The notes under the pieces were generated by a model. It was not told the origin of the DNA and did not search any database. It saw only the letters and a list, made by a program, of their open reading frames with translations. A DNA stretch of 55,642 nucleotides from Promethearchaeota archaeon (GTDB lineage: Archaea > Asgardarchaeota > Lokiarchaeia > Sigyniarchaeales > SOKP01). The position numbers were made by a program, and so were the translations under genes. The stretch is from contig JBHLMQ010000016.1 in assembly GCA_048938005.1 (NCBI GenBank), positions 1 to 55,642 of the forward strand. Direction: 5' to 3'. This document shows positions 1-55,642 of the stretch, piece by piece; the stretch's first letter is position 1, and every line of letters begins with the position of its first letter.

Positions 1-66
1 TATCTACTCACATAAAAAACTTATAAAAAAATTGAAATAAAAATAAAAGAAATTTAAAAAAATAGA

Positions 67-624
67 TTAAGCTTTAGTTTCCTCTAAAATCTCCCCAAAC
101 AGTCTTTTTACAGCATCGATTCGCTTCTCTTCACCAATTTGTTCTACATCTTTCAACGAGATAGCTTCTTTTGGGCAAACATCGATGCACGCTGGATATG
201 GTTCTCCTCTTTCGGGATTAATAAAGTCTTCTTTCATTGTTTCACAAAGATCGCAAATAAGAGCTTTCTGAGATTGAATATGTAAACTGAGAACTCCAAA
301 ATCGCACGCTCGAATACAGAAGGCACATCCATTGCACTTATCATCATCCACGATAATGGATCCTGTTTCTTTATCTTGTTCTAAGGCTTTTTCTGGGCAA
401 CTACGGACACATGGAGCATCATCACATTTTTGACATGCCAATGCGACATTTAAAATAGGTTCAATCCGTACTCTATGAATTCTTGTATTAATAGGGTTAA
501 ATTCTCCATCATGCACAAAAGAACAGACTGATTCGCATGTTTCACATCCAGTACATAAATTTGGATCAACGATAATAAACTGATGAACTACTCCCCCTCT
601 TTTCTTAGTTCCAACTTTAGACAT
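67..624 (-). CDS. 4Fe-4S dicluster electron-transfer subunit (DmsB/HycB-like) associated with AOR
   Basis: Four ferredoxin-type Cys clusters (CTGCETCESVC, CQKCDDAPCVRSCP, CNGCAFCIRAC, CDLC...CIDVCP); its ATG directly abuts the upstream AOR stop (TAA-ATG). Confidence 0.9.
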   Translation of the reverse strand: MSKVGTKKRGGVVHQFIIVDPNLCTGCETCESVCSFVHDGEFNPINTRIHRVRIEPILNVALACQKCDDAPCVRSCPEKALEQDKETGSIIVDDDKCNGCAFCIRACDFGVLSLHIQSQKALICDLCETMKEDFINPERGEPYPACIDVCPKEAISLKDVEQIGEEKRIDAVKRLFGEILEETKA

Positions 625-2547
625 TTATTTCTTCCCTCCAGCTGGTTTTAGTTTACCGATTACAAAATCTAATCCTAGAGACTTTAATGTTTCATCAGTT
701 GGAATTCCTGTCTGGGTATCCCACCCTCGAGCTTCATAATATCCACTTAATAACTTTTGATATCCATCCTCTTTTAAAGTTACTCCCTTCGCTGGTCCTT
801 TTGTATGTGTTTCTTTAAAAAACCTCTCAGGAGGATGATCATCATCTCTTGTCCATCCTTCTCGAATATTAAAGCATTTCGAAAGAGTAACAATCGCATC
901 TCCTCTTTGCTGAATATATTTATCTGTTACCGGAATTCCAGTTACCAGTTCGAAGACTTTAGCCATTTCAGCATCATTTTCATAAATTCCTCGAGTAAAT
1001 TTACACACAATATAGGAATCAATTATGGCATAAATGTCTTCTAAATCCTTGATTGCTTTACCCCTTTCAAGGGGTTTATCATAAGCAAACCTATCAAAAT
1101 TTCCTTTTGCATCTAATCCATAGGATCCGTTTCTTAAATGACATGCTCCTCTAATCGAAACACTTTCTCCAACAGCAAATGAGGTCATTCCATGAAGATC
1201 AAATGCTGGCATTTCTAAGCCTTTAATGTTCATACCATAATAACTTGCATTTTTTTTACCCATTTCTTCCAATCGTTTACCAGCTTCTCTGGTACCATCA
1301 CCGAAAACTTTTCCAGCAAAACCTTTACCTAAAATCATTTCTTCTGTGAATTTTACGAGATTTACAGTAGAACCAAAAGGTAATTTATAACCTAAGTCTT
1401 TTTCAGTAATCAAACCTAAATCAAAACATTCACATGCCATTGCTGCTGTTACACCTCCAGAAATTGCGTCGATCCCCAAATTATCACATAACTGAACACA
1501 CTTAAATACTGTTGGCCAATCAGAACATCCTGTAGCCGTCCCAAATCCATAACAGAGTTCTACATCTATACTGGCATATAAGTTAGGCCAATGTGGATGT
1601 GTCTTTGGTACTTTTGTAATATGATCACAGGCGATGGAACATTGAGAGCAAGCAACTTTTTTTACCACCCAGTCATTATTAAGAGTTTCTCCTGTAAAAG
1701 TTCCATCATCAATTTTTTCCCAAGTTCCTTCTCGGTGATTAAATGTGGGCATCATTCCAAGTTTATTATAGCTTGTTAAGCCCGCAGGAGTTCCTAAATC
1801 TCGATATTTAGCTGTAGCAGGTCCATTAGCAACTTTTATTAATTTTTTAGCTAATTTAAAAAACTCAACTGGATGTGCTACTTTCACTCCTTTAGTACCT
1901 CTAAAGCAAACAGCTTTAAGATTTTTAGAGCCCATAACTGCACCCATTCCAGTTCTTCCTGCCTGTCTATTACGATCATTTGTTATACATGCCATTCTGC
2001 TCATTCGTTCTCCCGCAGGACCAATTGCCATAACTGCTAATCTATAATCTTGAAATTCTTCTCGCAAGATCTCTTCTGTATCCCAACAACCTTTTCCCGC
2101 AAGATCTGGGCATGGAACGATATAATAATCATCATCATCCACAACCATATATGAAAGTTCTGGGGCTTTCCCTTTGACCACAAGCATATTAATTCCAGCG
2201 CGACGAGCTTGGGCTCCAACAGATCCAGAAGATATTGCCATACCAAACATCTCGGTTAATGGAGATTTAGCAAATACACCATATTTCGAACTAGTGGGTA
2301 GGATAGTAGCTGGAAATGGACCATGTGCATATACAAAAACGTTCTCTGGGCTAAGAGGATCTACTCCTGGTTTAAGTTCATCCCAAAGTACTTTAGCAGC
2401 AAATCCATAACCTCCAATCCAGTCGCGACAGAATTCATTAGATAATTTAGACTTACTGAATTTTTCATTAGTTAGATCTACATCAAGTCTAACTTGTGTA
2501 AATCCTTTTATTTCATCAGGAACAGTTATTTCCTTAGTTTTACTCAT
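625..2547 (-). CDS. aor: aldehyde:ferredoxin oxidoreductase family protein (W/Mo-pterin), paralog 1
   Basis: KSPLT, AGRTGMGAVMGSKNLKA, CSQCSIAC, CDNLGIDAISGG, KGLEMPAFD, YYEARGWD..G.PT motifs. Confidence 0.92.
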   Translation of the reverse strand: MSKTKEITVPDEIKGFTQVRLDVDLTNEKFSKSKLSNEFCRDWIGGYGFAAKVLWDELKPGVDPLSPENVFVYAHGPFPATILPTSSKYGVFAKSPLTEMFGMAISSGSVGAQARRAGINMLVVKGKAPELSYMVVDDDDYYIVPCPDLAGKGCWDTEEILREEFQDYRLAVMAIGPAGERMSRMACITNDRNRQAGRTGMGAVMGSKNLKAVCFRGTKGVKVAHPVEFFKLAKKLIKVANGPATAKYRDLGTPAGLTSYNKLGMMPTFNHREGTWEKIDDGTFTGETLNNDWVVKKVACSQCSIACDHITKVPKTHPHWPNLYASIDVELCYGFGTATGCSDWPTVFKCVQLCDNLGIDAISGGVTAAMACECFDLGLITEKDLGYKLPFGSTVNLVKFTEEMILGKGFAGKVFGDGTREAGKRLEEMGKKNASYYGMNIKGLEMPAFDLHGMTSFAVGESVSIRGACHLRNGSYGLDAKGNFDRFAYDKPLERGKAIKDLEDIYAIIDSYIVCKFTRGIYENDAEMAKVFELVTGIPVTDKYIQQRGDAIVTLSKCFNIREGWTRDDDHPPERFFKETHTKGPAKGVTLKEDGYQKLLSGYYEARGWDTQTGIPTDETLKSLGLDFVIGKLKPAGGKK

Positions 2548-2752
2548 GTTTTTTACAACTAATTGTATGTTTATATTTTGAATCGATTATAGATATTAAA
2601 AATAAATTATCAAAATTTTAAAGGTTACTTGTTAATCTTAAAAATCTCTTTCTTTAAAATTATTAAGCACATCATTTATCAATTTACCATTAAATAATAC
2701 AGAGATAATGTACAAATTTGTAAACAATTAGATGAAAATCAATAAAAATAGA

Positions 2753-5515
2753 TTAAATCAAAAAGAGTAGTTTTCCGAGAAAACTTACAAGATCGATTAC
2801 CTCTATTTTATCTTTTAATCCTCTGTTTTCATTGAGGTAGCAATTTAAATGAGCAATGCATTTAGGGCATGCTGTAATAAGGTATTCCGCTCCAGTTTCT
2901 ATTGCTTGAATAATTTTGTTTTCTTGTAATTGTTTTGAATCTTGGTTACAAGAAATATATGCAGAAACTCCGCAACAATCCGCATCTTGCATAGAGTCTT
3001 CCATTTCCACTAATTCAACTGATGGAATAAGTTTTAAAACTTCACGTGGTGCATCAAAAACATTACTCATCCTTCCTAATCTACACGGGTCATGGTAAGT
3101 TACTTTAATTTTGTCAAAACCAGGGAATGTTATGTCTTCTAACAGATTTTCTTTTAGAATATATTCGGTAATGTGATAAATATCAAAATCAAAGTTATCA
3201 TCGCCTTCAAATAGCTTTTTATATTCATTTTTCCAGGTATAATAACCTTCAGCGCAGCTAAAGATTAATGTTTTAACTCCTGCATCTCTAAATAATTTTA
3301 CATTATATTCTGCTAGTTTTTTAAATATATTGACATCTCCTCGCCAAAGACTATCATGTCCACAACATTTTTCTTCAGGTAAAACAACTGGAACTATATC
3401 ATTTTGATTTAAAATTCCAATAACACTTTTGGGGATTTCAAAATAATTAGGCGCATTCAGTGAAGACCAAGTATCTTGACTACCATATCCACATATCATA
3501 ACGCCTGAAGCATCAAGTGCTTTTTCAAAATCCTCTGGGATCTGGTCAGAATTACAACAGCAATTGCAATTCAAACATCGATTTGCTTCTTTTTTCGCTT
3601 GTTCTTCAGTAAATCCTAATTCCATTTCGTCAAAGCAGACTAATCTTTCAGAACCAGGCATAAAATTCATATCTTGACATGCTTGTGTCTGTATATATTT
3701 TTTGGGAATAGTGGACCTTTTTAAATCATTTATTCTTATTCTTCCTTTCTTTAAATCAAGGCCTCGGAGATATCGATCAATTGAAAATGCTGCTTCTCTA
3801 CCATCTCCTATAGCATCAACAGCACACATTAATGAATTATAAATTATATCACCTCCCGCAAATACCCCTGGGATGCCAGTTTCATAAGTAAGATCATCGA
3901 CAACAACTTTACCTCTCTCAATTTTTAGTTGATTATCTGTAGCGGCGTTAAGTGGCTCTGGATCAAGTCCCTGACCAATTGCTATGACAATATTATCAAT
4001 AACTATTTTAAACTCCGAGCCTTCAATTTTATTTAAGGGTCTTCTTCCAGTTTTAGGATCAGGCTCGCCCCATTCAATTTTATAACAATTTAATGCTAAT
4101 TTTCCATCGGGTTCCTGTGTGATTTTTGCTGTTGAAGTCTCAAAATGATATTCCATCACTTCTCTCTCAGCTTCATGTAAGTCATCGATTACGGTTTTTA
4201 ATGCCTCTTCAGTTAAAATATCAACAAGATCAACCTTCGTAGCTCCTAATCGCAGAACTGTTTCTCCAACATCTACAGCAACAGCACCCCCTCCAATAAT
4301 TCCAAAAGTTTTCCCTTTAAATTCTTCTGGATTTTCAGCACATTTATACTTCCTCTCTAAAAGAAAATCAATTGCTACGTCAACATTAGGTAAATCTTCG
4401 CCGTCAAGTCTGAGAGTTTTAGGGACATATAAGCCTATAGCAATAAAAACTGCTTTATATCCTTGCTTCCAAATATCTTCTAATGTGAAATTTGGACCAA
4501 ATTCTTTATTTAAAACAATTTCAACTCCCATACTTTTTATAAACTCTATATCATAATCAAGAGCCTCATCAGAAAGTCTATATTGTGGGACACCATATCT
4601 TACGACTCCACCAGTTTTATCACCTTTCTCGAAAATAGTTGGTTTATATCCCATTCTTGCAAGAAAATATGCAGCAGATAATCCTCCTGGTCCTGCTCCG
4701 ATAATAGCTACTTTTTCTTTAGTTTGTTGTACTGGTTTTATTCTGCTTAGATTTGGATGCTCGACTTCCCAATCTGAGACAAACCGTTTAAGTTCACGGA
4801 TAGCAACTGGATCATCAAAATGTTGACGATTGCAATTTAATGCACATTGAGCTGTACAAATCCTTCCACAAAGGAATGGTAATGGATTTGTTTCTCTTAT
4901 CAGATCAATAGATTCTTGAAATTTACCTTCTGCTATTAAGGAGATATAACCTTGAACGTCAACTCCGGCAGGACATCCAACAACACACGGAGCAGTTCCA
5001 GTTAAGAAAGGAACGCATCCCATAAAATAGCCAATTTCCCCTTTATCAGTCGTTTTTAATCCTGTTCCATCTAAAAATCCTATTTTATTAGTAAATTTAA
5101 TTTTATCTTCAGCCATCAATTTTGGTAAGCTTGAATATACTCTTTCATGATTACAACTTAATAATCCTTCTTGTAATGGTTTATACACTGAAGCAAGAGA
5201 GCGGAGATCCTTAATTATTTGATTGAAGTTTACTCCTGTTTCTTCTTTTGTCATCGGACAATATTTTGAGCATAATCCACATGTAAGGCACTTCCAAATA
5301 TCATTATTTTGTAATGCTTCTTCGGGTGTTAGAAATGTTAAATCAGTAATTAAACTACGTGGATAAAAAATATCAAGAAAGGCCGTTGGGCAAACAGCGT
5401 TACATCGATTACACGAGTAGCAATAATTAGCTGCAGTATTTACTCTTTTAAGCAACTCTATTGAAGCTGTTCCCTTGATTTTATCACCAGCTGCTTTTTT
5501 ATCAGATTCAGTCAT
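2753..5515 (-). CDS. HdrC-HdrD(CCG)-like Fe-S oxidoreductase with an inserted GltD/NfnB-like FAD/NAD(P) module
   Basis: N-terminal CYSCNRCNAVCP and CLTCGLCSKYCP; YFMGC; GltD-type APCVVGCP...CGRIC...C, GAGPGGL, GGGAVA, GVFAGGD, EANRCLNC; C-terminal CCGHD, YHDPCRLGR, CCGVS, TACPKC. Confidence 0.85.
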   Translation of the reverse strand: MTESDKKAAGDKIKGTASIELLKRVNTAANYCYSCNRCNAVCPTAFLDIFYPRSLITDLTFLTPEEALQNNDIWKCLTCGLCSKYCPMTKEETGVNFNQIIKDLRSLASVYKPLQEGLLSCNHERVYSSLPKLMAEDKIKFTNKIGFLDGTGLKTTDKGEIGYFMGCVPFLTGTAPCVVGCPAGVDVQGYISLIAEGKFQESIDLIRETNPLPFLCGRICTAQCALNCNRQHFDDPVAIRELKRFVSDWEVEHPNLSRIKPVQQTKEKVAIIGAGPGGLSAAYFLARMGYKPTIFEKGDKTGGVVRYGVPQYRLSDEALDYDIEFIKSMGVEIVLNKEFGPNFTLEDIWKQGYKAVFIAIGLYVPKTLRLDGEDLPNVDVAIDFLLERKYKCAENPEEFKGKTFGIIGGGAVAVDVGETVLRLGATKVDLVDILTEEALKTVIDDLHEAEREVMEYHFETSTAKITQEPDGKLALNCYKIEWGEPDPKTGRRPLNKIEGSEFKIVIDNIVIAIGQGLDPEPLNAATDNQLKIERGKVVVDDLTYETGIPGVFAGGDIIYNSLMCAVDAIGDGREAAFSIDRYLRGLDLKKGRIRINDLKRSTIPKKYIQTQACQDMNFMPGSERLVCFDEMELGFTEEQAKKEANRCLNCNCCCNSDQIPEDFEKALDASGVMICGYGSQDTWSSLNAPNYFEIPKSVIGILNQNDIVPVVLPEEKCCGHDSLWRGDVNIFKKLAEYNVKLFRDAGVKTLIFSCAEGYYTWKNEYKKLFEGDDNFDFDIYHITEYILKENLLEDITFPGFDKIKVTYHDPCRLGRMSNVFDAPREVLKLIPSVELVEMEDSMQDADCCGVSAYISCNQDSKQLQENKIIQAIETGAEYLITACPKCIAHLNCYLNENRGLKDKIEVIDLVSFLGKLLFLI

Positions 5516-5688
5516 TTTAAGTCAAGAAAATTAGGTTTTTTATAGTTTATTAAAAAGCTTGCTATAATTTGAATATAATTGTTATAATTTGTTTATAAAA
5601 TTTTTATATAATTTTATTTGAGTCTTTTACTCTTTGTTTGCTTTTGAATTTCCCCTTTCCATTTCTTATTGACTATTTTGCCAAAATT

Positions 5689-7044
5689 TCACTTAAACTG
5701 AGGCATAAATTCAGAGTGAGCAACCAGTAATTCATCCATTATTTTTTTGGCAGGAATTGTATCAATAACGTATGGACATGCTAAGATAGCTTGGTATAAT
5801 ATATTTTTGTCTCCAGTAAGTGCTGCATCAACGCTTAATTCCTGCCATTCTATTACCTGCCGTGATATTCCGATAAATGGTTTAGGTAAATCTCCTATAT
5901 TTATTGGATTTATCCCCTTTTTATCGACAATTGCATGCCCCTCAACTACTGCGTCTTCTGGAAGATTCGAAATAATTCCATTATTGCGAAATAAAATCCC
6001 TCCCCACTCCTTTTGTTCATCGGCTGCTATGCTAGAAAGAACACCAATAGCTTGTCTCGCATGGAAAGGGTTGAAGCAATATTCCTCGGGGTACTCCTCG
6101 TAATTTTTTCCACTCAAGATCTCTTCCAAGAAATTCCAACGCTTTTCTGTCCAACCAAAAATTGTATCTTCCCAAAGAGGTTCTCTACTTCTTTCCTTTA
6201 GGGTTCTCTCATGTTCCCAATAGGGAGTAATATGAGATGAACTGGTGCTCCAAACATCGTATAACTCAAGAAACTTAAATCCTAATCCAAAGTCCAGTGG
6301 CATCCAAGGAAACTGAGCGATAATTTTGAAAACTTCTCCAGTTTTCATCTTTTGTATTAATTTTTCTTTAAGAAGTGAATAACCTTCTATACCGTCTAAC
6401 TTCAAATCTACGAGCCAAGTAAAATGATTTAATCCAATGGAGCGTGGTTCATAATCGTCACTGATCGTATACTTTCTATTGAGTGGTGGTTTTTCAAGAA
6501 CTCTTGGGAGAAAAAGCATAATATTAGCAGCAACGCAATCACACACAGGTATGTACTTTAGATTTGTTTTTCTCCAAACTGCATCGGCTACATGACTGGC
6601 AGGATTTATATAGCTGATAATCCACGCATCAGGGCACATGTCATTTATCATTTTACAGTATTCTAAAGTTGTTGGAATTGTACACTGAGCCATAAACGTA
6701 CCTCCAGGCCCAGTTGTTTCATCTCCGGCAATCCCATACTTGGTCGGAATTTTAATGTCGTATAGCATATGCTTCCGTCCACCAATCCTATAGCTTGGTA
6801 AAATAAAGTCAGAATCTTCCACCGCCTCCTTTGCATCATTAGTGAAACTGAATTTAAAGTCAGCATTTACTCTTTCGGCTAAGACTTCTCCTAATTTGGC
6901 TAGTTTGGGTAAAGATTCAGGATCAATGTCCATTAAACAAAATTCACTCCCTGCCAAGGCTTCCTTATTTTCTGTCGCCGCGTAAATTAAAGAAGGCATA
7001 AAAGGGGTGCCTGCCCCTAGAATCGATATTTTTCTATACGTCAT
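5689..7044 (-). CDS. glycoside hydrolase family 4 (NAD+/Mn-dependent)
   Basis: KISILGAGT Rossmann start, GDETTGPGG, YINP, metal Cys in PVCD, GLNHFTW, NLPEDAVVE. Confidence 0.9.
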   Translation of the reverse strand: MTYRKISILGAGTPFMPSLIYAATENKEALAGSEFCLMDIDPESLPKLAKLGEVLAERVNADFKFSFTNDAKEAVEDSDFILPSYRIGGRKHMLYDIKIPTKYGIAGDETTGPGGTFMAQCTIPTTLEYCKMINDMCPDAWIISYINPASHVADAVWRKTNLKYIPVCDCVAANIMLFLPRVLEKPPLNRKYTISDDYEPRSIGLNHFTWLVDLKLDGIEGYSLLKEKLIQKMKTGEVFKIIAQFPWMPLDFGLGFKFLELYDVWSTSSSHITPYWEHERTLKERSREPLWEDTIFGWTEKRWNFLEEILSGKNYEEYPEEYCFNPFHARQAIGVLSSIAADEQKEWGGILFRNNGIISNLPEDAVVEGHAIVDKKGINPINIGDLPKPFIGISRQVIEWQELSVDAALTGDKNILYQAILACPYVIDTIPAKKIMDELLVAHSEFMPQFK

Positions 7045-7211
7045 TTTCAGCTTTCGCCATTTATTCTTTTTTTCTTTAAATTTTTATCTCAAAAAAACTA
7101 TTCTTTTATATTTAACATTGGTTCTATTTTCTTTCAGACATTAAAATATTACCACAGAATTTAAATGGTAAAATTTTTACTTGGTTTTATATTAAATACA
7201 ATATAAAGATA

Positions 7212-10200
7212 ATGGTTTTAGAGATAAATCCTCTTAAGTATAGTTGTCCGTTCTGTGGAAAAGAATTAGAATCAAGATTTTCTAAATGCTTTAATATTTA
7301 TTGTCAAGGAAAAAAGTTCAACACAGGAAATCTAGTTATATATAGGCTAAATCCAGATTTAGGCATAGGAAGAATAATAAAAAAATTAGAAATCCCCACA
7401 TCAAAATCTTTAGATAAAGAGGATACTCACTTTATCACAAAATATAAAGTCTCCTTTAGAAATAATATAATTAAAATAATCCATCCAATTGATCTTATCC
7501 ACTATGTTTTTGAGCTTAATGATAAAATCGTCACTAAACAAGGAATCGGGTATATAAATACGAAAGATTTCCAAATCAAAGATGGAACAATTTCCTATGA
7601 ATTCTTGATGGAAAATGGTAAAAAATCTCAAATACATGAAAATGAAATTTATTCTAAGTATGAAACACCAATTGAAACATTAATTTCAAAACAGATTATT
7701 GATCCTCCTAAGAATTTTTTGATTAAATATTGGGCAAATTTATTCTATTCTTATTATAAATCATATCAAATTAAATGCATAACAAATTCGCGTTTATCAT
7801 TAATGCCTCACCAGATAAATGTAACTCATCGTTTATCTGAAGAACATTTCCCTAGAATTATTCTGGCCGATGAGGTTGGTCTTGGAAAGACAATTGAAGC
7901 AGGGATTTATATCAAAGAAATGATGGCGAGAGATTTAGCGGAACGTATCTTAATAGTAGTCCCTGCTTCGTTAGTTAAACAATGGCAATTTGAAATGCAA
8001 AATAAATTTAATATTAATTTTACTGTGTATGATGGTAAAAAAGTTAAAGAACTAAAACATAAAGGAAGTTATAAACATCCAGATATTCTGCAGAATCCTT
8101 TTTACTATGATAATTTAATTATCTGTTCACTTCAATTTGCTCGAAACAGAAAATATATCGAATTATTATCAAGTATCTCATGGGATATTGTAGTGTTTGA
8201 TGAAGCACATCATTTAAGAAGGTATCTTATAAATGCAATGACAGGAAATTATCGGGAGACTCTTAATTATGAATTAGCGAGAAATTTAAGTATAAATTCA
8301 GAAGGTATGCTCTTATTAACTGCCACCCCACTTCAACTTCATTCATTTGAATTATTTTCTCTAATTGAGCTCATTCATCCAGAAATATTTGAAAACTTTA
8401 GCGACTTCGAACATTTTAGAAAGAACACACCGTTTATAAACCTTTTAATCTCAAACTTGAATAATATTGAAAAATTAAATAATTTTGAAGTAAAAAACAC
8501 TATAAAACTTCTAAAAGATCTTAGATACATTGATATAAAAAGTGATTTGAACCGTGTTCTTTCACAACTTAAAGATGATTCTTTTAAATTGAACTTATTG
8601 AATAAAATTGAAGAGGATCATACTTTATCTAAATTTTTAATTAGAAATCGTAAGAAAAATGTATTTTCTGATGATTTATTAAACGAAAGAATTGTAAACA
8701 CGATTATGGTAAACCCAACTCAACAAGAATTGGATATATATAACGAAATACGGCTTTATCTTGCTAAAATTTATAATTCTTCCGTAAGTAAAGAAAATGT
8801 AGGGATTGGATTTATTATAACAACACTCCAGAAACTATTAACAAGTTCAAAATACGCATTTTTAAAGAGCCTAGAAAGACGATTAGAGCAAATTGATCGG
8901 TATAAAGATATTTTTCTTGATACTGATATAATAAAAAAAGGAGATCCTGAATATTATGAAGCAGAATTAGAAGATCAATATCTAGATTCGGAATTAGTCG
9001 ATATTTTTAATAGTAATGAAACTAAGAAAATAAAAGAAGAAGTTACTGAAATCCTTAATCAAGAGAAAATATTAAAAGAATTTTATGATAAACTAAAAGC
9101 TTTACCATATGATTCAAAATCGGATAAATTAATGGAATTATTACATCAAATCTATTCACAAAATCCTAGAGAAAAAATAATTATCTTTACTCAGTTTGTT
9201 GATACATTGAAATATTTAAAATCCTTAATAGAGAATCAGAATCACGATTATAAGGTCGAATTATTTTATGGAGGGCTAGATAAAGAACAAAAAGATGGAG
9301 CCGTTGAAAGATTTAGATCAAGTAACAAGTTTTCTGTTTTAATTTCCACAGAAATTGGCGGCGAAGGACGTAATTTTCAGTTCTGTCGTGTTCTTATAAA
9401 TTATGATTTACCCTGGAATCCTATGAAACTTGAACAAAGGATTGGTAGACTTGACAGAATTGGCCAGGAATCAAAAGAAATTTATATTTATAATATTTTT
9501 ATGGAAGGAACAGTGGAAACAGATATAATACACGCTATAATAAAAAGAATAAATCTTTTTGAAGAATCTATCGGAATATTAGAGCCTATTATTGGAAGAA
9601 TTGAAAAGGATTTTAGGGGGGTTATTTTTGCTGAAGATGATGGAAAAAAACGGAAGAAACTTAATGAATTTTATAGAACTCTAGATGAAGAAGTAAGAAA
9701 GGCAAAGGAAATCGAGATGCAATTAGATGATCTAATGATTGACAAAAGATCATTTCAAATGGAAGGGCTAATAGCTTCATTAGCTTCATGTATAGATGTA
9801 AAACTTACTCATAATGAATTATATTTACTAGCAAAACAATTTTTTGAACTTAATAAGCAAATGTATGGTTCCTTAGATAATATTCAAAATAATTTTGAAG
9901 TAGTTGAGGATAATTTTGAATTTCTATCAAAAATAAAAATTAAAGATATTTTACTAAAAAATCCTTATTATAACATTTTAAACGAGTATTACGGTACTTT
10001 TAATTTAGACCTCGCAAGGAAAAAAGAAGAAGTTGATTTTTTTGCTTTAGGACATCCGTTAATTAATAGTATTTTGGATTATTGCATAAGTGACGAATTT
10101 CATGGAAATTTTAGCATTTTAATTTTAAAAAGGAATGTATTAGAAAGATTTTATGATTCAAAATCAATAGTTAAAGAAGAATTGTATCTTTTTATTTTTT

Positions 10201-10820
10201 CAGTTAAATTTCAAGGTTATATAATTGAAAATCAAATCGTAGCCATAGTTATTGATGAAAATGGTAATGAAATTAAAGATTTTGCAGATGTAATTTTAGA
10301 TATCAAGAACTTAAATGAATTATTCCTACTTAATGATGCTCAGGAAAGAATACCAGTTGATTATAATGTAATTAGTGTACTTCAGCAAAGAGCAAAGAAT
10401 ATTATTAAATCAAAAACTTCAATCTGGAAAAAAGAAATAAAGATTCTGAACGATAGTATATTTAATCAAGAAAGAAGAAAAAAAGAAAAAATTTATTCTC
10501 ATAAAAAGAGAACTCTAAATCTTAAACATGAATCACTAAATCGCATCTTAGAACGAAATAAAAATAAAAGACCAACCCCACGTCAACTCCAAAATATAGA
10601 AAGAATAACGGATACAGCAAAAAAGGAAGAAAGATTAAATATTATTAATAAATTGGAAGAAGAGATTAAATTTATTCAAAAAGATATTAATTTAACTGAA
10701 AAAAAATTAGATGATTTATCGTTCGAATACGAAGACCTTAAAAATGAGATGATTAAAAGAAATTTATCAAAATTTTATACTAATATTTTATCTTTTGCAT
10801 TTTTAAGATTTGTTGATTAA
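7212..10820 (+). CDS. RapA/SNF2-family helicase with N-terminal Zn ribbon and C-terminal coiled coil
   Basis: MPHQ, LADEVGLGKTIEAG, DEAHH, LTATP, GGEGRNFQ, NYDLPWNPMKLEQRIGRLDRIGQ, FFALGHPL; N-terminal CPFC...CFNIYC. Confidence 0.9.
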   Translation: MVLEINPLKYSCPFCGKELESRFSKCFNIYCQGKKFNTGNLVIYRLNPDLGIGRIIKKLEIPTSKSLDKEDTHFITKYKVSFRNNIIKIIHPIDLIHYVFELNDKIVTKQGIGYINTKDFQIKDGTISYEFLMENGKKSQIHENEIYSKYETPIETLISKQIIDPPKNFLIKYWANLFYSYYKSYQIKCITNSRLSLMPHQINVTHRLSEEHFPRIILADEVGLGKTIEAGIYIKEMMARDLAERILIVVPASLVKQWQFEMQNKFNINFTVYDGKKVKELKHKGSYKHPDILQNPFYYDNLIICSLQFARNRKYIELLSSISWDIVVFDEAHHLRRYLINAMTGNYRETLNYELARNLSINSEGMLLLTATPLQLHSFELFSLIELIHPEIFENFSDFEHFRKNTPFINLLISNLNNIEKLNNFEVKNTIKLLKDLRYIDIKSDLNRVLSQLKDDSFKLNLLNKIEEDHTLSKFLIRNRKKNVFSDDLLNERIVNTIMVNPTQQELDIYNEIRLYLAKIYNSSVSKENVGIGFIITTLQKLLTSSKYAFLKSLERRLEQIDRYKDIFLDTDIIKKGDPEYYEAELEDQYLDSELVDIFNSNETKKIKEEVTEILNQEKILKEFYDKLKALPYDSKSDKLMELLHQIYSQNPREKIIIFTQFVDTLKYLKSLIENQNHDYKVELFYGGLDKEQKDGAVERFRSSNKFSVLISTEIGGEGRNFQFCRVLINYDLPWNPMKLEQRIGRLDRIGQESKEIYIYNIFMEGTVETDIIHAIIKRINLFEESIGILEPIIGRIEKDFRGVIFAEDDGKKRKKLNEFYRTLDEEVRKAKEIEMQLDDLMIDKRSFQMEGLIASLASCIDVKLTHNELYLLAKQFFELNKQMYGSLDNIQNNFEVVEDNFEFLSKIKIKDILLKNPYYNILNEYYGTFNLDLARKKEEVDFFALGHPLINSILDYCISDEFHGNFSILILKRNVLERFYDSKSIVKEELYLFIFSVKFQGYIIENQIVAIVIDENGNEIKDFADVILDIKNLNELFLLNDAQERIPVDYNVISVLQQRAKNIIKSKTSIWKKEIKILNDSIFNQERRKKEKIYSHKKRTLNLKHESLNRILERNKNKRPTPRQLQNIERITDTAKKEERLNIINKLEEEIKFIQKDINLTEKKLDDLSFEYEDLKNEMIKRNLSKFYTNILSFAFLRFVD

Positions 10821-10844
10821 AATAATTTTCAGCTTATATCTGAA

Positions 10845-11369
10845 TTAGTAAAATTTCTGTACTATTTTCCGAGTAAGTTCAACAAATACATTCTCAACGT
10901 TATCACCAGTCTTAGCAGAAGTTTCAATTAACAAGGATCCTACTTTTTCTGCAAATTGATTAACTTCATTTTGATCTATTACTCGACCTACTTCCGAAAC
11001 TAAATCTTTTTTATTCCCAAGGATTATTATAGGAACATCTTTCTCGATTGATTGGCGTAAATCTGAAACCCATTCTTTCATTCTTGGAAACGTTTGCGCT
11101 CTTGAAAGATCAAAAACTACCAATGCACCATTGGTTCCATCATAAAAATTTCTACGTAATGATTTAAATCGATCTTGACCACCTATATCCCAGATTGCTA
11201 GCCTAGCTATTTTCTCCGGCTCATATTCGACACTTTTTGTTAAAAAGTCGACGCCTATAGTAAATTTGTATTGGAAAGAAAACTTATTCTCTACAAATCG
11301 TCGTATTAAACTGGATTTTCCTACTGCGCCGGGACCAATTACAACGACCTTAAATGCATACTCTTCCAT
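10845..11369 (-). CDS. Rab-like small GTPase (Ras superfamily), 174 aa
   Basis: G1 GPGAVGKS, FTIGVDF, G3 WDIGGQ, G4 NKKD, G5 ETSAK; start trimmed from the ORF track (11459) to the ATG at 11369 (MEEYAFKVVVIG). Confidence 0.93.
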   Translation of the reverse strand: MEEYAFKVVVIGPGAVGKSSLIRRFVENKFSFQYKFTIGVDFLTKSVEYEPEKIARLAIWDIGGQDRFKSLRRNFYDGTNGALVVFDLSRAQTFPRMKEWVSDLRQSIEKDVPIIILGNKKDLVSEVGRVIDQNEVNQFAEKVGSLLIETSAKTGDNVENVFVELTRKIVQKFY

Positions 11370-11580
11370 TATCAGAGGGATTAATAATTTTATTTTTAGA
11401 AGTATGGGTAAATCTATAATATTAAGTATTAATTCCATTTCTATTAAAATTTGCACCAAATAATAAAAACTATTAATGTCTAAAAATGAAAAAGGATAAC
11501 ATTTCTGTCAAAATTTTAAAAAGGAATATAAGGTAAACGGAACTAAAATTTAATAATCTTTTAATCTTAGGTTATTTATA

Positions 11581-11883
11581 ATGTCAGTAGAGATAAAAAC
11601 TGAAACAGTGAAATGTCCAAAATGTGGTACCAAAACAATAATATCTAAGTATAAGCAAGATTTTTGTTCGAATTGTGGTATGGAACTTAATTATGCCGGC
11701 TTAAAGGAAAAAAGAGGGAAAATTTATATAAGATTGGTAATCATCTTTATAATTTTAGTTGGATTCGCATTATTGATGCTTGTTCTCTTTCCTGAGATAT
11801 TTTGGTTCATAATAGGGATAATCGTGATGATACCGATTGTTTTTGTAGTAATAACTATCCTTCTTGTAAGACTTCTAAGTTAG
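11581..11883 (+). CDS. small zinc-ribbon membrane protein (2 TM)
   Basis: CPKC...CSNCG followed by two long hydrophobic segments. Confidence 0.75.
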   Translation: MSVEIKTETVKCPKCGTKTIISKYKQDFCSNCGMELNYAGLKEKRGKIYIRLVIIFIILVGFALLMLVLFPEIFWFIIGIIVMIPIVFVVITILLVRLLS

Positions 11884-11885
11884 CA

Positions 11886-12695
11886 TCATTTCATCAAATT
11901 ATATTTTTTTCCATATTTCTTGAATAACTTAGTTCCGCCTCCTTCCTGCAATATATTCAATGTAGCTTCTGAATCGAAGATTTCCATTCCACCAACTATA
12001 TCCACACCATAATCAAATAGAATATCAGGAACCATACTGGCAGTGGGACCGATTAAGACTATTTTTCGAGCTTTCCTTTTAAACTTTTCTAGGATAGATT
12101 CAAGGGTATTATTTATTAGAGCAGTTCCGGTACAAAATAAAATATCTGTATATATTTTTTCATTTTTTAATTGGTCTATATTTTGTTTGAAATTGAAATT
12201 TTTGAATTCTGGTGAAATTGAGATGGTATCTTCCACTATTGTAATCAATTGGGTAATTTTATTTACATCTTTTATTAGTGGTTTGATTAGACCTATAAAT
12301 GTCACAGTAGTATCTTCTGAGATTTCTAAATATTTTAGCAAATCATTCTCTAATTGGGTGTAAGGATTTATAATTCTTAACAAGTGCTGAGAGACTCCAT
12401 TTAAAGTCGCAATTCCAATTATTTTTTTAAGACTTGGTAATTCTAAGGACCAATTTAAAAGTTCACTTATAGGTTGATTTGTAAGGTTGCCAGCAAAATT
12501 GATTTTACTACAATCAGTACTGTTGATAATACTTTGTAAGGTTGATGCTAATCCTAAAAAAGGTTCATAAGCATAAGCAGTAACTTCCACACCTGTATAA
12601 CCTAATCCAATCACAACTTTTGTAGCTTTAGGAGGAACAATCTTTCTGATTCTATAAATTTGTTTAATTAATTCTACTGTTTTTTCTAAAATCAT
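11886..12695 (-). CDS. DUF364/DUF4213 Rossmann-like putative metal-chelation protein
   Basis: IGLGYTGV, IGIATLN, TGTALINNTLESIL, IGPTASMVPDILFDYGVDIVGG. Confidence 0.8.
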   Translation of the reverse strand: MILEKTVELIKQIYRIRKIVPPKATKVVIGLGYTGVEVTAYAYEPFLGLASTLQSIINSTDCSKINFAGNLTNQPISELLNWSLELPSLKKIIGIATLNGVSQHLLRIINPYTQLENDLLKYLEISEDTTVTFIGLIKPLIKDVNKITQLITIVEDTISISPEFKNFNFKQNIDQLKNEKIYTDILFCTGTALINNTLESILEKFKRKARKIVLIGPTASMVPDILFDYGVDIVGGMEIFDSEATLNILQEGGGTKLFKKYGKKYNLMK

Positions 12696-12798
12696 GCCAA
12701 TAGGGTTACTCTTTAAGTATCTTTTAAATTCGTTTAAATAAAAAAATTGCTTAATTTAAATTAAAAATTATTTTAAGTTAAATAAAAGTGAGTTTTCT

Positions 12799-13182
12799 TT
12801 GAATTATATTATCATTGAAAATGAAAAAATTGGAGAAATTAAAGCAAAACTATTAATTGATAAGAATCCTAAAACGTGCCAAGTAATCTGGGATGCTCTT
12901 CCATTTGATGTAAACCTATCGAGATGGGGTGAAGAGCTATATGGTGATTGTCCTGTTACAATCCCTGCAGAAAACACTCAAATAGAATGTGATATTGGAG
13001 ATGTTGGATATTGGATTAACGGCCAAGGTTTTTGTATTTTTTGGGGGCCAACTCCCGCGAGCTCTGGTGATAAACCAGTTGCCGCGAGTCCTGTTAACAT
13101 TTTTGCAAAAATTGAAGGTGATACCAAGGCAATTTTCAACCAATTTTCTTCTTTTCAAGGAAAAGTAAAAAAAGGGGAATAA
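12799..13182 (+). CDS. cyclophilin-like fold protein (DUF369/TM1367-like)
   Basis: PKT...ALP, RWGEELY, GDVGYW..G..FCIFWGPTP, ASPVN; TTG start. Confidence 0.85.
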   Translation: MNYIIIENEKIGEIKAKLLIDKNPKTCQVIWDALPFDVNLSRWGEELYGDCPVTIPAENTQIECDIGDVGYWINGQGFCIFWGPTPASSGDKPVAASPVNIFAKIEGDTKAIFNQFSSFQGKVKKGE

Positions 13183-13291
13183 TCAAAAATATTTTTATTT
13201 TTTTTGTAATAATCTGATTTTTTAATTAAAATAGAAAAAAAGGAAAAAAAATATGCCTAAAAATTAATTTTTAGGTTATATCAAATTTTTT

Positions 13292-13894
13292 TTAACTCTT
13301 TCTCTTCCTTTTAAAGCTTATATATCTTTTAAAAAACAATGTAGTAAAACTGAGAATTATCATAATTGTAAATATTATATGAATGCCAATATTTTGAAAA
13401 TCTGAGCCTATGAGAACCCCATGAATATAAGCTAAGAATAAAGCTACATAGTTTAATATGTGAATAATTCTCCAATTTTTTTTTATCTTCTTCCTTAATA
13501 GAGCACCTAAAACAGCAATATAGATTAAAATGAGGGCTAAACGTCCTCCTAAAGACCAAAAGCCATACCAAGAAGTAAAATCTGGCAAAAAAACAGTAAT
13601 ATCTAACTTCCAAATTGCGAATGCTACTGGATGGAGCGTAATTAGTATAAGTCCTGTAATTGAAAACAGATGATGAATTTTTACAAATGGTTTTCCAAAG
13701 ATTTTATATAATCGGACGACAAATGGAGTCATCATAGTTGCTATAAACATCGATGTAAATCCAAAAATAGCGCCAAATCGAATAATAAAGTTAAAACCAT
13801 CTGTAAATGGTGTTAAAAGGAAAAGGACTAGAATTAAAATATACAGGCTAAGCGTAGCTGATATTATATATATTGCTTCTTTTTTAAGTGGCAT
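13292..13894 (-). CDS. ferric reductase-like (MsrQ-like) heme b transmembrane protein
   Basis: About 6 TM with paired His (IHH...LHP; WRIIH...YIHG..IGSD). Confidence 0.8.
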   Translation of the reverse strand: MPLKKEAIYIISATLSLYILILVLFLLTPFTDGFNFIIRFGAIFGFTSMFIATMMTPFVVRLYKIFGKPFVKIHHLFSITGLILITLHPVAFAIWKLDITVFLPDFTSWYGFWSLGGRLALILIYIAVLGALLRKKIKKNWRIIHILNYVALFLAYIHGVLIGSDFQNIGIHIIFTIMIILSFTTLFFKRYISFKRKRKS

Positions 13895-14016
13895 ATTTAT
13901 TTTCTTACTTTATCGAATAATAATTTTTCACATTATAATCTAAAAATACCTTGCTAAAATGTAGATTAATTTGGATATTACTGAGATAATATTGTGATAT
14001 TTTTGTAGTGATAGAA

Positions 14017-14046
14017 ATCTTCGTAAAAGTGTGCTTTCACGAAGAT
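14017..14046. promoter_or_regulatory. 30-nt inverted repeat in a divergent intergenic region
   Basis: ATCTTCGTAAAAG-TGTG-CTTTCACGAAGAT; 13-bp arms with one mismatch, which is a G-U pair on the minus strand. Confidence 0.5.
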
Positions 14047-14299
14047 CCCAGTTTCTCCATTTTAAAATATTAAAAATATATAAAATCTATCTTTTTTCAA
14101 TTATAGGAGTATATATATCTATAAGATTTTTATCAACAATTTATCTCACCAAAAAGACAACTTTTTGGATTTAGATTCTTTATTTGAGAATGGTAAAAAT
14201 CAACTTTATAGTCAGAAAGTTTAAATAGGACTTAGAAGATATTAAGGGTAATATTTCATCTAATTTAGAAATAAATTTTTTAAAAAGGGTTAAAAAATT

Positions 14300-15262
14300 A
14301 TGGAAATTCAATATGGAAAAATGATTTTACATGGAATTCTTTCTGCTATATTTTATCTCGTTGTTCCTCTTGTTTTGTTTTATTTTCTTGAACTGTACGG
14401 TATAATGACCTTTACTGATACTTACCGAACAGCTATTATTATTTTTGGAATTATCGGGATCATTATCTCTATGTTAAGTCATGCATTTCCTGTAGATACA
14501 CCTGCGAATCGTCTTATTAGATTTGGGATAACAGTATATTCTGGAATATTCCTTTTCTACATTTTTGGAGGATTTGACCCGGGAACAACTTTAGGAACAT
14601 ATTATATAGATATGACCTACATTCAGGTTCTTTTAGGCTTAAAAGTTATAGCTTGGCTTCTTCTAGGATCTACTATAATTAGAGGTTTGCAATACTTAAT
14701 AGAAGCTATTGAATTGCGTAAAAAGAAAGAATATCGAGTTAAGGTCAAACGAGAGTTTAAAGTAAGTAAAATTTTCAAAGTACTAGGAATTTTTGCTAGC
14801 CTAGCAATAGTAGGTTATTTTGGAAGTATTATATATAGTGGGGCAAATCTCCGAGTAAATCTTCAGCAACCTATTCCCCCACCTGCTTATGATGATGGAG
14901 GAACTCCAGGAATCTATGGAGATGATTCTTTAAATATTACTATAAGTTTTGATGTAAGCAATATGGGATTATATGCGATTAACGATGTAGTTTTAAATGC
15001 TGAAATTCATGTTGTAACATCTAGTGATCCCATTCTTCTTCCTTTCGACACAACAATAGGTAGTTCCCCAGTTCCTTATCAAAATACTTTTCATTCATTC
15101 ACTCAAACATTTAATCAAAATATTACTATAAGCATTAATACCGCTTATATAGAAGGTTTATTGACCGCAACTGCCAATTTATTGTTTAAAATTATGTTTT
15201 CTACATTGTACGCGTGGATATTTGTTAACTTAACCATTTCGTTTCCAGTTCCTTGGCCTTAA
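14300..15262 (+). CDS. hypothetical membrane protein (about 5 TM plus a beta-rich extracellular C-terminal domain)
   Basis: Long ORF; four N-terminal TMs, a basic loop, a fifth TM, then a beta-rich region with NIT/NIT/NLT sequons. Confidence 0.75.
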   Translation: MEIQYGKMILHGILSAIFYLVVPLVLFYFLELYGIMTFTDTYRTAIIIFGIIGIIISMLSHAFPVDTPANRLIRFGITVYSGIFLFYIFGGFDPGTTLGTYYIDMTYIQVLLGLKVIAWLLLGSTIIRGLQYLIEAIELRKKKEYRVKVKREFKVSKIFKVLGIFASLAIVGYFGSIIYSGANLRVNLQQPIPPPAYDDGGTPGIYGDDSLNITISFDVSNMGLYAINDVVLNAEIHVVTSSDPILLPFDTTIGSSPVPYQNTFHSFTQTFNQNITISINTAYIEGLLTATANLLFKIMFSTLYAWIFVNLTISFPVPWP

Positions 15263-15336
15263 ATCTATCAAAAAATTTTATTATTTTCTTTTTTAAATTA
15301 CTTATTTTTTTATTTTTTTATCTAAATTATATTAGA

Positions 15337-15771
15337 TTATTTGAATTTATACATAATTCTATACAGTTCTTCTTTAGTTTTCACGTTTCCAACCAGAACA
15401 CAATGTTCTATATTAACATTCCTACAATTCAAAATAGTATTTTTTCCAATAATACAATTATTTATTTTAATATTCTCATCAATTATTGCATTATCAAAAA
15501 CAATTGAATTTGATATCTCTACGTAATTATTTATATCGCAATTCTTACCAACGTACACATTCGGTCCTAAAAGGACATCATCCCCAATTTTAACATTTTC
15601 CTCAAGATATACTGGTTCTATGAATGTAGGATAATCACCTATGAAGTTATCAATTTTACTTCGTTTAAGATGAGTTTTTAGGAAATCTTTTAATAATTTT
15701 TGAATCTGAGATTGAGAGTTTAATTCTAATTCACTTATAACTTTCTCAATTTTTTCTAAATTATTCTTCAT
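15337..15771 (-). CDS. left-handed beta-helix (hexapeptide repeat) protein, like the C-terminal domain of NDP-sugar pyrophosphorylases
   Basis: EPVYLEENVKIGDDVLLGPNVYVGKNCDI...ISNSIVFDNAII...INNCIIGKNT. Confidence 0.8.
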   Translation of the reverse strand: MKNNLEKIEKVISELELNSQSQIQKLLKDFLKTHLKRSKIDNFIGDYPTFIEPVYLEENVKIGDDVLLGPNVYVGKNCDINNYVEISNSIVFDNAIIDENIKINNCIIGKNTILNCRNVNIEHCVLVGNVKTKEELYRIMYKFK

Positions 15772-15790
15772 TTTTATCTCTATAACACTT

Positions 15791-16507
15791 TTATAACTCT
15801 AAAGCTTCTATTAATTTATCAATATTTTTTCCCGTTTTTGCACTTGTTGTTATTACTGTAATATTTGGATTAAAATTCTTAGCGTCATTTATCATTTTAT
15901 CAACATTAGTACCTAACCTCTCTAATAGATCTATCTTATTAATAACAGCAATATTGGACATTTTAAAAAGCATAGGATGTTTTTCAATCACCCATTCACC
16001 TTCAGTAATGGAGACAACTGTAATTCGTTTATCAGTTCCTAATTGAAAATCAGAAGGACAAATTAAGTTACCTACATTTTCGATAAAGATAAGATCGTAA
16101 TCCTCTAAAGTTTTATTTTTTATGACCTGATAAATATGATAAGCATTTAAAGCACATTCGCGTCCAGTATTTATTTGAACTGTCTCAACATTATGTTTCT
16201 CAATTCTATCGGCATCAACTCTAGTGGTAACATCACCACATATCACTAAGATTCGATATTTTTCTGATAATTTTTCGGCCATTTTTTCTAGAAGTGCTGT
16301 TTTCCCTGCGCCAATTGCACCAACAATATCTATAGATTTAATACCTATATTCTTAAACCTATTATTTATCTGCTCTGCTAACAAATCATTATCTTTTTCA
16401 ACTTCTTTTTTTGTTTCTATAACGAAGTCTCTTATCTCTTCCCTTGCTAAATTGATGCTTTCAAGTTCTTTAATCCTAGGAATTTCTTGCTCTCTTTTAT
16501 CTGTCAT
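15791..16507 (-). CDS. hypB: hydrogenase nickel incorporation GTPase HypB
   Basis: GAIGAGKT, GDV...DADRI, QINTG.EC, ENVGNLICPSDF.LG, SITEG, KHP, NKID, TSAKTG. Confidence 0.88.
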   Translation of the reverse strand: MTDKREQEIPRIKELESINLAREEIRDFVIETKKEVEKDNDLLAEQINNRFKNIGIKSIDIVGAIGAGKTALLEKMAEKLSEKYRILVICGDVTTRVDADRIEKHNVETVQINTGRECALNAYHIYQVIKNKTLEDYDLIFIENVGNLICPSDFQLGTDKRITVVSITEGEWVIEKHPMLFKMSNIAVINKIDLLERLGTNVDKMINDAKNFNPNITVITTSAKTGKNIDKLIEALEL

Positions 16508-16587
16508 CTACTGTAATACAAATTTCATTAATAAATTTAAAAAAATTAGTTATTTGCAAAAATTAAAGAGTAAAAAAAAGTTTTATT

Positions 16588-17403
16588 TTATTTCCAATTA
16601 TAAAATCCCTTTCCCGATTTTTTCCCTAATTCTCCTCGATCAACCTTATCTTTTAATGCTTGTGGGGGTTTGTCATCAGGATCACCACTTTTTTTGAAAT
16701 ATGACATTTCAATATCATAAATAACATCCAATCCAATTTCATCCATAAATTCAAAGGGTCCTTTACTTTTACTAGTGAAAATTTTAAACGCTTTATCTAC
16801 ATCTTTGAAATCAGCATAACCATCCCCCCATATTTTAAGGCAATCTTTTTTTATTGCTCGCCACACTCTATTGAAAACAAACCCATAACATTCTTTTTTT
16901 ACAATTAGAGGCGTGATATCAATACTTTCGACCCATTTCTTTCCTTTTTCGAATGTCTCATCGCTAGTTTGCGTTCCTTTCATAAGATCTGCCATTGGAT
17001 AATCAAATAGGTGATAAAAATGAATATTCATAACTTTATCCCTTCTTTTGACAACAGCCTCTAATTTTGATATTGGAATTGAGGAACTATTCGTAGCTAT
17101 AATGGCGTGAGGTGGAGCTACTTTATCAATCTGGGAGAAAACATCTCTTTTCAATTCTAATATCTCAGGAATAGCCTCAATAACAAGATCAGTATTCTTC
17201 ACTGCTTCAGAAAGATCATCATAAAGTGTTATTTCTCTTTTTATATCTTCTTTTTCTTTAATCTCTTCTATATATTGCTTTAATCCTTCTAAATTAGTAT
17301 CAAAAACCTTAACATCATAATTAAACATTGCTGATTTCTTTATAATTTGTCTACCCATATACCCTGCTCCAATTACAGAGATGGTATTTATTTTTTCGAC
17401 CAT
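16588..17403 (-). CDS. 3-hydroxyacyl-CoA dehydrogenase family protein
   Basis: GAGYMG, EAIPE..ELK, ATNSSS, catalytic HF, GFVFNR, GPFE.MD.IGLD, LGKKSGKGFY. Confidence 0.9.
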   Translation of the reverse strand: MVEKINTISVIGAGYMGRQIIKKSAMFNYDVKVFDTNLEGLKQYIEEIKEKEDIKREITLYDDLSEAVKNTDLVIEAIPEILELKRDVFSQIDKVAPPHAIIATNSSSIPISKLEAVVKRRDKVMNIHFYHLFDYPMADLMKGTQTSDETFEKGKKWVESIDITPLIVKKECYGFVFNRVWRAIKKDCLKIWGDGYADFKDVDKAFKIFTSKSKGPFEFMDEIGLDVIYDIEMSYFKKSGDPDDKPPQALKDKVDRGELGKKSGKGFYNWK

Positions 17404-17482
17404 ATAACCGCCTCATTATAAACTATATTTTATAAATCTTATAGAATAGATTTTGTTTATTTTGATTAATAAAAATTTATTA

Positions 17483-18466
17483 TTAATCTTTATTGGAGGA
17501 AATAATATTTTTAAGAGCATTTAAAAAATAATCATTTTCTTTTTTAGAACCAATAGTAACTCGAAAATATCCTGGACTCAATTGATTTGATGCATCATGA
17601 ACTAAAATCCCTTGTTCTGCTAACCTCTCTGAAATATTTTTAATCTTGGTTTTCATAAGTAAGAAATTTGTATAACTTCGATATATTACTATTCCTAATC
17701 CAGAGACAATATTTATTATTCTTCTTTTTTCCGTTTCTACTTCATTAGCGTAATCTATCATATATTTTTGATTTCTCAATGCTTCAATTCCAGCAACTAC
17801 GCTTGGATATGGAAGCATAATCTCTAATCCTTGAAATTTTTTACGTATTAAATCTCCAGCAATTAAATATCCAATTCCTGATCCTGCTAAACCAAATGAT
17901 TTACTTAGGGTTCTTAAAATAGCAAGATTCGGATAATCATTTATTAGTTCAATAAAACTGACTCTAGAAAATTCATAATACGCCTCATCAATTAACAATA
18001 TTACGTTTTCATACTCCAAGATGCTTTTAATATCGTTTTCAGTTATTATCAAACTTCCAGTTGGGTTATTGGGATTATCAAATACTACTAAAGATGGAGT
18101 ATTTAATTCATTATTTAAAGATTCTAAAGAAATTTTGAAATCTGGTTCATTTAATCTGATTTTTATCAAAGAAGAGTCAGCATTTTGAGCTGAGTTGTTT
18201 ATTACAACAAATGTTGGTTCAGCAATTATAATTTGCCTATTATTTGAAAAGAGAAATATAAACTCTTTAATTATTAAATCCGAACCTGAACTCAAAATAA
18301 TTGATTCTTGCGGGACGTTTGTATAACGAGATAATTCTTCGATTAAAATATCGACTTCTTTTTGAGGAGTGTATCTATTAATTCTATTAATAGATTCTTT
18401 TACTGGATTAATTATCTCTTTAGGAGGGGATTTGTACATTTCATTCAAATTTAGCTTTATCTTCAT
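17483..18466 (-). CDS. histidinol-phosphate aminotransferase-like (class I/II PLP) enzyme
   Basis: LNLNE, NRY, GSD, NPNNPTG, DEAY, RTLSK; start trimmed to the ATG at 18466. Confidence 0.82.
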   Translation of the reverse strand: MKIKLNLNEMYKSPPKEIINPVKESINRINRYTPQKEVDILIEELSRYTNVPQESIILSSGSDLIIKEFIFLFSNNRQIIIAEPTFVVINNSAQNADSSLIKIRLNEPDFKISLESLNNELNTPSLVVFDNPNNPTGSLIITENDIKSILEYENVILLIDEAYYEFSRVSFIELINDYPNLAILRTLSKSFGLAGSGIGYLIAGDLIRKKFQGLEIMLPYPSVVAGIEALRNQKYMIDYANEVETEKRRIINIVSGLGIVIYRSYTNFLLMKTKIKNISERLAEQGILVHDASNQLSPGYFRVTIGSKKENDYFLNALKNIISSNKD

Positions 18467-18630
18467 AATTTTGAAACCTAGAAACAATTTTAATTATTGG
18501 AGGTTCTTTCAATAACTTCTCTATTTAAAATAATATTGGATATTGAATTAAAAATGTTTTTTTATTGAATTTGCTTTTAATATCTATTATTCTAAAAATT
18601 TTCTTAAAATTATAAAGGGGATAAATTAAA

Positions 18631-19917
18631 ATGTCTACTTGGTATGAATCCCAAATGGCTAAAAACTTATTTCCAATCTTTGGTGCTAGAGCAATAAGAG
18701 GAATAGAAACTAATTTTTTCTTGTCAAAAATGTATACAGGTAAATCTGCGCTACTTAGAGTAGCACAATATTTAGAAGCACATATTAAAAAGGAAGAAAG
18801 AAGAGCTTTAATTATTACTGATTCATTTACTAAAAAATTTATTAAAAATCTAGACGACCACCTTAAATTAATCAACATGGATTATAAAGTTTGGTCTAAT
18901 GTTTTACCAGAAGTCCCAATACCTTCAATAGAAGAAGGAGTAAAAATGTGTGAATCCTATAATCCGAAAGTATTGGTTGCAATTGGAGGGGGGAGTGTAA
19001 TGGATACTGCTAAAATGATCATGATAAAATATGAAAAACCAGAGCAGAATCTTTTAATGATTGTACCTAGTCTTGGTGGTCCTCTTGGATTACGTAAAAA
19101 GCTTAAATACTTGATCTTTATACCTACTACCGCCGGAACAGGATCAGAAAATTCACAAGATGCTACGATTGCCGACACTGCGAGAGATCCTCCAAAAAAA
19201 ATTGAAGTGGTGCATGAGGAATTATTAGCTGATATTACTATCTTAGATCCAGATTTTGTGAAGGATTTGCCACCATTCTTAACGATGGCAACTGGTTTAG
19301 ATGCTTTCTCACACTCAATAGGTGCTTTTACAACAAATTGGGGTAATCCATATTTTGATGCTATTAATTTAACTGTCATAAAAGAGATTGTAAAATATCT
19401 CCCCCGTTCTTATAAATATGGGGGAAAAGATATAGAAGCTCGAAGTCATATGCAATTGGCATCCTCGTTGGCTGCATTCGGAGCGTATGGAAATCAGACT
19501 CCTGGATTGAACCATGCTTTAGGCCATAGTTTTGGAAAAATCTTTGCTGTTCATCATGGTCTTTCTTGTGGCCTCTTTTTACCATACACACTTGCATTCA
19601 AAGCTAAAGTTACTGATAAATGGAAGCAATTGTGTCCAATTTTTGGTATTGAAATTGAAAACAAAAACAGAGAGGATTTGATGAAAGAATTTATTCAAAA
19701 AATTAAGGATTTCATACATTCTATTGATGGTCCCACGTGTGTGAAAGATATAAAAGATCCCATAATTACTAAAGAAGGCTATTTCGAAAAACTTGAAAAA
19801 TTAGTGGATTACGCTAATAATGACGCTGTAATATTAATTTCACATCGCCCAATTAACGAAGAATTCTGTAAGAAAATATTTGAATATGCTTGGGATGGAA
19901 GGGATGTTAATTTTTAA
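18631..19917 (+). CDS. iron-containing alcohol dehydrogenase
   Basis: GGGSVMD, PTTAGTGSE, DAFSH, NHALGH, HHG metal ligands. Confidence 0.9.
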   Translation: MSTWYESQMAKNLFPIFGARAIRGIETNFFLSKMYTGKSALLRVAQYLEAHIKKEERRALIITDSFTKKFIKNLDDHLKLINMDYKVWSNVLPEVPIPSIEEGVKMCESYNPKVLVAIGGGSVMDTAKMIMIKYEKPEQNLLMIVPSLGGPLGLRKKLKYLIFIPTTAGTGSENSQDATIADTARDPPKKIEVVHEELLADITILDPDFVKDLPPFLTMATGLDAFSHSIGAFTTNWGNPYFDAINLTVIKEIVKYLPRSYKYGGKDIEARSHMQLASSLAAFGAYGNQTPGLNHALGHSFGKIFAVHHGLSCGLFLPYTLAFKAKVTDKWKQLCPIFGIEIENKNREDLMKEFIQKIKDFIHSIDGPTCVKDIKDPIITKEGYFEKLEKLVDYANNDAVILISHRPINEEFCKKIFEYAWDGRDVNF

Positions 19918-19940
19918 TTAAAAACATAAAGTGAATATAA

Positions 19941-21821
19941 TTGAGCGAAAGTTTAAATGGATATAATGGAAAAATTGCATATATAGATTTAGACAATCAA
20001 AAGATTAATATTAAAGATTTAGATGGTCTAATTGCAAAGCAGTATCTTGGAGGAACAGGATTAAGTGCTAAATTAACATATGATTTGTTATCTGATGATG
20101 ATTATGAAGTTTTAAAGAGTAATCCCTTTTCAGCTAAAAATCCATTAATTTTTGCTACTGGACCTATAACAGGAACAATTAGACCTTCTTCTGGTAGATA
20201 TTCTGTAACTGGAATTTCACCACTCACAGGAATTTGGGGGGAAGGGACTTCAGGTGGTTTTTTCTGTATCTCATTACGGAATAGCGGATTTGATGCTATA
20301 GTAATTACAGGAAAATCCAAGATTCCTATCTATTTATATATCCACGATGATACATTTGAATTTAAAGATGCAAGTAATTTATGGGGAAAAAACACATATG
20401 AAACTCAGGAATTGATTAAAAAAGATTTAAAAAACGATAAGGTAAAAGTTGCATGTATAGGACATGCTGGAGAGAACCTGGTAAAATATGCTGCTATTAT
20501 AAACGATGAAGGTCGTGCTCAGGGTAGATGTGGTTTGGGTGCTCTCATGGGATCAAAGAATTTAAAAGCAATTGCCATCCACGGAACTAATAAAGTTAAA
20601 ATAGCTGATCCTTATATTGGTAGAAAATTAATAAGGGAGGCAGAAGATGAAAAGAAAGGAGAACTACTTGCATCTACAACACCACTATTATATACTTTAT
20701 ATGGAACAAATTGTTATCTTGACATTGGAATGGCACTTGGAGATACTCCCGCATATTATTTTACTGAAACAGAATTTCCCGCTGAAAAATTAACGGGAAA
20801 AACTCTAAGAGAAGAATATCCTGTCTTAGATTATGGCTGTGCTGGCTGTACCTTGAGATGCGGTAAACAAACAATTATTGAGAATAATGGTGAAAAAATC
20901 AAGGTTGATGGTCCAGAGTATGAATCAGTTGCCGCTTTAGGACCTTTGTGTGGTCTTTTTAATTCTAAACAAGTAATATTAGCTAACCATCTCTGTAATG
21001 TTTATGGTATTGACACAATCTCCAGTGGAGTATGTATAGCATTTTTGATATATTTGGTCGAAAATAAAATTAATACTGATAACATAGAGCCATTATTGGA
21101 TGACATTAATCTTGAAGAGATAAAATGGGGTAATGGTGAATTAATATTAAAATTAATTGATAAGATTTCAAGAAAAGAAGGAATTGGTTTTTTACTTGCT
21201 GAAGGTGTACGATCAATTGCTAAAAAGCTTGGTGTTGATACAGAATTAGCTGCGCATGTTAAGGGTTTAGAAATGCCTATGCATGATCCAAGGGCTTTTG
21301 CAGGGCAGGCTTTAAGTTATATTACTTCTTGCGTAGGGGCAAATAATCAAAAATGTGATTGGTATAGTGTAGAAATAACATCTGTTTCCTATCCTGATTT
21401 ACGCGTTAAAATGGGTAATAGCAGACCTTTAATTAAGGGAAGAGAAAAAGGAGTTATTGCTTTACAGGATATAAGAGCTGTAGATGACTCTGCGGTTGAT
21501 TGTGATTTTGTTGGTCTTAGTTTAGAGCATATAATCGGTCATATAAATGCTGCTACAAGTTTCAATTATAACAAGAAATCGATATTAAAAGTTGGAGAAC
21601 GTATTAATAATCTTAAAAGATTAATAAATTGTAAATTAGGAATTACTAGGGAAGATGATAAATTACCAGGAATTTTAAAACAAGTTTTAAAATCGGGAAA
21701 AACAACTCATATAAAAATAGACTTGGAGGAAAATTTAAAAACATATTATAAGCATCGAGGTTGGGATTGGGAGACTGGTAAGCCTACTACTGAAAAATTA
21801 AAAGAACTTAATATAATTTAA
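19941..21821 (+). CDS. aor: aldehyde:ferredoxin oxidoreductase family protein, paralog 2
   Basis: SPLTG, GRCGLGALMGSKNLKA, CAGCTLRC, GPEYE, DTIS, KGLEMPMHDPR, YYKHRGWD; TTG start. Confidence 0.92.
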   Translation: MSESLNGYNGKIAYIDLDNQKINIKDLDGLIAKQYLGGTGLSAKLTYDLLSDDDYEVLKSNPFSAKNPLIFATGPITGTIRPSSGRYSVTGISPLTGIWGEGTSGGFFCISLRNSGFDAIVITGKSKIPIYLYIHDDTFEFKDASNLWGKNTYETQELIKKDLKNDKVKVACIGHAGENLVKYAAIINDEGRAQGRCGLGALMGSKNLKAIAIHGTNKVKIADPYIGRKLIREAEDEKKGELLASTTPLLYTLYGTNCYLDIGMALGDTPAYYFTETEFPAEKLTGKTLREEYPVLDYGCAGCTLRCGKQTIIENNGEKIKVDGPEYESVAALGPLCGLFNSKQVILANHLCNVYGIDTISSGVCIAFLIYLVENKINTDNIEPLLDDINLEEIKWGNGELILKLIDKISRKEGIGFLLAEGVRSIAKKLGVDTELAAHVKGLEMPMHDPRAFAGQALSYITSCVGANNQKCDWYSVEITSVSYPDLRVKMGNSRPLIKGREKGVIALQDIRAVDDSAVDCDFVGLSLEHIIGHINAATSFNYNKKSILKVGERINNLKRLINCKLGITREDDKLPGILKQVLKSGKTTHIKIDLEENLKTYYKHRGWDWETGKPTTEKLKELNII

Positions 21822-21911
21822 TTTATGTTTAGTTCTTCATATTCAAGTTCTTTCTCCAATAATTTATAATTTTATTTCTCCTATTAATACTAAATTCTAT
21901 TAAGAATTCAA

Positions 21912-22865
21912 TTGATTAATATGAATGTTAGCAACATTAAACGTATTTTAATTGTAGGAGCGGGTACAATGGGCCATTCTATTGCACAAATATATGCTCA
22001 AGCGGGGTATAATGTTGATTTAGTTGATTTAAATAATAAGATTTTAACTCATGCAATTAAATTAATTGAGTCAAACCTAAATATCCTCGTTGAATTTAAT
22101 AGATTAAATAGTAGAGAATTACCTAGTATTCTCAATCGAATTCATCTATCCACGAACCTACCTACTGTTGCTGAAAATGCTGATTTTGTAACTGAAGTTG
22201 TTAGTGAAATTCCCGAAGTGAAAAGAGATGTTTTTTTTCAATTAGATAAATACTGTTCTGATGATGTTATTTTAGCAAGCAATACTTCAACTTTAGATAT
22301 ATTTAATATTGTCAAAAAAATCAAGAGAATTAAACAGGTAATTACCCATCATTATTACGCACCACCTTATATAATTCCACTTGTCGAGGTTGCCCCAGGG
22401 AGAAAAACATCTAAGGAGGTTGTGGATTTTTCAATGGAATTAATGCAAAAAATTGGAAAACGACCATTATTGATGAAAAAATTTGCTCCTTCTTATATTG
22501 TAAATAAAATTCAGGGAGCTATCACTGGAGCAATGTATGAACTTATAACTAGAGGATTAGCAACACCAGAACAAATTGATATAGCAATAAAAAATACATT
22601 AGGTATCAGACTTCCGGTTGTAGGAGTAGTTCAATCCCAAGATTTTACAGGACTAGATTTATTGAATGACATTTTTAAGAATAGGGGTATAGAGGTTCCT
22701 TTTATTATTGAAAAAGTAGAAAAAGGACATTTCGGTGCAAAGTCAGGTAAGGGATTTTATGATTATGGTGGACTTAATGAGCAAGAAATTTTTAATAAAA
22801 GAGACAGATTATATCTCCAAATGTTAGATCATCTTGAAAAGATAAATGCCTTCGAACCTATATAA
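21912..22865 (+). CDS. 3-hydroxyacyl-CoA dehydrogenase family protein, paralog 2
   Basis: GAGTMG, ASNTS, HYYAPP..PLVEV, DFTGLD, GAKSGKGFYDY; true start may be the ATG at 21921. Confidence 0.9.
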   Translation: MINMNVSNIKRILIVGAGTMGHSIAQIYAQAGYNVDLVDLNNKILTHAIKLIESNLNILVEFNRLNSRELPSILNRIHLSTNLPTVAENADFVTEVVSEIPEVKRDVFFQLDKYCSDDVILASNTSTLDIFNIVKKIKRIKQVITHHYYAPPYIIPLVEVAPGRKTSKEVVDFSMELMQKIGKRPLLMKKFAPSYIVNKIQGAITGAMYELITRGLATPEQIDIAIKNTLGIRLPVVGVVQSQDFTGLDLLNDIFKNRGIEVPFIIEKVEKGHFGAKSGKGFYDYGGLNEQEIFNKRDRLYLQMLDHLEKINAFEPI

Positions 22866-22870
22866 CGATT

Positions 22871-24004
22871 TTATATTAAATTATTTTCAAGAGTAAGTAA
22901 AATTTCTTCTCTAACTGAACCATCACTATTAGAAAGAAAATCTTCCAAGACATCCTTAGATTCTTCACCACCAATCCGTCCTAAGGCCCAAACTATCATT
23001 CTTTTAACTCTTTCGTCTATATTATCTTCAAATGCCTTAACTAATTCAGGGATGTATTTAGGATCAAGTGAATTTCCCATAGCTCGAGCAACATTCATTT
23101 TCCATCTCCAAAGATCCTTATATGAGGCATTGTCCGACATATAGAACATATGTGGCCAAATTTTTATTTTATAATGTTCTCTATCCATATGAAGCAATTT
23201 GATTAGTTCAAAATCTTTAGCTTTAGCAACAACTCTTTTATTAAGAGGTAATTTTTGTGAAAGCCAAGCTCTATTACGAGGGCAAACTTCTTGACAGCGA
23301 TCACAGCCATAGACCCATGTTCCCATAGGTTCACGGAGTTCCATTGGAGTAATTTCTTCTCCATAATATGAAAGATATGAGATACACTTTCGAGGGTCGA
23401 TATTACGAGGACCTCGAAGCGCTCCTGTGGGACATGAGGCAATACATGTGTTTTTACACCAAGAAGGGCAACCAACTTCAATAGTAGGGTCATCAGGAAT
23501 AAATTCAAAATTAACAACTATAGGTATTGGCACAATCCAAGAACTTCGAAGGGCTGCTTTCCGTGAATATAAAAAATTATTCTTTCCAAAAGTGCCTAAA
23601 CCTGCTCTTGCTGCAGTTAATCGGTGAGGAATGTTGAATGGTGCTCTTGAACTAATACCATTATCTCTTAAGAAACCACGAAAGGTCTTGATTCTTTGAT
23701 ACAATTGTCCTTTAGTATTTCTGTCATCATCCAAATAAGCGCGACCGAAATGACCTTCAAGATAATTTGGGTATGATTCTTTAAAATAAACATCAATCAG
23801 AACGATTATAGATTTAGCATCTGGCATAATATTTTTGGGATCTAATCCTTTAGTGAGGTCTAACTCTTTTTCTGCTGCCCAAGCATATTCTTCCTTCCTT
23901 GATAATAAAATTTCTCTTTGAGTAGGAAAAGGTTCAGCAGTCGTAAAGCCGATATCTTCAAAACCCAAAACAAGAGCTTTATTAATTACTTCATCTTTAA
24001 ACAT
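22871..24004 (-). CDS. epoxyqueuosine reductase (QueG)-like cobalamin/4Fe-4S protein with C-terminal HEAT-like repeat
   Basis: DP...MPDAKSII, AARAGLGTFGKN, CPSWCKNTCIASCPTGAL, CISY, GCDRCQEVCP, N.ARAMGN, WALGRIG. Confidence 0.82.
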   Translation of the reverse strand: MFKDEVINKALVLGFEDIGFTTAEPFPTQREILLSRKEEYAWAAEKELDLTKGLDPKNIMPDAKSIIVLIDVYFKESYPNYLEGHFGRAYLDDDRNTKGQLYQRIKTFRGFLRDNGISSRAPFNIPHRLTAARAGLGTFGKNNFLYSRKAALRSSWIVPIPIVVNFEFIPDDPTIEVGCPSWCKNTCIASCPTGALRGPRNIDPRKCISYLSYYGEEITPMELREPMGTWVYGCDRCQEVCPRNRAWLSQKLPLNKRVVAKAKDFELIKLLHMDREHYKIKIWPHMFYMSDNASYKDLWRWKMNVARAMGNSLDPKYIPELVKAFEDNIDERVKRMIVWALGRIGGEESKDVLEDFLSNSDGSVREEILLTLENNLI

Positions 24005-24145
24005 TTAATTATAAAACCTCTTAATAATCAAGTCTCCCTTAATTTCCTTTTTCAGAAAATTAGTTAGTGAATATAATTAATTAGAATAAATGAATATTGA
24101 TTTTATAATTTGAGTTTATACTAATACTCTGTGCTTAACTAAAAA

Positions 24146-25252
24146 TTAACATTCAATTTTAAGAACTAATTCTTCTTTATAACCAATTATTACCTTAGTA
24201 AATCCTTTTAATGTATTATCAACTTCAATATTTCCTGTGTCAACCCTCAAGCAATCCAGTTCTCTCATTTTTTGCTCTGTTGCTATGATTTTTATATTCT
24301 TCTTACCAATTCTTTTAAGGATTTTAGAAGTGAATTGTTTATTTCCCCTGCCAAAGATAAATCCTTGGCCACCTATTGGTGAAACTATAACATTTACCTT
24401 GGAATATTTTTCTAATAGCTCAAGAATACCTTGTTCATTTACATCTTTACCAATATTCTTTTTATTATAAATAGCATCTATTCCAAGAAGGGTTTTCGGC
24501 AATCTTAAATTATCTGTAATAGTTTTCACTGTTGTTCCTGGTCCTAATAAATACAAAATATCATTTTCCATGTTTTCAATAATAAATTGTGCGATTTCTT
24601 GCTTATTTTCCTGTACAGTTTTCCCTAATTTTGAACCAGATTTACTTGATTGTATTAAACTTAAGATTTTTGGTACTTTTAAATATCCATATAATCTCGA
24701 TTCTAATATATCTTCACGTACTAAATCCTCATTAATATCTAGAACTTCTTGTTCTTGAGTTTCAACAGTCTCCTCGAGAAATTTATCAATAATTTGAGCA
24801 GCAGCTCTAGGATTAAGAGCAAAGACAGAGCTAAACATTTTTACTCCGGCTGGTAATGCAACCACAGGCTTTTTTAATCCAATTGCATCATAGATATCTC
24901 GTGCTGTCCCATCTCCTCCACAAAATACCAATAGTTCAATTGTTTTATTAATCATTTCTTTTGCAATGTTTTTAGTATCTTCTGAGCTTGTGTGCTCGCT
25001 AATTTCACCGATAATTTCAAAATTAAAACCTTTGTTTTTAATGTAATCTTCCCCCATTATGCTAGGTGCCACAAGAAAAAAAATGTCTTCCTTTCTTTTT
25101 ATTTGAGATAATAATTCATTTAATCTCTGTGGCGAAACGGGAGTAGCACCCATTCTTATAGCTTCTTGGAGAATATTTCCATCCGTTCCTTTAAGTCCTA
25201 CACTACCACCCATTCCTGCAATTGGATTTACAATTAGCCCAATTTTTTTCAT
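24146..25252 (-). CDS. ATP-NAD kinase-like / AcoX-like protein (COG3199)
   Basis: IGLIVNPIAGMGGSVGLKGTDG, GGDGTARD, PAGVKMFSSVF, IGGQGFIFGRGNKQ, LRVDTG. Confidence 0.85.
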   Translation of the reverse strand: MKKIGLIVNPIAGMGGSVGLKGTDGNILQEAIRMGATPVSPQRLNELLSQIKRKEDIFFLVAPSIMGEDYIKNKGFNFEIIGEISEHTSSEDTKNIAKEMINKTIELLVFCGGDGTARDIYDAIGLKKPVVALPAGVKMFSSVFALNPRAAAQIIDKFLEETVETQEQEVLDINEDLVREDILESRLYGYLKVPKILSLIQSSKSGSKLGKTVQENKQEIAQFIIENMENDILYLLGPGTTVKTITDNLRLPKTLLGIDAIYNKKNIGKDVNEQGILELLEKYSKVNVIVSPIGGQGFIFGRGNKQFTSKILKRIGKKNIKIIATEQKMRELDCLRVDTGNIEVDNTLKGFTKVIIGYKEELVLKIEC

Positions 25253-25326
25253 TTCAATATAATATGCTTATTCAAATTTATTTTTATACTAAATAAAAAA
25301 GAAGTAAAAATTGTAATTATATCTTT

Positions 25327-26340
25327 TTAAGGCTCTACAAGGATTTTAATATCTTTTGTTTCAGGATCTATTCCTGCTTTAAATCCTTCTTCAACAATAT
25401 CATCTAAAGAAATTATTTTTGTGACAATTGGTTCTGGATCAATATGTTTTTTGGCAACTAAATCTATTGCATATTCGAAATCTTTTCTAGTATAGCTCCA
25501 AATCCCTTGAATTCGTATTTGATGCCAAACATATTTGAATAGGTTGATTTCGATCGGCTTATCCCAAATACCAATCTGAACAACAGTTCCTCCTTTTTTT
25601 ACGATACTAAGAGCTGCATCTACTACTGCCGGATAACCAGTACATTCAAATGCAAAATCTACACCCCCAAAATCTCGTTTCGGAATCCTTTTAATTTTTG
25701 CTAAAGCTAATTTACTCAGAGCTAAATCAGGATTAAATTTTTTTGCAATATTTAATCTATAAGGATTTTTTTCAACAACAGTAATTGTCTTAGCTCCCAC
25801 AACTTTTAGATACTGAAGAAAAAACTGACCCATTGTACCAAGTCCTAAAATAGCAGTATGGCTTCCAGGTATATAATTAGATTCCCGCAATGCTAGAGGC
25901 GTAGTCGCGATTTGATCAAAAACCGTACTATGTTTATCTGGTATTCTTTCTGGAATTCTATAGAGTTGGTCTTGTTTAGCTATAACATACTCCGCATAAC
26001 CACCATCTTGTCCGAGACCTATAGAATCTTCATAAATGCACAAATTTGATTGCCCTTTTCGACAAAAATGACAATGATCACAGCTGATGATTGGAAATAT
26101 TGTTACACGATCGCCAATTTTCCATTCTTTTACATCATGACCAACCTCCGCTATATATCCTATAATTTCATGACCTAATACTACTTTTGCAGGGAGTAAT
26201 CCAGTTTTATATATTTCTAAATCTGAACCACATATTCCAGTATATTTTACTTGAACTAATACTTCATTCTTTTGAGGAACAGGTTTAGGTATATCTATAA
26301 TTGATATTCTTTCTTTTCCTTCATACTTCGCTGCTTTCAT
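25327..26340 (-). CDS. Zn-dependent MDR alcohol dehydrogenase (2,3-butanediol/polyol dehydrogenase-like)
   Basis: GICGSD, GHE, structural Zn CDHCHFC...NLC, GGYAEY, GLGTMG, FECTG, KILVEP. Confidence 0.88.
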   Translation of the reverse strand: MKAAKYEGKERISIIDIPKPVPQKNEVLVQVKYTGICGSDLEIYKTGLLPAKVVLGHEIIGYIAEVGHDVKEWKIGDRVTIFPIISCDHCHFCRKGQSNLCIYEDSIGLGQDGGYAEYVIAKQDQLYRIPERIPDKHSTVFDQIATTPLALRESNYIPGSHTAILGLGTMGQFFLQYLKVVGAKTITVVEKNPYRLNIAKKFNPDLALSKLALAKIKRIPKRDFGGVDFAFECTGYPAVVDAALSIVKKGGTVVQIGIWDKPIEINLFKYVWHQIRIQGIWSYTRKDFEYAIDLVAKKHIDPEPIVTKIISLDDIVEEGFKAGIDPETKDIKILVEP

Positions 26341-26392
26341 TTAATTCATCTCCCTTGCGATATCATTTTCTTCTTTTTAGTAGTATAATAAA

Positions 26393-28186
26393 CTAATTCT
26401 TAGTTGGTGGGATCTCAACAATAATTTCCGCTTTTTTCTTAACTTTTCGTTCCCAACTATCTGGATTATACCCTTCTTTGGCAAGATAATCAAATACCGT
26501 ATTCACCTTTGGATTAATCCTAACATCAATCACAGCAGGAAGGCCAGAATCAAAAGCACGTTGCAAAGCAGGGCGAATTTCATTTGGGTCAGTGATTAAT
26601 TCACCATAACAATTAAAGGCTTGAGCATATTTATCATAACGAGTTTCATCAGTTAATGAGGTACCTAAACCAAAAAATTTCTTTCCATGTGATACTTTTT
26701 GTCTTCTTGCGACTAATCCCCAAAGTCTATCATTACTAATAACAACCACAAATGGTAAATTATATCTACGGGCAGTTTCTAGTTCTTTTCCATTAAATAA
26801 GAATGAACCATCACCAGTTAAAACTAGAACTTTCTTTTCAGGATACACATACTTAGCAGCAATAGCCATTGGTACACCCCCTCCGAGGTGCTGGATGCCT
26901 AAACCACCGGAAAAATAGAGTGATTTAGGTAAATGCCCCCTTAAATACGTAAGTCCCCATACTGTTGTGTCTGCGCCATCTAAAATAATAATTCCATCAT
27001 TAGGCATAAAATCACGAATTTCTTTAACTAACCGTTGAGGTTGAATTGGGATTTTATCTGAAGATCCTTCTCTCTCAAGACGTGCTTCAAAGTTTTTCAA
27101 ATATTGTTGAATAGTTTTAACCCAGGGTGTTTCTATTCTTGGTTTTTGTAGTTTATCTTTCATAATTTGAATTAATTGGGTTAGAACACCTTTAACATCA
27201 CCTACAATCGGTATGTCAATAGCACGATTTCTCCCAATTTCTTCTGCTTTTATGTCTACTTGGATAAGTTTTGCCTCATCTGAAAAATAAGGCATATATC
27301 CAAAATTCATTAATTCAGAAATTCTCGAACCTAATATTAACGCTACATCAACCTTTTGAAGTAATGCTGTTCCTGGACCATCTAATGGATTTGCGAGTCC
27401 AAAATATAGTGGATTATCGGGAGGAATTTCTCCTAAACCAAAACCCCACGTTCCTACAGGTATTTTTGTCAATTCAGAAAATTTTAAAAGTTCTAAAGAT
27501 GCATCTGAAAAAGCAGCACCCGTTCCTGCTATAATTAAAGGTCGTTGGGCTTTAAGAAGTAAGTCAGCCGCTTTGGACACAAGTTCACTATTACCATAGG
27601 GACCATAAAACGCCCTTAATTTCTGAACTGGTTCAAAAGCTCGTTGTACAATATCTAATTCATCATCGCACCCCTTTATTAAAATATCAAAAGGAATAAG
27701 AAGAAGAACTGGACCAGGACGACCAGTTGTAGCAATTCTAAAAGCCATATTTATATATTCTGGTATTCGAGCTGTTTCATAGCAATATCCACTCCATTTT
27801 GTTACAGGACGAAAGGATGGAACAACATCAATTTCATTCTGAGCTAGCTTTTCAAAATCCATGAGTGCGGTACTTGTACAAATAGCTACAAGAGGAATAC
27901 TTGCATCATAAGCAATTGGAATTGAAGGGAATAAATCCGTAATTCCCGGCCCAGATTGAACTGAACACACTCCTACTTCACCAGTAGCTAGAAAATATCC
28001 CATAGCAGCATGTCCGGTAGCCTGTTCATGCCGGAAATCAATAATGTCTATTCCAGTTTCAGTACAAGATGGATCTTGACAATAATGATAAATTAAGCGA
28101 TTGTCTCCGCAAAGAGTAAAAATAATTCTAACTCCTTGATTATCTAACGCACGTACTATTAATTGAGCTCCATTAACTTTTACCAT
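26393..28186 (-). CDS. thiamine diphosphate-dependent enzyme (acetolactate synthase / 2-hydroxyacyl-CoA lyase-like)
   Basis: RHEQ, GPG, GRPGPV, GDGSF...NDRLWG; the ATG at 28186 is preceded by GGAGGT. Confidence 0.9.
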   Translation of the reverse strand: MVKVNGAQLIVRALDNQGVRIIFTLCGDNRLIYHYCQDPSCTETGIDIIDFRHEQATGHAAMGYFLATGEVGVCSVQSGPGITDLFPSIPIAYDASIPLVAICTSTALMDFEKLAQNEIDVVPSFRPVTKWSGYCYETARIPEYINMAFRIATTGRPGPVLLLIPFDILIKGCDDELDIVQRAFEPVQKLRAFYGPYGNSELVSKAADLLLKAQRPLIIAGTGAAFSDASLELLKFSELTKIPVGTWGFGLGEIPPDNPLYFGLANPLDGPGTALLQKVDVALILGSRISELMNFGYMPYFSDEAKLIQVDIKAEEIGRNRAIDIPIVGDVKGVLTQLIQIMKDKLQKPRIETPWVKTIQQYLKNFEARLEREGSSDKIPIQPQRLVKEIRDFMPNDGIIILDGADTTVWGLTYLRGHLPKSLYFSGGLGIQHLGGGVPMAIAAKYVYPEKKVLVLTGDGSFLFNGKELETARRYNLPFVVVISNDRLWGLVARRQKVSHGKKFFGLGTSLTDETRYDKYAQAFNCYGELITDPNEIRPALQRAFDSGLPAVIDVRINPKVNTVFDYLAKEGYNPDSWERKVKKKAEIIVEIPPTKN

Positions 28187-28303
28187 TACTTTTACCTCCA
28201 AAAATTTAATTGTTTTATTTTAGTTGTATAGTTATAAATTTAGATTTTTGCTTTTATAAAATCTAGCTTTAATATTCCTTAAAAAATAGAAAATAAAAAA
28301 AAT

Positions 28304-28711
28304 TTAGAGATTTATAAAACTAAATATCATGTATAATGGGCCGAATATTGCACATAGAATATTAATCACTATTTCTCCTATATTGTCTTTTCTCTTATCT
28401 TTTTTATAATTTCCTTGTTGTATATTAAAAGAGAAATCCATTAGAAAGAGGAATAGCATCGCACTTCCCCCTGCTATTGAGAAAAAGACCCAAATCTGTT
28501 GATTCATAAATAAACTAATGCCAGAAATAAAATAACAAGTAGCTACCCAACATATATCTGGTAATACAAAGGATTTTTCAAAGACAAGATACACTTCGGT
28601 TCTTTCTGGATTTTTGTTCTCAACTAGAAAAAAATATATCCAAAAGGCAATAATACCAAATCCCCATATTATTTGAGTAATTGCTATAAAAATATCAAAC
28701 ATCCTATTCAC
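28304..28711 (-). CDS. small 4-TM hypothetical membrane protein
   Basis: Four hydrophobic segments, FE.SF.LPD motif; co-oriented with its neighbours. Confidence 0.7.
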   Translation of the reverse strand: MNRMFDIFIAITQIIWGFGIIAFWIYFFLVENKNPERTEVYLVFEKSFVLPDICWVATCYFISGISLFMNQQIWVFFSIAGGSAMLFLFLMDFSFNIQQGNYKKDKRKDNIGEIVINILCAIFGPLYMIFSFINL

Positions 28712-28798
28712 TCTATTAGAAAATTTTTTTTTTAAATTATAAGAAGATTCTATTAACTATAAATAACTCCAGTTTTTCTAAAATTCTTTAATTTCAAC

Positions 28799-28812
28799 AA
28801 AAAAAAAAAAAA
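28799..28812 (-). terminator. oligo-T archaeal terminator (T14 on minus strand) after the SDR gene
   Basis: A14 run on the plus strand 6 nt beyond the SDR stop codon. Confidence 0.55.
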
Positions 28813-28818
28813 TATGAA

Positions 28819-29631
28819 TTAAATATCAGTTTTCAAATAATTTGCTGGGACACCAACATCAGCAATACCTCCATCAACCACAAAATTATGCCCAGTTATA
28901 AAATTAGATGCTGGTGAAGCTAAGAATAATGCTACATTAACAATATCTTCCACAGTACCTACTCGATTTAAGGGAGTTTTAACATTGCCGGTCTTCATAG
29001 TTTGAATCATTACATCTTCATTATTTCCATAAAATCTAGTTGGATGATAACCAGGAGAAATACAATTCACAGCTATTTTAGGAGCTAGTTCCTTTGCAAA
29101 TACTTGCATTAAAGCAATTACGGCAGTTTTACTGATACTATAAACTGGGACTGTCGTTTCAACAGAAATTCCAAAGTCTGAAGATGTATGAATAACTTTT
29201 CCCGCTAACGGCTCAAATGGTTGTCTTCTCATATTGCGACAAATAAATTTTGATACTAACCATTGTCCCTTAAGATTTACATCCATAGTTATATCCCAAG
29301 TCTTTTCAGCAACTACAAGAATATTTTTTCCATACCCAGGAGATATCCCCGCATTATTAAATAGGACAAATATATTATCAAGTTCTTCAAATGCTTGTTT
29401 TGCCATATTTTTAACGTTAGTAGCTTGTGATACATCACATATAATAGGCACCACTTTTTGTTTTGTTTCAGCTTCAATTTTTTTCGAAGTCTCTTCTAAT
29501 AATTCTTCATTAATATCAACTAATACTAAATCAGCACCTCTCTTTGCAAATTCAAGTGCCACACCTCTCCCAAAACCAGAAGCTCCACCAGTTATAAGAG
29601 CTCCTTTCCCTTCCAAAAATTTTTCTACCAT
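28819..29631 (-). CDS. short-chain dehydrogenase/reductase (NAD-preferring)
   Basis: TGGASGFG, Asp after beta2, NNAG, YSISK, NCISPG, ITG...VDGG; GGAGGTGA Shine-Dalgarno upstream. Confidence 0.92.
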   Translation of the reverse strand: MVEKFLEGKGALITGGASGFGRGVALEFAKRGADLVLVDINEELLEETSKKIEAETKQKVVPIICDVSQATNVKNMAKQAFEELDNIFVLFNNAGISPGYGKNILVVAEKTWDITMDVNLKGQWLVSKFICRNMRRQPFEPLAGKVIHTSSDFGISVETTVPVYSISKTAVIALMQVFAKELAPKIAVNCISPGYHPTRFYGNNEDVMIQTMKTGNVKTPLNRVGTVEDIVNVALFLASPASNFITGHNFVVDGGIADVGVPANYLKTDI

Positions 29632-29795
29632 TATATTTTCACCTCCAACATTACGAATTAACTCTATTCTATGATATTATTTCTCTTTTTTCTATTTAAA
29701 ATTTTAATAAGGTACTATAAAACCAATTCAAAAGCAAAACTTTAATTATTATATCGGTATTAAAAAATAATATAGAAATACTATGTGAATCAAAT

Positions 29796-31376
29796 ATGGT
29801 TGATAAAGTAATACCTTTTTTAATTAACATGGGTGAAGTTATTCCCGCCCGAAGCCAAGCCACTTTACTTAATGAATTAGCCATGGGTCTGATTGAATGT
29901 ATAGGAATTTATGGTAAAAATCTTAAAAAATTAGGCAAAATTTCCAAAATCACTACAGCATTTTGGCCAGTTCGCTTAATTCCCTTATCTGATACAAGAG
30001 CTTGCGTTTGTAGTTATCTATTAAATAAACAAGAAAAGTTAAGTGTAGGAAAATTTGCTCAGATGCCACCACGCCCTGAAAATATAATTAAAGGAGCAGA
30101 TCCAGTATCTTTTTTAAGTTCATTACAAAGTTATAATAACAGTTATCTAAAACGTAGCAAAAATTTTAAAAGAGGAACTGTAATTCAAGAAGCTTTATTT
30201 AATACAAGCGAAGTAGGATATTTCCAAAACTTTTTCCTTAATGAATATAATTTAAGCTCACATCAAACACCTTATTTCTTATTAGAGGGAGGACCCATTA
30301 CTAAAAGTGTTAACCAAATTAAAATAGCGTCAGATATACCTGAGTATGTTTCCCAGGCAGATGTGAAAATGCTTGATGCATTCGGAGACGCTATAATAAA
30401 GTTATGCGGGAGATGGATAGAAAAAGGAGGAAAGGAAGTAGATAAAATTAGAGATACAAAAGTAGATACAAGCGAAGAAGAGAAGCAATTAGCCATACTT
30501 AATAAGGAAATCCAGGAAGAAAAAGAGCGAGAAATAGAAAAATCTCCTGAGGAATTAGTAAAATTAGGAAAATATAAAATTAACGATAAAACTGGAGAAT
30601 TAACTAATAATCTTAGCTCAATTAAAAATAGTGTTGATAGTTTGAAAAATGCTATTAATAATCGTGATTTATTTTTAGTGGAAGAGGGTTTAAAGGATAT
30701 AAACGTGAAATATACCGAGTTAGGAAATTCTATTAGCAGATATAATAATGAAATTGCTCAATTAAGGAAAAACGTACAACGTGAAATCTCTGATCTTGAA
30801 AAAACAAAACAACAAAAACTTAGAGAGTTAGAGCGTAAAAAAGCTGAGGTGGAAAAACAAATTGAAGCAAAACACAGCGAACTTAGTAAAGATTTAACCA
30901 GTGCTGAAGATGTAGTTGCGCAAATAAAAACCGAAAAACAATCTTGTTTAGATAATATTGATTCTGTGAAGGATAAAGAAATGACTGATGTTCAAAACTT
31001 TTTTAATAATTATACTCTTGAAATAAAAACTCAAAATGTCGTAGTAGGTATACCTATTTATATATTCTTCTTTATTGATCCTAATACAAACAGAACCACG
31101 GAACGAGCACCTGTACTCCCAATATTGATTGATGGAGGCAAACCTGTAAGGACAAAAGTTAAGGCGAGCTTCAGACAAAAGTTAAGGGATTTAATGAATA
31201 AAGAAAATTCAATGATTGAGTTAGTAGAAACTCAAGGAGATAAAAATAATTTAATGGAAATAAAAAACTTAGATACACGACTTGAGGATGCTATCAATGA
31301 TTTACGAATTCGAAAAATTCTAAATAAAAGACAAGCTGAAACAGCAAAAGATATTATAACAAATTTAGTTTGGTAG
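29796..31376 (+). CDS. hypothetical protein with a long central coiled coil
   Basis: 526-aa ORF; E/K/Q-rich heptad region at about aa 210-400 flanked by globular segments. Confidence 0.8.
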   Translation: MVDKVIPFLINMGEVIPARSQATLLNELAMGLIECIGIYGKNLKKLGKISKITTAFWPVRLIPLSDTRACVCSYLLNKQEKLSVGKFAQMPPRPENIIKGADPVSFLSSLQSYNNSYLKRSKNFKRGTVIQEALFNTSEVGYFQNFFLNEYNLSSHQTPYFLLEGGPITKSVNQIKIASDIPEYVSQADVKMLDAFGDAIIKLCGRWIEKGGKEVDKIRDTKVDTSEEEKQLAILNKEIQEEKEREIEKSPEELVKLGKYKINDKTGELTNNLSSIKNSVDSLKNAINNRDLFLVEEGLKDINVKYTELGNSISRYNNEIAQLRKNVQREISDLEKTKQQKLRELERKKAEVEKQIEAKHSELSKDLTSAEDVVAQIKTEKQSCLDNIDSVKDKEMTDVQNFFNNYTLEIKTQNVVVGIPIYIFFFIDPNTNRTTERAPVLPILIDGGKPVRTKVKASFRQKLRDLMNKENSMIELVETQGDKNNLMEIKNLDTRLEDAINDLRIRKILNKRQAETAKDIITNLVW

Positions 31377-31416
31377 AAACAATTCTTTTTCGCTTTATTT
31401 ATTTATCTTATATCCT

Positions 31417-31590
31417 CTAATATTCAACATAATCCATTTTTTTTCCACAACATTCAGGAATAGGTTGATATCCACATTCATCTGAACAACAACAGAGCAA
31501 ATAATCATCTTTTACTATCATTGATTTATCACAACAAGTTGGGACTGATCTTTCAGAGCCACATATACTACATACTAGTTTATTTGACAT
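31417..31590 (-). CDS. 57-aa Cys-rich protein, tandem desulforedoxin-like metal-binding repeats
   Basis: CSICG..CCDKSM and CCCSDECG..CCGKKM; 10 Cys; ATG at 31590. Confidence 0.75.
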   Translation of the reverse strand: MSNKLVCSICGSERSVPTCCDKSMIVKDDYLLCCCSDECGYQPIPECCGKKMDYVEY

Positions 31591-31775
31591 TTTTTTCCAC
31601 ACCAAACGCTTTATTTTCCCTAAAGACACCAAAATATTATTAAAACAAAAATTAATCTCTTATGGAATATAATTAGGGCTACATTTTTGTTTTCACAGAA
31701 AAAGTAAAAACAACATTAAACTTTGTACTATTAAATTCTAAAAATATAATGCAATAATTCAATAATTATGCTTAA

Positions 31776-31815
31776 TAATTAATTGCTATATTATTAGAAA
31801 AAATGGAGAGAGAAA
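31776..31815 (+). repeat. 5' leader motif shared with the kamA upstream region (copy 1)
   Basis: Blocks TAATTAATTG, TAGAAAAAAT, GAGAGAGAAA in the same order as at 34990-35029. Confidence 0.55.
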
Positions 31816-33069
31816 TTGTCTAATAAACTAAATCTTAATAATTCATTTAACTTATATCAAGAGGCATTGGAATTAATTCCAGGAGCGATCTTGGGTATCC
31901 GCCGTCCATATAATTTCATTGAAGGAGAATATCCAATATTCTTTGAATCAGCAAAAGGTGGAAAAGTAATTGATGTAGATGGTAATGAATACATTGATAT
32001 GTTATGTGCTTATGGACCTATAATCATAGGACACAGAGAAGAAGAAATAGATAATGCAGTAATTGAACAAATTCGGAATAAGGGCTTTTGTATGTCTTTA
32101 ACTCAACAAGTACAAAACGAACTAGCCAAAAAACTAAGAGAATTGATACCTTGTTGTGAGAAGATGGTCTTAATGAAGATGGGAACTGATGCAACAATAG
32201 CAGCAATAAGAGTAGCAAGAGCATATACAAAAAAAATAAAAGTTCTCAGCTGTGGATATCATGGTTGGTATGATGCTTTCAGTGAGCTTCATGGAATCGA
32301 GGCAGGTATACCAAAGAAGTTATATGAAGATTTTTATGAATTTGAGTTTAATAATCTTGAAGAAGTTGAAAAATTATTTAAAAAAAATAAAGATGAAATT
32401 GCGGCTATTATAGTTAATCCAATCCATACACCAGGGGGTCGAGAAGTTGAGATGCCGAAACCAGGATTCTTAGAAGGTATTCGTGAGTTAGCAACCGTCA
32501 ATAATGCTCTATTAATATATGATGAAATAAGGACAGGATTTAGAGTAGATATGGGAGGTGCACAGAAAAAGTTTGGAGTTATTCCTGATCTTGCTGCATT
32601 CGGTAAAGCGATGGGGAATGGATATCCTATAAGCACTCTTGTAGGTAAAGCAGAATTCATGGATGTGTTAGTAGAAAAAGTGTTTTTAAGTTCAACTTTT
32701 TTCCCCAACAGCCTTGCTCAAACCGCATCCCTCAAAACAATTGAAATACTATTACGAGAAAAAGTTTTAAATACTATCCAGCAGAAAGGGAATCAGTTTG
32801 CAAAGCGAATTAAAGAGAGTATTGAAGATAGTGGTGTTCCATGTATTTATTCTGGAGACCCTTGGATGCCGTATATAACCTTTATTCCTGATAAAGACTT
32901 ACTATATAGGAAGCTTAGAGAAGAATTCTATAGGCAACTCATTCGACGAAAAGTTTTTCTTCAACCTTTCCATCATGGTTATATCTGTTATCGTCATTCA
33001 GAAGAAGAGATGGATTTTGCCGCAAATATGATAGATGAATCATTAAAAGAAACTAAAAAGTTATTATAA
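31816..33069 (+). CDS. kat: 3-aminobutyryl-CoA aminotransferase (Kat; class III, HemL-like)
   Basis: GIRRPYNF..GEYPIFF, KGFC.SLTQ, VFLSSTFFPNS, PWMPYITF, HHGYICYRH match my recollection of Cloacamonas acidaminovorans Kat; PLP Lys in FGKAM; heads a lysine fermentation operon lacking kal. Confidence 0.85.
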   Translation: MSNKLNLNNSFNLYQEALELIPGAILGIRRPYNFIEGEYPIFFESAKGGKVIDVDGNEYIDMLCAYGPIIIGHREEEIDNAVIEQIRNKGFCMSLTQQVQNELAKKLRELIPCCEKMVLMKMGTDATIAAIRVARAYTKKIKVLSCGYHGWYDAFSELHGIEAGIPKKLYEDFYEFEFNNLEEVEKLFKKNKDEIAAIIVNPIHTPGGREVEMPKPGFLEGIRELATVNNALLIYDEIRTGFRVDMGGAQKKFGVIPDLAAFGKAMGNGYPISTLVGKAEFMDVLVEKVFLSSTFFPNSLAQTASLKTIEILLREKVLNTIQQKGNQFAKRIKESIEDSGVPCIYSGDPWMPYITFIPDKDLLYRKLREEFYRQLIRRKVFLQPFHHGYICYRHSEEEMDFAANMIDESLKETKKLL

Positions 33070-33112
33070 TTCATTATTACTATAATTTTTAATATCCTCT
33101 TAAGTGAAATTA

Positions 33113-33946
33113 ATGGAAAAATTAATTATTACTGCGGCTATATGTGGAGCAGAAGTTACAAAAGAAAAAAATCCAAATATTCCTTATACAATAAAAGAAA
33201 TAGGAAAAGAAGCTGAATCTGCATATAAAGCGGGAGCTAGTGTTATCCATTTGCACGTTAGAGAAGATGATGGGACCCCAACTCAAAGTAGAGAAAGATT
33301 TAGAGCATGTATTGAAGAAATAAAAAGGAGATGTCCTGATGTAATTATAATGCCTTCAACGGGTGGAGCTGTAGGGATGACAAATGAAGAAAGGCTTCAG
33401 CCTATTTATTTAGAACCTTCTCCAGAAATGGCTACTCTCGATTGTGGAACAATGAATTTCGGTGGTGATGAAATATTTGTTAATACAGAGAATTCAATAA
33501 TTCATTTTGCTGAGGAAATGAACCGCCGTGGGATAAAATATGAATTGGAATGTTTTGATAAAGGAATGATAGATATGGCTCTAAGATTACATAATAAAGG
33601 ATATATTAAAGCTCCACTGCATTTTAATTTCATGCTGGGAGTAATTGGTGGAATTAATGCTTCAGAAAGAGATTTAGATTTTTTAGCAAGAAGTATCCCT
33701 GAAAACTCAACATTTTGTGTTGGTGCAATTGGAAAGCATGAATTTCCAATGGTTACTTCATCAATTAAAATGGGAGGTCATGCGAGAGTTGGATTTGAAG
33801 ATAATATCTATTTATCTAAAGGGATATTAGCTAAATCAAATGGAGAATTAGTAGAAAAAGTGGTTAGAATATCAAAGGAATTAGGAAGAGATATTGCTTC
33901 ACCTAATGATGCAAGAAAAATATTAGGATTAAAACTAAGGGATTAA
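33113..33946 (+). CDS. kce: 3-keto-5-aminohexanoate cleavage enzyme
   Basis: LIITAAICGAE, HLHVR, STGGAVGM, ATLDCGTMNFG, RVGFEDN; operon context; ATG at 33113 (GTG 33104 alternative). Confidence 0.93.
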   Translation: MEKLIITAAICGAEVTKEKNPNIPYTIKEIGKEAESAYKAGASVIHLHVREDDGTPTQSRERFRACIEEIKRRCPDVIIMPSTGGAVGMTNEERLQPIYLEPSPEMATLDCGTMNFGGDEIFVNTENSIIHFAEEMNRRGIKYELECFDKGMIDMALRLHNKGYIKAPLHFNFMLGVIGGINASERDLDFLARSIPENSTFCVGAIGKHEFPMVTSSIKMGGHARVGFEDNIYLSKGILAKSNGELVEKVVRISKELGRDIASPNDARKILGLKLRD

Positions 33947-33954
33947 GATGTGAT

Positions 33955-34992
33955 ATGAAAAAAGGAAATAAATATGGAACTCATAGAGTAATCGAGCCAA
34001 AAGGAGCTTTGCCCCAAACTGCAATAACGATTTCCAATGATATGACTATTTATGATAATGAAATCTTAATTGATGTAGGTTACTTAAATATTGATTCTGC
34101 TAGTTTTAATCAACTCAGAGAAGAAGCGCATAACGATTTGGAAAAAGTTAAGCGAAAGATAATAGAAATTGTAAATAATAGAGGAAAAATGCAGAATCCG
34201 GTGACTGGTTCTGGTGGAATGTTAATTGGAAACATTGAAAATATTGGAGATGCTTTAAAAGGCAAAATTGACTTAAACATTGGTGATAAAATTGCTACAC
34301 TTGTTTCACTTTCCTTAACACCGCTTAGGATAGATAAGATTCTAAATATTCACCCTGATATTGATAGGGTTGAAATTGAGGGCAAAGCAATCCTTTTTGA
34401 AAGTGGCATATATGCTAAAGTTCCTAAAGATATGAAGGATACCTTAGCATTAGCTATTCTTGACGTAGCGGGGGCTCCAGCTCAAGTAAAAAACTTGGTA
34501 AAATCCGGTAATACAGTACTGGTTTTAGGAGCTACAGGAAAATCAGGATTAATGTGTTCTCTAATGGCTAAAAAGATCGCTGGTAAGAAAGGAAGAATCA
34601 TTGGCCAAGCAAGAAATGAAAAAAGGGCAGAATTTCTTAAGAGAAGCGACTTCTGTGATGATATAATAATTGCTGATGTTTTAAATCCTATTGATGTTTT
34701 AGATAAAGTTCTCAAAGTGAATAATGGAAAAGAAGTAGATATCTCAATAAACTGTTTAAGTATACCTAACACAGAGATGTCCAGTATACTTCCAGTAAAA
34801 GATGAAGGAATCGTTTATTTCTTTTCGATGGCAACAAGTTTTGCAAAAGCAGCACTAGGAGCCGAAGGAATTGGAAAAGATGTTAAAATGCTGATCGGAT
34901 GCGGTTATGCTAAAAATCACGCACAAATCGCTTTAGACTTAGTGCGAGAATCAAATACATTACGAAAAATATTTGAAGAAAAATACGTTTAA
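33955..34992 (+). CDS. kdd: L-erythro-3,5-diaminohexanoate dehydrogenase
   Basis: YGTHRVIEPKG.LPQ, LNIDSASF, GKMQNPVTGSGGML, LDVAGAPAQ, FFSMATSF..AALGAEG. Confidence 0.95.
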   Translation: MKKGNKYGTHRVIEPKGALPQTAITISNDMTIYDNEILIDVGYLNIDSASFNQLREEAHNDLEKVKRKIIEIVNNRGKMQNPVTGSGGMLIGNIENIGDALKGKIDLNIGDKIATLVSLSLTPLRIDKILNIHPDIDRVEIEGKAILFESGIYAKVPKDMKDTLALAILDVAGAPAQVKNLVKSGNTVLVLGATGKSGLMCSLMAKKIAGKKGRIIGQARNEKRAEFLKRSDFCDDIIIADVLNPIDVLDKVLKVNNGKEVDISINCLSIPNTEMSSILPVKDEGIVYFFSMATSFAKAALGAEGIGKDVKMLIGCGYAKNHAQIALDLVRESNTLRKIFEEKYV

Positions 34993-35029
34993 TTAATTGT
35001 TGAGATAGAAAAAATATATGAGAGAGAAA
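34990..35029 (+). repeat. 5' leader motif shared with the kat upstream region (copy 2)
   Basis: Same three 10-mers as 31776-31815, immediately before the kamA ATG. Confidence 0.55.
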
Positions 35030-35031
35030 AT

Positions 35032-36270
35032 ATGAAGGTTAACAGACGAAAAGAATTATTTTCACATGTAAGTGATGAAGATTGGAACGATTGGCGTTGG
35101 CAAGTTAAAAATAGAATAACAAGTTTAGAAGAACTTAAAAAATATATCAAACTGACTAAAGATGAAGATGATCCTCGGATATTACAAGAGTACAGGATGG
35201 CAATTACACCATATTATTTATCCTTAATTGATCCTGATGATCCATATGATCCTATAAGAAAACAAGCAATTCCCACAATTCATGAATTAGAACGATATAG
35301 TAGTGACCTCGAAGATCCCCTTAGTGAGGATATTGATTCTCCTGTTCCAGGATTAACTCATCGTTATCCGGATAGAGTATTATTTTTAGTTACTGAAAAT
35401 TGTTCAATGTATTGTAGACATTGTACAAGAAGGAGATTTGCGGGTCACCATGATATGGCCCCTCCACAAGAACAAATAGACGCTTGTATAGAATATATAG
35501 AAAAAACGCCTGCGATTAGAGATGTACTTCTATCTGGTGGAGATGCATTATTAATATCTGATAAAAAATTAGAGGAGATTCTAACAAGATTAAAAGCAAT
35601 TCCTCATGTAGAGATCATACGTATAGGTTCTAGATCTCCGGTTACGAATCCTTTCCGAATCACTCCTGAGTTATGTGAAATGCTACAAAAATACCATCCT
35701 ATTTGGTTTAATACACATTTTAATCATGCTAATGAAATTACTGAAGATTCAACGAGAGCGTGTGAAATGCTTGCGGATGCTGGAATACCTCTTGGAAATC
35801 AATCTGTTTTACTAAGAGGAGTAAATGATTGTATTCATGTAATGAAAAAATTAGTACAAGAATTAGTAAGAATACGGGTAAGACCATATTATATTTACCA
35901 ATGTGATCTTTCTGTGGGACTAGCCCATTTTAGAACGAGTGTTGCTCAAGGCATTGAGATTATTGAAGGGCTAAGGGGTCATACATCTGGTCTATGTGTG
36001 CCAACATTTGTAGTAGATGCTCCCGGAGGAGGCGGAAAAATTCCGGTTATGCCAGATTATACAATTTCTCAAGGAAATAGGCGTGTTGTATTAAGGAATT
36101 TTGAGGGAGTTATAACAACTTATGAGGAACCAGATGATTATATACCAATGTGTCATTGTGAAGAATGTGAAAAACAAATTGGAGTTAGTGCTTTATTGAG
36201 TGGTCAAAAAATGACGATCGAACCGGAGGATCTTATAAGAAAGTTAAGAAGAAGAAAACTCACTAAATAA
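35032..36270 (+). CDS. kamA: lysine 2,3-aminomutase (radical SAM, PLP)
   Basis: WNDWRWQ, GLTHRYPDR, CSMYCRHCTRRR, YQCDL, DAPGGGGKIP, C-terminal CHCEEC. Confidence 0.97.
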   Translation: MKVNRRKELFSHVSDEDWNDWRWQVKNRITSLEELKKYIKLTKDEDDPRILQEYRMAITPYYLSLIDPDDPYDPIRKQAIPTIHELERYSSDLEDPLSEDIDSPVPGLTHRYPDRVLFLVTENCSMYCRHCTRRRFAGHHDMAPPQEQIDACIEYIEKTPAIRDVLLSGGDALLISDKKLEEILTRLKAIPHVEIIRIGSRSPVTNPFRITPELCEMLQKYHPIWFNTHFNHANEITEDSTRACEMLADAGIPLGNQSVLLRGVNDCIHVMKKLVQELVRIRVRPYYIYQCDLSVGLAHFRTSVAQGIEIIEGLRGHTSGLCVPTFVVDAPGGGGKIPVMPDYTISQGNRRVVLRNFEGVITTYEEPDDYIPMCHCEECEKQIGVSALLSGQKMTIEPEDLIRKLRRRKLTK

Positions 36271-36339
36271 TTCTAAAGTTTAAATAATTAAGATTTATTT
36301 CTGTTATTAACGAAAACTCCATTAGTTTTTGGCGATCAA

Positions 36340-37371
36340 ATGGATTTCATAACTTATTTTTTGAGTAAAATTGATAGATATCAAATAATCTCAATAATAG
36401 GGCTCGCTAAAAACGTCAGTAAGACTACTACATTAAACTACATAATAAAAAATATAAAAGATTATAAACTTGGTCTTACATCTATAGGAAGAGATGGAGA
36501 AAAGTACGATGCAATTACACGTTTACCAAAACCTCGCATATTTATTAAAAAAGGTACCATTGTAGCAACAGCGAGACAGAGTTTTGAAGAGAGTGAAGTC
36601 AAAATGGAAATATTAAAAACTACAAAATTTAATACTCCATTAGGTGAAATTTTGATATTAAAGGCATTGTGCGATGGATTTATTGAATTAGCAGGACCAT
36701 CAATAAATAAGTATTTACAAGAAATATGTTTAGAATTAAAAAATTTGGGATGTGATTTAATACTAATTGATGGTGCATTTGATAGGAGATCATATGCAAC
36801 TCCTATAATATCTGACGCTACAATTCTTTCAACAGGAGCTTCTGTGTCTGAAAATATGCAAAATGTGATTAATTTAACGGTTCATACCCTTGAATTATTA
36901 AATTTAGAATGTGAAATTAACCAAGAAATAGTAGAAATTGCTAATAATATTTTGGAAAAATCAAAAATTGGAATAATTGATGATAAAAATTCTATAAAAT
37001 TGTTAAACGTCTTAACTCCATTAGATGCTACTAAGGAAATTATTGATAATTTAGGTCAAAATTCAAAATATGTTGTAATAAATGGTGCTGTAACTGATCG
37101 ATTATTAGAAAATTTAATGAAATCTACAGAGAAGTATAAAGGAGTTACATTTTTAGTGGAAGATGCAACGAAACTATTTTTGAGTAAAAAAGTAAAGCAG
37201 AAATTCCAAAAAAAAGGTGGTTTTTTGAAAGTTTTAAATCCTATAAATATAATTGCTGTTACTATAAATCCAAATTCCCCATATGGATATGACTTTGATA
37301 AAAATAAATTTTTAAACATATTAAAAGAAAATCTTGATGTACCTGTTTATGATTTAGGAGTTAATGATTAA
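36340..37371 (+). CDS. kamB: lysine 5,6-aminomutase reactivation-associated protein KamB-like
   Basis: SIIGLAKN.SKTTTLN, GLTSIGRDGE, KP.I, TPLG, IDGA.DR, ILSTGAS; lies between kamA and kamD as in clostridial clusters. Confidence 0.75.
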   Translation: MDFITYFLSKIDRYQIISIIGLAKNVSKTTTLNYIIKNIKDYKLGLTSIGRDGEKYDAITRLPKPRIFIKKGTIVATARQSFEESEVKMEILKTTKFNTPLGEILILKALCDGFIELAGPSINKYLQEICLELKNLGCDLILIDGAFDRRSYATPIISDATILSTGASVSENMQNVINLTVHTLELLNLECEINQEIVEIANNILEKSKIGIIDDKNSIKLLNVLTPLDATKEIIDNLGQNSKYVVINGAVTDRLLENLMKSTEKYKGVTFLVEDATKLFLSKKVKQKFQKKGGFLKVLNPINIIAVTINPNSPYGYDFDKNKFLNILKENLDVPVYDLGVND

Positions 37372-37440
37372 TTTGGATAAACTTATTAAAAAATTATAAT
37401 AAATTTCATAATTGTGAAAAATATAAAGGAAGTGGGAAAT

Positions 37441-39012
37441 TTGCCAGAGAGTAAAATAAATTTGGATTTTAAAATAGTCGAAAAAGCAAGAGAAGCTGCA
37501 AAAAATATTGGAATAGAGACTCAAAAATTTATAGATCAACATACTACTACAACAATAGAAAGAACAGTTTGTAGATTACTTGGTATAGATGGTGTTGATG
37601 AGTTTGAAGTTCCTCTCGCTAATATTGTCGTAGATAATATAAACAAGGGAAAAGGTCTTGGATTCGGTGCTGCTATTTATATCGGTAATGCTATACTACA
37701 AACAAGTCTTGCACCTCAATTAATTGCAGAAAAAATCGCTATAAATGAATTAGATCTAACAAAATTGCCATTAAAAGATCTATCTGAAATCAAAGCAACT
37801 GTAAACATCATTGCTCAAGAGACCTTAGTAAAAATCTCTCAAAATAAGAAAAATAGAAACAAAATACTTGAAAAATATGGTGATAAGGAGGGCCCTTTAA
37901 TTTACGTCATCGTTGCTACAGGAAACATTTATGAAGATATTATACAAGCTCAAGCTGCAGCAAGACAAGGAGCAGATGTAATTGCAGTTATTAGATCTAC
38001 AGTACAAAGTTTACTCGATTACGTACCTTATGGTCCAACAACAGAAGGATTTGGTGGAACCTATGCTACTCAAGAAAATTTCCGTCTTATGAGAAAGGCT
38101 TTAGATGAAGTAAGTGAGGAATTAGGAAGATATATAAGACTGACTAATTATTGTTCTGGATTATGTATGCCAGAAATTGCTGCTATGGGTGCTTTTGAAA
38201 GGGTTGACATGATGTTGAATGATGCATTATATGGGATTTTATTCCGTGATATAAATATGAAAAGGACTATTATCGACCAGTATTTTTCAAGGATGATAAA
38301 TGCTTACGCGGGGGTAATTATAAATACTGGTGAAGATAACTACTTAACTACAGCCGATGCATATGAAGCAGCTCACACTGTTCTTGCTTCTGAATTTATT
38401 AATGAACAATTTGCATTACTTGCAGGATTAAAGGAAGAACAAATGGGCCTAGGTCATGCTTTTGAGATGAATCCAGAGTTGGAAAATGGATTTCTGTATG
38501 AACTTGCTCAAGCTCAAATGGCACGAGAGATATTTCCAAATGCTCCTTTAAAATATATGCCTCCTACGAAATATATGACTGGAAACATATTTAAAGGACA
38601 TGTTCAAGATGCTTTATTTAATATGATAACTGTAATAACAAATCAAAGAATTCATCTCCTTGGTATGTTGACAGAAGCTATTCATACTCCTTTCATGTCA
38701 GATAGAGCATTATCTATTGAAAATGCGCGATATATATTCAACAATATGAAGTCTATTGGTGAAGAAATAGTGTTCAAGAAAGGGGGATTAATGGAAAGAA
38801 GAGTTAGTGAAGTACTTAATAAAGCTTATGATTTATTAAAAGAAATAGAAAAAGAAGGATTATTTAAAACAATTGAAAAAGGGATCTTTGCTAATATTAA
38901 AAGAACAATAGACGGGGGTAAAGGATTAGATGGTGTATTTAAGAAAGAAAAAGAATATTTTAATCCCTTTATTGAACTTATGAATAAAGAATTAACAAAA
39001 GGAGGAAATTAA
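37441..39012 (+). CDS. kamD: D-lysine/beta-lysine 5,6-aminomutase alpha subunit
   Basis: ESK.NLD, HTT..ERTVCRLLGIDG, VATGNIYED, GGTYATQENF, NYCSGLCMPEIA, KYMPPTK; TTG 37441 preferred over GTG 37414. Confidence 0.96.
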   Translation: MPESKINLDFKIVEKAREAAKNIGIETQKFIDQHTTTTIERTVCRLLGIDGVDEFEVPLANIVVDNINKGKGLGFGAAIYIGNAILQTSLAPQLIAEKIAINELDLTKLPLKDLSEIKATVNIIAQETLVKISQNKKNRNKILEKYGDKEGPLIYVIVATGNIYEDIIQAQAAARQGADVIAVIRSTVQSLLDYVPYGPTTEGFGGTYATQENFRLMRKALDEVSEELGRYIRLTNYCSGLCMPEIAAMGAFERVDMMLNDALYGILFRDINMKRTIIDQYFSRMINAYAGVIINTGEDNYLTTADAYEAAHTVLASEFINEQFALLAGLKEEQMGLGHAFEMNPELENGFLYELAQAQMAREIFPNAPLKYMPPTKYMTGNIFKGHVQDALFNMITVITNQRIHLLGMLTEAIHTPFMSDRALSIENARYIFNNMKSIGEEIVFKKGGLMERRVSEVLNKAYDLLKEIEKEGLFKTIEKGIFANIKRTIDGGKGLDGVFKKEKEYFNPFIELMNKELTKGGN

Positions 39013-39013
39013 G

Positions 39014-39802
39014 ATGGGAGGAGGATTAAATTCAATGAAAAAGGAAGAATTTGATAAAAATCTTGATTTAACAAGAATTAAACCTTACGGAGATACAATT
39101 AATGACGGTAAGATACAATTAAGTTTTACCCTACCTGTAGAACATGATGAAAAAGCAATTGAAGCAGCAAAAGAGCTAACAGAAAAAATGGGACTAAAAG
39201 ATCCAGAAGTAGTATATCATACTTTATTAGACAAAGGATTCACCTATTTTGTAGTTTATGGAGAGTTAATTCATACAATCGATTATACTAAAATTCAAGT
39301 AGAATCTGTAGATGTAGAAGTAATGTCTAGAGACGAAATTAATGATTACATTAAAGAAAAGATTGGTCGTAAATTGGTTATACTTGGAGCGTCAACAGGA
39401 AGTGATGCTCACACTGTTGGAATAGATGCAATTATAAACATGAAAGGTTTTGCTGGTCATTATGGACTTGAACATTATGAAATGATAAAAGCCATAAACT
39501 TAGGCAGTCAAGTCTCAAATGAGGAATATGTTAAGCGAGCCATAGAACTTAAAGCTGATGTATTGCTTGTCTCCCAAACAGTTACACAAAAGGATATTCA
39601 TGTGAAAAACCTAACCCAATTAGTAGAATTATTGGAAGCCGAAGGAATAAGAGATCGTGTCATTTTAATTTGCGGTGGTACTAGAATAAGTAATGATTTA
39701 GCAAAAGAATTAGGTTATGATGCAGGTTTTGGACCAGGTACTTATGCTGAAATTGTGGCGTCTTTTGCTATTAAAGAGTTTGTAAGAAGAAAAGAAATAT
39801 GA
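39014..39802 (+). CDS. kamE: lysine 5,6-aminomutase beta subunit (AdoCbl-binding)
   Basis: KPYGDT.NDG.IQLSFTLP, DAHTVG (DxHxxG), NMKG (PLP Lys), VSQTVTQ, ELGYDAGFGPG. Confidence 0.96.
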   Translation: MGGGLNSMKKEEFDKNLDLTRIKPYGDTINDGKIQLSFTLPVEHDEKAIEAAKELTEKMGLKDPEVVYHTLLDKGFTYFVVYGELIHTIDYTKIQVESVDVEVMSRDEINDYIKEKIGRKLVILGASTGSDAHTVGIDAIINMKGFAGHYGLEHYEMIKAINLGSQVSNEEYVKRAIELKADVLLVSQTVTQKDIHVKNLTQLVELLEAEGIRDRVILICGGTRISNDLAKELGYDAGFGPGTYAEIVASFAIKEFVRRKEI

Positions 39803-39918
39803 TTGAAATAAGAATGATATTAATTAAAAGAAATTAAGTTTGGAATTAATTAGAACTTCAATAAAAATAAAAAAAATATGTAATTAATTTTCTAGATTAT
39901 ACTTTAAACGTATTGATT

Positions 39919-42459
39919 TTAATAGTACACAATTTCTACAGATTCTTTTACTTTCCAGATGTCCCAGAAATGATATCTCATAGGTTTATAGGTCCACGTT
40001 TCATAAAGGGCTACTTGATCATATGCATGAGGGCTTATAATTACATTCCCTTCATTATCAAGGGTTATAAAGCCACTCTGTCCAGGTGGAATTACATTAA
40101 ATGCATTTGGAGTAGGATTCCAGAATCTATGCCACCATTTCTGTTTAGGCATTTCTACGACGTGATTATATGTACCACGATTCATATAATGCATAACTGG
40201 GGGTGGTAATGCTCCAAGTGAACTGGGAACCCATATTCGAACTGGAGTTAACCATGTTTCCATATCTGCACCTAATTCATCCCTTAAAGCTATCACAGCC
40301 GCTTTTAGTGCACGATTTATTACTTCATCTCTATCTTCTCCATTAAGATAATCATAATTTAGCGGTAACGTTGATTCAGGACCATCGAAAACATGAATTA
40401 TCGTGCTTGGCCATACTGTCGCAAGTTCACGATGGATGGGACCTATTGGAGGATAAACTGGAAGATCATCACTAAAAACCTCATCAAATATTTTCTCATA
40501 CCACTCATCAAATATCGTTAAACCAGGATCATCATAAGTAGCATCCGCGCTAGGCCATTGTGGCACTTCATAATCATTATAATGAAAATTCCAGGCTTCT
40601 AAATAAGGTAAAGCGGCTTGAATGTCTGGATCACTTGATCCACTCGCAGCATCTATTAAATAACCTAGAAGATTCATTCCACCTAAGTGAGTATAACCAG
40701 CATCTTTGTTAATTTCAATCATATCATCAAGAGTAAAATGGTCTTTTGCGGCCAGGAGTTGCATTATTCTTTTTACACGATGTCCTTCTCCCCAACCAGC
40801 ATCTGATTCGCCGTATGGCCAATTAGTTATCGGCTTATTGTTCCAATTTGCAAGCCAGCCCTGTTTAGGGTTGATGCATATTGGCATTTCATCAGGACCA
40901 GTAACCCCTATCCATTCTTCTTCTCCTGTTCCCCATAGAGGGAATCTGTCATCAATAGGTCTTTCATATAGACCTGTGGTAGGTTTTATGGGCCAAAAAC
41001 CTGAATGCCAATACCCTATATTTCCTTTTTTATCAGCCCAATAGAAATTATGAGCTGCTTCTACGTGTTTACAAGCAAAATCAAAATCTTTAATATTCTT
41101 TGCTTGTTGGAAAAGCGACCACCCTTCTTCAGCTGCCAGTTCTCTTTTGTAGTAAGGAGTCTTCATCGTAAAGCAAAGATTATTATCAAGATCCCATCCA
41201 ATAATAGGTCCATGGATTGTTCTGTATACATTTCTTTCTACATAGTAGGATTTTTTAAAACCATAAAATTTTTCAGTTCTCACTTCCATATCTATAAATT
41301 CACCGTTGTACCAGTATTGATATTGATTAGCAGGATTTAAAACTTCAATATAAGTATCCATATTATCTGTGACCCCTGTAGTAGACGTCCATGCGCCATC
41401 TTTACTAGCACCTATTAAAATAGAAGGGGCATGAGGCATCATCATACCTACTGCATCAATTCCCGCTCCATGCAACCCTACTTCGAGGACAATTTGTGGA
41501 ATTGATTGTCCCATTTGTGGACCACCTTGTTCAAGAGCATTTCTAGTTACAGATTTTGTAGGGCTGACAACCCAAGCATTGCTTCCGAACTTTGTTGGTA
41601 AGCCCAAAGATTCGAACAATGCTGCTTGACCCATTTTGAGGTTATTATATTTATGATACACATCCATAAAATCACAGTTATACCCATCTATTATACTATC
41701 CTTCCATGAATTAATATATTGTACATCAGGCCAAGCACCTTCTTCTATAGGGATTGTAACTTCTGCTCCCGGATCATTTTGTGGGAAATGATCATTAAAT
41801 ATATCCCATCCAACATCATTTCCATAAGCTTCTTGAAGTGCCATTAGTGCTGTTGCATATGATAATTCATCACCACCACACCCTCCAAATCTCCAAGCCA
41901 TCATAACTACTATAGCGACAGAATCTTCAATAGTCCAAGGTTCAATGGGAAGAAGTCCTTCAGGAGTGATAACACCTGGAAGATATTCTATAGGAATAAG
42001 GGAGGGATCTCCCTCTTCAAATAATCTTCTATGAGCTTCATTAATGTATTCATTAATACCATTGGTATAAGCAATCATCATTTCCTTAAGCTTTGCTTTA
42101 GGATTAGAAGGCACCCAGCTTTCAAATATTTCCAATAGTTCTTCTTTACTATATGCCATACTTCTGATATAATAATCAGCATCTAGGCTTGCCCATGGTA
42201 GAATTTCAGCTAAACTGCCATATCCCTGTCTTCGATATAGATCCGCTTGCCAGAGCCTATCCTGAGCCATAGTATAACCACAACCAAATGCTAATCCTTC
42301 TTTTGTGTTTGCGAAAATATGAGGAACACCATAATTATCTCTTATTATAGTGATTCTTCTACGACCCCAACCCCAACCACATGCATTCGCGGGGATGATT
42401 GGAATAATTAGAAACGAAGTTATAATTACCAATAAACAAATCCATAATTTTTTTTTCAT
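39919..42459 (-). CDS. secreted penicillin G acylase-family Ntn hydrolase
   Basis: Signal peptide MKKKLWICLLVII...ANA; IIRDNYGVPHI, AQDRLWQ, autocleavage GSNAW, GPQ, RTIHGP, ANWNNKP, PPGQSG. Confidence 0.92.
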   Translation of the reverse strand: MKKKLWICLLVIITSFLIIPIIPANACGWGWGRRRITIIRDNYGVPHIFANTKEGLAFGCGYTMAQDRLWQADLYRRQGYGSLAEILPWASLDADYYIRSMAYSKEELLEIFESWVPSNPKAKLKEMMIAYTNGINEYINEAHRRLFEEGDPSLIPIEYLPGVITPEGLLPIEPWTIEDSVAIVVMMAWRFGGCGGDELSYATALMALQEAYGNDVGWDIFNDHFPQNDPGAEVTIPIEEGAWPDVQYINSWKDSIIDGYNCDFMDVYHKYNNLKMGQAALFESLGLPTKFGSNAWVVSPTKSVTRNALEQGGPQMGQSIPQIVLEVGLHGAGIDAVGMMMPHAPSILIGASKDGAWTSTTGVTDNMDTYIEVLNPANQYQYWYNGEFIDMEVRTEKFYGFKKSYYVERNVYRTIHGPIIGWDLDNNLCFTMKTPYYKRELAAEEGWSLFQQAKNIKDFDFACKHVEAAHNFYWADKKGNIGYWHSGFWPIKPTTGLYERPIDDRFPLWGTGEEEWIGVTGPDEMPICINPKQGWLANWNNKPITNWPYGESDAGWGEGHRVKRIMQLLAAKDHFTLDDMIEINKDAGYTHLGGMNLLGYLIDAASGSSDPDIQAALPYLEAWNFHYNDYEVPQWPSADATYDDPGLTIFDEWYEKIFDEVFSDDLPVYPPIGPIHRELATVWPSTIIHVFDGPESTLPLNYDYLNGEDRDEVINRALKAAVIALRDELGADMETWLTPVRIWVPSSLGALPPPVMHYMNRGTYNHVVEMPKQKWWHRFWNPTPNAFNVIPPGQSGFITLDNEGNVIISPHAYDQVALYETWTYKPMRYHFWDIWKVKESVEIVYY

Positions 42460-42683
42460 TTTTAATAGATCACTTCTTTTTCGGATTTACTTTTTTCTAT
42501 AAAATTTTTTGCAATTATTCTTTTTGGCACAAATATATATAAACTTTTTTATCGAAGCACTGAGTTTACATTTTTGACAATCCCATTTTCTTCCCAAATT
42601 TGAAAGTAGAACATCTAAACTTTTAATGAAAATGTTCATATAATTAAGTATTATCATTAGTAAAGAAATAAGTGTGAAATTAA

Positions 42684-43946
42684 ATGCCAACTTCAAAAGA
42701 ATTTATTGAAATGGATCTTAAATATTGTGCGCACAATTACCATCCAATCCCCGTTGTTATTTCACGTGCAGAAGGAGTTTGGGTTTATGATCCAGAAGGT
42801 AAGAAGTATCTTGATTGTTTATCAGCTTATTCAAGTCAAAATACTGGTCATTGTCATCCAGAAATTATTGCTTCTTTAAAGGAACAAGCAGATATTGTTA
42901 CACTTACTTCTCGAGCATTTCATAATGATATGATGGGTCCTTTTTTAAAAATGTTAGCAGACGTTGTAGGGCCACATATTAATGATCCCACAAATTCCGG
43001 TATAATGTCAATTCCTATGAATACGGGAACAGAAGCAATATCGACTGGTTTAAAAATGGCAAGAGCATGGGGGTATATAAAAAAGAAAATACCCAAAAAT
43101 GAAGCTAAAATCATAGTTTGCCGAAATAATTTTCATGGAAGAACCATTACCATTGTTGGTTTTAGTTCTGATATATCAGTGGTTCGCTATTATGGCAATT
43201 TTGGACCATATACCCCTGGTTTTATTATTATCCCTTATGGAGATGCTGAAGAATTAGAAAATGTTATTTTGGAAATTGGACCTGAAAAAGTAGCTGCTTT
43301 TTTGGTTGAGCCTATCCAAGGAGAAGCTGGCGTTAATGTCCCTCCAGAAGGATATTTAAGAAAAGCTCGAGAAATCTGTACAAAATATAATGTGTTGATG
43401 ATGTTAGATGAAATTCAAACTGGTTTTTGCAGAACGGGAGAGTTGTTTGCTTGTGATCATGAAAATGTAAAACCAGATATGCTACTATTAGGGAAAGCCC
43501 TTGGAGGCGGAGTGTATCCTGTGTCTGCCTGTGTAACCACAAGAGAAATTATAGGCCCAGATGTGATAATTCCTGGAAGTCATGGAAGCACTTTTGGAGG
43601 AAATCCTTTGGCTTGTGCTGTGGCAATGAAATCTATAGATATTCATCTACGTGAGAATCTTGCCGAGCGAGCAAAGGAGATGGGTGCTTACTTTATAAAA
43701 AGATTAAGAGAAATTGGTGAGAAAAGAACTAAAATTCCAATTAAAGATATAAGGGGGAAAGGGTTATTAATTGCTGTCGAATTTTCGGAGGATGCTAGAC
43801 AAATTGTTGAAGAACTCAAAGATAATGGAATATTAGCAAAAGATACACATTCTACAACTATTCGTTTTGCCCCACCCTTGGTTATTACGAAAGATGAGCT
43901 TGATTGGGCACTTGAAATCATAGAAAAAGTATTTGTAAAGCAATAA
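42684..43946 (+). CDS. rocD: ornithine--oxo-acid aminotransferase
   Basis: AHNYHP.PVV, LSAYS..N.GHCHP, LTSRAFHND, PMNTG.EA, FHGRT, EPIQGEAG, DEIQTG, LGKAL, HGSTFGGNPLAC. Confidence 0.93.
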   Translation: MPTSKEFIEMDLKYCAHNYHPIPVVISRAEGVWVYDPEGKKYLDCLSAYSSQNTGHCHPEIIASLKEQADIVTLTSRAFHNDMMGPFLKMLADVVGPHINDPTNSGIMSIPMNTGTEAISTGLKMARAWGYIKKKIPKNEAKIIVCRNNFHGRTITIVGFSSDISVVRYYGNFGPYTPGFIIIPYGDAEELENVILEIGPEKVAAFLVEPIQGEAGVNVPPEGYLRKAREICTKYNVLMMLDEIQTGFCRTGELFACDHENVKPDMLLLGKALGGGVYPVSACVTTREIIGPDVIIPGSHGSTFGGNPLACAVAMKSIDIHLRENLAERAKEMGAYFIKRLREIGEKRTKIPIKDIRGKGLLIAVEFSEDARQIVEELKDNGILAKDTHSTTIRFAPPLVITKDELDWALEIIEKVFVKQ

Positions 43947-43949
43947 AGA

Positions 43950-44867
43950 CTATTTATCTATAAAAAAATGAGTCCCAGCTCTTCCTTCTAATGCCTCTTC
44001 AATTTTTTCAATTGAAGTTATAATCGCTTTTTCTCCACCTTTTTCCATAAAATTTATTATTGCTTGAATTTTAGGGCCCATACTTCCAGCAGGAAATTGT
44101 CCTTCTTCCAAATATTTCTTTGCTTCTGCGATAGTAAGCTTATCTAAATCTTTTTGGTTAGGTGTACCATAATTAAGAGCAACTTTCTCAACATCAGTAG
44201 CAATGAGTAGTATATCCGCTCCTATTTGTTCAGCTAATTTAGAACTAGCAAGATCTTTATCTATTACAGCTTCAACACCATATAATCTTTTTGCTTCTTT
44301 TATAACGGGTATACCCCCTCCACCGCATGCAATTACAATCCAACTTTCTAATTCCATTAACTTCTTTATTTCACGCCATTGATAAATTTTTATTGGATTA
44401 GGAGAAGGAACAACTTGACGCCATCCTTTAGCTGTTTTAACCTGACCTGGTTTTGTGCGAACAGGATATGCAGGACCAATAGGTTTTGTGGGATTTTTAA
44501 ACGCAGGATCTTCAGCATCAACTTTCACATAGGTTAATACTGTTAAAAAAAGTTTTTCTTCATCGAGATTTATTTTCATAAGCTCCTCGTCTAATGTGCT
44601 CTCAATCATGAATCCAATCTGACCTTGGGTTTCTGCTACTAATATTTGTAACGGTCTTTTTGATACAAATTCAGTTGCTTCCTGTTGAAGTAAGAGATTA
44701 CCAACTTGTGGGCCATTACCATGTGTTATAATTATATTGTAGTTTTTTGCTAATTCTGCAATTTGGCTAATTGGAACTCTTAAATTCCGAAATTGTTCCT
44801 CAGTAGTGCCTTCTTCACCAAATTTTATTAAAGCATTTCCACCGAGTGCGACAATTAATGTTTTCAA
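43950..44867 (-). CDS. arcC: carbamate kinase
   Basis: ALGGNAL, THGNGPQVG, F.NPTKPIGP, R.VVPSP, GGGGIPV, EAVIDKD, GSMGPK. Confidence 0.96.
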   Translation of the reverse strand: MKTLIVALGGNALIKFGEEGTTEEQFRNLRVPISQIAELAKNYNIIITHGNGPQVGNLLLQQEATEFVSKRPLQILVAETQGQIGFMIESTLDEELMKINLDEEKLFLTVLTYVKVDAEDPAFKNPTKPIGPAYPVRTKPGQVKTAKGWRQVVPSPNPIKIYQWREIKKLMELESWIVIACGGGGIPVIKEAKRLYGVEAVIDKDLASSKLAEQIGADILLIATDVEKVALNYGTPNQKDLDKLTIAEAKKYLEEGQFPAGSMGPKIQAIINFMEKGGEKAIITSIEKIEEALEGRAGTHFFIDK

Positions 44868-44933
44868 AAAAAATTCTCCAATATATATTTAATTTCCACA
44901 AATGGAAAAAATAAATATTATTTAACTTATTAT

Positions 44934-45866
44934 TTAAAATTTATCTCGTAAAAAGAGCATAATAGCTTTTTGGATATGTAATCTATTTTCAGCTTGGTCA
45001 AATACAATTGATTGAGGACCGTCAATAACCTTTGCCGTTTGTTCATAATCCCTCATAGCTGGCAAGCAATTCATAAACACAGCATTGGGTTTTGCTGTTA
45101 ACATAATTGATTTTGTCACTTGAAATGGCATAAAAACTTTTTTTCTTTCTTCTTCTTTGTCTGCTGGAATACCATAACTCATCCAACTATCAGTATAAAT
45201 AACATCAGCGTCTCTAGCAGCTCCCATTGCTTCATGAACTACTCTTACATCAGCTCCAGTTTCTTTAGAAAGTTCTGATACCTCATTCAAAACGATTTTC
45301 TCCGGAGAATATTGTGGATCAGCTGGGCAAGCTACATCCATTCTCCAGCCAAACATAGCACACATCCTCATTAAATCATATGTTACATTATTGTAAGCAT
45401 CCCCAAAATATGATAACTTTAAGTTATCAAGCTTACCTTTTTTCTCTTTTATAGTCAAAAAATCACCTAGGATTTGACATGGGTGTGCGAAATCATCCAA
45501 CATATTTATCACCGGGACATCGGCATATTTAGCGAGATCCCAAATATCTTGCCTTTTAAAAACCCTGGCAGCGATGATATTAACAAATCTAGAAGCAACT
45601 TTCGCTGTATCCGAAATGTTTTCCTTTTTCCCTAAGGGTGAATCTTTTATTGAGTAAAAAATTGCATGCCCTCCTAATTGTTGCATGCCAGTCTCAAAAG
45701 ATATTCGAGTTCTTAAGGAAGGCTTTTCAAATAGCATTAAGAGGGTTTCTCCTTCTAAAAAAGAACTAAATTTTTTAGGATTTTTCTTTAACTCAATTGC
45801 TTTATTAATAACCCTCTCGCATTCAGCCTTTGAAAAATCTGAGACTTTTAATAGATGTCTAACCAT
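44934..45866 (-). CDS. arcB: ornithine carbamoyltransferase (Giardia/metamonad-like signature)
   Basis: KPSLRTR, HPCQ, NNVTYDLMR, YTDSWMSY, FMNCLPA.R..EQT..VIDGP.S, QAENRLH. Confidence 0.93.
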   Translation of the reverse strand: MVRHLLKVSDFSKAECERVINKAIELKKNPKKFSSFLEGETLLMLFEKPSLRTRISFETGMQQLGGHAIFYSIKDSPLGKKENISDTAKVASRFVNIIAARVFKRQDIWDLAKYADVPVINMLDDFAHPCQILGDFLTIKEKKGKLDNLKLSYFGDAYNNVTYDLMRMCAMFGWRMDVACPADPQYSPEKIVLNEVSELSKETGADVRVVHEAMGAARDADVIYTDSWMSYGIPADKEEERKKVFMPFQVTKSIMLTAKPNAVFMNCLPAMRDYEQTAKVIDGPQSIVFDQAENRLHIQKAIMLFLRDKF

Positions 45867-45974
45867 TTTCAGTATTTTAGAATTTTAGATAATAATTAAG
45901 TATTAAAAAGAAAGATTAGATATAAATCAAAATATATGAATTACAACAGCTTATATTATCCAATTTCAGAAGAT

Positions 45975-47141
45975 TCATTTCAGTTCTTCTTCAACACAAA
46001 AGTCTCTGTTACATGAGAGATTATTTAAGATTTCATTATCCTTTGGAGTTGTCTTTTCTGTTATTAGCCGACTTAAAAGTTCTCCTAAACCTGGTCCCAG
46101 CATAAAGCCTTGGCCACACATACCAACTGCATTAATATAACCCTCTATTTCACCTACTTTACCAATTATAGGATTTCCATCTGGTGTCATCGGATACAGA
46201 CCACGCCAAGTTCTTCTAACTTTTATATTTCTTAACCGTGGCAACAAATGTATCATTCTTTTTGAAATCTGAGGTAGGAAAGAACTTGTTTCTTGTCTGT
46301 CAATACCAGGGATATTTGGTTCAGGTGTTAAGCAAAAAATAATTTTTCCTTCTTTATTTTGATAGAAATAATAGTTGCTTGAATTTCCAAATTTAGGGTC
46401 GATAAATGGTTTAATATCAACAATCATGGATGAGAAAAATTTCTTTACCGGCTCAGTTATTCCTGCTTCATGAGATTCTGGTTCTACTGGAGTAATAACA
46501 CTAACCATATTACCAATCTCTTTTGCATGAGCTCCTGCAGCATTGATAATAGAGTTAGTTTTATATTTTCCATTAGAAGTTTTAATCCCTACAACTTTAT
46601 CTTTTTTAGTTAAGATATCAATAACTTTTTCATTAAAATGATATTCCGCTCCTGAATTTTTTGAGTATCTATAGAATGAATGTAAGGCCAATAAAGGTGA
46701 AGCATTACCATCTTCAGGACTATGCGTTCCACCTAACAATTCATTTTCATTGATTCCAGGTAAAATCTCTTTGATTTTTTCAGCGTCAACATAGTTAATA
46801 TTCAAACCGTAACTTTTTTGAACTTTTACTGTATCCTTTAATAATTTTTCATGTTCTTCTGTGAATGCTAAGAAAGTATAACCACCTTGATTCCACCAGA
46901 TATCATCTCCATACTTTTCTTCCCAAGAAGAAAAAATTTCTATTGACCTTTGGCATAACCATATCTTTCCTTTATGTGAGTGAGTAGCTCTAATACCACC
47001 AATAGCATGTTTATTGTCTGCTTGAGCAACTGAAGGCAAATAATCGATAACCAATGTTTTTAATCCATCATTTACAGTAGCTAGAGCAGTTGGGACGCCT
47101 ACACTTCCAGCACCGATGATGATAACATCATATTCAACCAT
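45975..47141 (-). CDS. FAD-dependent amine oxidoreductase (proline dehydrogenase/sarcosine oxidase beta-like)
   Basis: GAGSVG, INAAGA.A, ITEP, R.W.G.Y.MTPDGNPIIG, G.GFMLGP. Confidence 0.88.
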   Translation of the reverse strand: MVEYDVIIIGAGSVGVPTALATVNDGLKTLVIDYLPSVAQADNKHAIGGIRATHSHKGKIWLCQRSIEIFSSWEEKYGDDIWWNQGGYTFLAFTEEHEKLLKDTVKVQKSYGLNINYVDAEKIKEILPGINENELLGGTHSPEDGNASPLLALHSFYRYSKNSGAEYHFNEKVIDILTKKDKVVGIKTSNGKYKTNSIINAAGAHAKEIGNMVSVITPVEPESHEAGITEPVKKFFSSMIVDIKPFIDPKFGNSSNYYFYQNKEGKIIFCLTPEPNIPGIDRQETSSFLPQISKRMIHLLPRLRNIKVRRTWRGLYPMTPDGNPIIGKVGEIEGYINAVGMCGQGFMLGPGLGELLSRLITEKTTPKDNEILNNLSCNRDFCVEEELK

Positions 47142-49226
47142 CTAAGGCTCCTCCTTTTTATTTTTAACATTAGCAAATATACCCATCGGAACTTCAATAA
47201 ACAGAGGACGTTTTGTACCAGGAATAACATCGTCAACCGATACTCCTTCTTCCCGAAATATCTTCTCGATTAAAGGAGTGCATGTTTTACCTCCACAAGC
47301 TCCCATTCCTACTTTAGTTAAAGCCTTCAATTCATTAAAATCTCTGACTCCTGACCGTATCCACCTTCGAATTTCACCTACTGAAACACGTTCACATCTA
47401 CATACTATAATTTTATCATCAGTAAATGATCTTTGGTAAACATCTATTGGCTCATTAAATTTAGTCTCATAAAGTTTAATTGCTACAGCTTGTTTTGCCA
47501 ATTCTGATGTTAATTTAATAGTTATTAGTTGAGTCTTAGGAAATTCTTTCAATATTCTCGATCTATGAATTTCATATGCCCCTAATTCTCCTTCATTGCT
47601 AATAACAATAACTTTTTGTCCTTTCTCTAATTTCTTTTCAGTAAGTTCAAACGGAAAAGTAACTAGTGGATTTTTTTTATCTTTACGATAATCAATTAAT
47701 ACAACAGCTAAACCAGGACACACAGCTACACATTTTCCACATCCAATACAATCTTTTTCACCCTTAAAATATGGTAATTGGGTAATTAAATCATCAATAG
47801 TCTCAATTTGTTTTTGATCACATACAGTTGTACATGGATTACAGGGAATTTCTTGATTACAATAAAAAACAGGATAGATTCCTTCTTCTTTGAATTTTAT
47901 TTTCGTTTCAATAGGTTGTGGAGGTTTTGCTTTCATGACTTCTGCAAAATTTTCTAATTCATTAATATCTTCTGAAATTTCAATTCCAATTTCTCTAAGA
48001 ATCTTTAAAGCTTCAATTCTTCCAGTAAATATAGCAGCAGAAGCTTCAGCGATCTCTTGAGCATCACCAGCAACCCAAACCTTAAATCCAAATTCTTTTG
48101 CTTTCTGATAAAATTCATCGACAGGATTTAAACCTATAGCAATTAAAATAGTATCACAAACAAATGTTTTTTCTGTTCCAGATATAATATTAAAATCCCT
48201 ATCAATTTGAGCAATTGTTATAGATTCTACTGATTTATCCCCATTAGCAGAGACGATCGTATGACTTGTGTAGATTGGAACACCTAATCTTCTAAGTTTG
48301 TCTTCATGGACTTTATAACCTCCACATAGAGGTAATGCTTCAATTAAACCAATGACATCTATTCCTGCTTGAATTGCATGATATCCAGCAATTAATCCAA
48401 CATTTCCTCCTCCAACAATAAAAATTTTGTCTGCAGCTTTTACTAAATCACGATTTACCAATGTTTGAAAAGCTCCAGCACCATATACTCCGGGAAGGGT
48501 ATTTCCAGGAAAAACTAACATTTTTTCCCTTGCACCAGTAGCAATTAATAAGTACTTAGGCTTCACCAAAACATATTTATTATTATCCTTTAAAATTCCT
48601 ACCATCCCATCGCTAAATACTGCTAAACAAACACTATTTAACCAAATTTTAATTTTAGATAATCCTCGAATAGATTCCCCTAAAATTTTTGCAATATCTA
48701 TGCCACGTTTACCAGCATAAACATCTTTTTGTGAGCCAAAAAATTTATGTGTTTGAAGAACCAATTTACCTCCAAGTTCAGCTTTATCGTCAATTAAGAT
48801 CACCTCAACATTATTTTCTCCTAATATTTTTGTGGCTGATAATCCTGCTGGACCAGCACCTATAACCAATACTTCTATGTCTATAATTTCAGAATCTCCA
48901 ACAGTCACAGGATTATCAATTGCAGGTAATTCTGGTAATCCATTACAACTTTCTATTACCATCCCTTCTTTAAGAGGTGTCATGCATGCTTTTACTGGAA
49001 TACCATATACAATAACATTACATTGAGCACATTGACCATTAGCACAAAACATACCCTGAGGGCTGTTGTCTTTTGGGTGATAACCAAAAATTTTTATTTT
49101 ATTAAGAAAAAGCGCTGATGATATAACCATTCCTTCAAATCCATTTAACTTTATACCATCAAAACTAAAATTAATCTTCTTTCTTTCTGGTATCTCTAAA
49201 ATAGGATGTGTTATTATATCTTCCAT
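47142..49226 (-). CDS. proline dehydrogenase/sarcosine oxidase alpha-like multidomain subunit (2Fe-2S + FAD/NAD + 4Fe-4S + BFD-like)
   Basis: CANGQCAQC..KAC; GAGPAGL, GGKLVLQTHKFFG, ATGARE, GGGNVG; CNPCTTVC, CIGCGKCVAVCPG; CRCE...GMGACGGKTC..RP. Confidence 0.88.
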   Translation of the reverse strand: MEDIITHPILEIPERKKINFSFDGIKLNGFEGMVISSALFLNKIKIFGYHPKDNSPQGMFCANGQCAQCNVIVYGIPVKACMTPLKEGMVIESCNGLPELPAIDNPVTVGDSEIIDIEVLVIGAGPAGLSATKILGENNVEVILIDDKAELGGKLVLQTHKFFGSQKDVYAGKRGIDIAKILGESIRGLSKIKIWLNSVCLAVFSDGMVGILKDNNKYVLVKPKYLLIATGAREKMLVFPGNTLPGVYGAGAFQTLVNRDLVKAADKIFIVGGGNVGLIAGYHAIQAGIDVIGLIEALPLCGGYKVHEDKLRRLGVPIYTSHTIVSANGDKSVESITIAQIDRDFNIISGTEKTFVCDTILIAIGLNPVDEFYQKAKEFGFKVWVAGDAQEIAEASAAIFTGRIEALKILREIGIEISEDINELENFAEVMKAKPPQPIETKIKFKEEGIYPVFYCNQEIPCNPCTTVCDQKQIETIDDLITQLPYFKGEKDCIGCGKCVAVCPGLAVVLIDYRKDKKNPLVTFPFELTEKKLEKGQKVIVISNEGELGAYEIHRSRILKEFPKTQLITIKLTSELAKQAVAIKLYETKFNEPIDVYQRSFTDDKIIVCRCERVSVGEIRRWIRSGVRDFNELKALTKVGMGACGGKTCTPLIEKIFREEGVSVDDVIPGTKRPLFIEVPMGIFANVKNKKEEP

Positions 49227-49257
49227 TTAAAATCTAAATTAATCTTTTTAAGAATAT

Positions 49258-51438
49258 TCATTGGTGAGGTTTTATGAACTTTATGACATCTTCATAATCA
49301 ATTCCTAGTTCTTTTACTTTTTCAATTGTAGGGCAACCATTTTGATTCCATCCCCGTTCTTTATAGACAGCATCTTGAAGCTTCGAATACTGTTCTTCGC
49401 GATGTTTTCGAAGAATTTTAATCTTTTCTTCTGTCATCTTATCAGTTAAATCAAATCCTAATTCTTTAAGTTGGTTATCATATCTATCTTGGCGACTCTC
49501 GTATTCTAAAGGTAAAACTGGCCCCATTGCTCTATAAGGTAGATTTGAGTCACCTTCACGTAAGCCTTGTCCTAAACGAATATTAAAAATTCTTTGAAAA
49601 TTGTAAACTCGTTCTGACATTTTAATAAGATCATCTGGAGTTGAATTTCTACCCGTTACAGCTGAAAAATATTTTGCATACCATTCAACATGATAAGGTA
49701 TTCTTGCTTGAAGGAGTTCTCCTGTGGTAGGATCTTTTACAGGAAGTTCTTTATTTTGGGGCCCTATAGCATCATTCCAAGGTAATTTACAAAGCCCATT
49801 CAATCCGAACCAGGTTCGCCAATAAGGAAACCACCTTAATGCCTTTGCTTTATCTTCAAAAGTTGGAATTGTATTTCTTACCATATCTTCAAAAATTAAC
49901 CAGGCTTCATCATGTTGAGGTCCTTTGAGTGCTAACCCGTATCCTCCTTGTTGAGCGAGAGATTCTTTTGTTATATATTCTGAGAATTCTAGACCTTTAT
50001 GTTCCATACCAATATCTTGAAGAAATTGAGGATCCCCACCATAATTTTCAGCAAAATATTTCTTCATTTCTCTTATCCCTTTTCCCACAATTACTCCAAA
50101 ACCTTCTCCTCTCGCCATCTGATGAAGTAATTCTAAAGCTGCTTCAGCATTACCAAAATTAAGTTCAAGACCTCCAGTAATTTCTTTATCAAGTATTCCT
50201 TCTTCATAACATTCCATTACAAACCCAATCCCTGTACCCGTTGATATAGTGTCCAATCCATATGTATCACAATAGAAATTCACTTCAAGAACCCATTTTA
50301 TATCCCAAACACCCCAATTTGAACCACAACCAGCTATAGTTTCATATTCTGGTCCATCTACGATCACTTCTTGACCTTTAAAAGGACCTGTCAAAACTTT
50401 ATGTCCAGTTGTATAGTGTGAGCAACTCATTGTACAACCAATCCAGCACCCATCCGTCCCTTCTTTTACATGATACACCTTTCGCATTCTCTCGCGACTA
50501 TAAGGTATATTTTTATCTTTTATATCTTTATGAGAACCATAACGAAAATTTTCAACTGGTAAAAGATCAACAACATTCATTATATCTGGTAAATATCCAG
50601 TTCCTACACTCCTCATTTCATTCTGCGAGGAGTCAATATCAACAATTTCCTTACTATGTATTTTCCCTAACTCTCTAGCAGCTTCTAAATCTGCAGGATT
50701 ATTTGATTTTACCGTGACTCTAGGAGCACGACAGACCAAAGCCTTTATTTTTTTATTAGAAAATACTGTTCCTATACCGCCCCGCCCCGCTTGTTTAACA
50801 GAAGCATATTTACGTGTTGTAGTGTACCAAGAGAAATTTAACATCCCCCATTTTGAGTGTTTTGCAGCTGGACCACTGCTTACAACCGAGATCTGTCTTT
50901 TTTCAGCATCATCTTTCGCATATTTTTCTGTTAATTGTTGGTTGAGTTCATGCGAGTATTCTGAAAATCCATCTGAATCTTGTACTTGATATATTTGGAC
51001 TAAGCCTTCTATCCCATCAATAGAGATAATCACATCGCTTTCTGCTTTTCCTTGGATCTCAATAGCATCAAATCCAGAAAATTTTAGATACGGTCCAAAA
51101 TATCCACCCACGTTACTGTCTATAATTATACCTGTTAAAGGAGATATTGAAGTAACTAAGGATTTACCTGATCCTGGATAAAAAATACTACCTCCTAATG
51201 GTCCGGAAGAAATACAAATTTCATTTTCAGGGTCATTCCATTTAATTATACGATCTTTTGGGATAGAATTCCACATAACCCATAAATCAAAACCCTTTCC
51301 TCCGATAAATTTTTCTTTCATTTCTTCAGAGACAAGCTTTATAGTAATCTCATTTCTTGAAAGGTTGACATATAAAGTTCGATTTGCATAACCCTTTTGA
51401 ACTTCTTGGATTTCAAATTTCTTTTCTGCCAAAATCAT
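49258..51438 (-). CDS. aor: aldehyde:ferredoxin oxidoreductase family protein, paralog 3 (long type)
   Basis: FIGGKG, SPLTG...DSNVGGYFGP, QAGRGG.G, CWIGCTMSC, GPEYET, CDTYGLDTIS, KGPQHDEAWL, RGW...G.PT. Confidence 0.9.
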   Translation of the reverse strand: MILAEKKFEIQEVQKGYANRTLYVNLSRNEITIKLVSEEMKEKFIGGKGFDLWVMWNSIPKDRIIKWNDPENEICISSGPLGGSIFYPGSGKSLVTSISPLTGIIIDSNVGGYFGPYLKFSGFDAIEIQGKAESDVIISIDGIEGLVQIYQVQDSDGFSEYSHELNQQLTEKYAKDDAEKRQISVVSSGPAAKHSKWGMLNFSWYTTTRKYASVKQAGRGGIGTVFSNKKIKALVCRAPRVTVKSNNPADLEAARELGKIHSKEIVDIDSSQNEMRSVGTGYLPDIMNVVDLLPVENFRYGSHKDIKDKNIPYSRERMRKVYHVKEGTDGCWIGCTMSCSHYTTGHKVLTGPFKGQEVIVDGPEYETIAGCGSNWGVWDIKWVLEVNFYCDTYGLDTISTGTGIGFVMECYEEGILDKEITGGLELNFGNAEAALELLHQMARGEGFGVIVGKGIREMKKYFAENYGGDPQFLQDIGMEHKGLEFSEYITKESLAQQGGYGLALKGPQHDEAWLIFEDMVRNTIPTFEDKAKALRWFPYWRTWFGLNGLCKLPWNDAIGPQNKELPVKDPTTGELLQARIPYHVEWYAKYFSAVTGRNSTPDDLIKMSERVYNFQRIFNIRLGQGLREGDSNLPYRAMGPVLPLEYESRQDRYDNQLKELGFDLTDKMTEEKIKILRKHREEQYSKLQDAVYKERGWNQNGCPTIEKVKELGIDYEDVIKFIKPHQ

Positions 51439-51606
51439 AGAATTTCATTCCTTAAAGTTCTAATTGTTAAATTAAAAACATAATTATAAACTATGGATGA
51501 TTTAATGAGACTTTAGAATTAAATATTATTTATACAAATCTAAGTTAAGTATTTGAAAAAAAGATATAGAATGATCTTAAATTGTTTTATTCCGAAAAGG
51601 GTTAAT

Positions 51607-52170
51607 TTAAATTTTATTAGCTAAATCTTTAGCCCATTTACGAATCTCGTCCCAGTTTCTTGAATCATAAACTCCTGGTTCTGTTTCTTTAAATCCTGCT
51701 GGAATGAAATTATCTTTTTCAGCATCTAGGGCTTTTCTATAAATTTTACCCATCTGATTATAGTCCCAGATACCTCCAAACATATTCATTGAGATTGGAT
51801 TTAAACCATATTTAGAAGCTTTACCTTTAAGATATTTTTTAGTTATTCTATCAATTTCATCATGTTTTCCTTTATATTCCATGAGTGCTCGCCCACCAGA
51901 CGACACGAAGAGTGCCACTTTCTTTTTTTTGAGCTCATTGCTAAACTTATTTAAAAATGCTTTAGCTTTACTCGTCCACATGTCCATTTTCATTCCACTA
52001 GCAACTATAACAAGTTCAAATTTTGATATATCTTTGACCTTCTCTTCTTTGAGATTTACAGTTTTTACTTCAAATCCTTCACCTTGAAAAACTTTGGCAA
52101 TTTCTTCTGCGGTACCAGCTGTTGCTCCATAACGAGTACCATACGCAATTAATATTTTGGTTTTTTCCAT
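51607..52170 (-). CDS. flavodoxin-domain protein (HemG-like long-chain flavodoxin)
   Basis: ILIAYGTRYGAT..AEEIA, VALFVS, FGG, D.RNWDEIRKWA. Confidence 0.85.
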   Translation of the reverse strand: MEKTKILIAYGTRYGATAGTAEEIAKVFQGEGFEVKTVNLKEEKVKDISKFELVIVASGMKMDMWTSKAKAFLNKFSNELKKKKVALFVSSGGRALMEYKGKHDEIDRITKKYLKGKASKYGLNPISMNMFGGIWDYNQMGKIYRKALDAEKDNFIPAGFKETEPGVYDSRNWDEIRKWAKDLANKI

Positions 52171-52203
52171 TTTCTTCCCTCTATTAAAATCTAATTTTTA
52201 TTG

Positions 52204-53544
52204 TTATTTTTTTAAGAATTTATTAATAAAATCATCAAGAACTTCTTCAATAGTAGGACTTCCGATTGGCTCAATATCATACGATACTTTCACAATTGGT
52301 TTATTTGTTTTAATTAATTTAGTTAAGTCTATAGGACTTCCATTTAGGATTATATCTGCCTTCGCATTATTGAGTGTTTTTTCTAAGTCTTCTATTTGTT
52401 GGTCTGTGTATCCCATAGCAGGTACAATTTGTGTAATCTGAGGGAAATCTTCGAATACCTCTTTCATAGATCCTACTAAATATTTTCTGGGGTCCATAAT
52501 TTTAGCTTCTGCATTTATAGCAGCAACATATGCCGCTCCAATTGACATGCCTCCATGAGTCAAAGTAGGGCCATCCTCGACGACTACAACTTTCTTTCCT
52601 TTCAGTTTTAAATGATCTTCTGCTTTAACTACTGAATTTGTATAGACTTTTACGGCTTTTGGATTTAAATCATTAAGGTTTTTCTCCACAATTTTTACAT
52701 CTTCTGGTTTGGCAGTATTCATTTTGTTTATGACAAAAACATCTGCATACTTTGCATTAACTTCTCCGGGATGATATTTAATTTCGTGTCCCGGTCTTAA
52801 TGGATCAGTCACAACAAAAAGTAAATCTGTAATATAAAAAGATATCTCATTATTTCCTCCATCGAATATAATCACATCTGCTTCTTTTTCAGCCTCCCGA
52901 ATTATTTTCTCATAATCAACTCCAGAATATATTACTAATCCTTGCTCAATATAAGGTTCATATTCTTCCCGTTCTTCAATAGTACAATCATATTTATCTA
53001 AATCCTCATATTTCTCAAATCTCATTACATTTTGTTGAACTAAGTCTCCGTAAGGCATTGGCTCGCGAATCGCAACAACTTTGTACCCTTTACTCTTTAA
53101 ATACCGATATGTTGCTCGAGAAACTTGACTTTTTCCACACCCCGTCCTAACAGCACAGATTGCAATAACAGGCTTATTAGCCTTGAGTTGAGTGAATTTT
53201 CCTGAAATTAATCGGTAATTAGCACCAGCAGCGAGTGCTCTTGAAGCTTTATGCATGACTTCCTCATGAGAAACATCTGAATAGGCAAAAACAACCTCAT
53301 CAACGTTATGTTTCTTAATCAAATCTTCAAGCATGTCTTCTGAGACCATTGGAATTCCTTTTGGATATAATTTTCCTGCCAATTCTGCAGGAAACTTTCT
53401 TTCAGCTTCATCAGTAGTACCAATGTTTTGTTCTCCAGCAATAGTAAACGTTATAACATCATATTCTGCATTGTCTCTAAAAACTGTGTTAAAAACATGG
53501 AAATCGTAACCTAATGCTCCAATGATAATAACTTTTTTTTTCAT
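52204..53544 (-). CDS. COG2403 P-loop protein, arginine synthetase (ArcE)-like
   Basis: DFH.FN..FRDN, VFAYSDV, AVRTGCGKSQ, PMPYGDL, TIEEREEYE, GVDY, DGGNN, YHPGE, VEDGPTLTHGGM, PAMGY; clustered with arcB/arcC with no arginine deiminase in the window. Confidence 0.8.
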   Translation of the reverse strand: MKKKVIIIGALGYDFHVFNTVFRDNAEYDVITFTIAGEQNIGTTDEAERKFPAELAGKLYPKGIPMVSEDMLEDLIKKHNVDEVVFAYSDVSHEEVMHKASRALAAGANYRLISGKFTQLKANKPVIAICAVRTGCGKSQVSRATYRYLKSKGYKVVAIREPMPYGDLVQQNVMRFEKYEDLDKYDCTIEEREEYEPYIEQGLVIYSGVDYEKIIREAEKEADVIIFDGGNNEISFYITDLLFVVTDPLRPGHEIKYHPGEVNAKYADVFVINKMNTAKPEDVKIVEKNLNDLNPKAVKVYTNSVVKAEDHLKLKGKKVVVVEDGPTLTHGGMSIGAAYVAAINAEAKIMDPRKYLVGSMKEVFEDFPQITQIVPAMGYTDQQIEDLEKTLNNAKADIILNGSPIDLTKLIKTNKPIVKVSYDIEPIGSPTIEEVLDDFINKFLKK

Positions 53545-53703
53545 TTTAAGTACCTAGAAAATATTAACCTTATTGATCATCTTACTTAATTTAAGACAAA
53601 TTATTAAGATTTTCAATTCTATCAAGGGAATGATGACCCACCGTTAAATATGGCCATAACAAACGAGAAGAATAAAATAGGTTTAATAGTTTTAAACACT
53701 TAG

Positions 53704-53811
53704 ACAAAAATATATAAGATTCTTAATAATTATTCATAAAAAATTTAATTAGTTATAGGGCGTAATCTTTAACAAAAATATATATATAATATTTGTAATA
53801 ATTATTCATAA
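53704..53811 (+). repeat. tandem imperfect direct repeat (duplicated BRE/TATA-like promoter)
   Basis: ACAAAAATATATA at 53704 and 53772; TAATAATTATTCATAA at 53724-53739 and 53796-53811. Confidence 0.6.
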
Positions 53812-53846
53812 TCCAAAAATGTCTAATAAAATTAAATGAAAAGATT

Positions 53847-55181
53847 ATGAAAAATTTTAAAATCTATTTAGTAACATTTATTTTCGTCTTTAATTTGAGC
53901 TTTTTTTTGCCTGGAAATAATTTTATCAGTAATGAATACAATAATAAGGACAATAAGAATGTATTACCCCCTTTAGCTACAAGTAATTCACTCTCTTCAA
54001 TCTGGTATCGTACTTGGGGCGGAGTTAGTAGTGATGGTGGTTATGGAATAGCAGTAGATTCGTCAGATAATATATATGTTACGGGATATACATCAAGTTT
54101 CGGAGCCGGTGAAGATGATATAATTCTGCTGAAATATGATAAAGATGGCTTGCTACAGTGGTATCGTAGGTGGGGTGGAGGGAGTTGGGATATTGGTTAT
54201 GGAGTAGCGGTAGATTCGTTAGATAATGTGTATGTTGTAGGAGAAACATCAAGCTTTGGAGCTGCATTAAAAGATATAGTTCTGCTAAAATATAATGGGA
54301 GTGGCACGTTGCTGTGGAATTGTACATGGGGTGGAGTTAATTGGGAATTTTGCAAAGGAATGGCGATAGATTCATTAAATAACGTATATCTTGGGGGATA
54401 TATAGATTATGGAGGAGGTAGGAATATAATTCTAGTGAAATATGATCAGTCTGGTATTTTCCAATGGAATTGTACATGGGATGAAAATAATCAAGATACC
54501 TGTTTTGGAGTAGCAGTAGATTCGTCAGATTACGTATATGTTTCGGGAACTACAACTAATATTGAATCCTGGGATATAGTTCTAGTGAAATATAATGAAA
54601 ATGGGATACAGGAATGGAATCAGACATGGGGGAGAGATGATTTTACGGATAACAACCGAGGAGTAATTGTAGATTCTTCAGGTTATGTGTATGTTACAGG
54701 AATAACAACGAGTCATACAACTAGTGATCCTAACATGGTTCTGGTGAAATATGACGGAAATGGTTGGTTGCAGTGGAATCGCACATGGGGCGGATCTGGT
54801 TCTGATATGGGTGAAGGATTAGCTGTAGATTCGTCAAATAATATTTACATTGCAGGAGGTACGGATAGTTTCGGAGCGGGAGATTTTGATACAGTTCTTG
54901 TGAAATATGATGCAAATGGTGCACAGAAATGGAATCGTACGTGGGGCGGAGTTAGTACTGATGGTGCTTATGGAGTAGCAGTAAATTCGTTAGATAATGT
55001 GTATGTTGTGGGAGAAACATCAAGTTTCGGAGCGGGTGAAAGTGATATGGTTCTAGTGAAATATGGTATAAAAACTGCTTCCACCGCTATTCAGAGTTAC
55101 AATTTCTTTATATTAATAGGTATTTTAAGCATCAGCAGTTATTTCTTGATAAAAACAATACTAAAGAAAAAATCCAATTAA
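53847..55181 (+). CDS. surface-anchored 7-bladed beta-propeller (SBBP-like repeats) with Loki-CTERM-like C-terminal anchor
   Basis: N-terminal signal/TM; seven ~52-aa repeats W.RTWGG...D.G.G.AVDS..N.YV.G.T.SFGAG..D..L.KY; C-terminal IQSYNFFILIGIL...KKK. Confidence 0.88.
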   Translation: MKNFKIYLVTFIFVFNLSFFLPGNNFISNEYNNKDNKNVLPPLATSNSLSSIWYRTWGGVSSDGGYGIAVDSSDNIYVTGYTSSFGAGEDDIILLKYDKDGLLQWYRRWGGGSWDIGYGVAVDSLDNVYVVGETSSFGAALKDIVLLKYNGSGTLLWNCTWGGVNWEFCKGMAIDSLNNVYLGGYIDYGGGRNIILVKYDQSGIFQWNCTWDENNQDTCFGVAVDSSDYVYVSGTTTNIESWDIVLVKYNENGIQEWNQTWGRDDFTDNNRGVIVDSSGYVYVTGITTSHTTSDPNMVLVKYDGNGWLQWNRTWGGSGSDMGEGLAVDSSNNIYIAGGTDSFGAGDFDTVLVKYDANGAQKWNRTWGGVSTDGAYGVAVNSLDNVYVVGETSSFGAGESDMVLVKYGIKTASTAIQSYNFFILIGILSISSYFLIKTILKKKSN

Positions 55182-55190
55182 TTTTTTTTT
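55182..55190 (+). terminator. oligo-T terminator after the beta-propeller gene
   Basis: T9 immediately after the TAA stop. Confidence 0.55.
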
Positions 55191-55378
55191 AATAATAAAT
55201 AAATATGCTAATTTCTTCATTTTTATTCATTATTAGATAGAAATAATATCTTTAGTCATTTTCTTAGAAAAATGAAAGAAGAAGAAAAAGTAAAGAAGCT
55301 TTCCCATTAATGTATTTGCTTTGTTTTCGGATTAGTCTACTAAAAGTCCCTTTCCATTAATAACCAATAATTTTGCTC

Positions 55379-55498
55379 CTATTTCTTCCTAAGATTTTCT
55401 TTTACTCTAAACTCAACAATTTTTTTTATAAGATCAAAAGGTAAAGGCTTATTTAATGGAAATTTTAAGGTACCTTTTGAAATTTCATAAGGAGATAA
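55379..55498 (-). pseudogene. 3' remnant of a YdhG/DUF1801-family gene
   Basis: LSPYEISKGTLKFPLNKPLPFDLIKKIVEFRVKEN resembles the DUF1801 C-terminus; the in-frame upstream sequence lacks the N-terminal part. Confidence 0.6.
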
Positions 55499-55565
55499 TG
55501 TGATCGCACTATAAATAAAAAGTAATTTAAACAACAATATATTAGCAAAACATGTTATTCTAAAC

Positions 55566-55588
55566 ATCACTAGAATTATTTTAGTGAT
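55566..55588. promoter_or_regulatory. 23-bp near-perfect palindrome, candidate operator
   Basis: ATCACTAGAATTATTTTAGTGAT, one mismatch, 26 nt upstream of the ATG at 55615. Confidence 0.5.
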
Positions 55589-55614
55589 AATTATTTTTAT
55601 TAGGAGGAAATATT

Positions 55615-55642
55615 ATGAAAGAAATACCTGATTATGAAAAGT
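55615..55642 (+). CDS. 5' end of a gene running off the window (MKEIPDYEK...)
   Basis: AGGAGG at 55602-55607, ATG at 55615, open to the window end. Confidence 0.5.

Follow-up and report, generated by a model that had tools for sequence, protein, structure and literature searches.

Two described systems provide the background to the locus reported here. In the lysine fermentation clusters of 'Candidatus Cloacimonas acidaminovorans' and of a Bacteroidetes contig from a digester, a HemL-like aminotransferase (Kat) likewise occupies the position of kal, and the sections of the paper cited here give the two assayed Kat enzymes as ∼65% identical to each other (Perret et al., 2011; PMC3149608). The same sections doubt the function of a homologue at the 60% identity level from NaphS2, which is without the pathway genes. 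Supplementary Table 4 of Imachi et al. (2020; PMC7015854), on 'Ca. Prometheoarchaeum syntrophicum' MK-D1, an Asgard archaeon in culture, enters kamA, kamD, kamE, kdd, kce and kal under 'Lysine degradation', together with expression values. The initial annotation of the present locus gave the route as known from Clostridia, Fusobacteria and Cloacimonadota; with this Kal-type pathway already listed in an Asgard archaeon, the route is not new to archaea.

Our literature search, with most subscription journals outside it, returned no published description of Kat or of this operon in Asgard archaea. Among the archaeal matches found, a putative kat or kal was mentioned only in papers on Thaumarchaeota. 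The pathway and its chemistry are already known, a cultured Asgard archaeon included; what appears to be new is the patchwork origin of the operon and the repeated swapping of Kat and Kal. No known prokaryotes are more closely related to eukaryotes than the Asgard archaea, and an amino-acid-fermenting, partner-dependent Asgard lifestyle is central to current models of eukaryote origin. One catabolic route that a single Asgard order acquired from Clostridia-like bacteria, with an aminotransferase gained later from another bacterial source, would be a concrete, datable case of bacterial metabolism entering this lineage.

The window is the whole 55,642-nucleotide stretch analysed, from a Promethearchaeota archaeon (JBHLMQ010000016.1). 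Positions 31816–39802 of the plus strand hold seven tightly spaced ORFs, separated in order by 34, 8, 39, 69, 42 and 1 bases. We consider it about 80% probable that these form a working Kat-variant operon for B12- and radical-SAM-dependent lysine fermentation in a Loki-type Asgard chromosome, with the pathway and the evolutionary scheme given below. The operon and the two conserved ORFs upstream of it are as follows.

29796–31376, plus strand: orf526, conserved archaeal coiled-coil protein, 526 aa, a native archaeal flank
31420–31590, minus strand: conserved cysteine-rich small ORF, 57 aa, divergent from the operon; membership of the system uncertain
31816–33069, plus strand: kat, predicted 3-aminobutyryl-CoA aminotransferase, HemL-like class-III PLP enzyme, 417 aa, TTG start
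33104–33946, plus strand: kce, GTG start (NF052387, 433.5 bits, cut-off 382)
33955–34992, plus strand: kdd, L-erythro-3,5-diaminohexanoate dehydrogenase, 345 aa (NF052381, 269 bits, cut-off 200)
35032–36270, plus strand: kamA, radical-SAM/PLP lysine 2,3-aminomutase, 412 aa (TIGR03820, 609.6 bits, cut-off 525.4)
36340–37371, plus strand: kamB, lysine 5,6-aminomutase reactivase subunit by its NCBIfam name, 343 aa (NF052386, 406.9 bits, cut-off 210)
37414–39012, plus strand: kamD, alpha subunit of lysine 5,6-aminomutase, GTG start (NF052384, 920.4 bits, cut-off 600)
39014–39802, plus strand: kamE, beta subunit of lysine 5,6-aminomutase (NF052385, 399.4 bits, cut-off 280)

Six of the seven genes (Kce, Kdd, KamA, KamB, KamD and KamE) passed NCBIfam equivalog cut-offs, and the expected motifs were found, so the contiguous series kat-kce-kdd-kamA-kamB-kamD-kamE originally proposed stands with its exact boundaries. 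Kce matched the Pfam family BKACE (350 bits) and PDB 2Y7D (251.5 bits), with HLHVRE at residues 49–54 and GFEDN at 230–234 in the alignment to that structure. Kdd matched 7DL3 with 382.5 bits over residues 3–344, and KamA matched 2A5H with 673.9 bits over residues 3–406, aligning the CxxxCxxC-type motif CSMYCRHC (124–131) and GGGGK (332–336). KamD scored 901 bits against Lys-AminoMut_A, and KamE scored 404.4 bits against 8T0V, displaying the B12 motif DxHxxG as DAHTVG (131–136) and NMKG with a conserved lysine (142–145). The catalytic assignment of the motif residues in KamA, KamE, Kat and Kce is a presumed one. KamB matched no Pfam family and no solved relative. Scans of the window for tRNAs and Rfam families returned no RNA genes; a sigma-70 promoter scan, applying a bacterial model to an archaeal host, gave 43 sites where shuffled sequence led one to expect 46.1, and a terminator scan, uninformative for an archaeon, gave 2 against 3.1 expected. 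The 21 runs with this stretch include no RNA runs, leaving expression neither supported nor opposed.

The identity of the first gene product was examined against HemL, since a grouping with HemL would have overturned the proposed function. The protein belongs to Aminotran_3 (PF00202, 191.8 bits), and its FGKA (residues 262–265) aligns with the GK of HemL 3BS8; we take the lysine of this motif to be the PLP Schiff-base lysine. Along its entire length it shares 60% identity (252/417, 3 gaps) with UniRef100_B0VH76, which is Cloacimonas acidaminovorans Kat. No Kat model matched it in the NCBIfam scan, in which its best matches were HemL models, all below cut-off (NF000818, 279.5 against 398 bits; TIGR00713, 268.2 against 527.3 bits). 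The true HemL proteins of two Kat-bearing bacteria reach 593–620 bits with the HemL model, compared with 268 for the window protein. Conversely, an HMM built from 32 Kat homologues of Cloacimonadota and Bacteroidota scored the window protein at 686 bits, true HemL at 194–228 bits and the two HemL-like paralogues of the host genome at 150–169 bits. A tree of 94 rows placed it in the Kat clade, with a branch of 3.25 (support, 99%) lying between it and HemL. The gene ends 34 bases before kce, in the slot where relatives carry kal. Within the host genome (95.3% complete) no Kal was found, NF052389 matching only through its Kce half, and tblastn with two archaeal Kal proteins gave a best E of 0.12; no HemL scored above cut-off, the two paralogues lying below it. 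Judged by these comparisons, the product of 31816–33069 is predicted to be Kat (EC 2.6.1.111), a transaminase for 3-aminobutyryl-CoA and 2-oxoglutarate that is confined to CoA esters, and not HemL, and the earlier view that Kat here replaces Kal is borne out by the grouping, the slot and the absence of Kal.

The kamB call is upheld by its equivalog match, with the nuance that the NCBIfam name denotes a reactivase subunit; the ATPase KamC, with which it is usually paired, is absent from both the cluster and the host genome, so that one subunit of the pair is present. The KamC model had a sole match in that genome (211 bits, cut-off 300), a 965-aa protein with MutS domains I–V on another contig (C63), and tblastn with three KamC proteins recovered only this gene. 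KamC is present in every full bacterial operon examined and in the archaeal family f3, and kamC appears from these comparisons to have been lost in the family of the window. The reactivase role of the pair is taken from NCBIfam naming; a literature search matched only 'Kamchatka' and a KamB methyltransferase. Lysine 5,6-aminomutase is a suicide-prone enzyme and, with KamC absent, its reactivation is a point against our preferred explanation. A cobalamin adenosyltransferase of the PduO type, the type searched for, was not found in the host genome.

Of 400 genomes sampled from the phylum, 85 have KamD, and these fall within two families of the order to which the window belongs: 74 of 134 genomes in family f1 plus the host genome, 10 of 14 in family f3 and none of the other 251. 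Expressed by order, this is 85 of 154 genomes within it and 0 of 246 sampled outside. Kat occurs in 62 of the 154 and Kal in at least 21 (the Kal half of NF052389 giving 190–204 bits in at least 20), making Kat the commoner form within the order. Automatic annotation names Kat 'HemL' or 'aspartate aminotransferase family protein', with the consequence that metabolic reconstructions seeking kal alone will count the pathway as broken.

The host is a Loki-type Asgard archaeon, as the archaeal assignment made at the outset had it. No archaeal 16S gene was present in its genome, and the taxonomy follows that of related genomes. A Ras-family GTPase and three AORs are among the neighbours of the operon in the window, and other genes there are shared with Asgard MAGs. 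The flanks als, orf135, sdr and orf526 are common to 35 archaeal loci, in the same gene order; all seven genes stand in order in 18 of these, the remainder being cut by locus or contig ends, and one lies on a closed 3.34-Mb chromosome. The operon has a GC content of 32.2% (genome, 29.8%) and a tetranucleotide distance at the 74th percentile of 415 genome chunks, and in runs of two further studies contigs bridge both its ends. Since 35 related loci, including the closed chromosome, show the cluster in this archaeal setting, it is not a mis-assembly, the second circumstance that would have undone the original proposal.

Two conserved ORFs accompany the operon. The cysteine-rich ORF, which has no Pfam family at E ≤ 1, gave tblastn identities of 52–89% in 45 further locus rows, some overlapping the same contigs; it mostly sits just upstream of kat or kal, lies up to ∼4 kb off in four loci (L003, L004, L017 and L033) and also adjoins the Kal-type operons of three genomes (G183, G246 and G244). 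The protein orf526 stands upstream of kat in 26 of the 35 archaeal loci and upstream of kal in four genomes (G183, G277, G246 and G244). It matched no Pfam or NCBIfam family, its nearest ESM-Atlas clusters are archaeal hypothetical proteins, and it is probably not part of the lysine pathway.

The origin of the operon was analysed with a concatenated tree of Kce, Kdd, KamA, KamD and KamE (70 rows, 1785 columns). All 28 archaeal rows grouped in one clade (SH-aLRT 100) within a group of Clostridiaceae, Peptostreptococcales and Fusobacteriota (93), and the Bacteroidales Kat-type operons fell outside that group. A more careful tree of 35 rows gave the archaeal clade support of 100/99, and its five Kal-type rows required 5 changes in every one of the 200 bootstrap trees. 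Kat and Kal alternate in one slot, and the 28 archaeal operons show no fewer than five switches; two sister operons differ in kat and kal with core end branches of only 0.034 and 0.038 substitutions per site. In the Kat tree, 21 archaeal Kat proteins grouped as a single clade (99) lying among those of Elusimicrobiota, Bacteroidota, Bdellovibrionota and Cloacimonadota, apart from the Kat-like genes of Bacillota, while the Kat of two further archaeal genomes (G135 and G138) fell outside it with weak support. For Kal, the alignment of 45 rows and 125 columns was too short to give a resolved tree.

The trees point to a Clostridia/Fusobacteria-type affinity for the five-gene core and Kal, and to a different bacterial clade for Kat. 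The single operon-scale transfer supposed in the initial annotation is therefore not sustained, as the core nests inside Kal-type operons and Kat elsewhere. The direction of transfer is read from the distribution and from midpoint or outgroup rooting. Bacterial sampling comprised the best 80 loci per pattern-based scan of species-representative genomes, so that the closest donors may be unsampled, and a search of KamD representatives at 50% identity (1343 matches) gave clusters too coarse to name a donor. The acquisition is old, given a composition ordinary for the genome and a cluster common to two families of the order. In the scheme we propose, an ancestor of the order would have taken up a Clostridia-type kal-kce-kdd-kamA-kamB-kamC-kamD-kamE operon, kat of different bacterial ancestry would have been added later to the archaeal operon, and the present alternation of kat and kal in one slot, with kamC gone from the window's family, would be the outcome.

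The pathway was modelled on characterised bacterial enzymes for its first five steps and on genes elsewhere in the genome for the last two. KamA would convert L-lysine to beta-lysine, which KamDE, with adenosylcobalamin and PLP, would convert to 3,5-diaminohexanoate; Kdd would oxidise and deaminate this to 3-keto-5-aminohexanoate. Kce would combine the latter with acetyl-CoA, yielding acetoacetate and 3-aminobutyryl-CoA, and Kat would transaminate 3-aminobutyryl-CoA with 2-oxoglutarate to acetoacetyl-CoA and glutamate. Glutamate dehydrogenase would then restore 2-oxoglutarate, a CoA-transferase activate acetoacetate and thiolase form acetyl-CoA, with ATP presumably made by ADP-forming acyl-CoA synthetases in place of Pta/Ack. 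At family level the host genome holds 3 thiolases over cut-off, 3 glutamate dehydrogenases, 4 family-I CoA-transferase matches (two adjacent on contig C80), 3 ATP-grasp_5 acyl-CoA synthetase genes and 3 [NiFe] hydrogenase large-subunit genes. The further components of a complete Kat route in the figure 5 legend of Perret et al. (2011), namely CoA-transferase, thiolase, glutamate dehydrogenase and an ATP-forming step, are thereby matched at that level. If all carbon went to acetate, each lysine would give ∼2 acetyl-CoA and 1 acetate, along with two pairs of reducing equivalents, which would have to exit as H2 or formate or reduce part of the acetoacetyl-CoA to butyrate.

Other explanations of the locus differ widely in probability. 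Bacterial DNA mis-binned or chimerically assembled into an archaeal MAG would account for enzymes 70–78% identical to clostridial ones, in a MAG with an estimated contamination of 7.2%, but is scarcely credible for a 55.6-kb contig that itself carries the Ras-family GTPase and Asgard-shared genes, is typical of the genome in composition, and is matched by the 35 similarly flanked loci, the closed chromosome and the independent contigs across both junctions. Nearly as improbable is a cluster that is not catabolic. The AblA enzyme of methanogens makes beta-lysine as a compatible solute, and KamA does pass a model named lys_2_3_AblA (TIGR03820); however, its gene neighbours are Kdd, Kce and KamDE, arranged as in bacterial fermentation operons, the cluster contains no acetyltransferase gene, and KamA is ∼77% identical (alignment count) to the fermentative Clostridium enzyme of 2A5H. 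An aminotransferase of other specificity, acting on another beta-aminoacyl-CoA or on glutamate-1-semialdehyde and merely co-travelling with the operon, is unlikely, though less so. HemL models as best NCBIfam matches with no Kat model among them, two further HemL-like paralogues in the genome, and an identity of 60%, the level at which the cited part of Perret et al. (2011; PMC3149608) hesitated over NaphS2, all lend it something; against it stand HemL scores at about half the cut-offs, the 686 bits with the Kat HMM (at most 228 for HemL and the paralogues), the position in the Kat clade, and the occupation of the kal slot beside kce in a genome without kal.

A more serious alternative retains the same enzymes with the classical products, acetate and butyrate, the acetoacetyl-CoA made by Kat being partly reduced through 3-hydroxybutyryl-CoA and crotonyl-CoA to butyryl-CoA. 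This is a real possibility, although not the one we favour. The cited part of Perret et al. (2011; PMC3149608) proposes that organisms of the Kat route may still make butyrate by this branch, Acyl-CoA_dh_1 is matched 11 times in the host genome, once next to the paired CoA-transferases of C80, and the window has two 3-hydroxyacyl-CoA dehydrogenase genes (16588–17403 and 21912–22865). On the other side, the acyl-CoA dehydrogenases are known at family level with none tied to butyryl-CoA, and the hydrogenases and ADP-forming acyl-CoA synthetases leave an H2-releasing acetate route equally open. The suggestion that lysine is fermented to acetate rather than butyrate is hence not established, as the genome also holds butyrate-branch genes. 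Were butyrate formed, redox would be balanced internally and Kat would impose no partner dependence on lysine fermentation.

Returning to the Kat-variant operon, we raise, as a speculation we think doubtful, that kat and kal are interchangeable slot cassettes, repeatedly exchanged or differentially lost among Loki-type archaea that occur together, that set the redox mode of lysine fermentation and so act as a switch for dependence on a syntrophic partner. Kal would then give a self-balanced fermentation to acetate and butyrate, and Kat extra acetyl-CoA and ATP together with reducing equivalents to be taken up by a partner that consumes H2 or formate; with KamC lost in the same family, the B12 enzyme would be kept active by some other, archaeal means.

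In comparison with known systems, the gene order kat-kce-kdd-kamA-kamB-...-kamD-kamE of seven Bacteroidales loci (L050, L052, L056, L058, L067, L069 and L071) matches that of the window. The window differs from the Kat clusters of Perret et al. (2011) in its archaeal host, in having no kamC and in having no flanking atoD, atoA or thiolase genes. Its Kce, KamA, KamD and KamE are 70–78% identical to those of clostridial Kal-type operons, compared with 63–67% for the Bacteroidales operons. The classical Kal-type operons of Clostridia and Fusobacteria, whose pathway Perret et al. (2011) summarise (Caloramator australicus L214, Alkalithermobacter L229 and L233, and Fusobacterium L274), share the order of kce, kdd, kamA, kamB, kamD and kamE and are, among the best 80 loci per scan, the closest bacterial relatives of the core (identities to C. 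australicus: Kce 74%, Kdd 69%, KamA 70%, KamD 78% and KamE 71%); they carry kal and kamC, whereas the window carries kat and no kamC. MK-D1 is listed with kal, the term 'kat' appearing nowhere in the Supplementary Table 4 file, and in that table a MutS2-like and a hypothetical gene lie between kamD and kamA, with kce and kal about ten genes away (PMC7015854). Set beside those entries, the cluster of the window, free of any MutS-like gene, is one compact block of seven genes with kat in the slot next to kce.

The seven reading frames of the operon lie on the plus strand and are separated by gaps of 34, 8, 39, 69, 42 and 1 bases. The operon and its neighbours on the contig are arranged as follows.

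10845–11459, minus strand: Ras-family small GTPase (PF00071, 168.6 bits)
29796–31376, plus strand: 526-aa protein whose central part is a long coiled coil
31420–31590, minus strand: 57-aa reading frame with 12 cysteines, divergent from kat
31816–39802, plus strand: operon kat-kce-kdd-kamA-kamB-kamD-kamE
31816–33069, plus strand: first gene of the operon, kat
39919–49226, downstream: penicillin-amidase family gene (minus strand), ornithine aminotransferase (plus strand; TIGR01885, 520 bits; cut-off 378.4), carbamate-kinase-like gene, ornithine carbamoyltransferase and two FAD/FeS oxidoreductases

Six of the seven products pass the NCBIfam equivalog cut-offs, and the Pfam assignments are concordant.

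Scores of the operon products against NCBIfam models and, over full length, solved enzymes
Kce: 433.5 bits (cut-off 382); 2Y7D, 251.5 bits
Kdd: 269 bits (cut-off 200); 7DL3, 382.5 bits
KamA: 609.6 bits (cut-off 525.4); 2A5H, 673.9 bits
KamB: 406.9 bits (cut-off 210)
KamD: 920.4 bits (cut-off 600)
KamE: 399.4 bits (cut-off 280); 8T0V, 404.4 bits

The catalytic motifs are intact: KamA has CSMYCRHC and GGGGK, KamE has DAHTVG and NMKG, and the aminotransferase has FGKA. Taken together, the profile scores, Pfam families, solved-structure matches and motifs confirm the seven-gene cluster, and the gene identities and motifs claimed in the initial annotation are borne out.

The first gene was proposed to encode Kat (3-aminobutyryl-CoA aminotransferase) in place of the ammonia lyase Kal. 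In the curated library its top matches are to HemL models, with scores roughly half of the cut-offs, and the nearest solved structures are also HemL (∼210 bits). A Kat profile made from 32 homologues of Cloacimonadota and Bacteroidota gave the protein 686 bits, within the range of other family members (532–768 bits) and far from true HemL proteins (194–228 bits). In a 94-row tree, a long, well-supported branch parts the Kat family from HemL and from the HemL-like paralogues of the same genome, and the protein falls within a clade of 21 archaeal sequences; tree and profile alike thus place it with Kat. It is 60% identical (252/417 residues, 3 gaps) to B0VH76, named 3-aminobutyryl-CoA aminotransferase in UniRef, from Cloacimonas acidaminovorans strain Evry; the two assayed Kat enzymes are ∼65% identical to each other (Perret et al., 2011, PMC3149608). 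Its relatives in the protein collection are 72–92% identical in Promethearchaeota and other Asgard-labelled MAGs, and one GenBank protein, 86% identical, is already labelled 3-aminobutyryl-CoA aminotransferase. Among the best 80 loci of the scan, more distant relatives (58–67%) belong to Cloacimonadota, Bacteroidales, Elusimicrobiota, Bdellovibrionota and Desulfobacterales.

Elsewhere in the genome lie two more genes for HemL-like class-III aminotransferases (C11:153105–154178 and C44:21460–22737). Their products reach 302.6 and 269.2 bits with the HemL model, below its cut-off, and 150–169 bits with the Kat profile, and were rejected as HemL or Kat; no protein of the genome exceeds the HemL cut-off. 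Kal was not found in the genome with the Kal half of NF052389, which scores 190–204 bits in at least 20 of the 154 sampled genomes of the order, nor by tblastn with two archaeal Kal proteins (best E only 0.12). The kat gene occupies the slot held by kal in relatives. As far as sequence can tell, the first gene has all the defining features of Kat, and replacement of Kal by Kat is the predicted state of this genome.

The stretch analysed is an entire 55.6-kb contig, which belongs to a 3.72-Mb MAG (95.3% complete, 7.2% contamination) and also carries three aldehyde:ferredoxin oxidoreductases and other fermentative genes. The gene for its Ras-family GTPase is one of the eukaryote-like signature genes that typify Asgard archaea. 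Among the best 80 loci of the scan, 35 archaeal MAG loci carry Kat at 72–91% identity, one of them on a 3.34-Mb chromosome record. In 33 of the 35, kce lies downstream on the same strand, the remaining two stopping at a contig edge; all seven genes occur in the same order in 18, the others being cut by locus or contig ends, and the 526-aa gene lies upstream in 26. The operon (GC 32.2%, genome 29.8%; tetranucleotide distance at the 74th percentile of 415 8-kb chunks) shows no sign of foreign DNA in its composition. Near-identical stretches occur in sediment and mangrove metagenome runs of several studies, the 21 listed runs including no RNA run, and contigs of two studies bridge the operon ends (run X1, 30610–32064 and 39392–40968; run X6, 38385–40354). 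Mis-assembly and mis-binning are therefore rejected on the shared archaeal flanks, the chromosome locus, composition and the bridging contigs, and the archaeal host stands. The cluster is a real, intact, long-resident and, by prediction, Kat-type lysine fermentation operon of a Loki-type Asgard archaeon. Run X1 also contains a contig of low depth (2.4; main form, ∼12) in which 33 other letters link 31019 to 39860, leaving out the end of the 526-aa gene and the entire operon; it may represent a related strain without the operon, or be chimeric.

A survey of the phylum found KamD in 85 of 400 genomes, all in two families of a single order (f1, 74 of 134 plus the present genome; f3, 10 of 14), and in none of 251 other phylum genomes or 14 control genomes. 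Kat (E≤1e-100) was detected in 62 of the 154 genomes of the order, and Kal in at least 20, plus G183 by tblastn; Kat is the commoner, and a routinely mis-annotated, form. Several Kat loci bear the submitter labels Thor-, Odin-, Hod- or Hermodarchaeota (L006, L011, L012, L020, L023, L025, L034 and L035). Operons so labelled nest within the Loki-type clade in both the core and Kat trees, and the labels or binning of these MAGs may be unreliable.

Operon-scale horizontal transfer had been suggested, and a tree of the concatenated proteins supports it for the core. In a quick-search tree of concatenated Kce, Kdd, KamA, KamD and KamE (70 operons, 1785 columns), all 28 archaeal operons form one clade (SH-aLRT 100), which nests within a grouping (support 93) of Clostridiaceae, Peptostreptococcales and Fusobacteriota; a careful 35-row tree recovered the archaeal clade with support 100/99. 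The best 80 loci of the KamD scan are mainly Clostridia (62–78% identity), with Caloramator australicus at 78%, Alkalithermobacter at 74–76% and Clostridium species at 73–76%. Clostridial operons have the order kal-kce-kdd-kamA-kamB-kamC-kamD-kamE. Kat-type operons of Bacteroidales share the gene order of the present operon, but their core enzymes are only 63–67% identical and fall far outside the clostridial group. Kal falls with the same clostridial group, in a tree of a sequence too short for resolution, whereas the affinities of Kat differ from those of the core, so a single event is too simple. We infer that an ancestor of the order probably took up a Clostridia-type Kal operon once, and that kat was acquired later and separately; the direction of transfer is deduced from rooting and from how narrowly the operon is spread among archaea, and is not proven.

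Archaeal Kal-type operons, found in the same genus (G183, G192) and family (G277, G246, G247, G244), carry kal in the exact slot of kat behind the same upstream genes. The five Kal-type rows of the core tree lie dispersed among the Kat-type ones; each of 200 bootstrap trees needs five changes to account for them, and a Kat-type and a Kal-type operon form a sister pair (end branches, 0.034 and 0.038). At supported places the Kat tree conflicts with the core tree: L033 joins L032 and L034, and Kat of the f3 genome G132 is nested within the f1 clade. These data fit a history in which members of the order exchanged the cassette repeatedly; they also fit an ancestor carrying both kat and kal, followed by differential loss. 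Another f3 genome, G138, holds kal and kat-kce in the same locus (L284/L285, G138:C1:3057000–3088000; within ∼7 kb, one strand), perhaps an intermediate, or the ancestral, stage of the alternation. In three relatives (G277:C155:10340–11557, G145:C78 and G147:C5), Kal and Kce matches share one open frame of 406–423 aa, resembling the bifunctional Kal/Kce of NF052389; in G145 and G147 a TAG stop lies inside the Kal match.

NCBIfam names the kamB product an aminomutase reactivase subunit, a detail missed by the initial annotation. In every complete bacterial operon examined, and in the f3 genomes G143, G138, G135 and G142, kamB and kamD are separated by the gene for the partner ATPase of the kamB product, KamC (NF052383). 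This gene is missing from the 24 f1 rows of the core tree, including the present operon, and from the f3 genome G132, pointing to loss of KamC in one family; the comparison covered 36340–39012 of the contig and loci L282, L284, L286 and L289. Profile and tblastn searches found KamC neither in the cluster nor in the genome; the lone match to the model, on another contig, is a canonical 965-aa MutS with domains I–V. The B12 enzyme needs reactivation and adenosylcobalamin, and the genome lacks both KamC and, within a search for the PduO type, a match to the adenosyltransferase.

By analogy with the characterised bacterial enzymes, steps 1–5 would convert lysine via beta-lysine and 3,5-diaminohexanoate to 3-keto-5-aminohexanoate, this into acetoacetate plus 3-aminobutyryl-CoA, and the latter to acetoacetyl-CoA and glutamate. 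The remaining steps would fall to genes elsewhere in the genome, assigned at family level: three thiolases, family-I CoA-transferases, three glutamate dehydrogenases, three ADP-forming acyl-CoA synthetases and three [NiFe] hydrogenase large subunits. By our own bookkeeping, an all-acetate outcome would yield one acetyl-CoA more than the Kal route and leave two pairs of reducing equivalents for disposal, as would be fitting for a syntroph. Eleven acyl-CoA dehydrogenases are also encoded in the genome, and 3-hydroxyacyl-CoA dehydrogenases lie on the contig itself; Perret et al. (2011, PMC3149608) proposed that butyrate may be a product in Kat-route organisms too. Either product spectrum is thus possible, and the proposed acetate rather than butyrate is unproven.

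Judged by its genes, the contig looks like an island of amino-acid catabolism. The 57-aa cysteine-rich frame has no Pfam family; it recurs in related archaea, at 52–89% identity, next to operons of both the Kat and the Kal type, and contig C11 of the same genome carries a paralogue 45% identical to it. The 526-aa protein has no Pfam or NCBIfam family, its nearest ESM-Atlas clusters being archaeal hypotheticals of Promethearchaeota, Thermoproteota and Bathyarchaeota. Many relatives carry extra genes inside the operon (57 gaps >350 bases across the 35 archaeal Kat loci, L001–L035). Named putatively from their translations, these are a SAM-methyltransferase-like frame between kce and kdd (18 loci), a co-oriented family-III CoA-transferase-like frame between kat and kce (6 loci), a 2-hydroxyacid-dehydrogenase-like frame, an acyltransferase-like membrane protein, a ZIP-like transporter and a DtxR-like regulator. 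The present operon is a compact form without any such insert.

Genes and host of a bacterial-type lysine operon in an archaeon thus stand, but its novelty was overstated. Kat and the variant route were defined by Perret et al. (2011), and Supplementary Table 4 of Imachi et al. (2020, PMC7015854) has an entry 'Lysine degradation' for the cultured Asgard archaeon MK-D1, where expression values accompany kamA, kamD, kamE, kdd, kce and kal. The legend of figure 2 names acetoacetate and butyryl-CoA; the main text makes no mention of lysine. The Kal form of a bacterial-type lysine fermentation has therefore already been published for an Asgard archaeon, and a full-text literature search found no description of Kat in Asgard archaea. 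Four points are worth keeping: the operon is a mosaic by origin, kat and kal alternate in a single slot, one family has lost KamC, and Kat is the prevalent and routinely mis-annotated form in the order. In gene content MK-D1 differs further, with a MutS2-like and a hypothetical gene between kamD and kamA (Imachi et al., 2020).

What the first reader, a model, noticed from the sequence alone, without database searches (positions are those of the whole stretch)
42684..53544. Deiminase-free arginine/proline catabolic module: ArcE-like ATPase, OTC, carbamate kinase, RocD, fused proline dehydrogenase and a tungsten AOR
Seen: seven co-oriented minus-strand genes (COG2403, flavodoxin, AOR3, PDH-alpha, PDH-beta, arcB, arcC; gaps 33, 168, 31, 0, 108, 66 bp) converge on rocD, and there is no arginine deiminase or arginase in the window. 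Established: the Thermococcus kodakarensis COG2403 protein ArcE is an arginine synthetase (Arg+ADP+Pi to citrulline+NH3+ATP) that works with OTC and carbamate kinase; RocD and proline dehydrogenase both yield glutamate semialdehyde/P5C. Inference: an Asgard archaeon conserves 2 ATP per arginine and channels both ornithine and proline to glutamate semialdehyde from one locus.
Basis: partly seen in the sequence, partly recalled or inferred. Interest (0 to 1): 0.85.

Follow-up and report, generated by a model that had tools for sequence, protein, structure and literature searches.

The report
Asgard arginine synthetase cluster with embedded oxidoreductases
A Loki-type Asgard archaeon carries the recently described ATP-saving arginine breakdown genes in one conserved cluster with a proline-dehydrogenase-like complex and an unstudied tungsten-type aldehyde enzyme, an extension of a known pathway whose extra steps have not been tested.

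Summary
All eight genes lie at the stated coordinates with the stated gaps.

The 446-aa protein belongs to the ArcE (arginine synthetase) family. It is 41-56% identical over its full length to homologs from genera that the describing paper lists. It scores only 22 bits against a solved cyclic 2,3-diphosphoglycerate synthetase.

The genome is 95% complete. It shows no arginine deiminase and no arginase; its one ureohydrolase is an agmatinase. It also lacks argG, argH, argC and proA, but has carB.

The order arcE-(flavodoxin)-AOR-alpha-DAO-arcB-arcC, facing rocD, recurs across Loki-type genomes. AOR follows arcE in 40 of 45 loci that are long enough to show it.

Arginine catabolism yielding ATP is the best reading. 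A reversed, arginine-making reading is not excluded.

Three points remain inference:
- the proline assignment of the flavoenzyme pair;
- a glutamate-semialdehyde role for the AOR;
- co-transcription.

Neighbourhoods of the AOR's nearest non-Loki relatives gave no support for the AOR role.

The core pathway was published in 2024 and Lokiarchaeota are mentioned there. This scan had already noted the same cluster in another genome. I could not obtain TK2200 itself for comparison.

The parts
53545..53645 (-). Conserved upstream region of arcE. It holds a GGG-N-CCC palindrome-like 16-mer at 53626-53641, followed by AT-rich conserved blocks. Probably an operator plus promoter.
   Evidence: The 16-mer (up to 3 substitutions, GGG and CCC kept) occurs in 37 of 52 Asgard arcE upstream regions, 77-88 nt before the start. 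The whole genome has 4 matches, and only this one has 1 or fewer substitutions. No Rfam hit. No covariation, only 3 invariant G-C pairs.
52204..53544 (-). ArcE-family protein (arginine synthetase family, COG2403-type P-loop), 446 aa.
51607..52170 (-). Flavodoxin (Flavodoxin_5), 187 aa. A variable member of the cluster.
   Evidence: Present downstream of arcE in 15 of 45 Asgard loci with at least 3 kb downstream.
49258..51438 (-). AOR-family tungsto/molybdopterin oxidoreductase, 726 aa, of an uncharacterised clade.
47142..49226 (-). Electron-transfer flavoprotein, 694 aa, with 2Fe-2S (Fer2_4), Pyr_redox_2, 4Fe-4S dicluster and BFD-like 2Fe-2S domains. It resembles PDH-alpha, SoxA and HcnA+HcnB.
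45975..47141 (-). DAO-family FAD dehydrogenase, 388 aa. Its closest solved relative is the beta subunit of Pyrococcus horikoshii L-proline dehydrogenase.
   Evidence: 1y56_B scores 181 bits and the next best chain 83 bits..
44934..45866 (-). Ornithine carbamoyltransferase (arcB/argF).
   Evidence: TIGR00658, 353.6 bits, cut-off 280.85.
43950..44867 (-). Carbamate kinase (arcC).
   Evidence: TIGR00746, 374.7 bits, cut-off 358.25.
42684..43946 (+). Ornithine--oxo-acid aminotransferase (rocD), convergent with arcC.
   Evidence: TIGR01885, 520 bits, cut-off 378.4..

Best explanation
The cluster is an accessory amino-acid catabolic module of a Loki-type Asgard archaeon, built round the arginine synthetase pathway.

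Inferred from family membership and context:
- ArcE converts arginine, ADP and phosphate to citrulline, ammonia and ATP.
- Ornithine carbamoyltransferase splits citrulline to ornithine and carbamoyl phosphate.
- Carbamate kinase makes a second ATP.
- RocD transaminates ornithine to glutamate semialdehyde/P5C.

More weakly inferred:
- The DAO protein, with the 694-aa iron-sulfur flavoprotein, oxidises proline to the same P5C.
- The embedded AOR-family enzyme oxidises glutamate semialdehyde to glutamate and passes electrons to flavodoxin or ferredoxin. The genome has no recognisable P5C dehydrogenase.

My odds for each step:
- ArcE-family membership: about 0.9.
- Catabolic direction: about 0.7.
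- Proline as the substrate of the flavoenzyme pair: about 0.5.
- Glutamate semialdehyde as the AOR substrate: about 0.3-0.35.
For: Gene identities rest on curated cut-offs.

ArcE family:
- Full-length identity of 56% to Coprothermobacter, where arcB and arcC follow directly.
- 41-45% identity to Pyrodictium, Hyperthermus, Desulfurococcus and Pyrobaculum MAGs. The paper lists these genera as arcE holders.
- Only 22 bits to cDPGS, PDB 9sxb.
- In 80 diverse ArcE loci, arcC lies within 6 kb in 13 and arcB in 8.

Own genome:
- No ADI.
- The one ureohydrolase is an agmatinase next to deoxyhypusine synthase.
- carB is present, so the pathway is not needed as a carbamoyl-phosphate source.
- No argC or proA, so there is no de novo ornithine for biosynthesis.
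- The single ALDH is unassigned. P5CDH models score 151-173 bits against cut-offs near 650.

Synteny, among 57 Asgard-clade arcE loci, counting only those long enough:
- AOR in 40 of 45.
- The alpha-like gene in 37 of 38.
- DAO in 35 of 37.
- arcB in 26 of 33.

In six of 61 class genomes arcE and argG occur together, where a catabolic role is the simple reading. A lysine-fermentation cluster lies directly upstream. The AOR keeps its expected cysteines and pterin-region residues in all 17 aligned sequences.
Against: - No activity, expression or co-transcription data exist. No RNA run holds the stretch.
- T-runs of 5 or more lie in three intergenic gaps.
- TK2200 itself was never compared, because four collection scans returned no Thermococcus record.
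- The genome lacks argG and argH. In 61 class genomes arcE and argG are largely complementary: 30 arcE only, 16 argG only, 6 both, 9 neither. That pattern also fits a biosynthetic use.
- The AOR clade is not tied to the cluster. Eight of 43 AOR-positive genomes lack arcE, DAO and rocD.
- About 19 Loki loci carry a 66-74% identical AOR with no arc genes nearby.
- None of 20 neighbours of the nearest non-Loki homologs that I scanned is a proline or ornithine enzyme.
- The genome has 14 other AOR paralogs and one unassigned ALDH that could oxidise the semialdehyde.
- The alpha-like protein scores higher to sarcosine oxidase alpha (86.6 bits) than to PH1363 (72.9 bits).
Confidence: 0.58

Rival explanations
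1. The same genes run mainly towards arginine. Proline (via the DAO complex) or glutamate (via AOR working as an acid reductase) gives glutamate semialdehyde. RocD makes ornithine, OTC makes citrulline with carbamoyl phosphate from CPS or carbamate kinase, and ArcE spends ATP and ammonia to make arginine. This would replace the missing ArgG/ArgH.
For: The own genome has no argG and no argH above cut-off, but has carB. In the class survey arcE and argG are largely complementary: 30 arcE only and 16 argG only of 61. In T. kodakarensis ArcE can work towards arginine when citrulline is supplied, and the authors raise a biosynthetic role for organisms that lack ArgG/ArgH (PMC11032458, abstract and Discussion).
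Against: - Nine of 61 genomes lack both arcE and argG. Two are 99%-complete same-genus genomes that have none of the cluster genes (G001, G009). Arginine auxotrophy is therefore viable there.
- Six genomes have both genes.
- Carbamate kinase and rocD are typical catabolic partners.
- A lysine-fermentation cluster is adjacent.
- Acid reduction by an AOR needs very low-potential electrons (established knowledge, not tested here).
- Related genomes are not independent samples.
Confidence: 0.2
2. Only arcE, arcB, arcC and rocD form the arginine module. The AOR, the flavoprotein pair and the flavodoxin are a separate redox unit inserted between them. That unit acts on another secondary amine (sarcosine, an opine, D-proline or hydroxyproline) and on unrelated aldehydes.
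For: - L052 has arcE-arcB-arcC-rocD with no insert.
- In family f2 the genes are dispersed. In G055, AOR lies about 240 kb from arcE and DAO about 150 kb from it.
- The AOR clade occurs in 8 genomes without arcE, DAO or rocD.
- No NCBIfam equivalog cut-off is met by the DAO, alpha-like or AOR proteins.
- Neighbours of the non-Loki AOR homologs are unrelated to amino-acid catabolism.
Against: - The insert sits in the same place in most Loki-type loci: 35-40 of 37-45.
- The DAO protein is far closer to the proline dehydrogenase beta subunit 1Y56_B (181 bits) than to any other solved enzyme (83 bits or less).
- Proline oxidation and RocD give the same product.
- 42 of 43 AOR-positive genomes encode some enzyme that makes glutamate semialdehyde. 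Such enzymes are common, so this is weak.
Confidence: 0.17
3. The pathway serves mainly to supply carbamoyl phosphate for pyrimidines and hydrogenase maturation, as shown for T. kodakarensis.
For: PMC13260591 (abstract) shows this role in Thermococcales that lack CPS.
Against: The own genome has a full carB at 1467 bits, cut-off 1027. A carbamate kinase gene, which consumes carbamoyl phosphate, sits in the cluster.
Confidence: 0.04
4. The 446-aa protein is a cyclic 2,3-diphosphoglycerate synthetase, as many database records call its close relatives.
For: Source names of close relatives read 'cyclic 2,3-diphosphoglycerate synthase'. The only PDB match is a cDPGS.
Against: That match is 22 bits (E 5e-4) over about 125 residues. 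Family members score 350-500 bits and sit beside arcB/arcC in many phyla. The organism is a low-GC sediment archaeon. cDPG is known from hyperthermophilic methanogens; this last point is recalled, not from a call.
Confidence: 0.01

Closest known systems
Arginine synthetase pathway of Thermococcus kodakarensis (ArcE TK2200, ArcB TK0871, ArcC TK2158; Michimori et al. 2024, PMC11032458; I read the abstract, two Results sections and the Discussion)
   Same: An ArcE-family protein together with OTC and carbamate kinase, and no arginine deiminase in the genome. The paper itself notes arcE near arcB/arcC in some genomes and arcE homologs in Lokiarchaeota.
   Different: Here all three genes are in one cluster, with rocD, a flavodoxin, an AOR-family enzyme and a proline-dehydrogenase-like pair placed between arcE and arcB. 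The organism has CPS, which T. kodakarensis lacks. No enzyme was assayed, and TK2200 was not compared directly.
Arginine deiminase (ADI) pathway, arcABC
   Same: The OTC and carbamate kinase steps, and the overall conversion of arginine to ornithine, ammonia, CO2 and ATP.
   Different: There is no arcA. In 61 class genomes PF02274 gives only partial hits of 35 bits or less in ORFs of about 255 aa. The first step is presumed to conserve an extra ATP.
Dye-linked L-proline dehydrogenase of Pyrococcus horikoshii (PH1363/PH1364, PDB 1Y56)
   Same: The DAO protein's best solved relative is 1Y56_B (181 bits). The partner protein matches 1Y56_A over its first 260 residues or so.
   Different: The partner is 694 aa and carries extra 4Fe-4S and BFD-like 2Fe-2S domains. 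It scores slightly better to sarcosine oxidase alpha. The substrate is untested.
PutA (bifunctional proline dehydrogenase / P5C dehydrogenase) and RocA-type P5C dehydrogenase
   Same: If the AOR oxidises glutamate semialdehyde, the DAO complex plus AOR would carry out the same two-step proline-to-glutamate oxidation, encoded side by side.
   Different: The protein families are unrelated: DAO-type rather than PutA-type PRODH, and a pterin enzyme rather than an NAD-dependent ALDH. This is a functional analogy only and is not shown.
Aldehyde:ferredoxin oxidoreductases with solved structures (1AOR, 1B25, 8C0Z, 6X6U, 9Q1T)
   Same: AFOR_N and AFOR_C domains are present. Three clustered cysteines plus a fourth are conserved, as are the EYE, DTIS and QHDE positions. 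I matched these to AOR residue roles from memory.
   Different: The best match is only 183 bits. The protein is about 110-120 aa longer. It is at most 28% identical to the 14 other AOR paralogs of the same genome. No NCBIfam subfamily cut-off is met.
Cyclic 2,3-diphosphoglycerate synthetase (PDB 9SXB)
   Same: A distant P-loop relative of similar length.
   Different: Only 22 bits over about 125 residues. The paper uses this family as an outgroup to ArcE.

Membership tests
ArcE / arginine synthetase family | Full-length homology to proteins that the describing paper counts as arcE homologs | tested here: met
   56% identity to Coprothermobacter, and 41-45% to Pyrodictium, Hyperthermus, Desulfurococcus and Pyrobaculum MAG proteins, all over about 440 of 446 residues. 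One search lists these genera. The tree of 155 rows places the window's protein inside the family.
ArcE / arginine synthetase family | Orthology to the one characterised enzyme, TK2200 | not tested
   None (each keeping the best 80 loci) returned a Thermococcales record. One search, the fourth and last allowed genome-contig scan, was run with the AOR. The tools give no access to the sequence by name.
ArcE / arginine synthetase family | Clearly separate from cyclic 2,3-diphosphoglycerate synthetase | tested here: met
   22.2 bits, E 5e-4, against 9sxb. No rooted tree with cDPGS could be built because no cDPGS sequence was obtainable as a stored protein.
ArcE / arginine synthetase family | P-loop nucleotide-binding motif | tested here: met
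   G-C-G-K-S lies at residues 135-139. In the 13-sequence alignment the G is invariant and the K nearly invariant. That this is the ATP site is inference.
ArcE / arginine synthetase family | Genomic association with arcB and arcC, and no arcA | tested here: met
ArcE / arginine synthetase family | Catalysis of Arg + ADP + Pi <-> Cit + NH3 + ATP | not testable with these tools
   Needs an enzyme assay.
Arginine deiminase pathway | Presence of arcA | tested here: not met
   TIGR01078 and PF02274 gave 0 matches in the 95.28%-complete genome. The controls rang in 3 named genomes.
Arginase route | An arginase (rocF) | tested here: not met
   There is one PF00491 protein. It scores 176.2 bits to the agmatinase model TIGR01230 (cut-off 174.3) and 103 bits to rocF (cut-off 227.6). 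It sits next to deoxyhypusine synthase.
Thermococcales-type L-proline dehydrogenase | A beta subunit of the DAO family closest to PH1364 | tested here: met
   1y56_B at 181.2 bits, next best chain 82.6 bits.
Thermococcales-type L-proline dehydrogenase | An alpha subunit equivalent to PH1363 | tested here: inconclusive
   72.9 bits to 1y56_A over residues 14-273, but 86.6 bits to sarcosine oxidase alpha. Extra Fer4 and BFD domains are present.
Thermococcales-type L-proline dehydrogenase | L-proline as substrate | not testable with these tools
   No NCBIfam equivalog cut-off is met.
AOR family (tungsto/molybdopterin aldehyde oxidoreductases) | AFOR_N and AFOR_C domains with conserved cluster and pterin-region residues | tested here: met
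   159 and 327 bits. C331, C335, C339, C550, E364/E366, D396 and H509 are invariant in 17 sequences. I assigned their roles from memory of the P. furiosus enzyme.
Named AOR subfamilies (YdhV-type AOR, GAPOR) | Score above the curated equivalog cut-off | tested here: not met
   PRK09849 at 112.6 bits (cut-off 868); GAPOR_Arch at 43.1 bits (cut-off 1300).
Canonical P5C dehydrogenase in the genome | An ALDH above the P5CDH cut-off | tested here: not met
   There is a single PF00171 protein. It scores 151.3 bits to TIGR01237 (cut-off 659.65) and 173.1 bits to NF002852 (cut-off 648).

The most novel reading that the evidence does not exclude
The 726-aa AOR clade is a ferredoxin- or flavodoxin-linked glutamate-gamma-semialdehyde (P5C) oxidoreductase. 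Together with the DAO and iron-sulfur flavoprotein pair it would form an anaerobe's counterpart of PutA. The cluster would then take both arginine and proline all the way to glutamate without any NAD-dependent P5C dehydrogenase, or, run in reverse, make the semialdehyde from glutamate.
Probability: 0.3. Interest if true: 0.7.

Novelty: new variant of a known kind. Interest (0 to 1): 0.5.

Why it matters
Asgard archaea are thought to live largely on amino acids, and each ATP per substrate matters to such slow, energy-limited cells. This cluster would give a concrete gene set for arginine and possibly proline use in the lineage closest to eukaryotes. It corrects a widespread database label: close relatives are named cDPG synthase or GTPase. 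It also points to an assayable candidate for a missing step, the oxidation of glutamate semialdehyde in anaerobes that lack P5C dehydrogenase. The conserved, genome-unique sequence upstream of arcE offers a handle for finding the regulator.

Tried and rejected
- Fetching a Thermococcus ArcE failed. Scans with the window's ArcE, a Thermoproteota representative and a Pyrodictiaceae ArcE each kept 80 loci, none from Thermococcales. Names for 10 representatives gave only 'GTPase'. The ESM Atlas gave only 'putative GTPase' clusters.
- No RNA holder was listed for the stretch, so I could not test expression or co-transcription and did not use read laying.
- Complex prediction with the AOR plus residues 440-694 of the alpha-like protein gave no verdict.
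- The arcE leader gave no Rfam match and no covariation, so I dropped the riboswitch idea.
- Neighbours of the nearest non-Loki AOR homologs are unrelated to amino-acid catabolism: 20 proteins from Chloroflexi, Aminicenantes, Heimdall and one uncultured archaeon. The earlier scan note about bacterial neighbourhoods was therefore not reproduced in this sample.
- The literature searches found no paper that describes this cluster or links an AOR to glutamate semialdehyde/P5C. C. sticklandii (PMC3091704, passages only) was a false lead. The main text of Imachi 2020 (PMC7015854) has none of the six words I searched.
SI Table S1 and Figs S2B, S10 and S11 of PMC11032458 may already show Lokiarchaeota arcE clusters.
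- The bacterial promoter/terminator scanner was not used because it does not cover archaeal promoters. I counted T-runs only.

Full report
**Observation.** One search lists eight ORFs at exactly the coordinates given:
- rocD, 42684-43946 (+)
- arcC, 43950-44867 (-)
- arcB, 44934-45866 (-)
- a DAO-type gene, 45975-47141 (-)
- a 694-aa gene, 47142-49226 (-)
- an AOR-family gene, 49258-51438 (-)
- a flavodoxin gene, 51607-52170 (-)
- a 446-aa gene, 52204-53544 (-)

The gaps are 33, 168, 31, 0, 108 and 66 bp, and arcC and rocD converge 3 bp apart. The region is about 31-34% G+C, like the rest of the window.

**Gene identities.** Three proteins pass curated NCBIfam equivalog cut-offs:
- ornithine--oxo-acid transaminase, TIGR01885, 520 bits against 378.4
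- carbamate kinase, TIGR00746, 374.7 bits against 358.25
- ornithine carbamoyltransferase, TIGR00658, 353.6 bits against 280.85

The 388-aa protein is a DAO-family flavoenzyme. Its best solved relative is chain B of 1Y56 at 181 bits, and the next chain reaches 83 bits. From memory, 1Y56 is the Pyrococcus horikoshii L-proline dehydrogenase complex; the PDB record names the chains 'sarcosine oxidase' and 'PH1363'.

The 694-aa protein carries Fer2_4, Pyr_redox_2, a 4Fe-4S dicluster and a BFD-like 2Fe-2S domain. It matches sarcosine oxidase alpha at 86.6 bits and 1Y56_A at 72.9 bits.

The 726-aa protein has AFOR_N and AFOR_C domains. Its best solved match is 1AOR at 183 bits, and it reaches no NCBIfam subfamily cut-off. 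In an alignment of 17 clade members, C331, C335, C339, C550, E364/E366, D396 and H509 are invariant. They align with the cluster and pterin-region residues of 1AOR. The roles of those residues are recalled, not taken from a call.

**The ArcE-like protein.**
- It has no Pfam or NCBIfam match at E<=0.001, and only weak P-loop hits at E<=10.
- Its only PDB match is a cyclic 2,3-diphosphoglycerate synthetase, at 22 bits over about 125 residues.
- The best 120 relatives listed in the 5.8-billion-protein collection are 82-94% identical. They come from Asgard MAGs and are named 'cyclic 2,3-diphosphoglycerate synthase', 'GTPase' or 'predicted GTPase'.
- A full scan of cluster representatives found 2937 proteins at E<=0.001 and 409 at E<=1e-30.
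- Michimori et al. (PMC11032458; I read the abstract, section 6 and the Discussion) showed that T. kodakarensis TK2200 is arginine synthetase. They state that arcE homologs lie near arcB/arcC in some genomes, occur in Lokiarchaeota, and are only distantly similar to cDPG synthase.
- I could not obtain TK2200.
- In its place I compared the window's protein with genera the paper names. It is 56% identical to Coprothermobacter, where arcB and arcC follow directly, and 41-45% identical to Pyrodictium, Hyperthermus, Desulfurococcus and Pyrobaculum MAG proteins, all over the full length.
- In 80 diverse family loci, arcC lies within 6 kb in 13 and arcB in 8.
- A FastTree of 155 rows puts the window's protein in a clade of 57 Asgard-type rows (local support 100), next to DPANN rows whose arcE also sits beside arcB/arcC.

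Family membership is therefore well supported. Orthology to the assayed enzyme is inferred.

**Rest of the genome.** The assembly is 3.72 Mb in 101 contigs, 95.28% complete and 7.23% contaminated.
- No match to arcA (TIGR01078) or to the ADI family PF02274.
- The one ureohydrolase reaches the agmatinase cut-off, not the arginase one, and sits beside deoxyhypusine synthase.
- carB is present at 1467 bits.
- argG gives no match. argH and argC give nothing above cut-off. proA gives no match and proC is present.
- The only ALDH-family protein is unassigned and far below the P5C dehydrogenase cut-offs.
- There are 15 AOR-family genes. The cluster copy is at most 28% identical to the other 14.

**Conservation of the cluster.** Of 57 Asgard-clade arcE loci, I counted only those with enough downstream sequence:
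- AOR follows in 40 of 45.
- The alpha-like gene follows in 37 of 38.
- DAO follows in 35 of 37.
- arcB follows in 26 of 33.
- arcC follows in 12 of 32. The 10-kb flank and inserted genes limit this count.
- A flavodoxin follows in 15 of 45.

AOR-centred loci show the convergent rocD at the far end in many cases. One Loki-type locus (L052) has arcE-arcB-arcC-rocD with no insert.

**Class survey.** I searched 61 genomes of the class, each at least 80% complete, including the window's own (tallied).

| Feature | Genomes of 61 |
|---|---|
| arcE | 36 |
| cluster-type AOR | 43 |
| DAO | 36 |
| rocD above cut-off | 34 |
| argG with a strong match | 22 |
| proA | 12 |
| proC | 38 |

- PF02274 gave only partial hits of 35 bits or less, in ORFs of about 255 aa, in 12 genomes. 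No full deiminase was seen.
- arcE against argG: both 6, arcE only 30, argG only 16, neither 9.
- Two 99%-complete genomes of the same genus (G001, G009) lack arcE, AOR, DAO, rocD and argG alike. The module is therefore accessory and arginine auxotrophy is viable.
- At least one 'arcE-negative' genome looks like an assembly break: in G041 the contig starts 234 bases before the AOR.
- These genomes are kin, so the counts are descriptive only.

**The AOR.**

For a role in oxidising glutamate semialdehyde:
- It has a fixed place between arcE and the flavoprotein genes.
- The genome has no recognisable P5C dehydrogenase.
- 42 of 43 AOR-positive genomes encode some maker of the semialdehyde (DAO, rocD or proA).
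- In six Loki loci where a 70-74% identical AOR stands outside the cluster, a P5C reductase gene lies two genes away on the other strand. The same holds in G054.

Against it:
- Eight AOR-positive genomes lack arcE, DAO and rocD.
- About 19 Loki loci carry the AOR with no arc genes within 8 kb.
- In family f2 the genes are dispersed.
- The nearest non-Loki homologs are 58-61% identical: 13 Chloroflexi loci, one Aminicenantes, one Heimdall and one uncultured archaeon. None of the 20 of their neighbours that I scanned is an ornithine, proline or P5C enzyme. The recurrent neighbour is a small polyferredoxin.
- Semialdehyde-forming enzymes are common, so the co-occurrence is weak evidence.

I put this role at about 0.3.

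**Regulation and transcription.** The arcE upstream region is conserved. A 16-mer with GGG and CCC arms lies at window 53626-53641. It is found 77-88 nt before the start in 37 of 52 Asgard arcE upstream regions, and is followed by conserved AT-rich blocks. The whole genome has only this one close copy. There is no Rfam match and no covariation. I read it as an operator plus promoter. T-runs of five or more lie in the 168-, 108- and 66-bp gaps, so there may be several transcripts. No RNA run holds the stretch.

**Context.** Directly upstream (31816-39802, + strand) lie lysine-fermentation genes: lysine 2,3-aminomutase, D-lysine 5,6-aminomutase alpha and beta, a BKACE enzyme and a class-III aminotransferase. 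This fits a catabolic island for basic amino acids.

**Mechanism and rivals.** Catabolism is the best reading:
- Arginine to citrulline with ATP gain (ArcE).
- Citrulline phosphorolysis (ArcB).
- A second ATP (ArcC).
- Ornithine to glutamate semialdehyde (RocD).
- Probably proline feeding into the same intermediate, and possibly AOR-dependent oxidation to glutamate with flavodoxin or ferredoxin as acceptor.

Nothing here is shown biochemically. The main rival is the same enzyme set run towards arginine. It would explain the missing argG/argH and the partial complementarity with argG. Against it stand the genomes that hold both genes, the genomes that hold neither, the carbamate kinase, and the neighbouring fermentation genes. 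A carbamoyl-phosphate supply role, as in T. kodakarensis (PMC13260591, abstract), is unlikely because carB is present.

**Novelty.** The core pathway is known, and the paper already mentions Lokiarchaeota. The supplementary maps, which I could not open, may show such clusters. My searches found no paper describing the embedded AOR, flavoprotein pair and flavodoxin, or an AOR acting on glutamate semialdehyde. The scan's own notes show the same cluster was reported before on another genome (e1-5864665). I reached the AOR idea independently, but I could not reproduce that note's bacterial-neighbourhood support in my sample. I class this as a new variant of a known kind, of moderate interest.

Noticed in passing
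window 53545-53645 (- strand), core 53626-53641: A conserved upstream element of arcE that is unique in the genome. It has GGG ... CCC arms and is followed by conserved AT-rich blocks. The 16-mer occurs in 37 of 52 Asgard arcE upstream regions. No Rfam hit and no covariation. Probably an operator plus promoter for an unknown regulator.
   Followed up: partly
window 31816-39802 (+ strand): Lysine-fermentation-type cluster: a class-III aminotransferase, a BKACE (3-keto-5-aminohexanoate cleavage type), lysine 2,3-aminomutase, D-lysine 5,6-aminomutase alpha and B12-binding beta, plus two proteins of 345 and 343 aa with no Pfam match.
   Followed up: partly
window 625-2547 (-) and 19941-21821 (+); genome-wide: The window holds two more AOR-family genes, one directly after an iron-type alcohol dehydrogenase gene (18631-19917). 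The genome holds 15 AOR-family genes in all, a large expansion.
   Followed up: partly
G000 contig C33:2088-2828: A second carbamate-kinase-like stretch, 75% identical to the cluster's arcC over 249 residues. It could be a second copy or contamination; the assembly is rated 7.2% contaminated.
   Followed up: no
L201, L202, L205, L206, L215, L221 (AOR-centred loci): Loki-type copies of the same AOR clade (70-74% identity) stand outside any arc cluster. Next to them are an amino-acid-kinase-family gene, a GHMP kinase gene and a P5C reductase gene, on mixed strands.
   Followed up: partly
window 39919-42459 (-): An 846-aa penicillin-amidase-family (Ntn hydrolase) gene runs divergently from rocD, 224 bp away. 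I did not check whether it belongs to the module.
   Followed up: no
L177 (AOR 8001-10178), and G060, G003, G017, G042, G015, G026 in the survey: Several relatives show single in-frame TAA stops inside otherwise intact AOR or arcE genes. These could be sequencing errors, pseudogenes or recoding. I did not examine them.
   Followed up: no
L212 (2.1-kb contig titled Rikenellaceae): A 77% identical copy of the Asgard AOR sits on a short contig binned as a Bacteroidota genome. Mis-binning seems more likely than transfer.
   Followed up: no

Follow-up and report, generated by a model that had tools for sequence, protein, structure and literature searches.

The window, the whole stretch of 55,642 nucleotides analysed here, carries eight clustered genes, seven on the minus strand and one, rocD, on the plus strand. 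Their coordinates in the ORF listing and the recomputed gaps between the minus-strand genes (33, 168, 31, 0, 108 and 66 bp) match those given in an earlier sequence-only reading throughout. By the ORF coordinates, the ends of rocD and arcC face each other at a distance of 3 bp, which makes the two genes convergent. A lysine-fermentation cluster lies 3 kb away.

52204..53544, minus strand: arcE, probable arginine synthetase orthologue, 446 aa (56% identity to a Thermococcus sp. 21S9 homologue)
51607..52170, minus strand: flavodoxin-fold protein, candidate electron acceptor, 187 aa (Flavodoxin_5, 60.3 bits)
49258..51438, minus strand: AOR-family aldehyde:ferredoxin oxidoreductase, 726 aa (AFOR_N 159 bits, AFOR_C 327 bits)
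47142..49226, minus strand: alpha subunit of a proline-dehydrogenase/opine-dehydrogenase-type flavoenzyme, 694 aa (Pfam domains)
45975..47141, minus strand: beta subunit (catalytic, DAO-family), 388 aa (DAO, 192.8 bits)
44934..45866, minus strand: arcB, ornithine carbamoyltransferase (OTC), 310 aa (TIGR00658, 353.6 bits)
43950..44867, minus strand: arcC, carbamate kinase, 305 aa (TIGR00746, 374.7 bits)
42684..43946, plus strand: rocD, ornithine--oxo-acid transaminase, 420 aa (TIGR01885, 520 bits)
31816..39802, plus strand: lysine-fermentation cluster, context outside the module (family and NCBIfam matches)

The neighbouring cluster encodes BKACE, lysine 2,3-aminomutase and the alpha and beta subunits of D-lysine 5,6-aminomutase, together with Kdd (NF052381, 269 bits; cut-off 200) and KamB (NF052386, 407 bits; cut-off 210).

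Judged by sequence comparison, the 446-aa protein, assigned to COG2403 in the sequence-only reading, is very probably ArcE, the arginine synthetase orthologue. It matches no Pfam or NCBIfam model and aligns over 440 aa with Thermococcus sp. 21S9 protein P0328 (514 bits), whose 90% cluster holds 201 members, proteins of Thermococcus and Palaeococcus. Identity to Thermococcus, Pyrococcus and Palaeococcus proteins is 55–57%, the comparison being with Thermococcales homologues other than the T. kodakarensis sequence itself. The window protein keeps 77 of the 80 positions conserved at ≥95% among 31 other family members, and its gene is single-copy in the genome. Its sole PDB match is to the cDPG synthetase 9sxb (22 bits, E 5e-4, residues 201–326); cDPG synthetase scores 41.7 bits against the Thermococcus protein. 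Excerpts of Michimori et al. 2024 (PMC11032458) place arcE homologues throughout the Thermococcales and in Lokiarchaeota.

The arcB, arcC and rocD products each exceed the curated NCBIfam cut-offs (280.85 for TIGR00658, 358.25 for TIGR00746 and 378.4 for TIGR01885). Against the putrescine carbamoyltransferase model the arcB product scores 284.6, under the cut-off of 500. It is the sole OTC of the genome, the next match being 27% identical. Contig C33 bears a second, partial arcC copy (75% identity). Genes for RocD and carbamate kinase typically belong to catabolism.

The genome searched is 95% complete. It returned no match to arginine deiminase (ADI) and, one agmatinase-like protein aside, none to arginase; neither enzyme is encoded in the window, and the earlier claim of their absence thus holds genome-wide. 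Across the order, a full-length ADI match turns up in a single genome out of 154 (G163), which comes from a genus without ArcE. The same genome search found no ASS, ASL, ArgJ or ArgC, no ProA, OCD or PutA-type Pro_dh, and no aldehyde dehydrogenase at the P5CDH cut-off. It did find ProC, one generic aldehyde dehydrogenase that could oxidise glutamate semialdehyde (GSA), and a true CPS large subunit (1467 bits) besides carbamate kinase. In the closed genomes G135 and G143 there is no Aldedh-family gene, yet rocD sits inside the operon.

The alpha subunit joins Fer2_4, Pyr_redox_2, 4Fe-4S dicluster and BFD-like 2Fe-2S Pfam domains, a make-up of 2Fe-2S, FAD/NAD-binding, 2x[4Fe-4S] and BFD-like 2Fe-2S parts. 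Its GxGxxG motif and all cysteines of the four cluster motifs are invariant among 25 orthologues; its PDB matches are 2GAG_A (86.6 bits) and 1Y56_A (72.9 bits), and its gene is single-copy in the genome. The beta subunit is closest among solved structures to 1Y56_B, the beta subunit of P. horikoshii L-proline dehydrogenase (181 bits; next match 83). At 12 of 12 loci from other lineages beta lies directly 3' of alpha, and at 4 of 12 loci from other families a PutA-type Pro_dh gene is close by, which ties the pair to proline and suggests that it is not the sole proline dehydrogenase. Excerpts of PMC4575208 describe an alpha/beta/gamma family that includes opine, D-hydroxyproline and HCN-forming enzymes, with an opine-dehydrogenase subfamily near archaeal L-ProDH that does not accept proline. 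We assign the pair to proline or P5C tentatively, at somewhat below even chances.

The AOR has its best PDB matches in 1AOR (183 bits) and the FOR 1B25 (160 bits), and residues C331, C335, C339, C550, E366 and H509 are invariant among 28 orthologues. At no more than 28% identity to the ~14 other AOR-family matches in the genome, it is by sequence a distinct paralogue, and it reaches no curated NCBIfam cut-off (YdhV-type, 112.6 vs 868; GAPOR, 43 vs 1300). Orthologues with 57–74% identity occur in 230 of 400 Asgard genomes, and AOR stands alone at 17 of the 20 loci fetched around them. Genera g5, g6 and g11 have AOR in 16 of 20 genomes, alpha in 0 and ArcE in 1, so the AOR is not dedicated to the arginine pathway. 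According to excerpts of PMC12096430, the lowest Km of P. furiosus FOR is that for glutaric dialdehyde, and its crystal contains bound glutarate. That the window AOR oxidises GSA is possible, though doubtful, since most other Asgard lineages carry the orthologue as a solitary gene. The flavodoxin gene is present in 5 of 10 related full clusters, contig ends cutting 2 more, which argues that it is dispensable to the cluster.

A same-strand arcE-arcB-arcC-rocD operon occurs in the related closed genomes G135, G138 and G143, in line with the link to OTC, carbamate kinase and RocD drawn in the earlier reading. In these three genomes the arc operon, the AOR and alpha-beta lie >80 kb apart. Elsewhere arcE, AOR and alpha share one contig within ~10 kb in at least 54 species-level genomes from six genera, a lower bound collated by hand among the matches listed; the arrangement is thus not due to chance. 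The AOR-alpha-beta order is kept at 10 of 20 loci fetched around ArcE, and arcE adjoins arcB or arcC at 9 of 80 loci from other phyla. The closed genome G189 has neither arcB nor arcC within 3 kb after beta; genes for ThiC, a cation-efflux protein, a TPR protein and an amidohydrolase interrupt the cluster in relatives; and in G238 an Aldedh gene lies between arcC and arcB. The arc operon is the older unit, into which the AOR and alpha-beta genes were inserted in a lineage-specific manner. The sequence-only reading had rightly listed the AOR in the locus but assigned it no role and missed the insertion.

We propose that the locus encodes an arginine synthetase pathway that serves chiefly to break arginine down, with an extension at the GSA/P5C node, a reading that on balance seems probable. 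Enzyme identities come from homology and the chemistry from the T. kodakarensis enzyme. ArcE would convert arginine, ADP and Pi to citrulline, NH3 and ATP; ArcB would split citrulline by phosphorolysis into ornithine and carbamoyl phosphate; and ArcC would draw a second ATP from the latter, for a predicted yield of 2 ATP per arginine. RocD would transaminate ornithine to GSA, which is in equilibrium with P5C. The alpha-beta flavo-iron-sulfur dehydrogenase and the AOR, often with the flavodoxin, would once have been separate and been recruited between arcE and arcB in this Lokiarchaeial lineage, and we infer that both work at this node. Here alpha-beta would convert proline and P5C into each other, and the AOR would stand in for the missing P5C dehydrogenase by oxidising GSA to glutamate and passing the electrons to flavodoxin or ferredoxin. 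ProC would turn P5C into proline, supplying proline in a genome without ProA.

The AOR, alpha-beta and flavodoxin genes could instead be an unrelated module inside the arc cluster, sharing regulation at most and no intermediates: for example, a secondary-amine or opine dehydrogenase, or a sarcosine-type enzyme, with the AOR oxidising its aldehyde product. The wide separation of the three units in the closed genomes, the solitary AOR at most loci, the lack of any arc or AOR neighbour of alpha-beta at 12 of 12 loci from other lineages, the substrate range of the flavoenzyme family and the other unrelated genes inserted in the cluster all fit such a module. Yet the insertion order is kept across the at least 54 genomes and six genera, at identities down to 65–68%, RocD and proline dehydrogenase would both give exactly one aldehyde, GSA, the genome has no P5CDH equivalent, and a second type of aldehyde-oxidising gene was recruited to the same cluster in G238. 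We consider an unrelated module rather unlikely, if a serious contender.

The direction of the proposed pathway is likely catabolic. Run anabolically, the same enzymes would form a non-canonical arginine route replacing the lost ASS/ASL and ArgJ/ArgC. GSA would come from proline via alpha-beta, or from glutamate with the AOR as carboxylate reductase; RocD would form ornithine, and ArcB would carbamoylate it to citrulline, drawing carbamoyl phosphate from either CPS or carbamate kinase; ArcE would then use ATP and NH3 to make arginine. The missing ASS, ASL, ArgJ, ArgC and ProA, beside a retained CPS, suit this scheme. According to excerpts of PMC11032458, the ArcE reaction runs both ways (K about 10) and supports the synthesis of arginine in vivo, and Michimori et al. 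2024 raise such a route for organisms without ASS/ASL. This reversibility, in a genome without the canonical genes, makes some use towards arginine possible. Within the order, ArcE-rich genera are poor in ASS and vice versa (ArcE vs ASS: g1, 32/53 vs 6/53; g12, 30/42 vs 4/42; g11, 0/10 vs 9/10; g6, 0/4 vs 4/4). However, ArcE, ASS and ArgC occur together in nine relatives (G184, G207, G210, G227, G244, G249, G268, G275 and G277), eight of which show the linked cluster, so the cluster is no replacement for canonical biosynthesis, and its coexistence with that pathway favours a catabolic role. The same role is favoured by the coexistence of carbamate kinase with true CPS, which would make the kinase redundant for synthesis, and by the lysine-fermentation genes next door; RocD and carbamate kinase, being typically catabolic, also speak against synthesis. 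ASS and ArgC are lost together, which fits plain auxotrophy. We regard the anabolic scheme as improbable.

Less probable still, with little in its favour, alpha-beta would be an opine-type dehydrogenase that takes octopine-like N-carboxyalkyl-arginine or -ornithine as substrate and releases arginine for ArcE. Flavin-containing opine dehydrogenases of the same alpha/beta/gamma family act on octopine and nopaline, and one of their subfamilies groups near archaeal L-ProDH (PMC4575208, excerpts); the alpha-beta genes also sit amid arginine-catabolic genes. But such a reaction would yield arginine and a 2-oxo acid, leaving the tightly linked AOR unexplained, the pair in other families lies near PutA-type proline dehydrogenase rather than arc genes, and its best solved relative is a proline enzyme. 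That the 446-aa protein is a cyclic 2,3-diphosphoglycerate synthase or generic GTPase, as NCBI/JGI names of its homologues and the marginal 9sxb match would have it, is hardly credible: the synthase name is also carried by Thermococcales proteins of a family that published work (seen here in excerpt) identifies as arginine synthetase, the scores are 514 bits to the Thermococcus protein vs 22 bits to cDPGS, and in the related closed genomes the gene shares an operon with arcB, arcC and rocD.

Taken together, the earlier interpretation stands on the identity of ArcE, the missing ADI and arginase, the link to OTC, carbamate kinase and RocD and the placement of the organism among the Asgard archaea; it overstated the novelty, as arcE beside arcB/arcC, and arcE homologues in Lokiarchaeota, are already in the excerpted text of Michimori et al. 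2024 (PMC11032458). Two points appear to be new: the plain arcE-arcB-arcC-rocD layout of the operon in related closed genomes, and the insertion of AOR and the alpha-beta flavoenzyme between arcE and arcB, seen in six genera and at least 54 of their genomes.

The closest known system is the arginine synthetase pathway of T. kodakarensis (ArcE TK2200, ArcB TK0871, ArcC TK2158; Michimori et al. 2024, PMC11032458; 2026, PMC13260591). Both genomes have an ArcE orthologue, OTC and carbamate kinase, lack arginine deiminase and have ornithine as the likely proline source. The arc genes are clustered in the window, whereas the T. kodakarensis locus numbers are far apart; here rocD joins the unit, with AOR, alpha-beta flavoenzyme and flavodoxin inserted. 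With its true CPS, this genome does not depend on the pathway for carbamoyl phosphate, unlike T. kodakarensis as described in excerpts of the same sources. The arginine deiminase (arcABC) pathway shares the OTC and carbamate kinase steps and the gene clustering; ArcA is absent here, and ArcE in its place would conserve one more ATP (PMC11032458, excerpts). cDPG synthetase (9sxb), the only solved relative of the window ArcE, is a distant homologue that matches over residues 201–326 only and differs in gene context.

P. horikoshii L-proline dehydrogenase (alpha4beta4; 1Y56) is the best solved match of the window beta subunit. The window alpha has 694 aa vs 493 aa in the 1Y56_A chain, with an extra 2x[4Fe-4S] ferredoxin-like domain, and bears gamma-like N-terminal 2Fe-2S, ADP-binding and C-x-C...C-x4-C motifs as defined in excerpts of PMC4575208. 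Opine dehydrogenase, D-hydroxyproline dehydrogenase and HCN synthase share the superfamily and cofactor motifs (same excerpts); compared by description only, the window protein differs from these enzymes in having gamma fused to alpha. P. furiosus AOR and FOR (1AOR, 1B25) share both AFOR domains with the window AOR, and their cluster cysteines and Glu/His second-shell residues align, although the window protein is ~120 residues longer and scores only 183 and 160 bits. According to PMC12096430 (excerpts), a C5 semialdehyde is the supposed substrate of FOR. The PutA and RocD/RocA routes share the proposed chemistry, from proline or ornithine through GSA/P5C to glutamate; the proposed stand-ins in the window belong to unrelated enzyme families, and the likeness is a functional analogy only. 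The locus represents a variant of the known arginine synthetase pathway in a deiminase-free Asgard archaeon, in which an AOR and a proline-dehydrogenase-like enzyme may carry arginine carbon on to glutamate.

The arginine locus of the window consists of seven co-oriented minus-strand genes, from arcE to arcC, and a plus-strand rocD:

52204-53544, minus strand: arcE, 446 aa (ORF table)
51607-52170, minus strand: Flavodoxin_5 protein, 187 aa (Pfam)
49258-51438, minus strand: AOR, 726 aa, with both AFOR domains, AFOR_N and AFOR_C (Pfam)
47142-49226, minus strand: alpha, 694 aa, with Fer2_4, Pyr_redox_2, a 4Fe-4S dicluster domain and a BFD-like 2Fe-2S domain
45975-47141, minus strand: beta, 388 aa, DAO family
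44934-45866, minus strand: arcB (OTC), 310 aa, TIGR00658 at 353.6 bits (cut-off 280.85)
43950-44867, minus strand: arcC (carbamate kinase), 305 aa, TIGR00746 at 374.7 bits (cut-off 358.25)
42684-43946, plus strand: rocD (ornithine--oxo-acid transaminase), 420 aa, TIGR01885 at 520 bits (cut-off 378.4)

The ORF table and the Pfam and NCBIfam assignments agree on the arrangement that the sequence-only reading had described, including intergenic gaps of 33, 168, 31, 0, 108 and 66 bp from arcE to arcC (ORF table); the ends of rocD and arcC lie 3 bp apart in the same table. arcB, arcC and rocD all exceed curated NCBIfam equivalog cut-offs. rocD scores 530.3 bits against the stricter ornithine aminotransferase model NF003145, under its cut-off of 656, and putrescine carbamoyltransferase was ruled out for arcB (284.6 bits, under the cut-off of 500). 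The arcE product has no Pfam or NCBIfam family match. Elsewhere in the window, an 846-aa penicillin-amidase-family (Ntn hydrolase) gene (39919-42459, minus strand) is divergent from rocD and has a homologue adjoining arcC in genome G238; a eukaryote-like Ras-family small GTPase, usual in Asgard genomes, is found at 10845-11459 (minus strand).

Judged by its alignments, the 446-aa protein (P0001) is an ArcE orthologue. It aligns end to end with a Thermococcus sp. 21S9 protein, P0328 (56% identity over 440 aa, 6 gaps, 514 bits), and is 54.6-57.0% identical to six Thermococcales proteins, a set outside which T. kodakarensis ArcE, TK2200, falls. At the 80 columns where 31 other members of the family show at least 95% conservation, P0001 is identical in 77, its three departures being Y/F, W/F and T/S, and its TGCGKS motif is the same in the Thermococcus protein. 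P0328 came from a search seeded with a distant representative, which returned named Thermococcales proteins. It represents a 90% cluster of 201 members; the 15 listed, from several Thermococcus species and Palaeococcus pacificus among others, all bear the name cDPG synthase. Many Asgard assemblies hold homologues of P0001 at 82-94% identity, under the source names 'cyclic 2,3-diphosphoglycerate synthase' or 'GTPase'; ESM Atlas returned family-level names only for the representative P0199. The sole solved relative, cDPG synthetase 9sxb, matches P0001 at residues 201-326 only (E 5e-4, 22 bits) and the Thermococcus protein at 41.7 bits. We therefore rejected a cDPG synthase as the arcE product, given no full-length similarity to 9sxb, and the earlier assignment of this COG2403 protein to ArcE, apart from the cDPG synthases, holds.

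T. kodakarensis TK2200 has been shown to be an arginine synthetase (Michimori et al. 2024, PMC11032458). As far as the available text of that paper goes, arcE homologues occur throughout Thermococcales and in Lokiarchaeota, lie near arcB and/or arcC in some genomes, and have the cDPG synthases as distant relatives only. The same catalysis, Arg + ADP + Pi <-> Cit + ATP + NH3, is predicted for P0001, whose gene occurs together with arcB and arcC, with arcA absent. NCBI applies the name cDPG synthase to both Asgard and Thermococcales members (P0002-P0121, P0328, P0402-P0415). Because it is for the Thermococcales family that arginine synthetase activity was shown, the public name on ArcE-family proteins is probably wrong, a propagated misnomer. 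A eukaryotic ArcE homologue from the ichthyosporean Creolimax fragrantissima (P0132) is 46-48% identical to P0001. It groups with the Lokiarchaeial ArcE clade at local support 0.998 in a FastTree phylogeny of 41 sequences, in which the ArcEs of other Asgard families are dispersed through the bacterial sequences; a tree of this size with no outgroup does not distinguish among transfer, contamination and vertical descent.

The genome containing the window (95.28% complete, 7.23% contamination) yielded no match to arginine deiminase (ADI; ArcA, PF02274), and its single arginase-fold protein scores as an agmatinase (169.8 versus 102.2 bits for arginase), which removes the arginase route. The absence of arcA and arginase, first noted for the window, thus extends to the genome searched. 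Also not found in this genome were ASS, ASL (the two lyase matches are PurB and fumarase), ArgJ, ProA, ornithine cyclodeaminase, a PutA-type proline dehydrogenase and a recognisable P5C dehydrogenase; for ArgC/LysY there is nothing beyond a 31-bit fragment. The CPS large subunit (1467 bits) and ProC are present, as is one generic aldehyde dehydrogenase that falls under every P5C dehydrogenase cut-off. Across the order, 37 of 154 genomes have ADI-family matches, full length in one only (G163; 161.8 bits, profile positions 4-377), the other 36 covering part of the profile at 19.7-35.2 bits. ArcE is present in 0 of the 2 genomes of G163's genus, echoing the ArcE/ADI complementarity reported in the available text of PMC11032458. 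At 759 aa, the open frame that holds the G163 match (G163:C12:73454-74647, locus L176) is roughly double the ADI profile in length.

Of 400 Asgard genomes, 296 have an ArcE homologue (E at most 1e-20); for the high-quality genomes the figure is 70 of 90. Together with the single full-length deiminase among 154 genomes of the order, the locus suggests that the ArcE pathway is the common Asgard way of handling arginine. Ten of 20 fetched ArcE loci carry arcE, AOR, alpha and beta in the window's order; these belong to genera g1, g12 and g2 of the window's family and g15 of a sister family, and additionally contain arcB (9), arcC (7), rocD (5) and the flavodoxin (5). Three loci, from the closed genomes G135, G138 and G143, are plain same-strand arcE-arcB-arcC-rocD operons, with arcE, AOR and alpha more than 80 kb apart; one locus is arcE-arcB-arcC. 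The remaining six, from other families with ArcE 52-57% identical, have none of the arc, AOR, alpha or beta neighbours. By a count collated by hand from place tables, at least 54 genomes in six genera have arcE, AOR and alpha on one contig within about 10 kb. Outside Asgard, the Thermococcus protein as query matched at least 80 loci at 64-82% identity, mostly in Chloroflexota. Among the matches listed, none is from Thermococcales, arcB or arcC is adjacent in 9/80, an OAT-like rocD (54% identity) in 1/80, and AOR, alpha or beta in 0/80. Given this pattern inside and outside Asgard, the core arc operon is old; AOR and alpha-beta, two units that occur independently of each other elsewhere, were added to it later in a lineage-specific way.

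Other genes also interrupt the cluster in relatives. A 540-aa Amidohydro_3 protein lies between beta and arcB in three genomes (L040:3495-5111; homologues in L066 and L067), and ThiC, a cation-efflux protein and a TPR protein are likewise inserted. Several g12 ArcE matches contain one in-frame TAA near the end, from possible recoding, small insertions or assembly errors.

Arginine breakdown is the likely main role of the cluster. It is favoured by a carbamate kinase alongside a true CPS, by the inclusion of rocD in the operon, and by a complete lysine-fermentation set (Kce, Kdd, KamA, KamB, KamD, KamE) at 31.8-39.8 kb of the window. Since ArcE is reversible, use of the cluster in the opposite direction, towards arginine, retains a small share of probability. 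Within the order, ASS and ArgC share a set of 40-odd genomes, where they are usually adjacent, and ArcE and ASS tend to be complementary by genus: ArcE is found in 32/53 genomes of g1, 30/42 of g12, 0/10 of g11 and 0/4 of g6, against ASS in 6/53, 4/42, 9/10 and 4/4, respectively. On its own, this complementarity might point to ArcE as a replacement for ASS/ASL, but ArcE, ASS and ArgC occur together in nine genomes (G184, G207, G210, G227, G244, G249, G268, G275, G277), eight of which have the same linked cluster of arcE, AOR and alpha; the cluster thus coexists with canonical biosynthesis, and an anabolic role is improbable. Presence of the pathway goes with a complete loss of canonical arginine biosynthesis in most members of the window's genus, and the organism is probably an arginine auxotroph. 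Alongside breakdown, the arc pathway may additionally supply P5C for proline, as in T. kodakarensis, where the available text of PMC11032458 assigns proline supply to the ArcE pathway.

The lysine-fermentation set (31816-39802, plus strand) lies directly upstream of the arginine cluster and comprises a class-III aminotransferase, Kce (BKACE), Kdd, lysine 2,3-aminomutase, the KamB reactivase, and D-lysine 5,6-aminomutase alpha and beta. With this set beside the arginine genes, the window looks like a basic-amino-acid catabolic island. Among 48 listed ASS matches, five (G159, G167, G168, G169, G276) have one or two in-frame TGA codons and are about 30 nt longer, through possible recoding, small insertions or assembly errors.

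The alpha and beta products resemble archaeal L-proline dehydrogenase (L-ProDH). The best solved relative of beta is the P. horikoshii L-proline dehydrogenase beta subunit (1Y56_B, 181 bits; next match 83 bits), and the DAO-family beta adjoins an alpha with 2Fe-2S and ADP-binding motifs, as expected of that enzyme. In alpha, a C-x4-C-x2-C-x11-C motif (C61, C66, C69, C81), a GxGxxG motif, two ferredoxin-type cysteine groups (C456/462/465/469 and C493/496/499/503) and a C-x-C...C-x4-C motif (C609, C611, C644, C649) are all invariant in 25 orthologues. The first, second and fourth of these are the motifs given for the alpha/beta enzyme family in the available text of PMC4575208. There, the N-terminal ~120 residues of the archaeal L-ProDH alpha subunit correspond to the gamma subunit of bacterial enzymes, so the fusion in alpha is partly ancestral. 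Compared with 1Y56_A (493 aa), the extra length of the 694-aa alpha is the ferredoxin-like domain. An opine-dehydrogenase subfamily close to L-ProDH is described in the same text as not using proline; similarity therefore does not settle the substrate, for which L-proline is a candidate. The D-proline dehydrogenase model NF040813 scores 32.7 bits, under its cut-off of 600. Fused alpha occurs in 129/400 Asgard genomes and is followed by beta in 12/12 fetched loci. A Thermus-type Pro_dh lies near alpha-beta in four of these 12, from three families (PF01619 101.9 bits; NF045947 175 bits, cut-off 500). This PutA-family proline dehydrogenase of 308 aa (L082:10425-11354; homologues in L083, L084 and L087) sits beside or a few genes from alpha-beta in the three other Asgard families, and the window's genome is without it. 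One of these loci also has a Gtr1/RagA-family small GTPase near alpha-beta (L082:5956-6828).

The AOR has the AFOR_N and AFOR_C domains, the 4Fe-4S cysteines and the Glu and His residues of the AOR/WOR family. Its cluster cysteines, its E-Y-E and D-T-I-S stretches and the His line up with P. furiosus AOR and FOR; all of these positions are invariant in 28 orthologues. We take their catalytic and cluster roles, including those of the catalytic Glu and His, to be the ones in the 1AOR literature. The protein reaches no curated NCBIfam cut-off and is at most 28% identical to roughly 14 further AOR-family matches in the genome (tblastn). The metal is not readable from sequence, one clade of the family being reported to prefer Mo in the available text of PMC12096430. 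Orthologues (57-92% identity, E at most 1e-120) occur in 230/400 Asgard genomes. Of 20 fetched AOR loci, 17 lack any arc, alpha or beta gene and have no neighbour common across families; in the remaining three, a contig end truncates the cluster. The window holds two further AOR paralogues, one (625-2547, minus strand) adjoining a 4Fe-4S dicluster protein (67-624, minus strand) and one (19941-21821, plus strand) together with 18631-19917 (plus strand), with an iron alcohol dehydrogenase and an aminotransferase as neighbours.

RocD and proline dehydrogenase both yield glutamate 5-semialdehyde (GSA) or its P5C form. Proline and ornithine would therefore converge on GSA, which the AOR, 31 and 0 bp from alpha-beta, may oxidise to glutamate with flavodoxin or ferredoxin as acceptor. 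Oxidation of GSA by the AOR is a tentative assignment, somewhat on the unlikely side. FOR offers a precedent, with its lowest Km for glutaric dialdehyde and glutarate bound in the crystal (PMC12096430, available text). In G238, a generic aldehyde dehydrogenase lies between arcC and arcB (L043:2937-4439), an insertion suggesting that the pathway needs an aldehyde-oxidising step and also showing that the AOR need not be the enzyme for it. A dedicated role is made less likely by how common AOR orthologues are in genera that lack ArcE as well as alpha (g5, g6 and g11: AOR in 16/20 genomes, alpha 0/20, ArcE 1/20). Aldedh-family genes are absent from the closed genomes G135 and G143; G138 has two true P5C dehydrogenases.

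More broadly, a pan-Asgard AOR and a proline-dehydrogenase-type alpha-beta may have been recruited into an arcE-arcB-arcC-rocD operon in one Lokiarchaeial lineage, where the two would act as an analogue of PutA and P5C dehydrogenase that needs neither NAD nor quinone. Arginine would then be fermented fully to glutamate, with two substrate-level ATP and low-potential reductant. In the boldest form of the proposal, the ferredoxin-like domain of alpha would couple the proline step, at high potential, to the aldehyde step, at low potential, by electron confurcation. Taken as a whole, from recruitment through convergence on GSA and oxidation by the AOR to full fermentation, this reading is doubtful. 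The joining of three formerly separate units offers a concrete candidate, open to testing, for two orphan functions: what a widespread, uncharacterised AOR clade acts on physiologically, and how proline and ornithine are converted to glutamate in anaerobes that have neither PutA nor P5C dehydrogenase. To a syntroph that grows slowly by fermenting amino acids, an additional ATP from each arginine would be a large gain.

The first description of arginine synthetase dates only from 2024 and concerns a hyperthermophile. The limited set of literature searched contained no description of a rocD-containing operon in Asgard, of the AOR/alpha-beta accretion, or of arginine-biosynthesis loss linked to ArcE in the order. 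Beyond PMC11032458, the papers listed gave nothing on ArcE in Asgard, on AOR with glutamate semialdehyde, or on Asgard carbamate kinase/OTC, and the words arginine, ornithine and proline are all absent from the Promethearchaeum description (PMC11316595). The novelty of the core does not survive comparison with earlier work: the ArcE pathway, its occurrence in Lokiarchaeota and the clustering with arcB/arcC are already in the available text of PMC11032458. The core of the locus is thus a further case of a known pathway, and the extended cluster is what differs.

Follow-up and report, generated by a model that had tools for sequence, protein, structure and literature searches.

How might an archaeon draw energy from arginine with neither an arginine deiminase nor an arginase, and why would the genes involved lie beside others for ornithine and proline oxidation and an aldehyde oxidoreductase? 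These questions are raised by a gene cluster on contig JBHLMQ010000016.1 of an Asgard archaeon, within a stretch of 55,642 nucleotides that we analysed as a whole (the window) and in which neither an arginine deiminase nor an arginase gene was found. The host genome (3.72 Mb, 95.3% complete, 7.2% contamination) is low-GC, and the host is found in sediment and mangrove metagenomes. A first reading made from the letters alone (the sequence-only reading) had placed it among the Asgard archaea; this is borne out by its nearest relatives, which bear mutually conflicting NCBI Asgard names. That reading had also described eight genes, whose strands, coordinates and gaps were reproduced exactly by an open reading frame listing of the window, from rocD through arcE (42684-53544):

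42684-43946, plus strand: rocD, ornithine--oxo-acid transaminase, 420 aa (TIGR01885)
43950-44867, minus strand: arcC, carbamate kinase, 305 aa, TTG start (TIGR00746)
44934-45866, minus strand: arcB, ornithine carbamoyltransferase (OTC), 310 aa (TIGR00658)
45975-47141, minus strand: pdhB, FAD-dependent catalytic beta subunit, 388 aa (Pfam DAO)
47142-49226, minus strand: pdhA, fused alpha-gamma-delta chain of an archaeal proline-dehydrogenase-type complex, 694 aa (Pfam domains)
49258-51438, minus strand: aor, long AOR-family aldehyde:ferredoxin oxidoreductase, 726 aa (AFOR_N and AFOR_C)
51607-52170, minus strand: flavodoxin, 187 aa (Flavodoxin_5)
52204-53544, minus strand: arcE, arginine synthetase orthologue, COG2403, 446 aa (homology to Thermococcus kodakarensis ArcE)

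From arcE down to arcC, the coordinates give intergenic gaps of 33, 168, 31, 0, 108 and 66 bp, of which those of 168 and 108 bp may contain internal promoters, so that the genes may be read as more than one transcript. The genes rocD and arcC are convergent, with 3 bp between their stop codons. The gene order is beyond chance, being repeated in loci of the same family. Every junction is bridged by short contigs of four public DNA runs. Lysine-fermentation genes lie immediately upstream of the cluster (31816-39802), and the same contig encodes two further AORs.

The arginine synthetase orthologue and its partner enzymes

The COG2403 protein is 57% identical to T. kodakarensis ArcE (TK2200, BAD86389.1, named 'Arginine synthetase ArcE' in UniRef) over 439 of its 446 residues (E=0). 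In a tree built with this enzyme, as the sequence-only reading had proposed, the clade of the host protein and T. kodakarensis ArcE belong to a single tight family. The P-loop RTGCGKS (R133-T134-G135-x-G137-K138-S139) and the DGGNN motif (D228-G229-G230-N231-N232) are invariant in an alignment of 18 Asgard sequences and identical in TK2200. We read these residues as putative Walker motifs; passages of Michimori et al. 2024 describe the P-loop likeness of ArcE and place its nucleotide site by means of a predicted structure (PMC11032458). No Pfam or NCBIfam model matched the protein in a profile search. The gene is single-copy in the host genome and shows the association by which ArcE members are recognised, with arcB and arcC in the cluster and no arcA counterpart (PF02274) genome-wide. 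Judged from its sequence, the protein that had first been called ArcE-like is an ArcE orthologue, with the predicted activity arginine + ADP + Pi <-> citrulline + NH3 + ATP.

It is highly improbable that this protein is instead a cyclic 2,3-diphosphoglycerate synthetase (cDPGS) unrelated to arginine: NCBI labels many of its close homologues automatically as 'cyclic 2,3-diphosphoglycerate synthase', but this label is uninformative since the characterised ArcE bears it too; similarity to the solved cDPGS 9sxb is weak (E=5e-4) and confined to 126 residues (201-326), against the full-length identity to ArcE; and the gene is linked to arcB/arcC both here and in other phyla. The characterised ArcE likewise aligns only in part with the solved cDPGS (3e-10).

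The partner enzymes are assigned by their profile scores: 374.7 bits for ArcC (TIGR00746, cut-off 358.25), 353.6 for ArcB (TIGR00658, cut-off 280.85) and 520 for RocD (equivalog TIGR01885, cut-off 378.4), the latter remaining under the stricter cut-off of NF003145 (530 vs 656). ArcB is the sole OTC of the host genome, the one other tblastn match, on contig C87, being just 27% identical. A genome-wide search for arcA and arginase, which the sequence-only reading had named as a check, found neither. PF02274 gave zero matches in the 95%-complete host genome, whereas control genomes gave matches, and the sole PF00491 match is an agmatinase whose gene sits between argS and the deoxyhypusine synthase gene.

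The proline dehydrogenase-type complex and the aldehyde oxidoreductase

The pdhA product contains Fer2_4, Pyr_redox_2, 4Fe-4S dicluster and BFD-like 2Fe-2S domains (Pfam), and its solved relatives are 2gag_A and 1y56_A. In alignments, residues 4-376, 436-580 and 604-687 of this chain correspond to three T. kodakarensis ORFs that follow one another (G176:C1:96192-98413). The fused proline dehydrogenase of the sequence-only reading thus stands, with alpha, gamma and delta in one chain and beta separate; this fusion is general in Asgard archaea (9 of 10 further loci). The pdhB product matches Pfam DAO (1.6e-56) and is 31-33% identical to T. kodakarensis beta subunits; its best solved relative is 1y56_B (3.3e-52, the next match being at 3e-22), and its NCBIfam matches, to ThiO, SoxB and D-proline dehydrogenase, are all sub-threshold. 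We take 1y56, entitled 'sarcosine oxidase' in the PDB, to be the Pyrococcus horikoshii L-proline dehydrogenase complex. A DAO-type beta subunit and its alpha, gamma and delta partners are encoded together with a 0-bp gap, which is the hallmark of the archaeal alpha-beta-gamma-delta complex. From the beta-subunit identity and the 1y56_B match, L-proline is the putative substrate.

The aor product belongs to the AOR family (AFOR_N 159 bits, AFOR_C 327 bits), its best solved relatives being P. furiosus AOR (1aor, 8e-53) and FOR (1b25, 1e-45). It lies outside the named subfamilies AOR sensu stricto and GAPOR, scoring 112.6 bits for NF007354 (cut-off 868) and 43 for NF040818 (GAPOR; cut-off 1300). 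Among 15 AFOR_C matches in the host genome, it is the longest open frame (728 aa vs 580-656). Its metal may be tungsten. Of 151 Asgard genomes, 60 carry an orthologue, 35 of them without pdhB, and all 15 loci seen beyond the host family (L148-L162) have unrelated neighbours. Consequently, the substrate need not be glutamate semialdehyde. A C5 semialdehyde as the substrate of an AOR-family enzyme nevertheless has a precedent, since a passage of a 2025 review (PMC12096430) gives glutaric semi- or dialdehyde as the presumed substrate of FOR. We regard glutamate semialdehyde as a plausible but tentative candidate substrate of the clustered AOR. The adjacent flavodoxin (Flavodoxin_5 3.4e-16, Flavodoxin_1 4.3e-8) is a possible electron carrier. 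It is found between arcE and aor in some relatives only (L007, L018, L048, L135, L139 and L140, where L007 and L140 are on the same contig of genome G113).

Conservation of the cluster in Asgard archaea

In order to compare synteny across Asgard genomes, as had also been proposed, 13 loci of the host family were fetched in two sets (10 and 3). The pair arcE-aor is kept in all 13, and pdhA-pdhB follows aor in 12, none being seen within the fetched stretch of L048. In the set of ten loci arcB always comes after pdhA-pdhB; the other three end before the arcB position. The gene rocD adjoins arcC in L008, L009, L010, L019 and L020, while the two are not neighbours in L006 and L035. In the sister family, the operon reads arcE-arcB-arcC-rocD, with rocD co-directional (L036), and is devoid of aor and pdhAB (L036, L049). 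Elsewhere in Asgard archaea the genes of the cluster are scattered. Among 85 loci of other lineages, arcC adjoins arcE in 18, arcB in 15.

These comparisons bear on whether all eight genes serve one pathway. ArcE, ArcB, ArcC and RocD could act as proposed below with AOR, flavodoxin and PdhAB merely co-located; AOR would then oxidise other aldehydes of 2-oxoacid metabolism, and ProC, or a dehydrogenase that escaped recognition, would remove P5C. Consistent with this are the 15 AOR paralogues, the wide distribution of AOR orthologues among unrelated neighbours, the sister-family operon, and the pdhAB pairs found elsewhere in Asgard archaea, whose neighbours are unrelated in 9 of 10 loci; the host genome also encodes a single generic aldehyde dehydrogenase (Aldedh), under every NCBIfam cut-off. 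Against it, aor-pdhA-pdhB lies between arcE and arcB in four genera with gaps of 0-168 bp, and within the host family these genes are present or absent jointly with arcE. The AOR orthologue occurs in 25 of 32 pdhB-positive vs 35 of 119 pdhB-negative genomes, a co-occurrence that is only suggestive because the genomes are kin. Furthermore, a search for P5C dehydrogenase drew a blank in the host genome and its family: none of 151 Asgard genomes scored above the TIGR01237 cut-off, and none of the 25 genomes of the host family matched this model even at E<=1e-100. We consider mere co-location possible but less likely.

The cluster shows signs of being dispensable, since it is missing from two 99%-complete genomes of the same genus, G008 and G049, which are without arcE, AOR, pdhB and argG. 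This pattern agrees with a catabolic module that is accessory in auxotrophic organisms. The distributions of argG and of the arcE cluster across the host family show a partial anticorrelation: argG is above cut-off in few genomes of the cluster-carrying genera (g1 0/5, g3 1/5, g4 1/5) and in all those of the genera without arcE (g2 4/4, g6 5/5).

A probable extended arginine synthetase pathway

Taking together the gene identities as assigned by homology, the synteny and the genome absences, we consider it probable that the cluster encodes an extended catabolic arginine synthetase pathway in an arginine-auxotrophic, peptide-fermenting Asgard archaeon. ArcE would convert arginine, ADP and Pi into citrulline, NH3 and ATP; the sole OTC would phosphorolyse citrulline to ornithine and carbamoyl phosphate, from which carbamate kinase would form a second ATP. 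A yield of 2 ATP per arginine is thus predicted by homology to the T. kodakarensis pathway, which yields ATP and ornithine according to the relevant passages of PMC11032458. RocD would transaminate ornithine to glutamate 5-semialdehyde/P5C, and the complex of fused alpha-gamma-delta and beta chains would bring proline to the same intermediate. In the least certain step, the long AOR would oxidise the semialdehyde to glutamate, with ferredoxin or the adjacent flavodoxin as electron acceptor, replacing the P5C dehydrogenase missing from the host genome; this role in the pathway is putative.

The direction of flux is probably catabolic. ArcE is reversible and works near equilibrium, an observation that speaks against a purely catabolic reading; in the sections of PMC11032458 concerned, the reaction has a deltaG0' of -6.8 kJ/mol and growth on citrulline is shown. 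A biosynthetic or interconverting role is conceivable since CPS and ProC genes are present in the host genome while argG and argH, like argC, were not found there. The cluster would then be a reversible or anabolic hub making arginine from proline or glutamate without ArgG/ArgH. Proline would enter as P5C via the dehydrogenase, or glutamate as semialdehyde via a reversed AOR; a reversed RocD would form ornithine, OTC would form citrulline with carbamoyl phosphate from CPS or carbamate kinase, and ArcE would make arginine with ATP and NH3. Run oppositely, arginine would lead to proline through RocD and ProC. The location of the sole OTC within the cluster and the scarcity of argG in the cluster-carrying genera agree with such a hub; parts of Michimori et al. 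likewise raise ArcE as a biosynthetic enzyme without ArgG/ArgH and show that citrulline can be turned into arginine by T. kodakarensis (PMC11032458). However, the argG pattern may have arisen from as few as one or two events in the evolution of these related genomes, and the absence of argC extends the loss beyond the last two steps to the entire ornithine branch. G008 and G049 lack both argG and the cluster, which indicates that arginine auxotrophy is viable. Carbamate kinase serves as a catabolic marker in the corresponding passages of PMC11032458, AOR and flavodoxin meet no obvious anabolic need, and the neighbouring genes are fermentative. An anabolic hub thus appears rather improbable.

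The novelty asserted by the sequence-only reading was overstated. In Michimori et al. 2024 (Discussion and SI Table S1), Lokiarchaeum and Prometheoarchaeum are already recorded as having arcE together with arcC but no arcA, and the text places arcE beside arcB/arcC in some genomes (PMC11032458). Only the extension to ornithine/proline oxidation and AOR is new here. One Asgard cluster joins an ATP-yielding arginine synthetase pathway, itself a recent discovery, to ornithine/proline oxidation and an aldehyde oxidoreductase: the arrangement is new and its parts are mostly known.

With the T. kodakarensis ArcE pathway (Michimori et al. 2024), the host shares the ArcE orthologue, OTC, carbamate kinase and the lack of arginine deiminase; in both, arcE is single-copy and ornithine probably derives from arginine. 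In contrast to T. kodakarensis, whose arcE has no neighbouring arcC (L126), the host groups arcE, arcB and arcC in one cluster joined to rocD, the fused dehydrogenase, AOR and flavodoxin; it also has CPS, a low GC content and an origin in sediment/mangrove metagenomes. The host segments alpha, gamma and delta, followed by beta, keep the order of the T. kodakarensis genes; in the heterotetrameric L-proline dehydrogenase of Thermococcales, the first three are encoded by separate genes, whereas they form one 694-aa chain in the host. Both AFOR domains of the P. furiosus tungsten enzymes AOR and FOR (1aor, 1b25) are shared by the host AOR, which aligns to 1aor over three stretches (query residues 19-713). 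It differs from them in being about 120 residues longer with several scattered insertions, in falling below every NCBIfam subfamily cut-off, and in being embedded in an arginine/proline operon. The P5C dehydrogenase/PutA route from proline and ornithine would share with the host pathway both its intermediate (glutamate semialdehyde/P5C) and its end product, glutamate; in the host, where no P5C dehydrogenase was detected, a ferredoxin-linked AOR would take its place. Finally, the arginine deiminase pathway (arcABC) resembles that of the host in its OTC and carbamate kinase reactions and in obtaining ATP from carbamoyl phosphate, whereas arcA is absent from the host and its step would be taken over by the unrelated P-loop enzyme ArcE, conserving a second ATP.

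Genes of the cluster and their identity

Eight genes, seven of them on the minus strand with gaps of 33, 168, 31, 0, 108 and 66 bp and one, rocD, convergent with them, had been described in the sequence-only reading. The ORF listing returned eight ORFs at exactly these positions and spacings.

Genes of the arginine/proline cluster
52204-53544, minus strand: arcE, COG2403 protein P0001, 446 aa; no Pfam or NCBIfam model matched
51607-52170, minus strand: flavodoxin, fld (Pfam)
49258-51438, minus strand: aldehyde ferredoxin oxidoreductase (AOR)-family protein, aor, 726 aa (Pfam/NCBIfam)
47142-49226, minus strand: fused proline dehydrogenase (PDH) protein, pdhA, 694 aa; Fer2_4, Pyr_redox_2, 4Fe-4S dicluster and BFD-like 2Fe-2S domains
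45975-47141, minus strand: DAO-family flavoprotein, PDH beta, pdhB (Pfam)
44934-45866, minus strand: ornithine carbamoyltransferase (OTC), arcB; TIGR00658, 353.6 bits, cut-off 281
43950-44867, minus strand: carbamate kinase, arcC; TIGR00746, 374.7 bits, cut-off 358
42684-43946, plus strand: ornithine aminotransferase, rocD; TIGR01885, 520 bits, cut-off 378

According to the ORF coordinates, rocD ends 3 bp from the arcC stop on the opposite strand. The window is the complete contig C13 of a 3.72-Mb genome assembled in 101 contigs (completeness 95.3%, contamination 7.2%). Four public DNA runs yielded short contigs that cover this region and span every gene junction, which shows that the cluster is not an assembly artefact. 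The AT-rich divergent region upstream of arcE contains a direct repeat of about 45 nt (53699-53739 and 53767-53811, spacing about 70 nt), with the palindromic core AATAATTATT in each copy. A 13-mer of this repeat occurs exactly twice in the window. Exact copies of the motif TGAATAATTATTA, which is present at two sites upstream of arcE, were absent from all 168 fetched loci.

P0001 homologues are strongly conserved (82-94% identity among the best 120 of 8000 scored), and their automatic annotations include 'predicted GTPase' and 'cyclic 2,3-diphosphoglycerate synthase'. P0001 is 57% identical over 439 residues to ArcE, the arginine synthetase of Thermococcus kodakarensis, and the alignment spans the RTGCGKS and DGGNN motifs, both without variation among 18 aligned Asgard sequences. 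An ORF of a fetched locus (L126:3977-5320, minus strand) exactly matches BAD86389.1 of T. kodakarensis KOD1, named 'Arginine synthetase ArcE' in UniRef. NCBI calls this characterised enzyme itself 'cyclic 2,3-diphosphoglycerate synthase', and that name is therefore uninformative. In a search of solved structures, true cyclic 2,3-diphosphoglycerate synthetase matched P0001 at E=5e-4 only, over 126 residues, and T. kodakarensis ArcE at 3e-10 only. The weak and partial match, the 57% identity to ArcE and the uninformative naming together led us to reject this alternative identity for P0001. On sequence criteria, the COG2403 protein is an ArcE orthologue.

The phylogeny agrees with the ArcE identity proposed from the window alone: in a FastTree phylogeny of 125 sequences, the window protein belongs to a 16-member clade of its own and a sister family (support 100), nested within a shallow family that also contains the Thermococcales sequences. 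Asgard ArcE sequences are split over more than one group here, at least three changes being forced, and P0001 is 55-58% identical to Thermococcales, about 53-56% to Chloroflexota and 44-58% to most other Asgard sequences. This pattern could point to horizontal transfer, or else to a family that evolves very slowly and is poorly resolved. ArcE is encoded by a single gene in the window's own genome; homologues were found in 127 of the 151 Asgard genomes sampled, and the class holding genome G151 and T. kodakarensis has them in 126 of 131 genomes (45-64% identity, 50-58% for full-length matches).

For proteins with 88-94% identity to P0001, the organism names given by NCBI contradict one another in phylum (Thor-, Odin-, Hod-, Hermod- and Promethearchaeota), and the public lineage name of this group of metagenome-assembled genomes is therefore unreliable. 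The contig encodes a Ras-family small GTPase (10845-11459, minus strand; PF00071, 168.6 bits), and Ras, Arf and RagA-like GTPases adjoin pdhAB loci in other genomes (loci L173, L174 and L171); such typical Asgard eukaryote-like genes support the taxonomic assignment.

Three segments of the 694-aa protein, residues 4-376, 436-580 and 604-687, match a run of three T. kodakarensis ORFs (G176:C1:96192-97319, 97696-98109 and 98159-98413), after which comes a beta-like gene. The protein therefore unites PDH alpha, gamma and delta in one chain, in line with the suspected fusion, and the beta subunit gene adjoins it with a 0-bp gap. The best solved relative of the beta subunit is 1y56_B (3.3e-52; next match 3e-22), which we take to be P. 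horikoshii L-proline dehydrogenase. From this similarity we infer that proline is the probable substrate. The pair of fused pdhA and pdhB recurs in 9 of 10 further Asgard loci, so that the fusion is general in the phylum.

Conservation and history of the cluster

The neighbourhood of arcE was mapped by tblastn at 40 loci from 40 genomes of the phylum. All 10 loci of the window's family (genera g1, g3, g4 and g5) have the order arcE-(fld)-aor-pdhA-pdhB-arcB. ArcC and rocD come next in five of them (L008, L009, L010, L019 and L020), arcC without rocD in L018, and neither in L006 and L035 despite several kb more sequence there, while L007 and L034 end at contig ends. Three further loci of the same clade (L046-L048) show the same order as far as their sequence reaches. 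In the sister family, aor and pdh are absent from locus L036, whose arcE, arcB, arcC and rocD follow in this order on a single strand, and another locus (L049) has arcE-arcB-arcC. The other 29 loci have arcE without cluster genes, except for an adjacent arcC in L027; L030 has a weak arcB-like match about 5 kb from arcE. Among 85 loci of other lineages, arcC lies at most 6 kb from arcE in 18 and arcB in 15, in agreement with the legend of SI Fig. S2B of Michimori et al. 2024 (PMC11032458).

The long AOR has orthologues in 60 of the 151 Asgard genomes, and pdhB is present in 32. Outside the window's family, both genes have unrelated neighbours and are far from arcE and from each other, as in genome G074, where the three genes are spread at 0.60, 1.76 and 2.35 Mb. 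Searching 15 extra-family AOR loci by tblastn with 1.5-kb flanks revealed no arcE, pdhA or other cluster gene, and Pfam analysis of the neighbours at 13 of them gave no recurring partner (FeoB, Moco-biosynthesis genes, PEPCK and others). Likewise, no recurring partner of pdhAB was found in 10 loci outside the family. In L173 (G041:C3), a more distant pdhB homologue (47% identity) stands alone, lacking an adjacent fused pdhA, and two genes upstream of it is a member of the arginase family (6054-7001).

Five genomes of the family lack both arcE and the AOR (G008, G049, G057, G104 and G121); pdhB is also missing in all of these except G057, which has a pdhB fragment at a contig end. The simplest history would be that an arcE-arcB-arcC-rocD operon came first and received aor-pdhAB by insertion, some lineages subsequently losing the cluster altogether.

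Arginine and proline metabolism in the genome

All absences are read against a genome completeness of 95%. The window's lack of arginine deiminase and arginase extends to the genome, which gave no PF02274 match, the family searched for the deiminase, and whose lone arginase-family gene is an agmatinase: the PF00491 match was rejected as an arginase on its TIGR01230 score (176 bits, cut-off 174) and its position between argS and deoxyhypusine synthase. ArgG, argC and ornithine cyclodeaminase were not found in the genome and no argH exceeded the cut-off, while carB (1467 bits) and proC (275 bits) are present. The genome search found no P5C (pyrroline-5-carboxylate) dehydrogenase, and the sole aldehyde dehydrogenase scores under every NCBIfam cut-off; TIGR01237 exceeded its cut-off in none of the 151 Asgard genomes, and in the window's family none of 25 matched even at E<=1e-100. 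The OTC of the cluster is the only one in the genome. A second carbamate kinase fragment, with 75% identity to ArcC of the window, is cut off by the end of the 2830-bp contig C33 (2088-2828) and may be binning contamination from a related strain, the genome contamination being 7.2%. Of 15 AOR paralogues, that of the cluster has the longest open frame.

The direction in which the cluster operates was considered in the light of the family-wide distribution of argG. The ArcE reaction can run in both directions and is able to form arginine in vivo, as described in PMC11032458, and the presence of carbamoyl-phosphate synthetase and ProC in a genome where ArgG, ArgH and ArgC were not found would suit a reversible or anabolic cluster. 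ArgG exceeds the cut-off in 24 of 41 sampled genomes of the family (by genus: g1, 0/5; g2, 4/4; g3, 1/5; g4, 1/5; g5, 5/5; g6, 5/5). Its distribution and that of the arcE cluster are partly complementary within the family: among 19 genomes scored for both, 9 have arcE only, 5 argG only, 2 both and 3 neither, these genomes being kin and the tally thus representing few independent events. This pattern is compatible with ArcE replacing ArgG/ArgH, but equally with auxotrophs having gained a catabolic module. The entire ornithine branch is missing, beyond the last two steps alone, and two 99%-complete genomes of the window's genus have neither argG nor arcE. Both observations favour a catabolic module. 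We thus consider the catabolic reading the probable one, with some reserve, and a reversible or anabolic cluster unlikely.

A possible route to glutamate and its relation to known enzymes

By homology with the T. kodakarensis pathway (PMC11032458), ArcE would convert arginine to citrulline with formation of ATP. OTC would then yield ornithine and carbamoyl phosphate, from which carbamate kinase would provide another ATP. According to textbook biochemistry, glutamate 5-semialdehyde (GSA)/P5C is the product of both RocD and the PDH complex. Since no P5C dehydrogenase was found and the AOR lies between arcE and pdhA, this enzyme is the obvious candidate for oxidising the semialdehyde, with ferredoxin or flavodoxin as acceptor. 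Taken alone, activity of the cluster AOR on GSA is a reasonable possibility, short of probable. The full proposal is put forward tentatively: the long AOR would be a GSA:ferredoxin (or flavodoxin) oxidoreductase replacing P5C dehydrogenase in this Asgard family, arginine, ornithine and proline would be converted to glutamate with conservation of low-potential electrons, and the cluster would have arisen by the aor-pdhAB insertion.

The contig holds further genes of related character. A co-oriented set on the plus strand (31816-39802) resembles, by its Pfam families, a lysine (or ornithine) fermentation cluster:

Members of the set at 31816-39802, plus strand
class-III aminotransferase
BKACE/Kce beta-keto-acid cleavage enzyme
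two ORFs of about 345 aa without assignment
lysine 2,3-aminomutase (radical SAM and LAM_C)
D-lysine 5,6-aminomutase alpha (PF09043, 901 bits)
B12-binding beta subunit

A penicillin-amidase-family gene (39919-42459) parts this set from the arginine/proline cluster directly downstream. Three of the 15 AOR paralogues are on this contig, two of them outside the cluster. One (625-2547, minus strand) lies between the gene of a 4Fe-4S protein (67-624), which comes after it, and that of a 920-aa protein (2753-5515; Pyr_redox_2, Fer4_20, CCG), which comes before it; the other (19941-21821, plus strand) neighbours Fe-ADH, 3-hydroxyacyl-CoA dehydrogenases and an aminotransferase. The lysine-fermentation-type genes and the two additional AORs fit a fermentative setting.

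The ArcE pathway and arcE-arcB/arcC clustering are already described in PMC11032458, whose SI Table S1 records arcE alongside arcC, but no arcA, for Lokiarchaeum and Prometheoarchaeum; it was the only paper found on Lokiarchaeota, arginine and carbamate kinase. Our searches found no paper linking Asgard archaea to arginine synthetase, to AOR with PDH or to carbamate kinase with OTC, nor any linking formaldehyde ferredoxin oxidoreductase (FOR) to semialdehyde plus arginine and proline. The operon extension by rocD appears to be unpublished, although Asgard clusters may already be depicted in the supplementary cluster map S2 and trees S10/S11 of PMC11032458. Also apparently unpublished are the inserted block of fused PDH, long AOR and flavodoxin seen in one Asgard family and the joint absence of ArgG, ArgH, ArgC and P5C dehydrogenase in those genomes.

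ArcE was first described in 2024, and the cluster provides a clear genomic example of it from the Asgard archaea, which among prokaryotes are most closely related to eukaryotes; in this cluster, an ATP-conserving arginine route would be linked directly to the oxidation of ornithine and proline. The cluster supplies a candidate answer to how GSA is disposed of in anaerobic archaea without P5C dehydrogenase and a candidate role for one of many orphan AOR paralogues, and it bears on the replacement of ArgG/ArgH by ArcE because these genomes have neither. If true, GSA would be the first physiological amino-acid-semialdehyde substrate that genomic context has assigned to an AOR clade; should the AOR step prove wrong, the remainder is an ordinary extension of the published pathway.

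The PDH differs from that of Thermococcales, in which alpha, gamma and delta are separate ORFs (T. kodakarensis) and not a single chain. As for the AOR, work by Roy and colleagues in 1999 reportedly linked FOR to Arg/Lys/Pro catabolism. As reviewed in PMC12096430, glutaric dialdehyde is the substrate for which P. furiosus FOR shows its lowest Km, and the enzyme binds glutarate, which provides a precedent for an AOR-family enzyme acting on a C5 semialdehyde.
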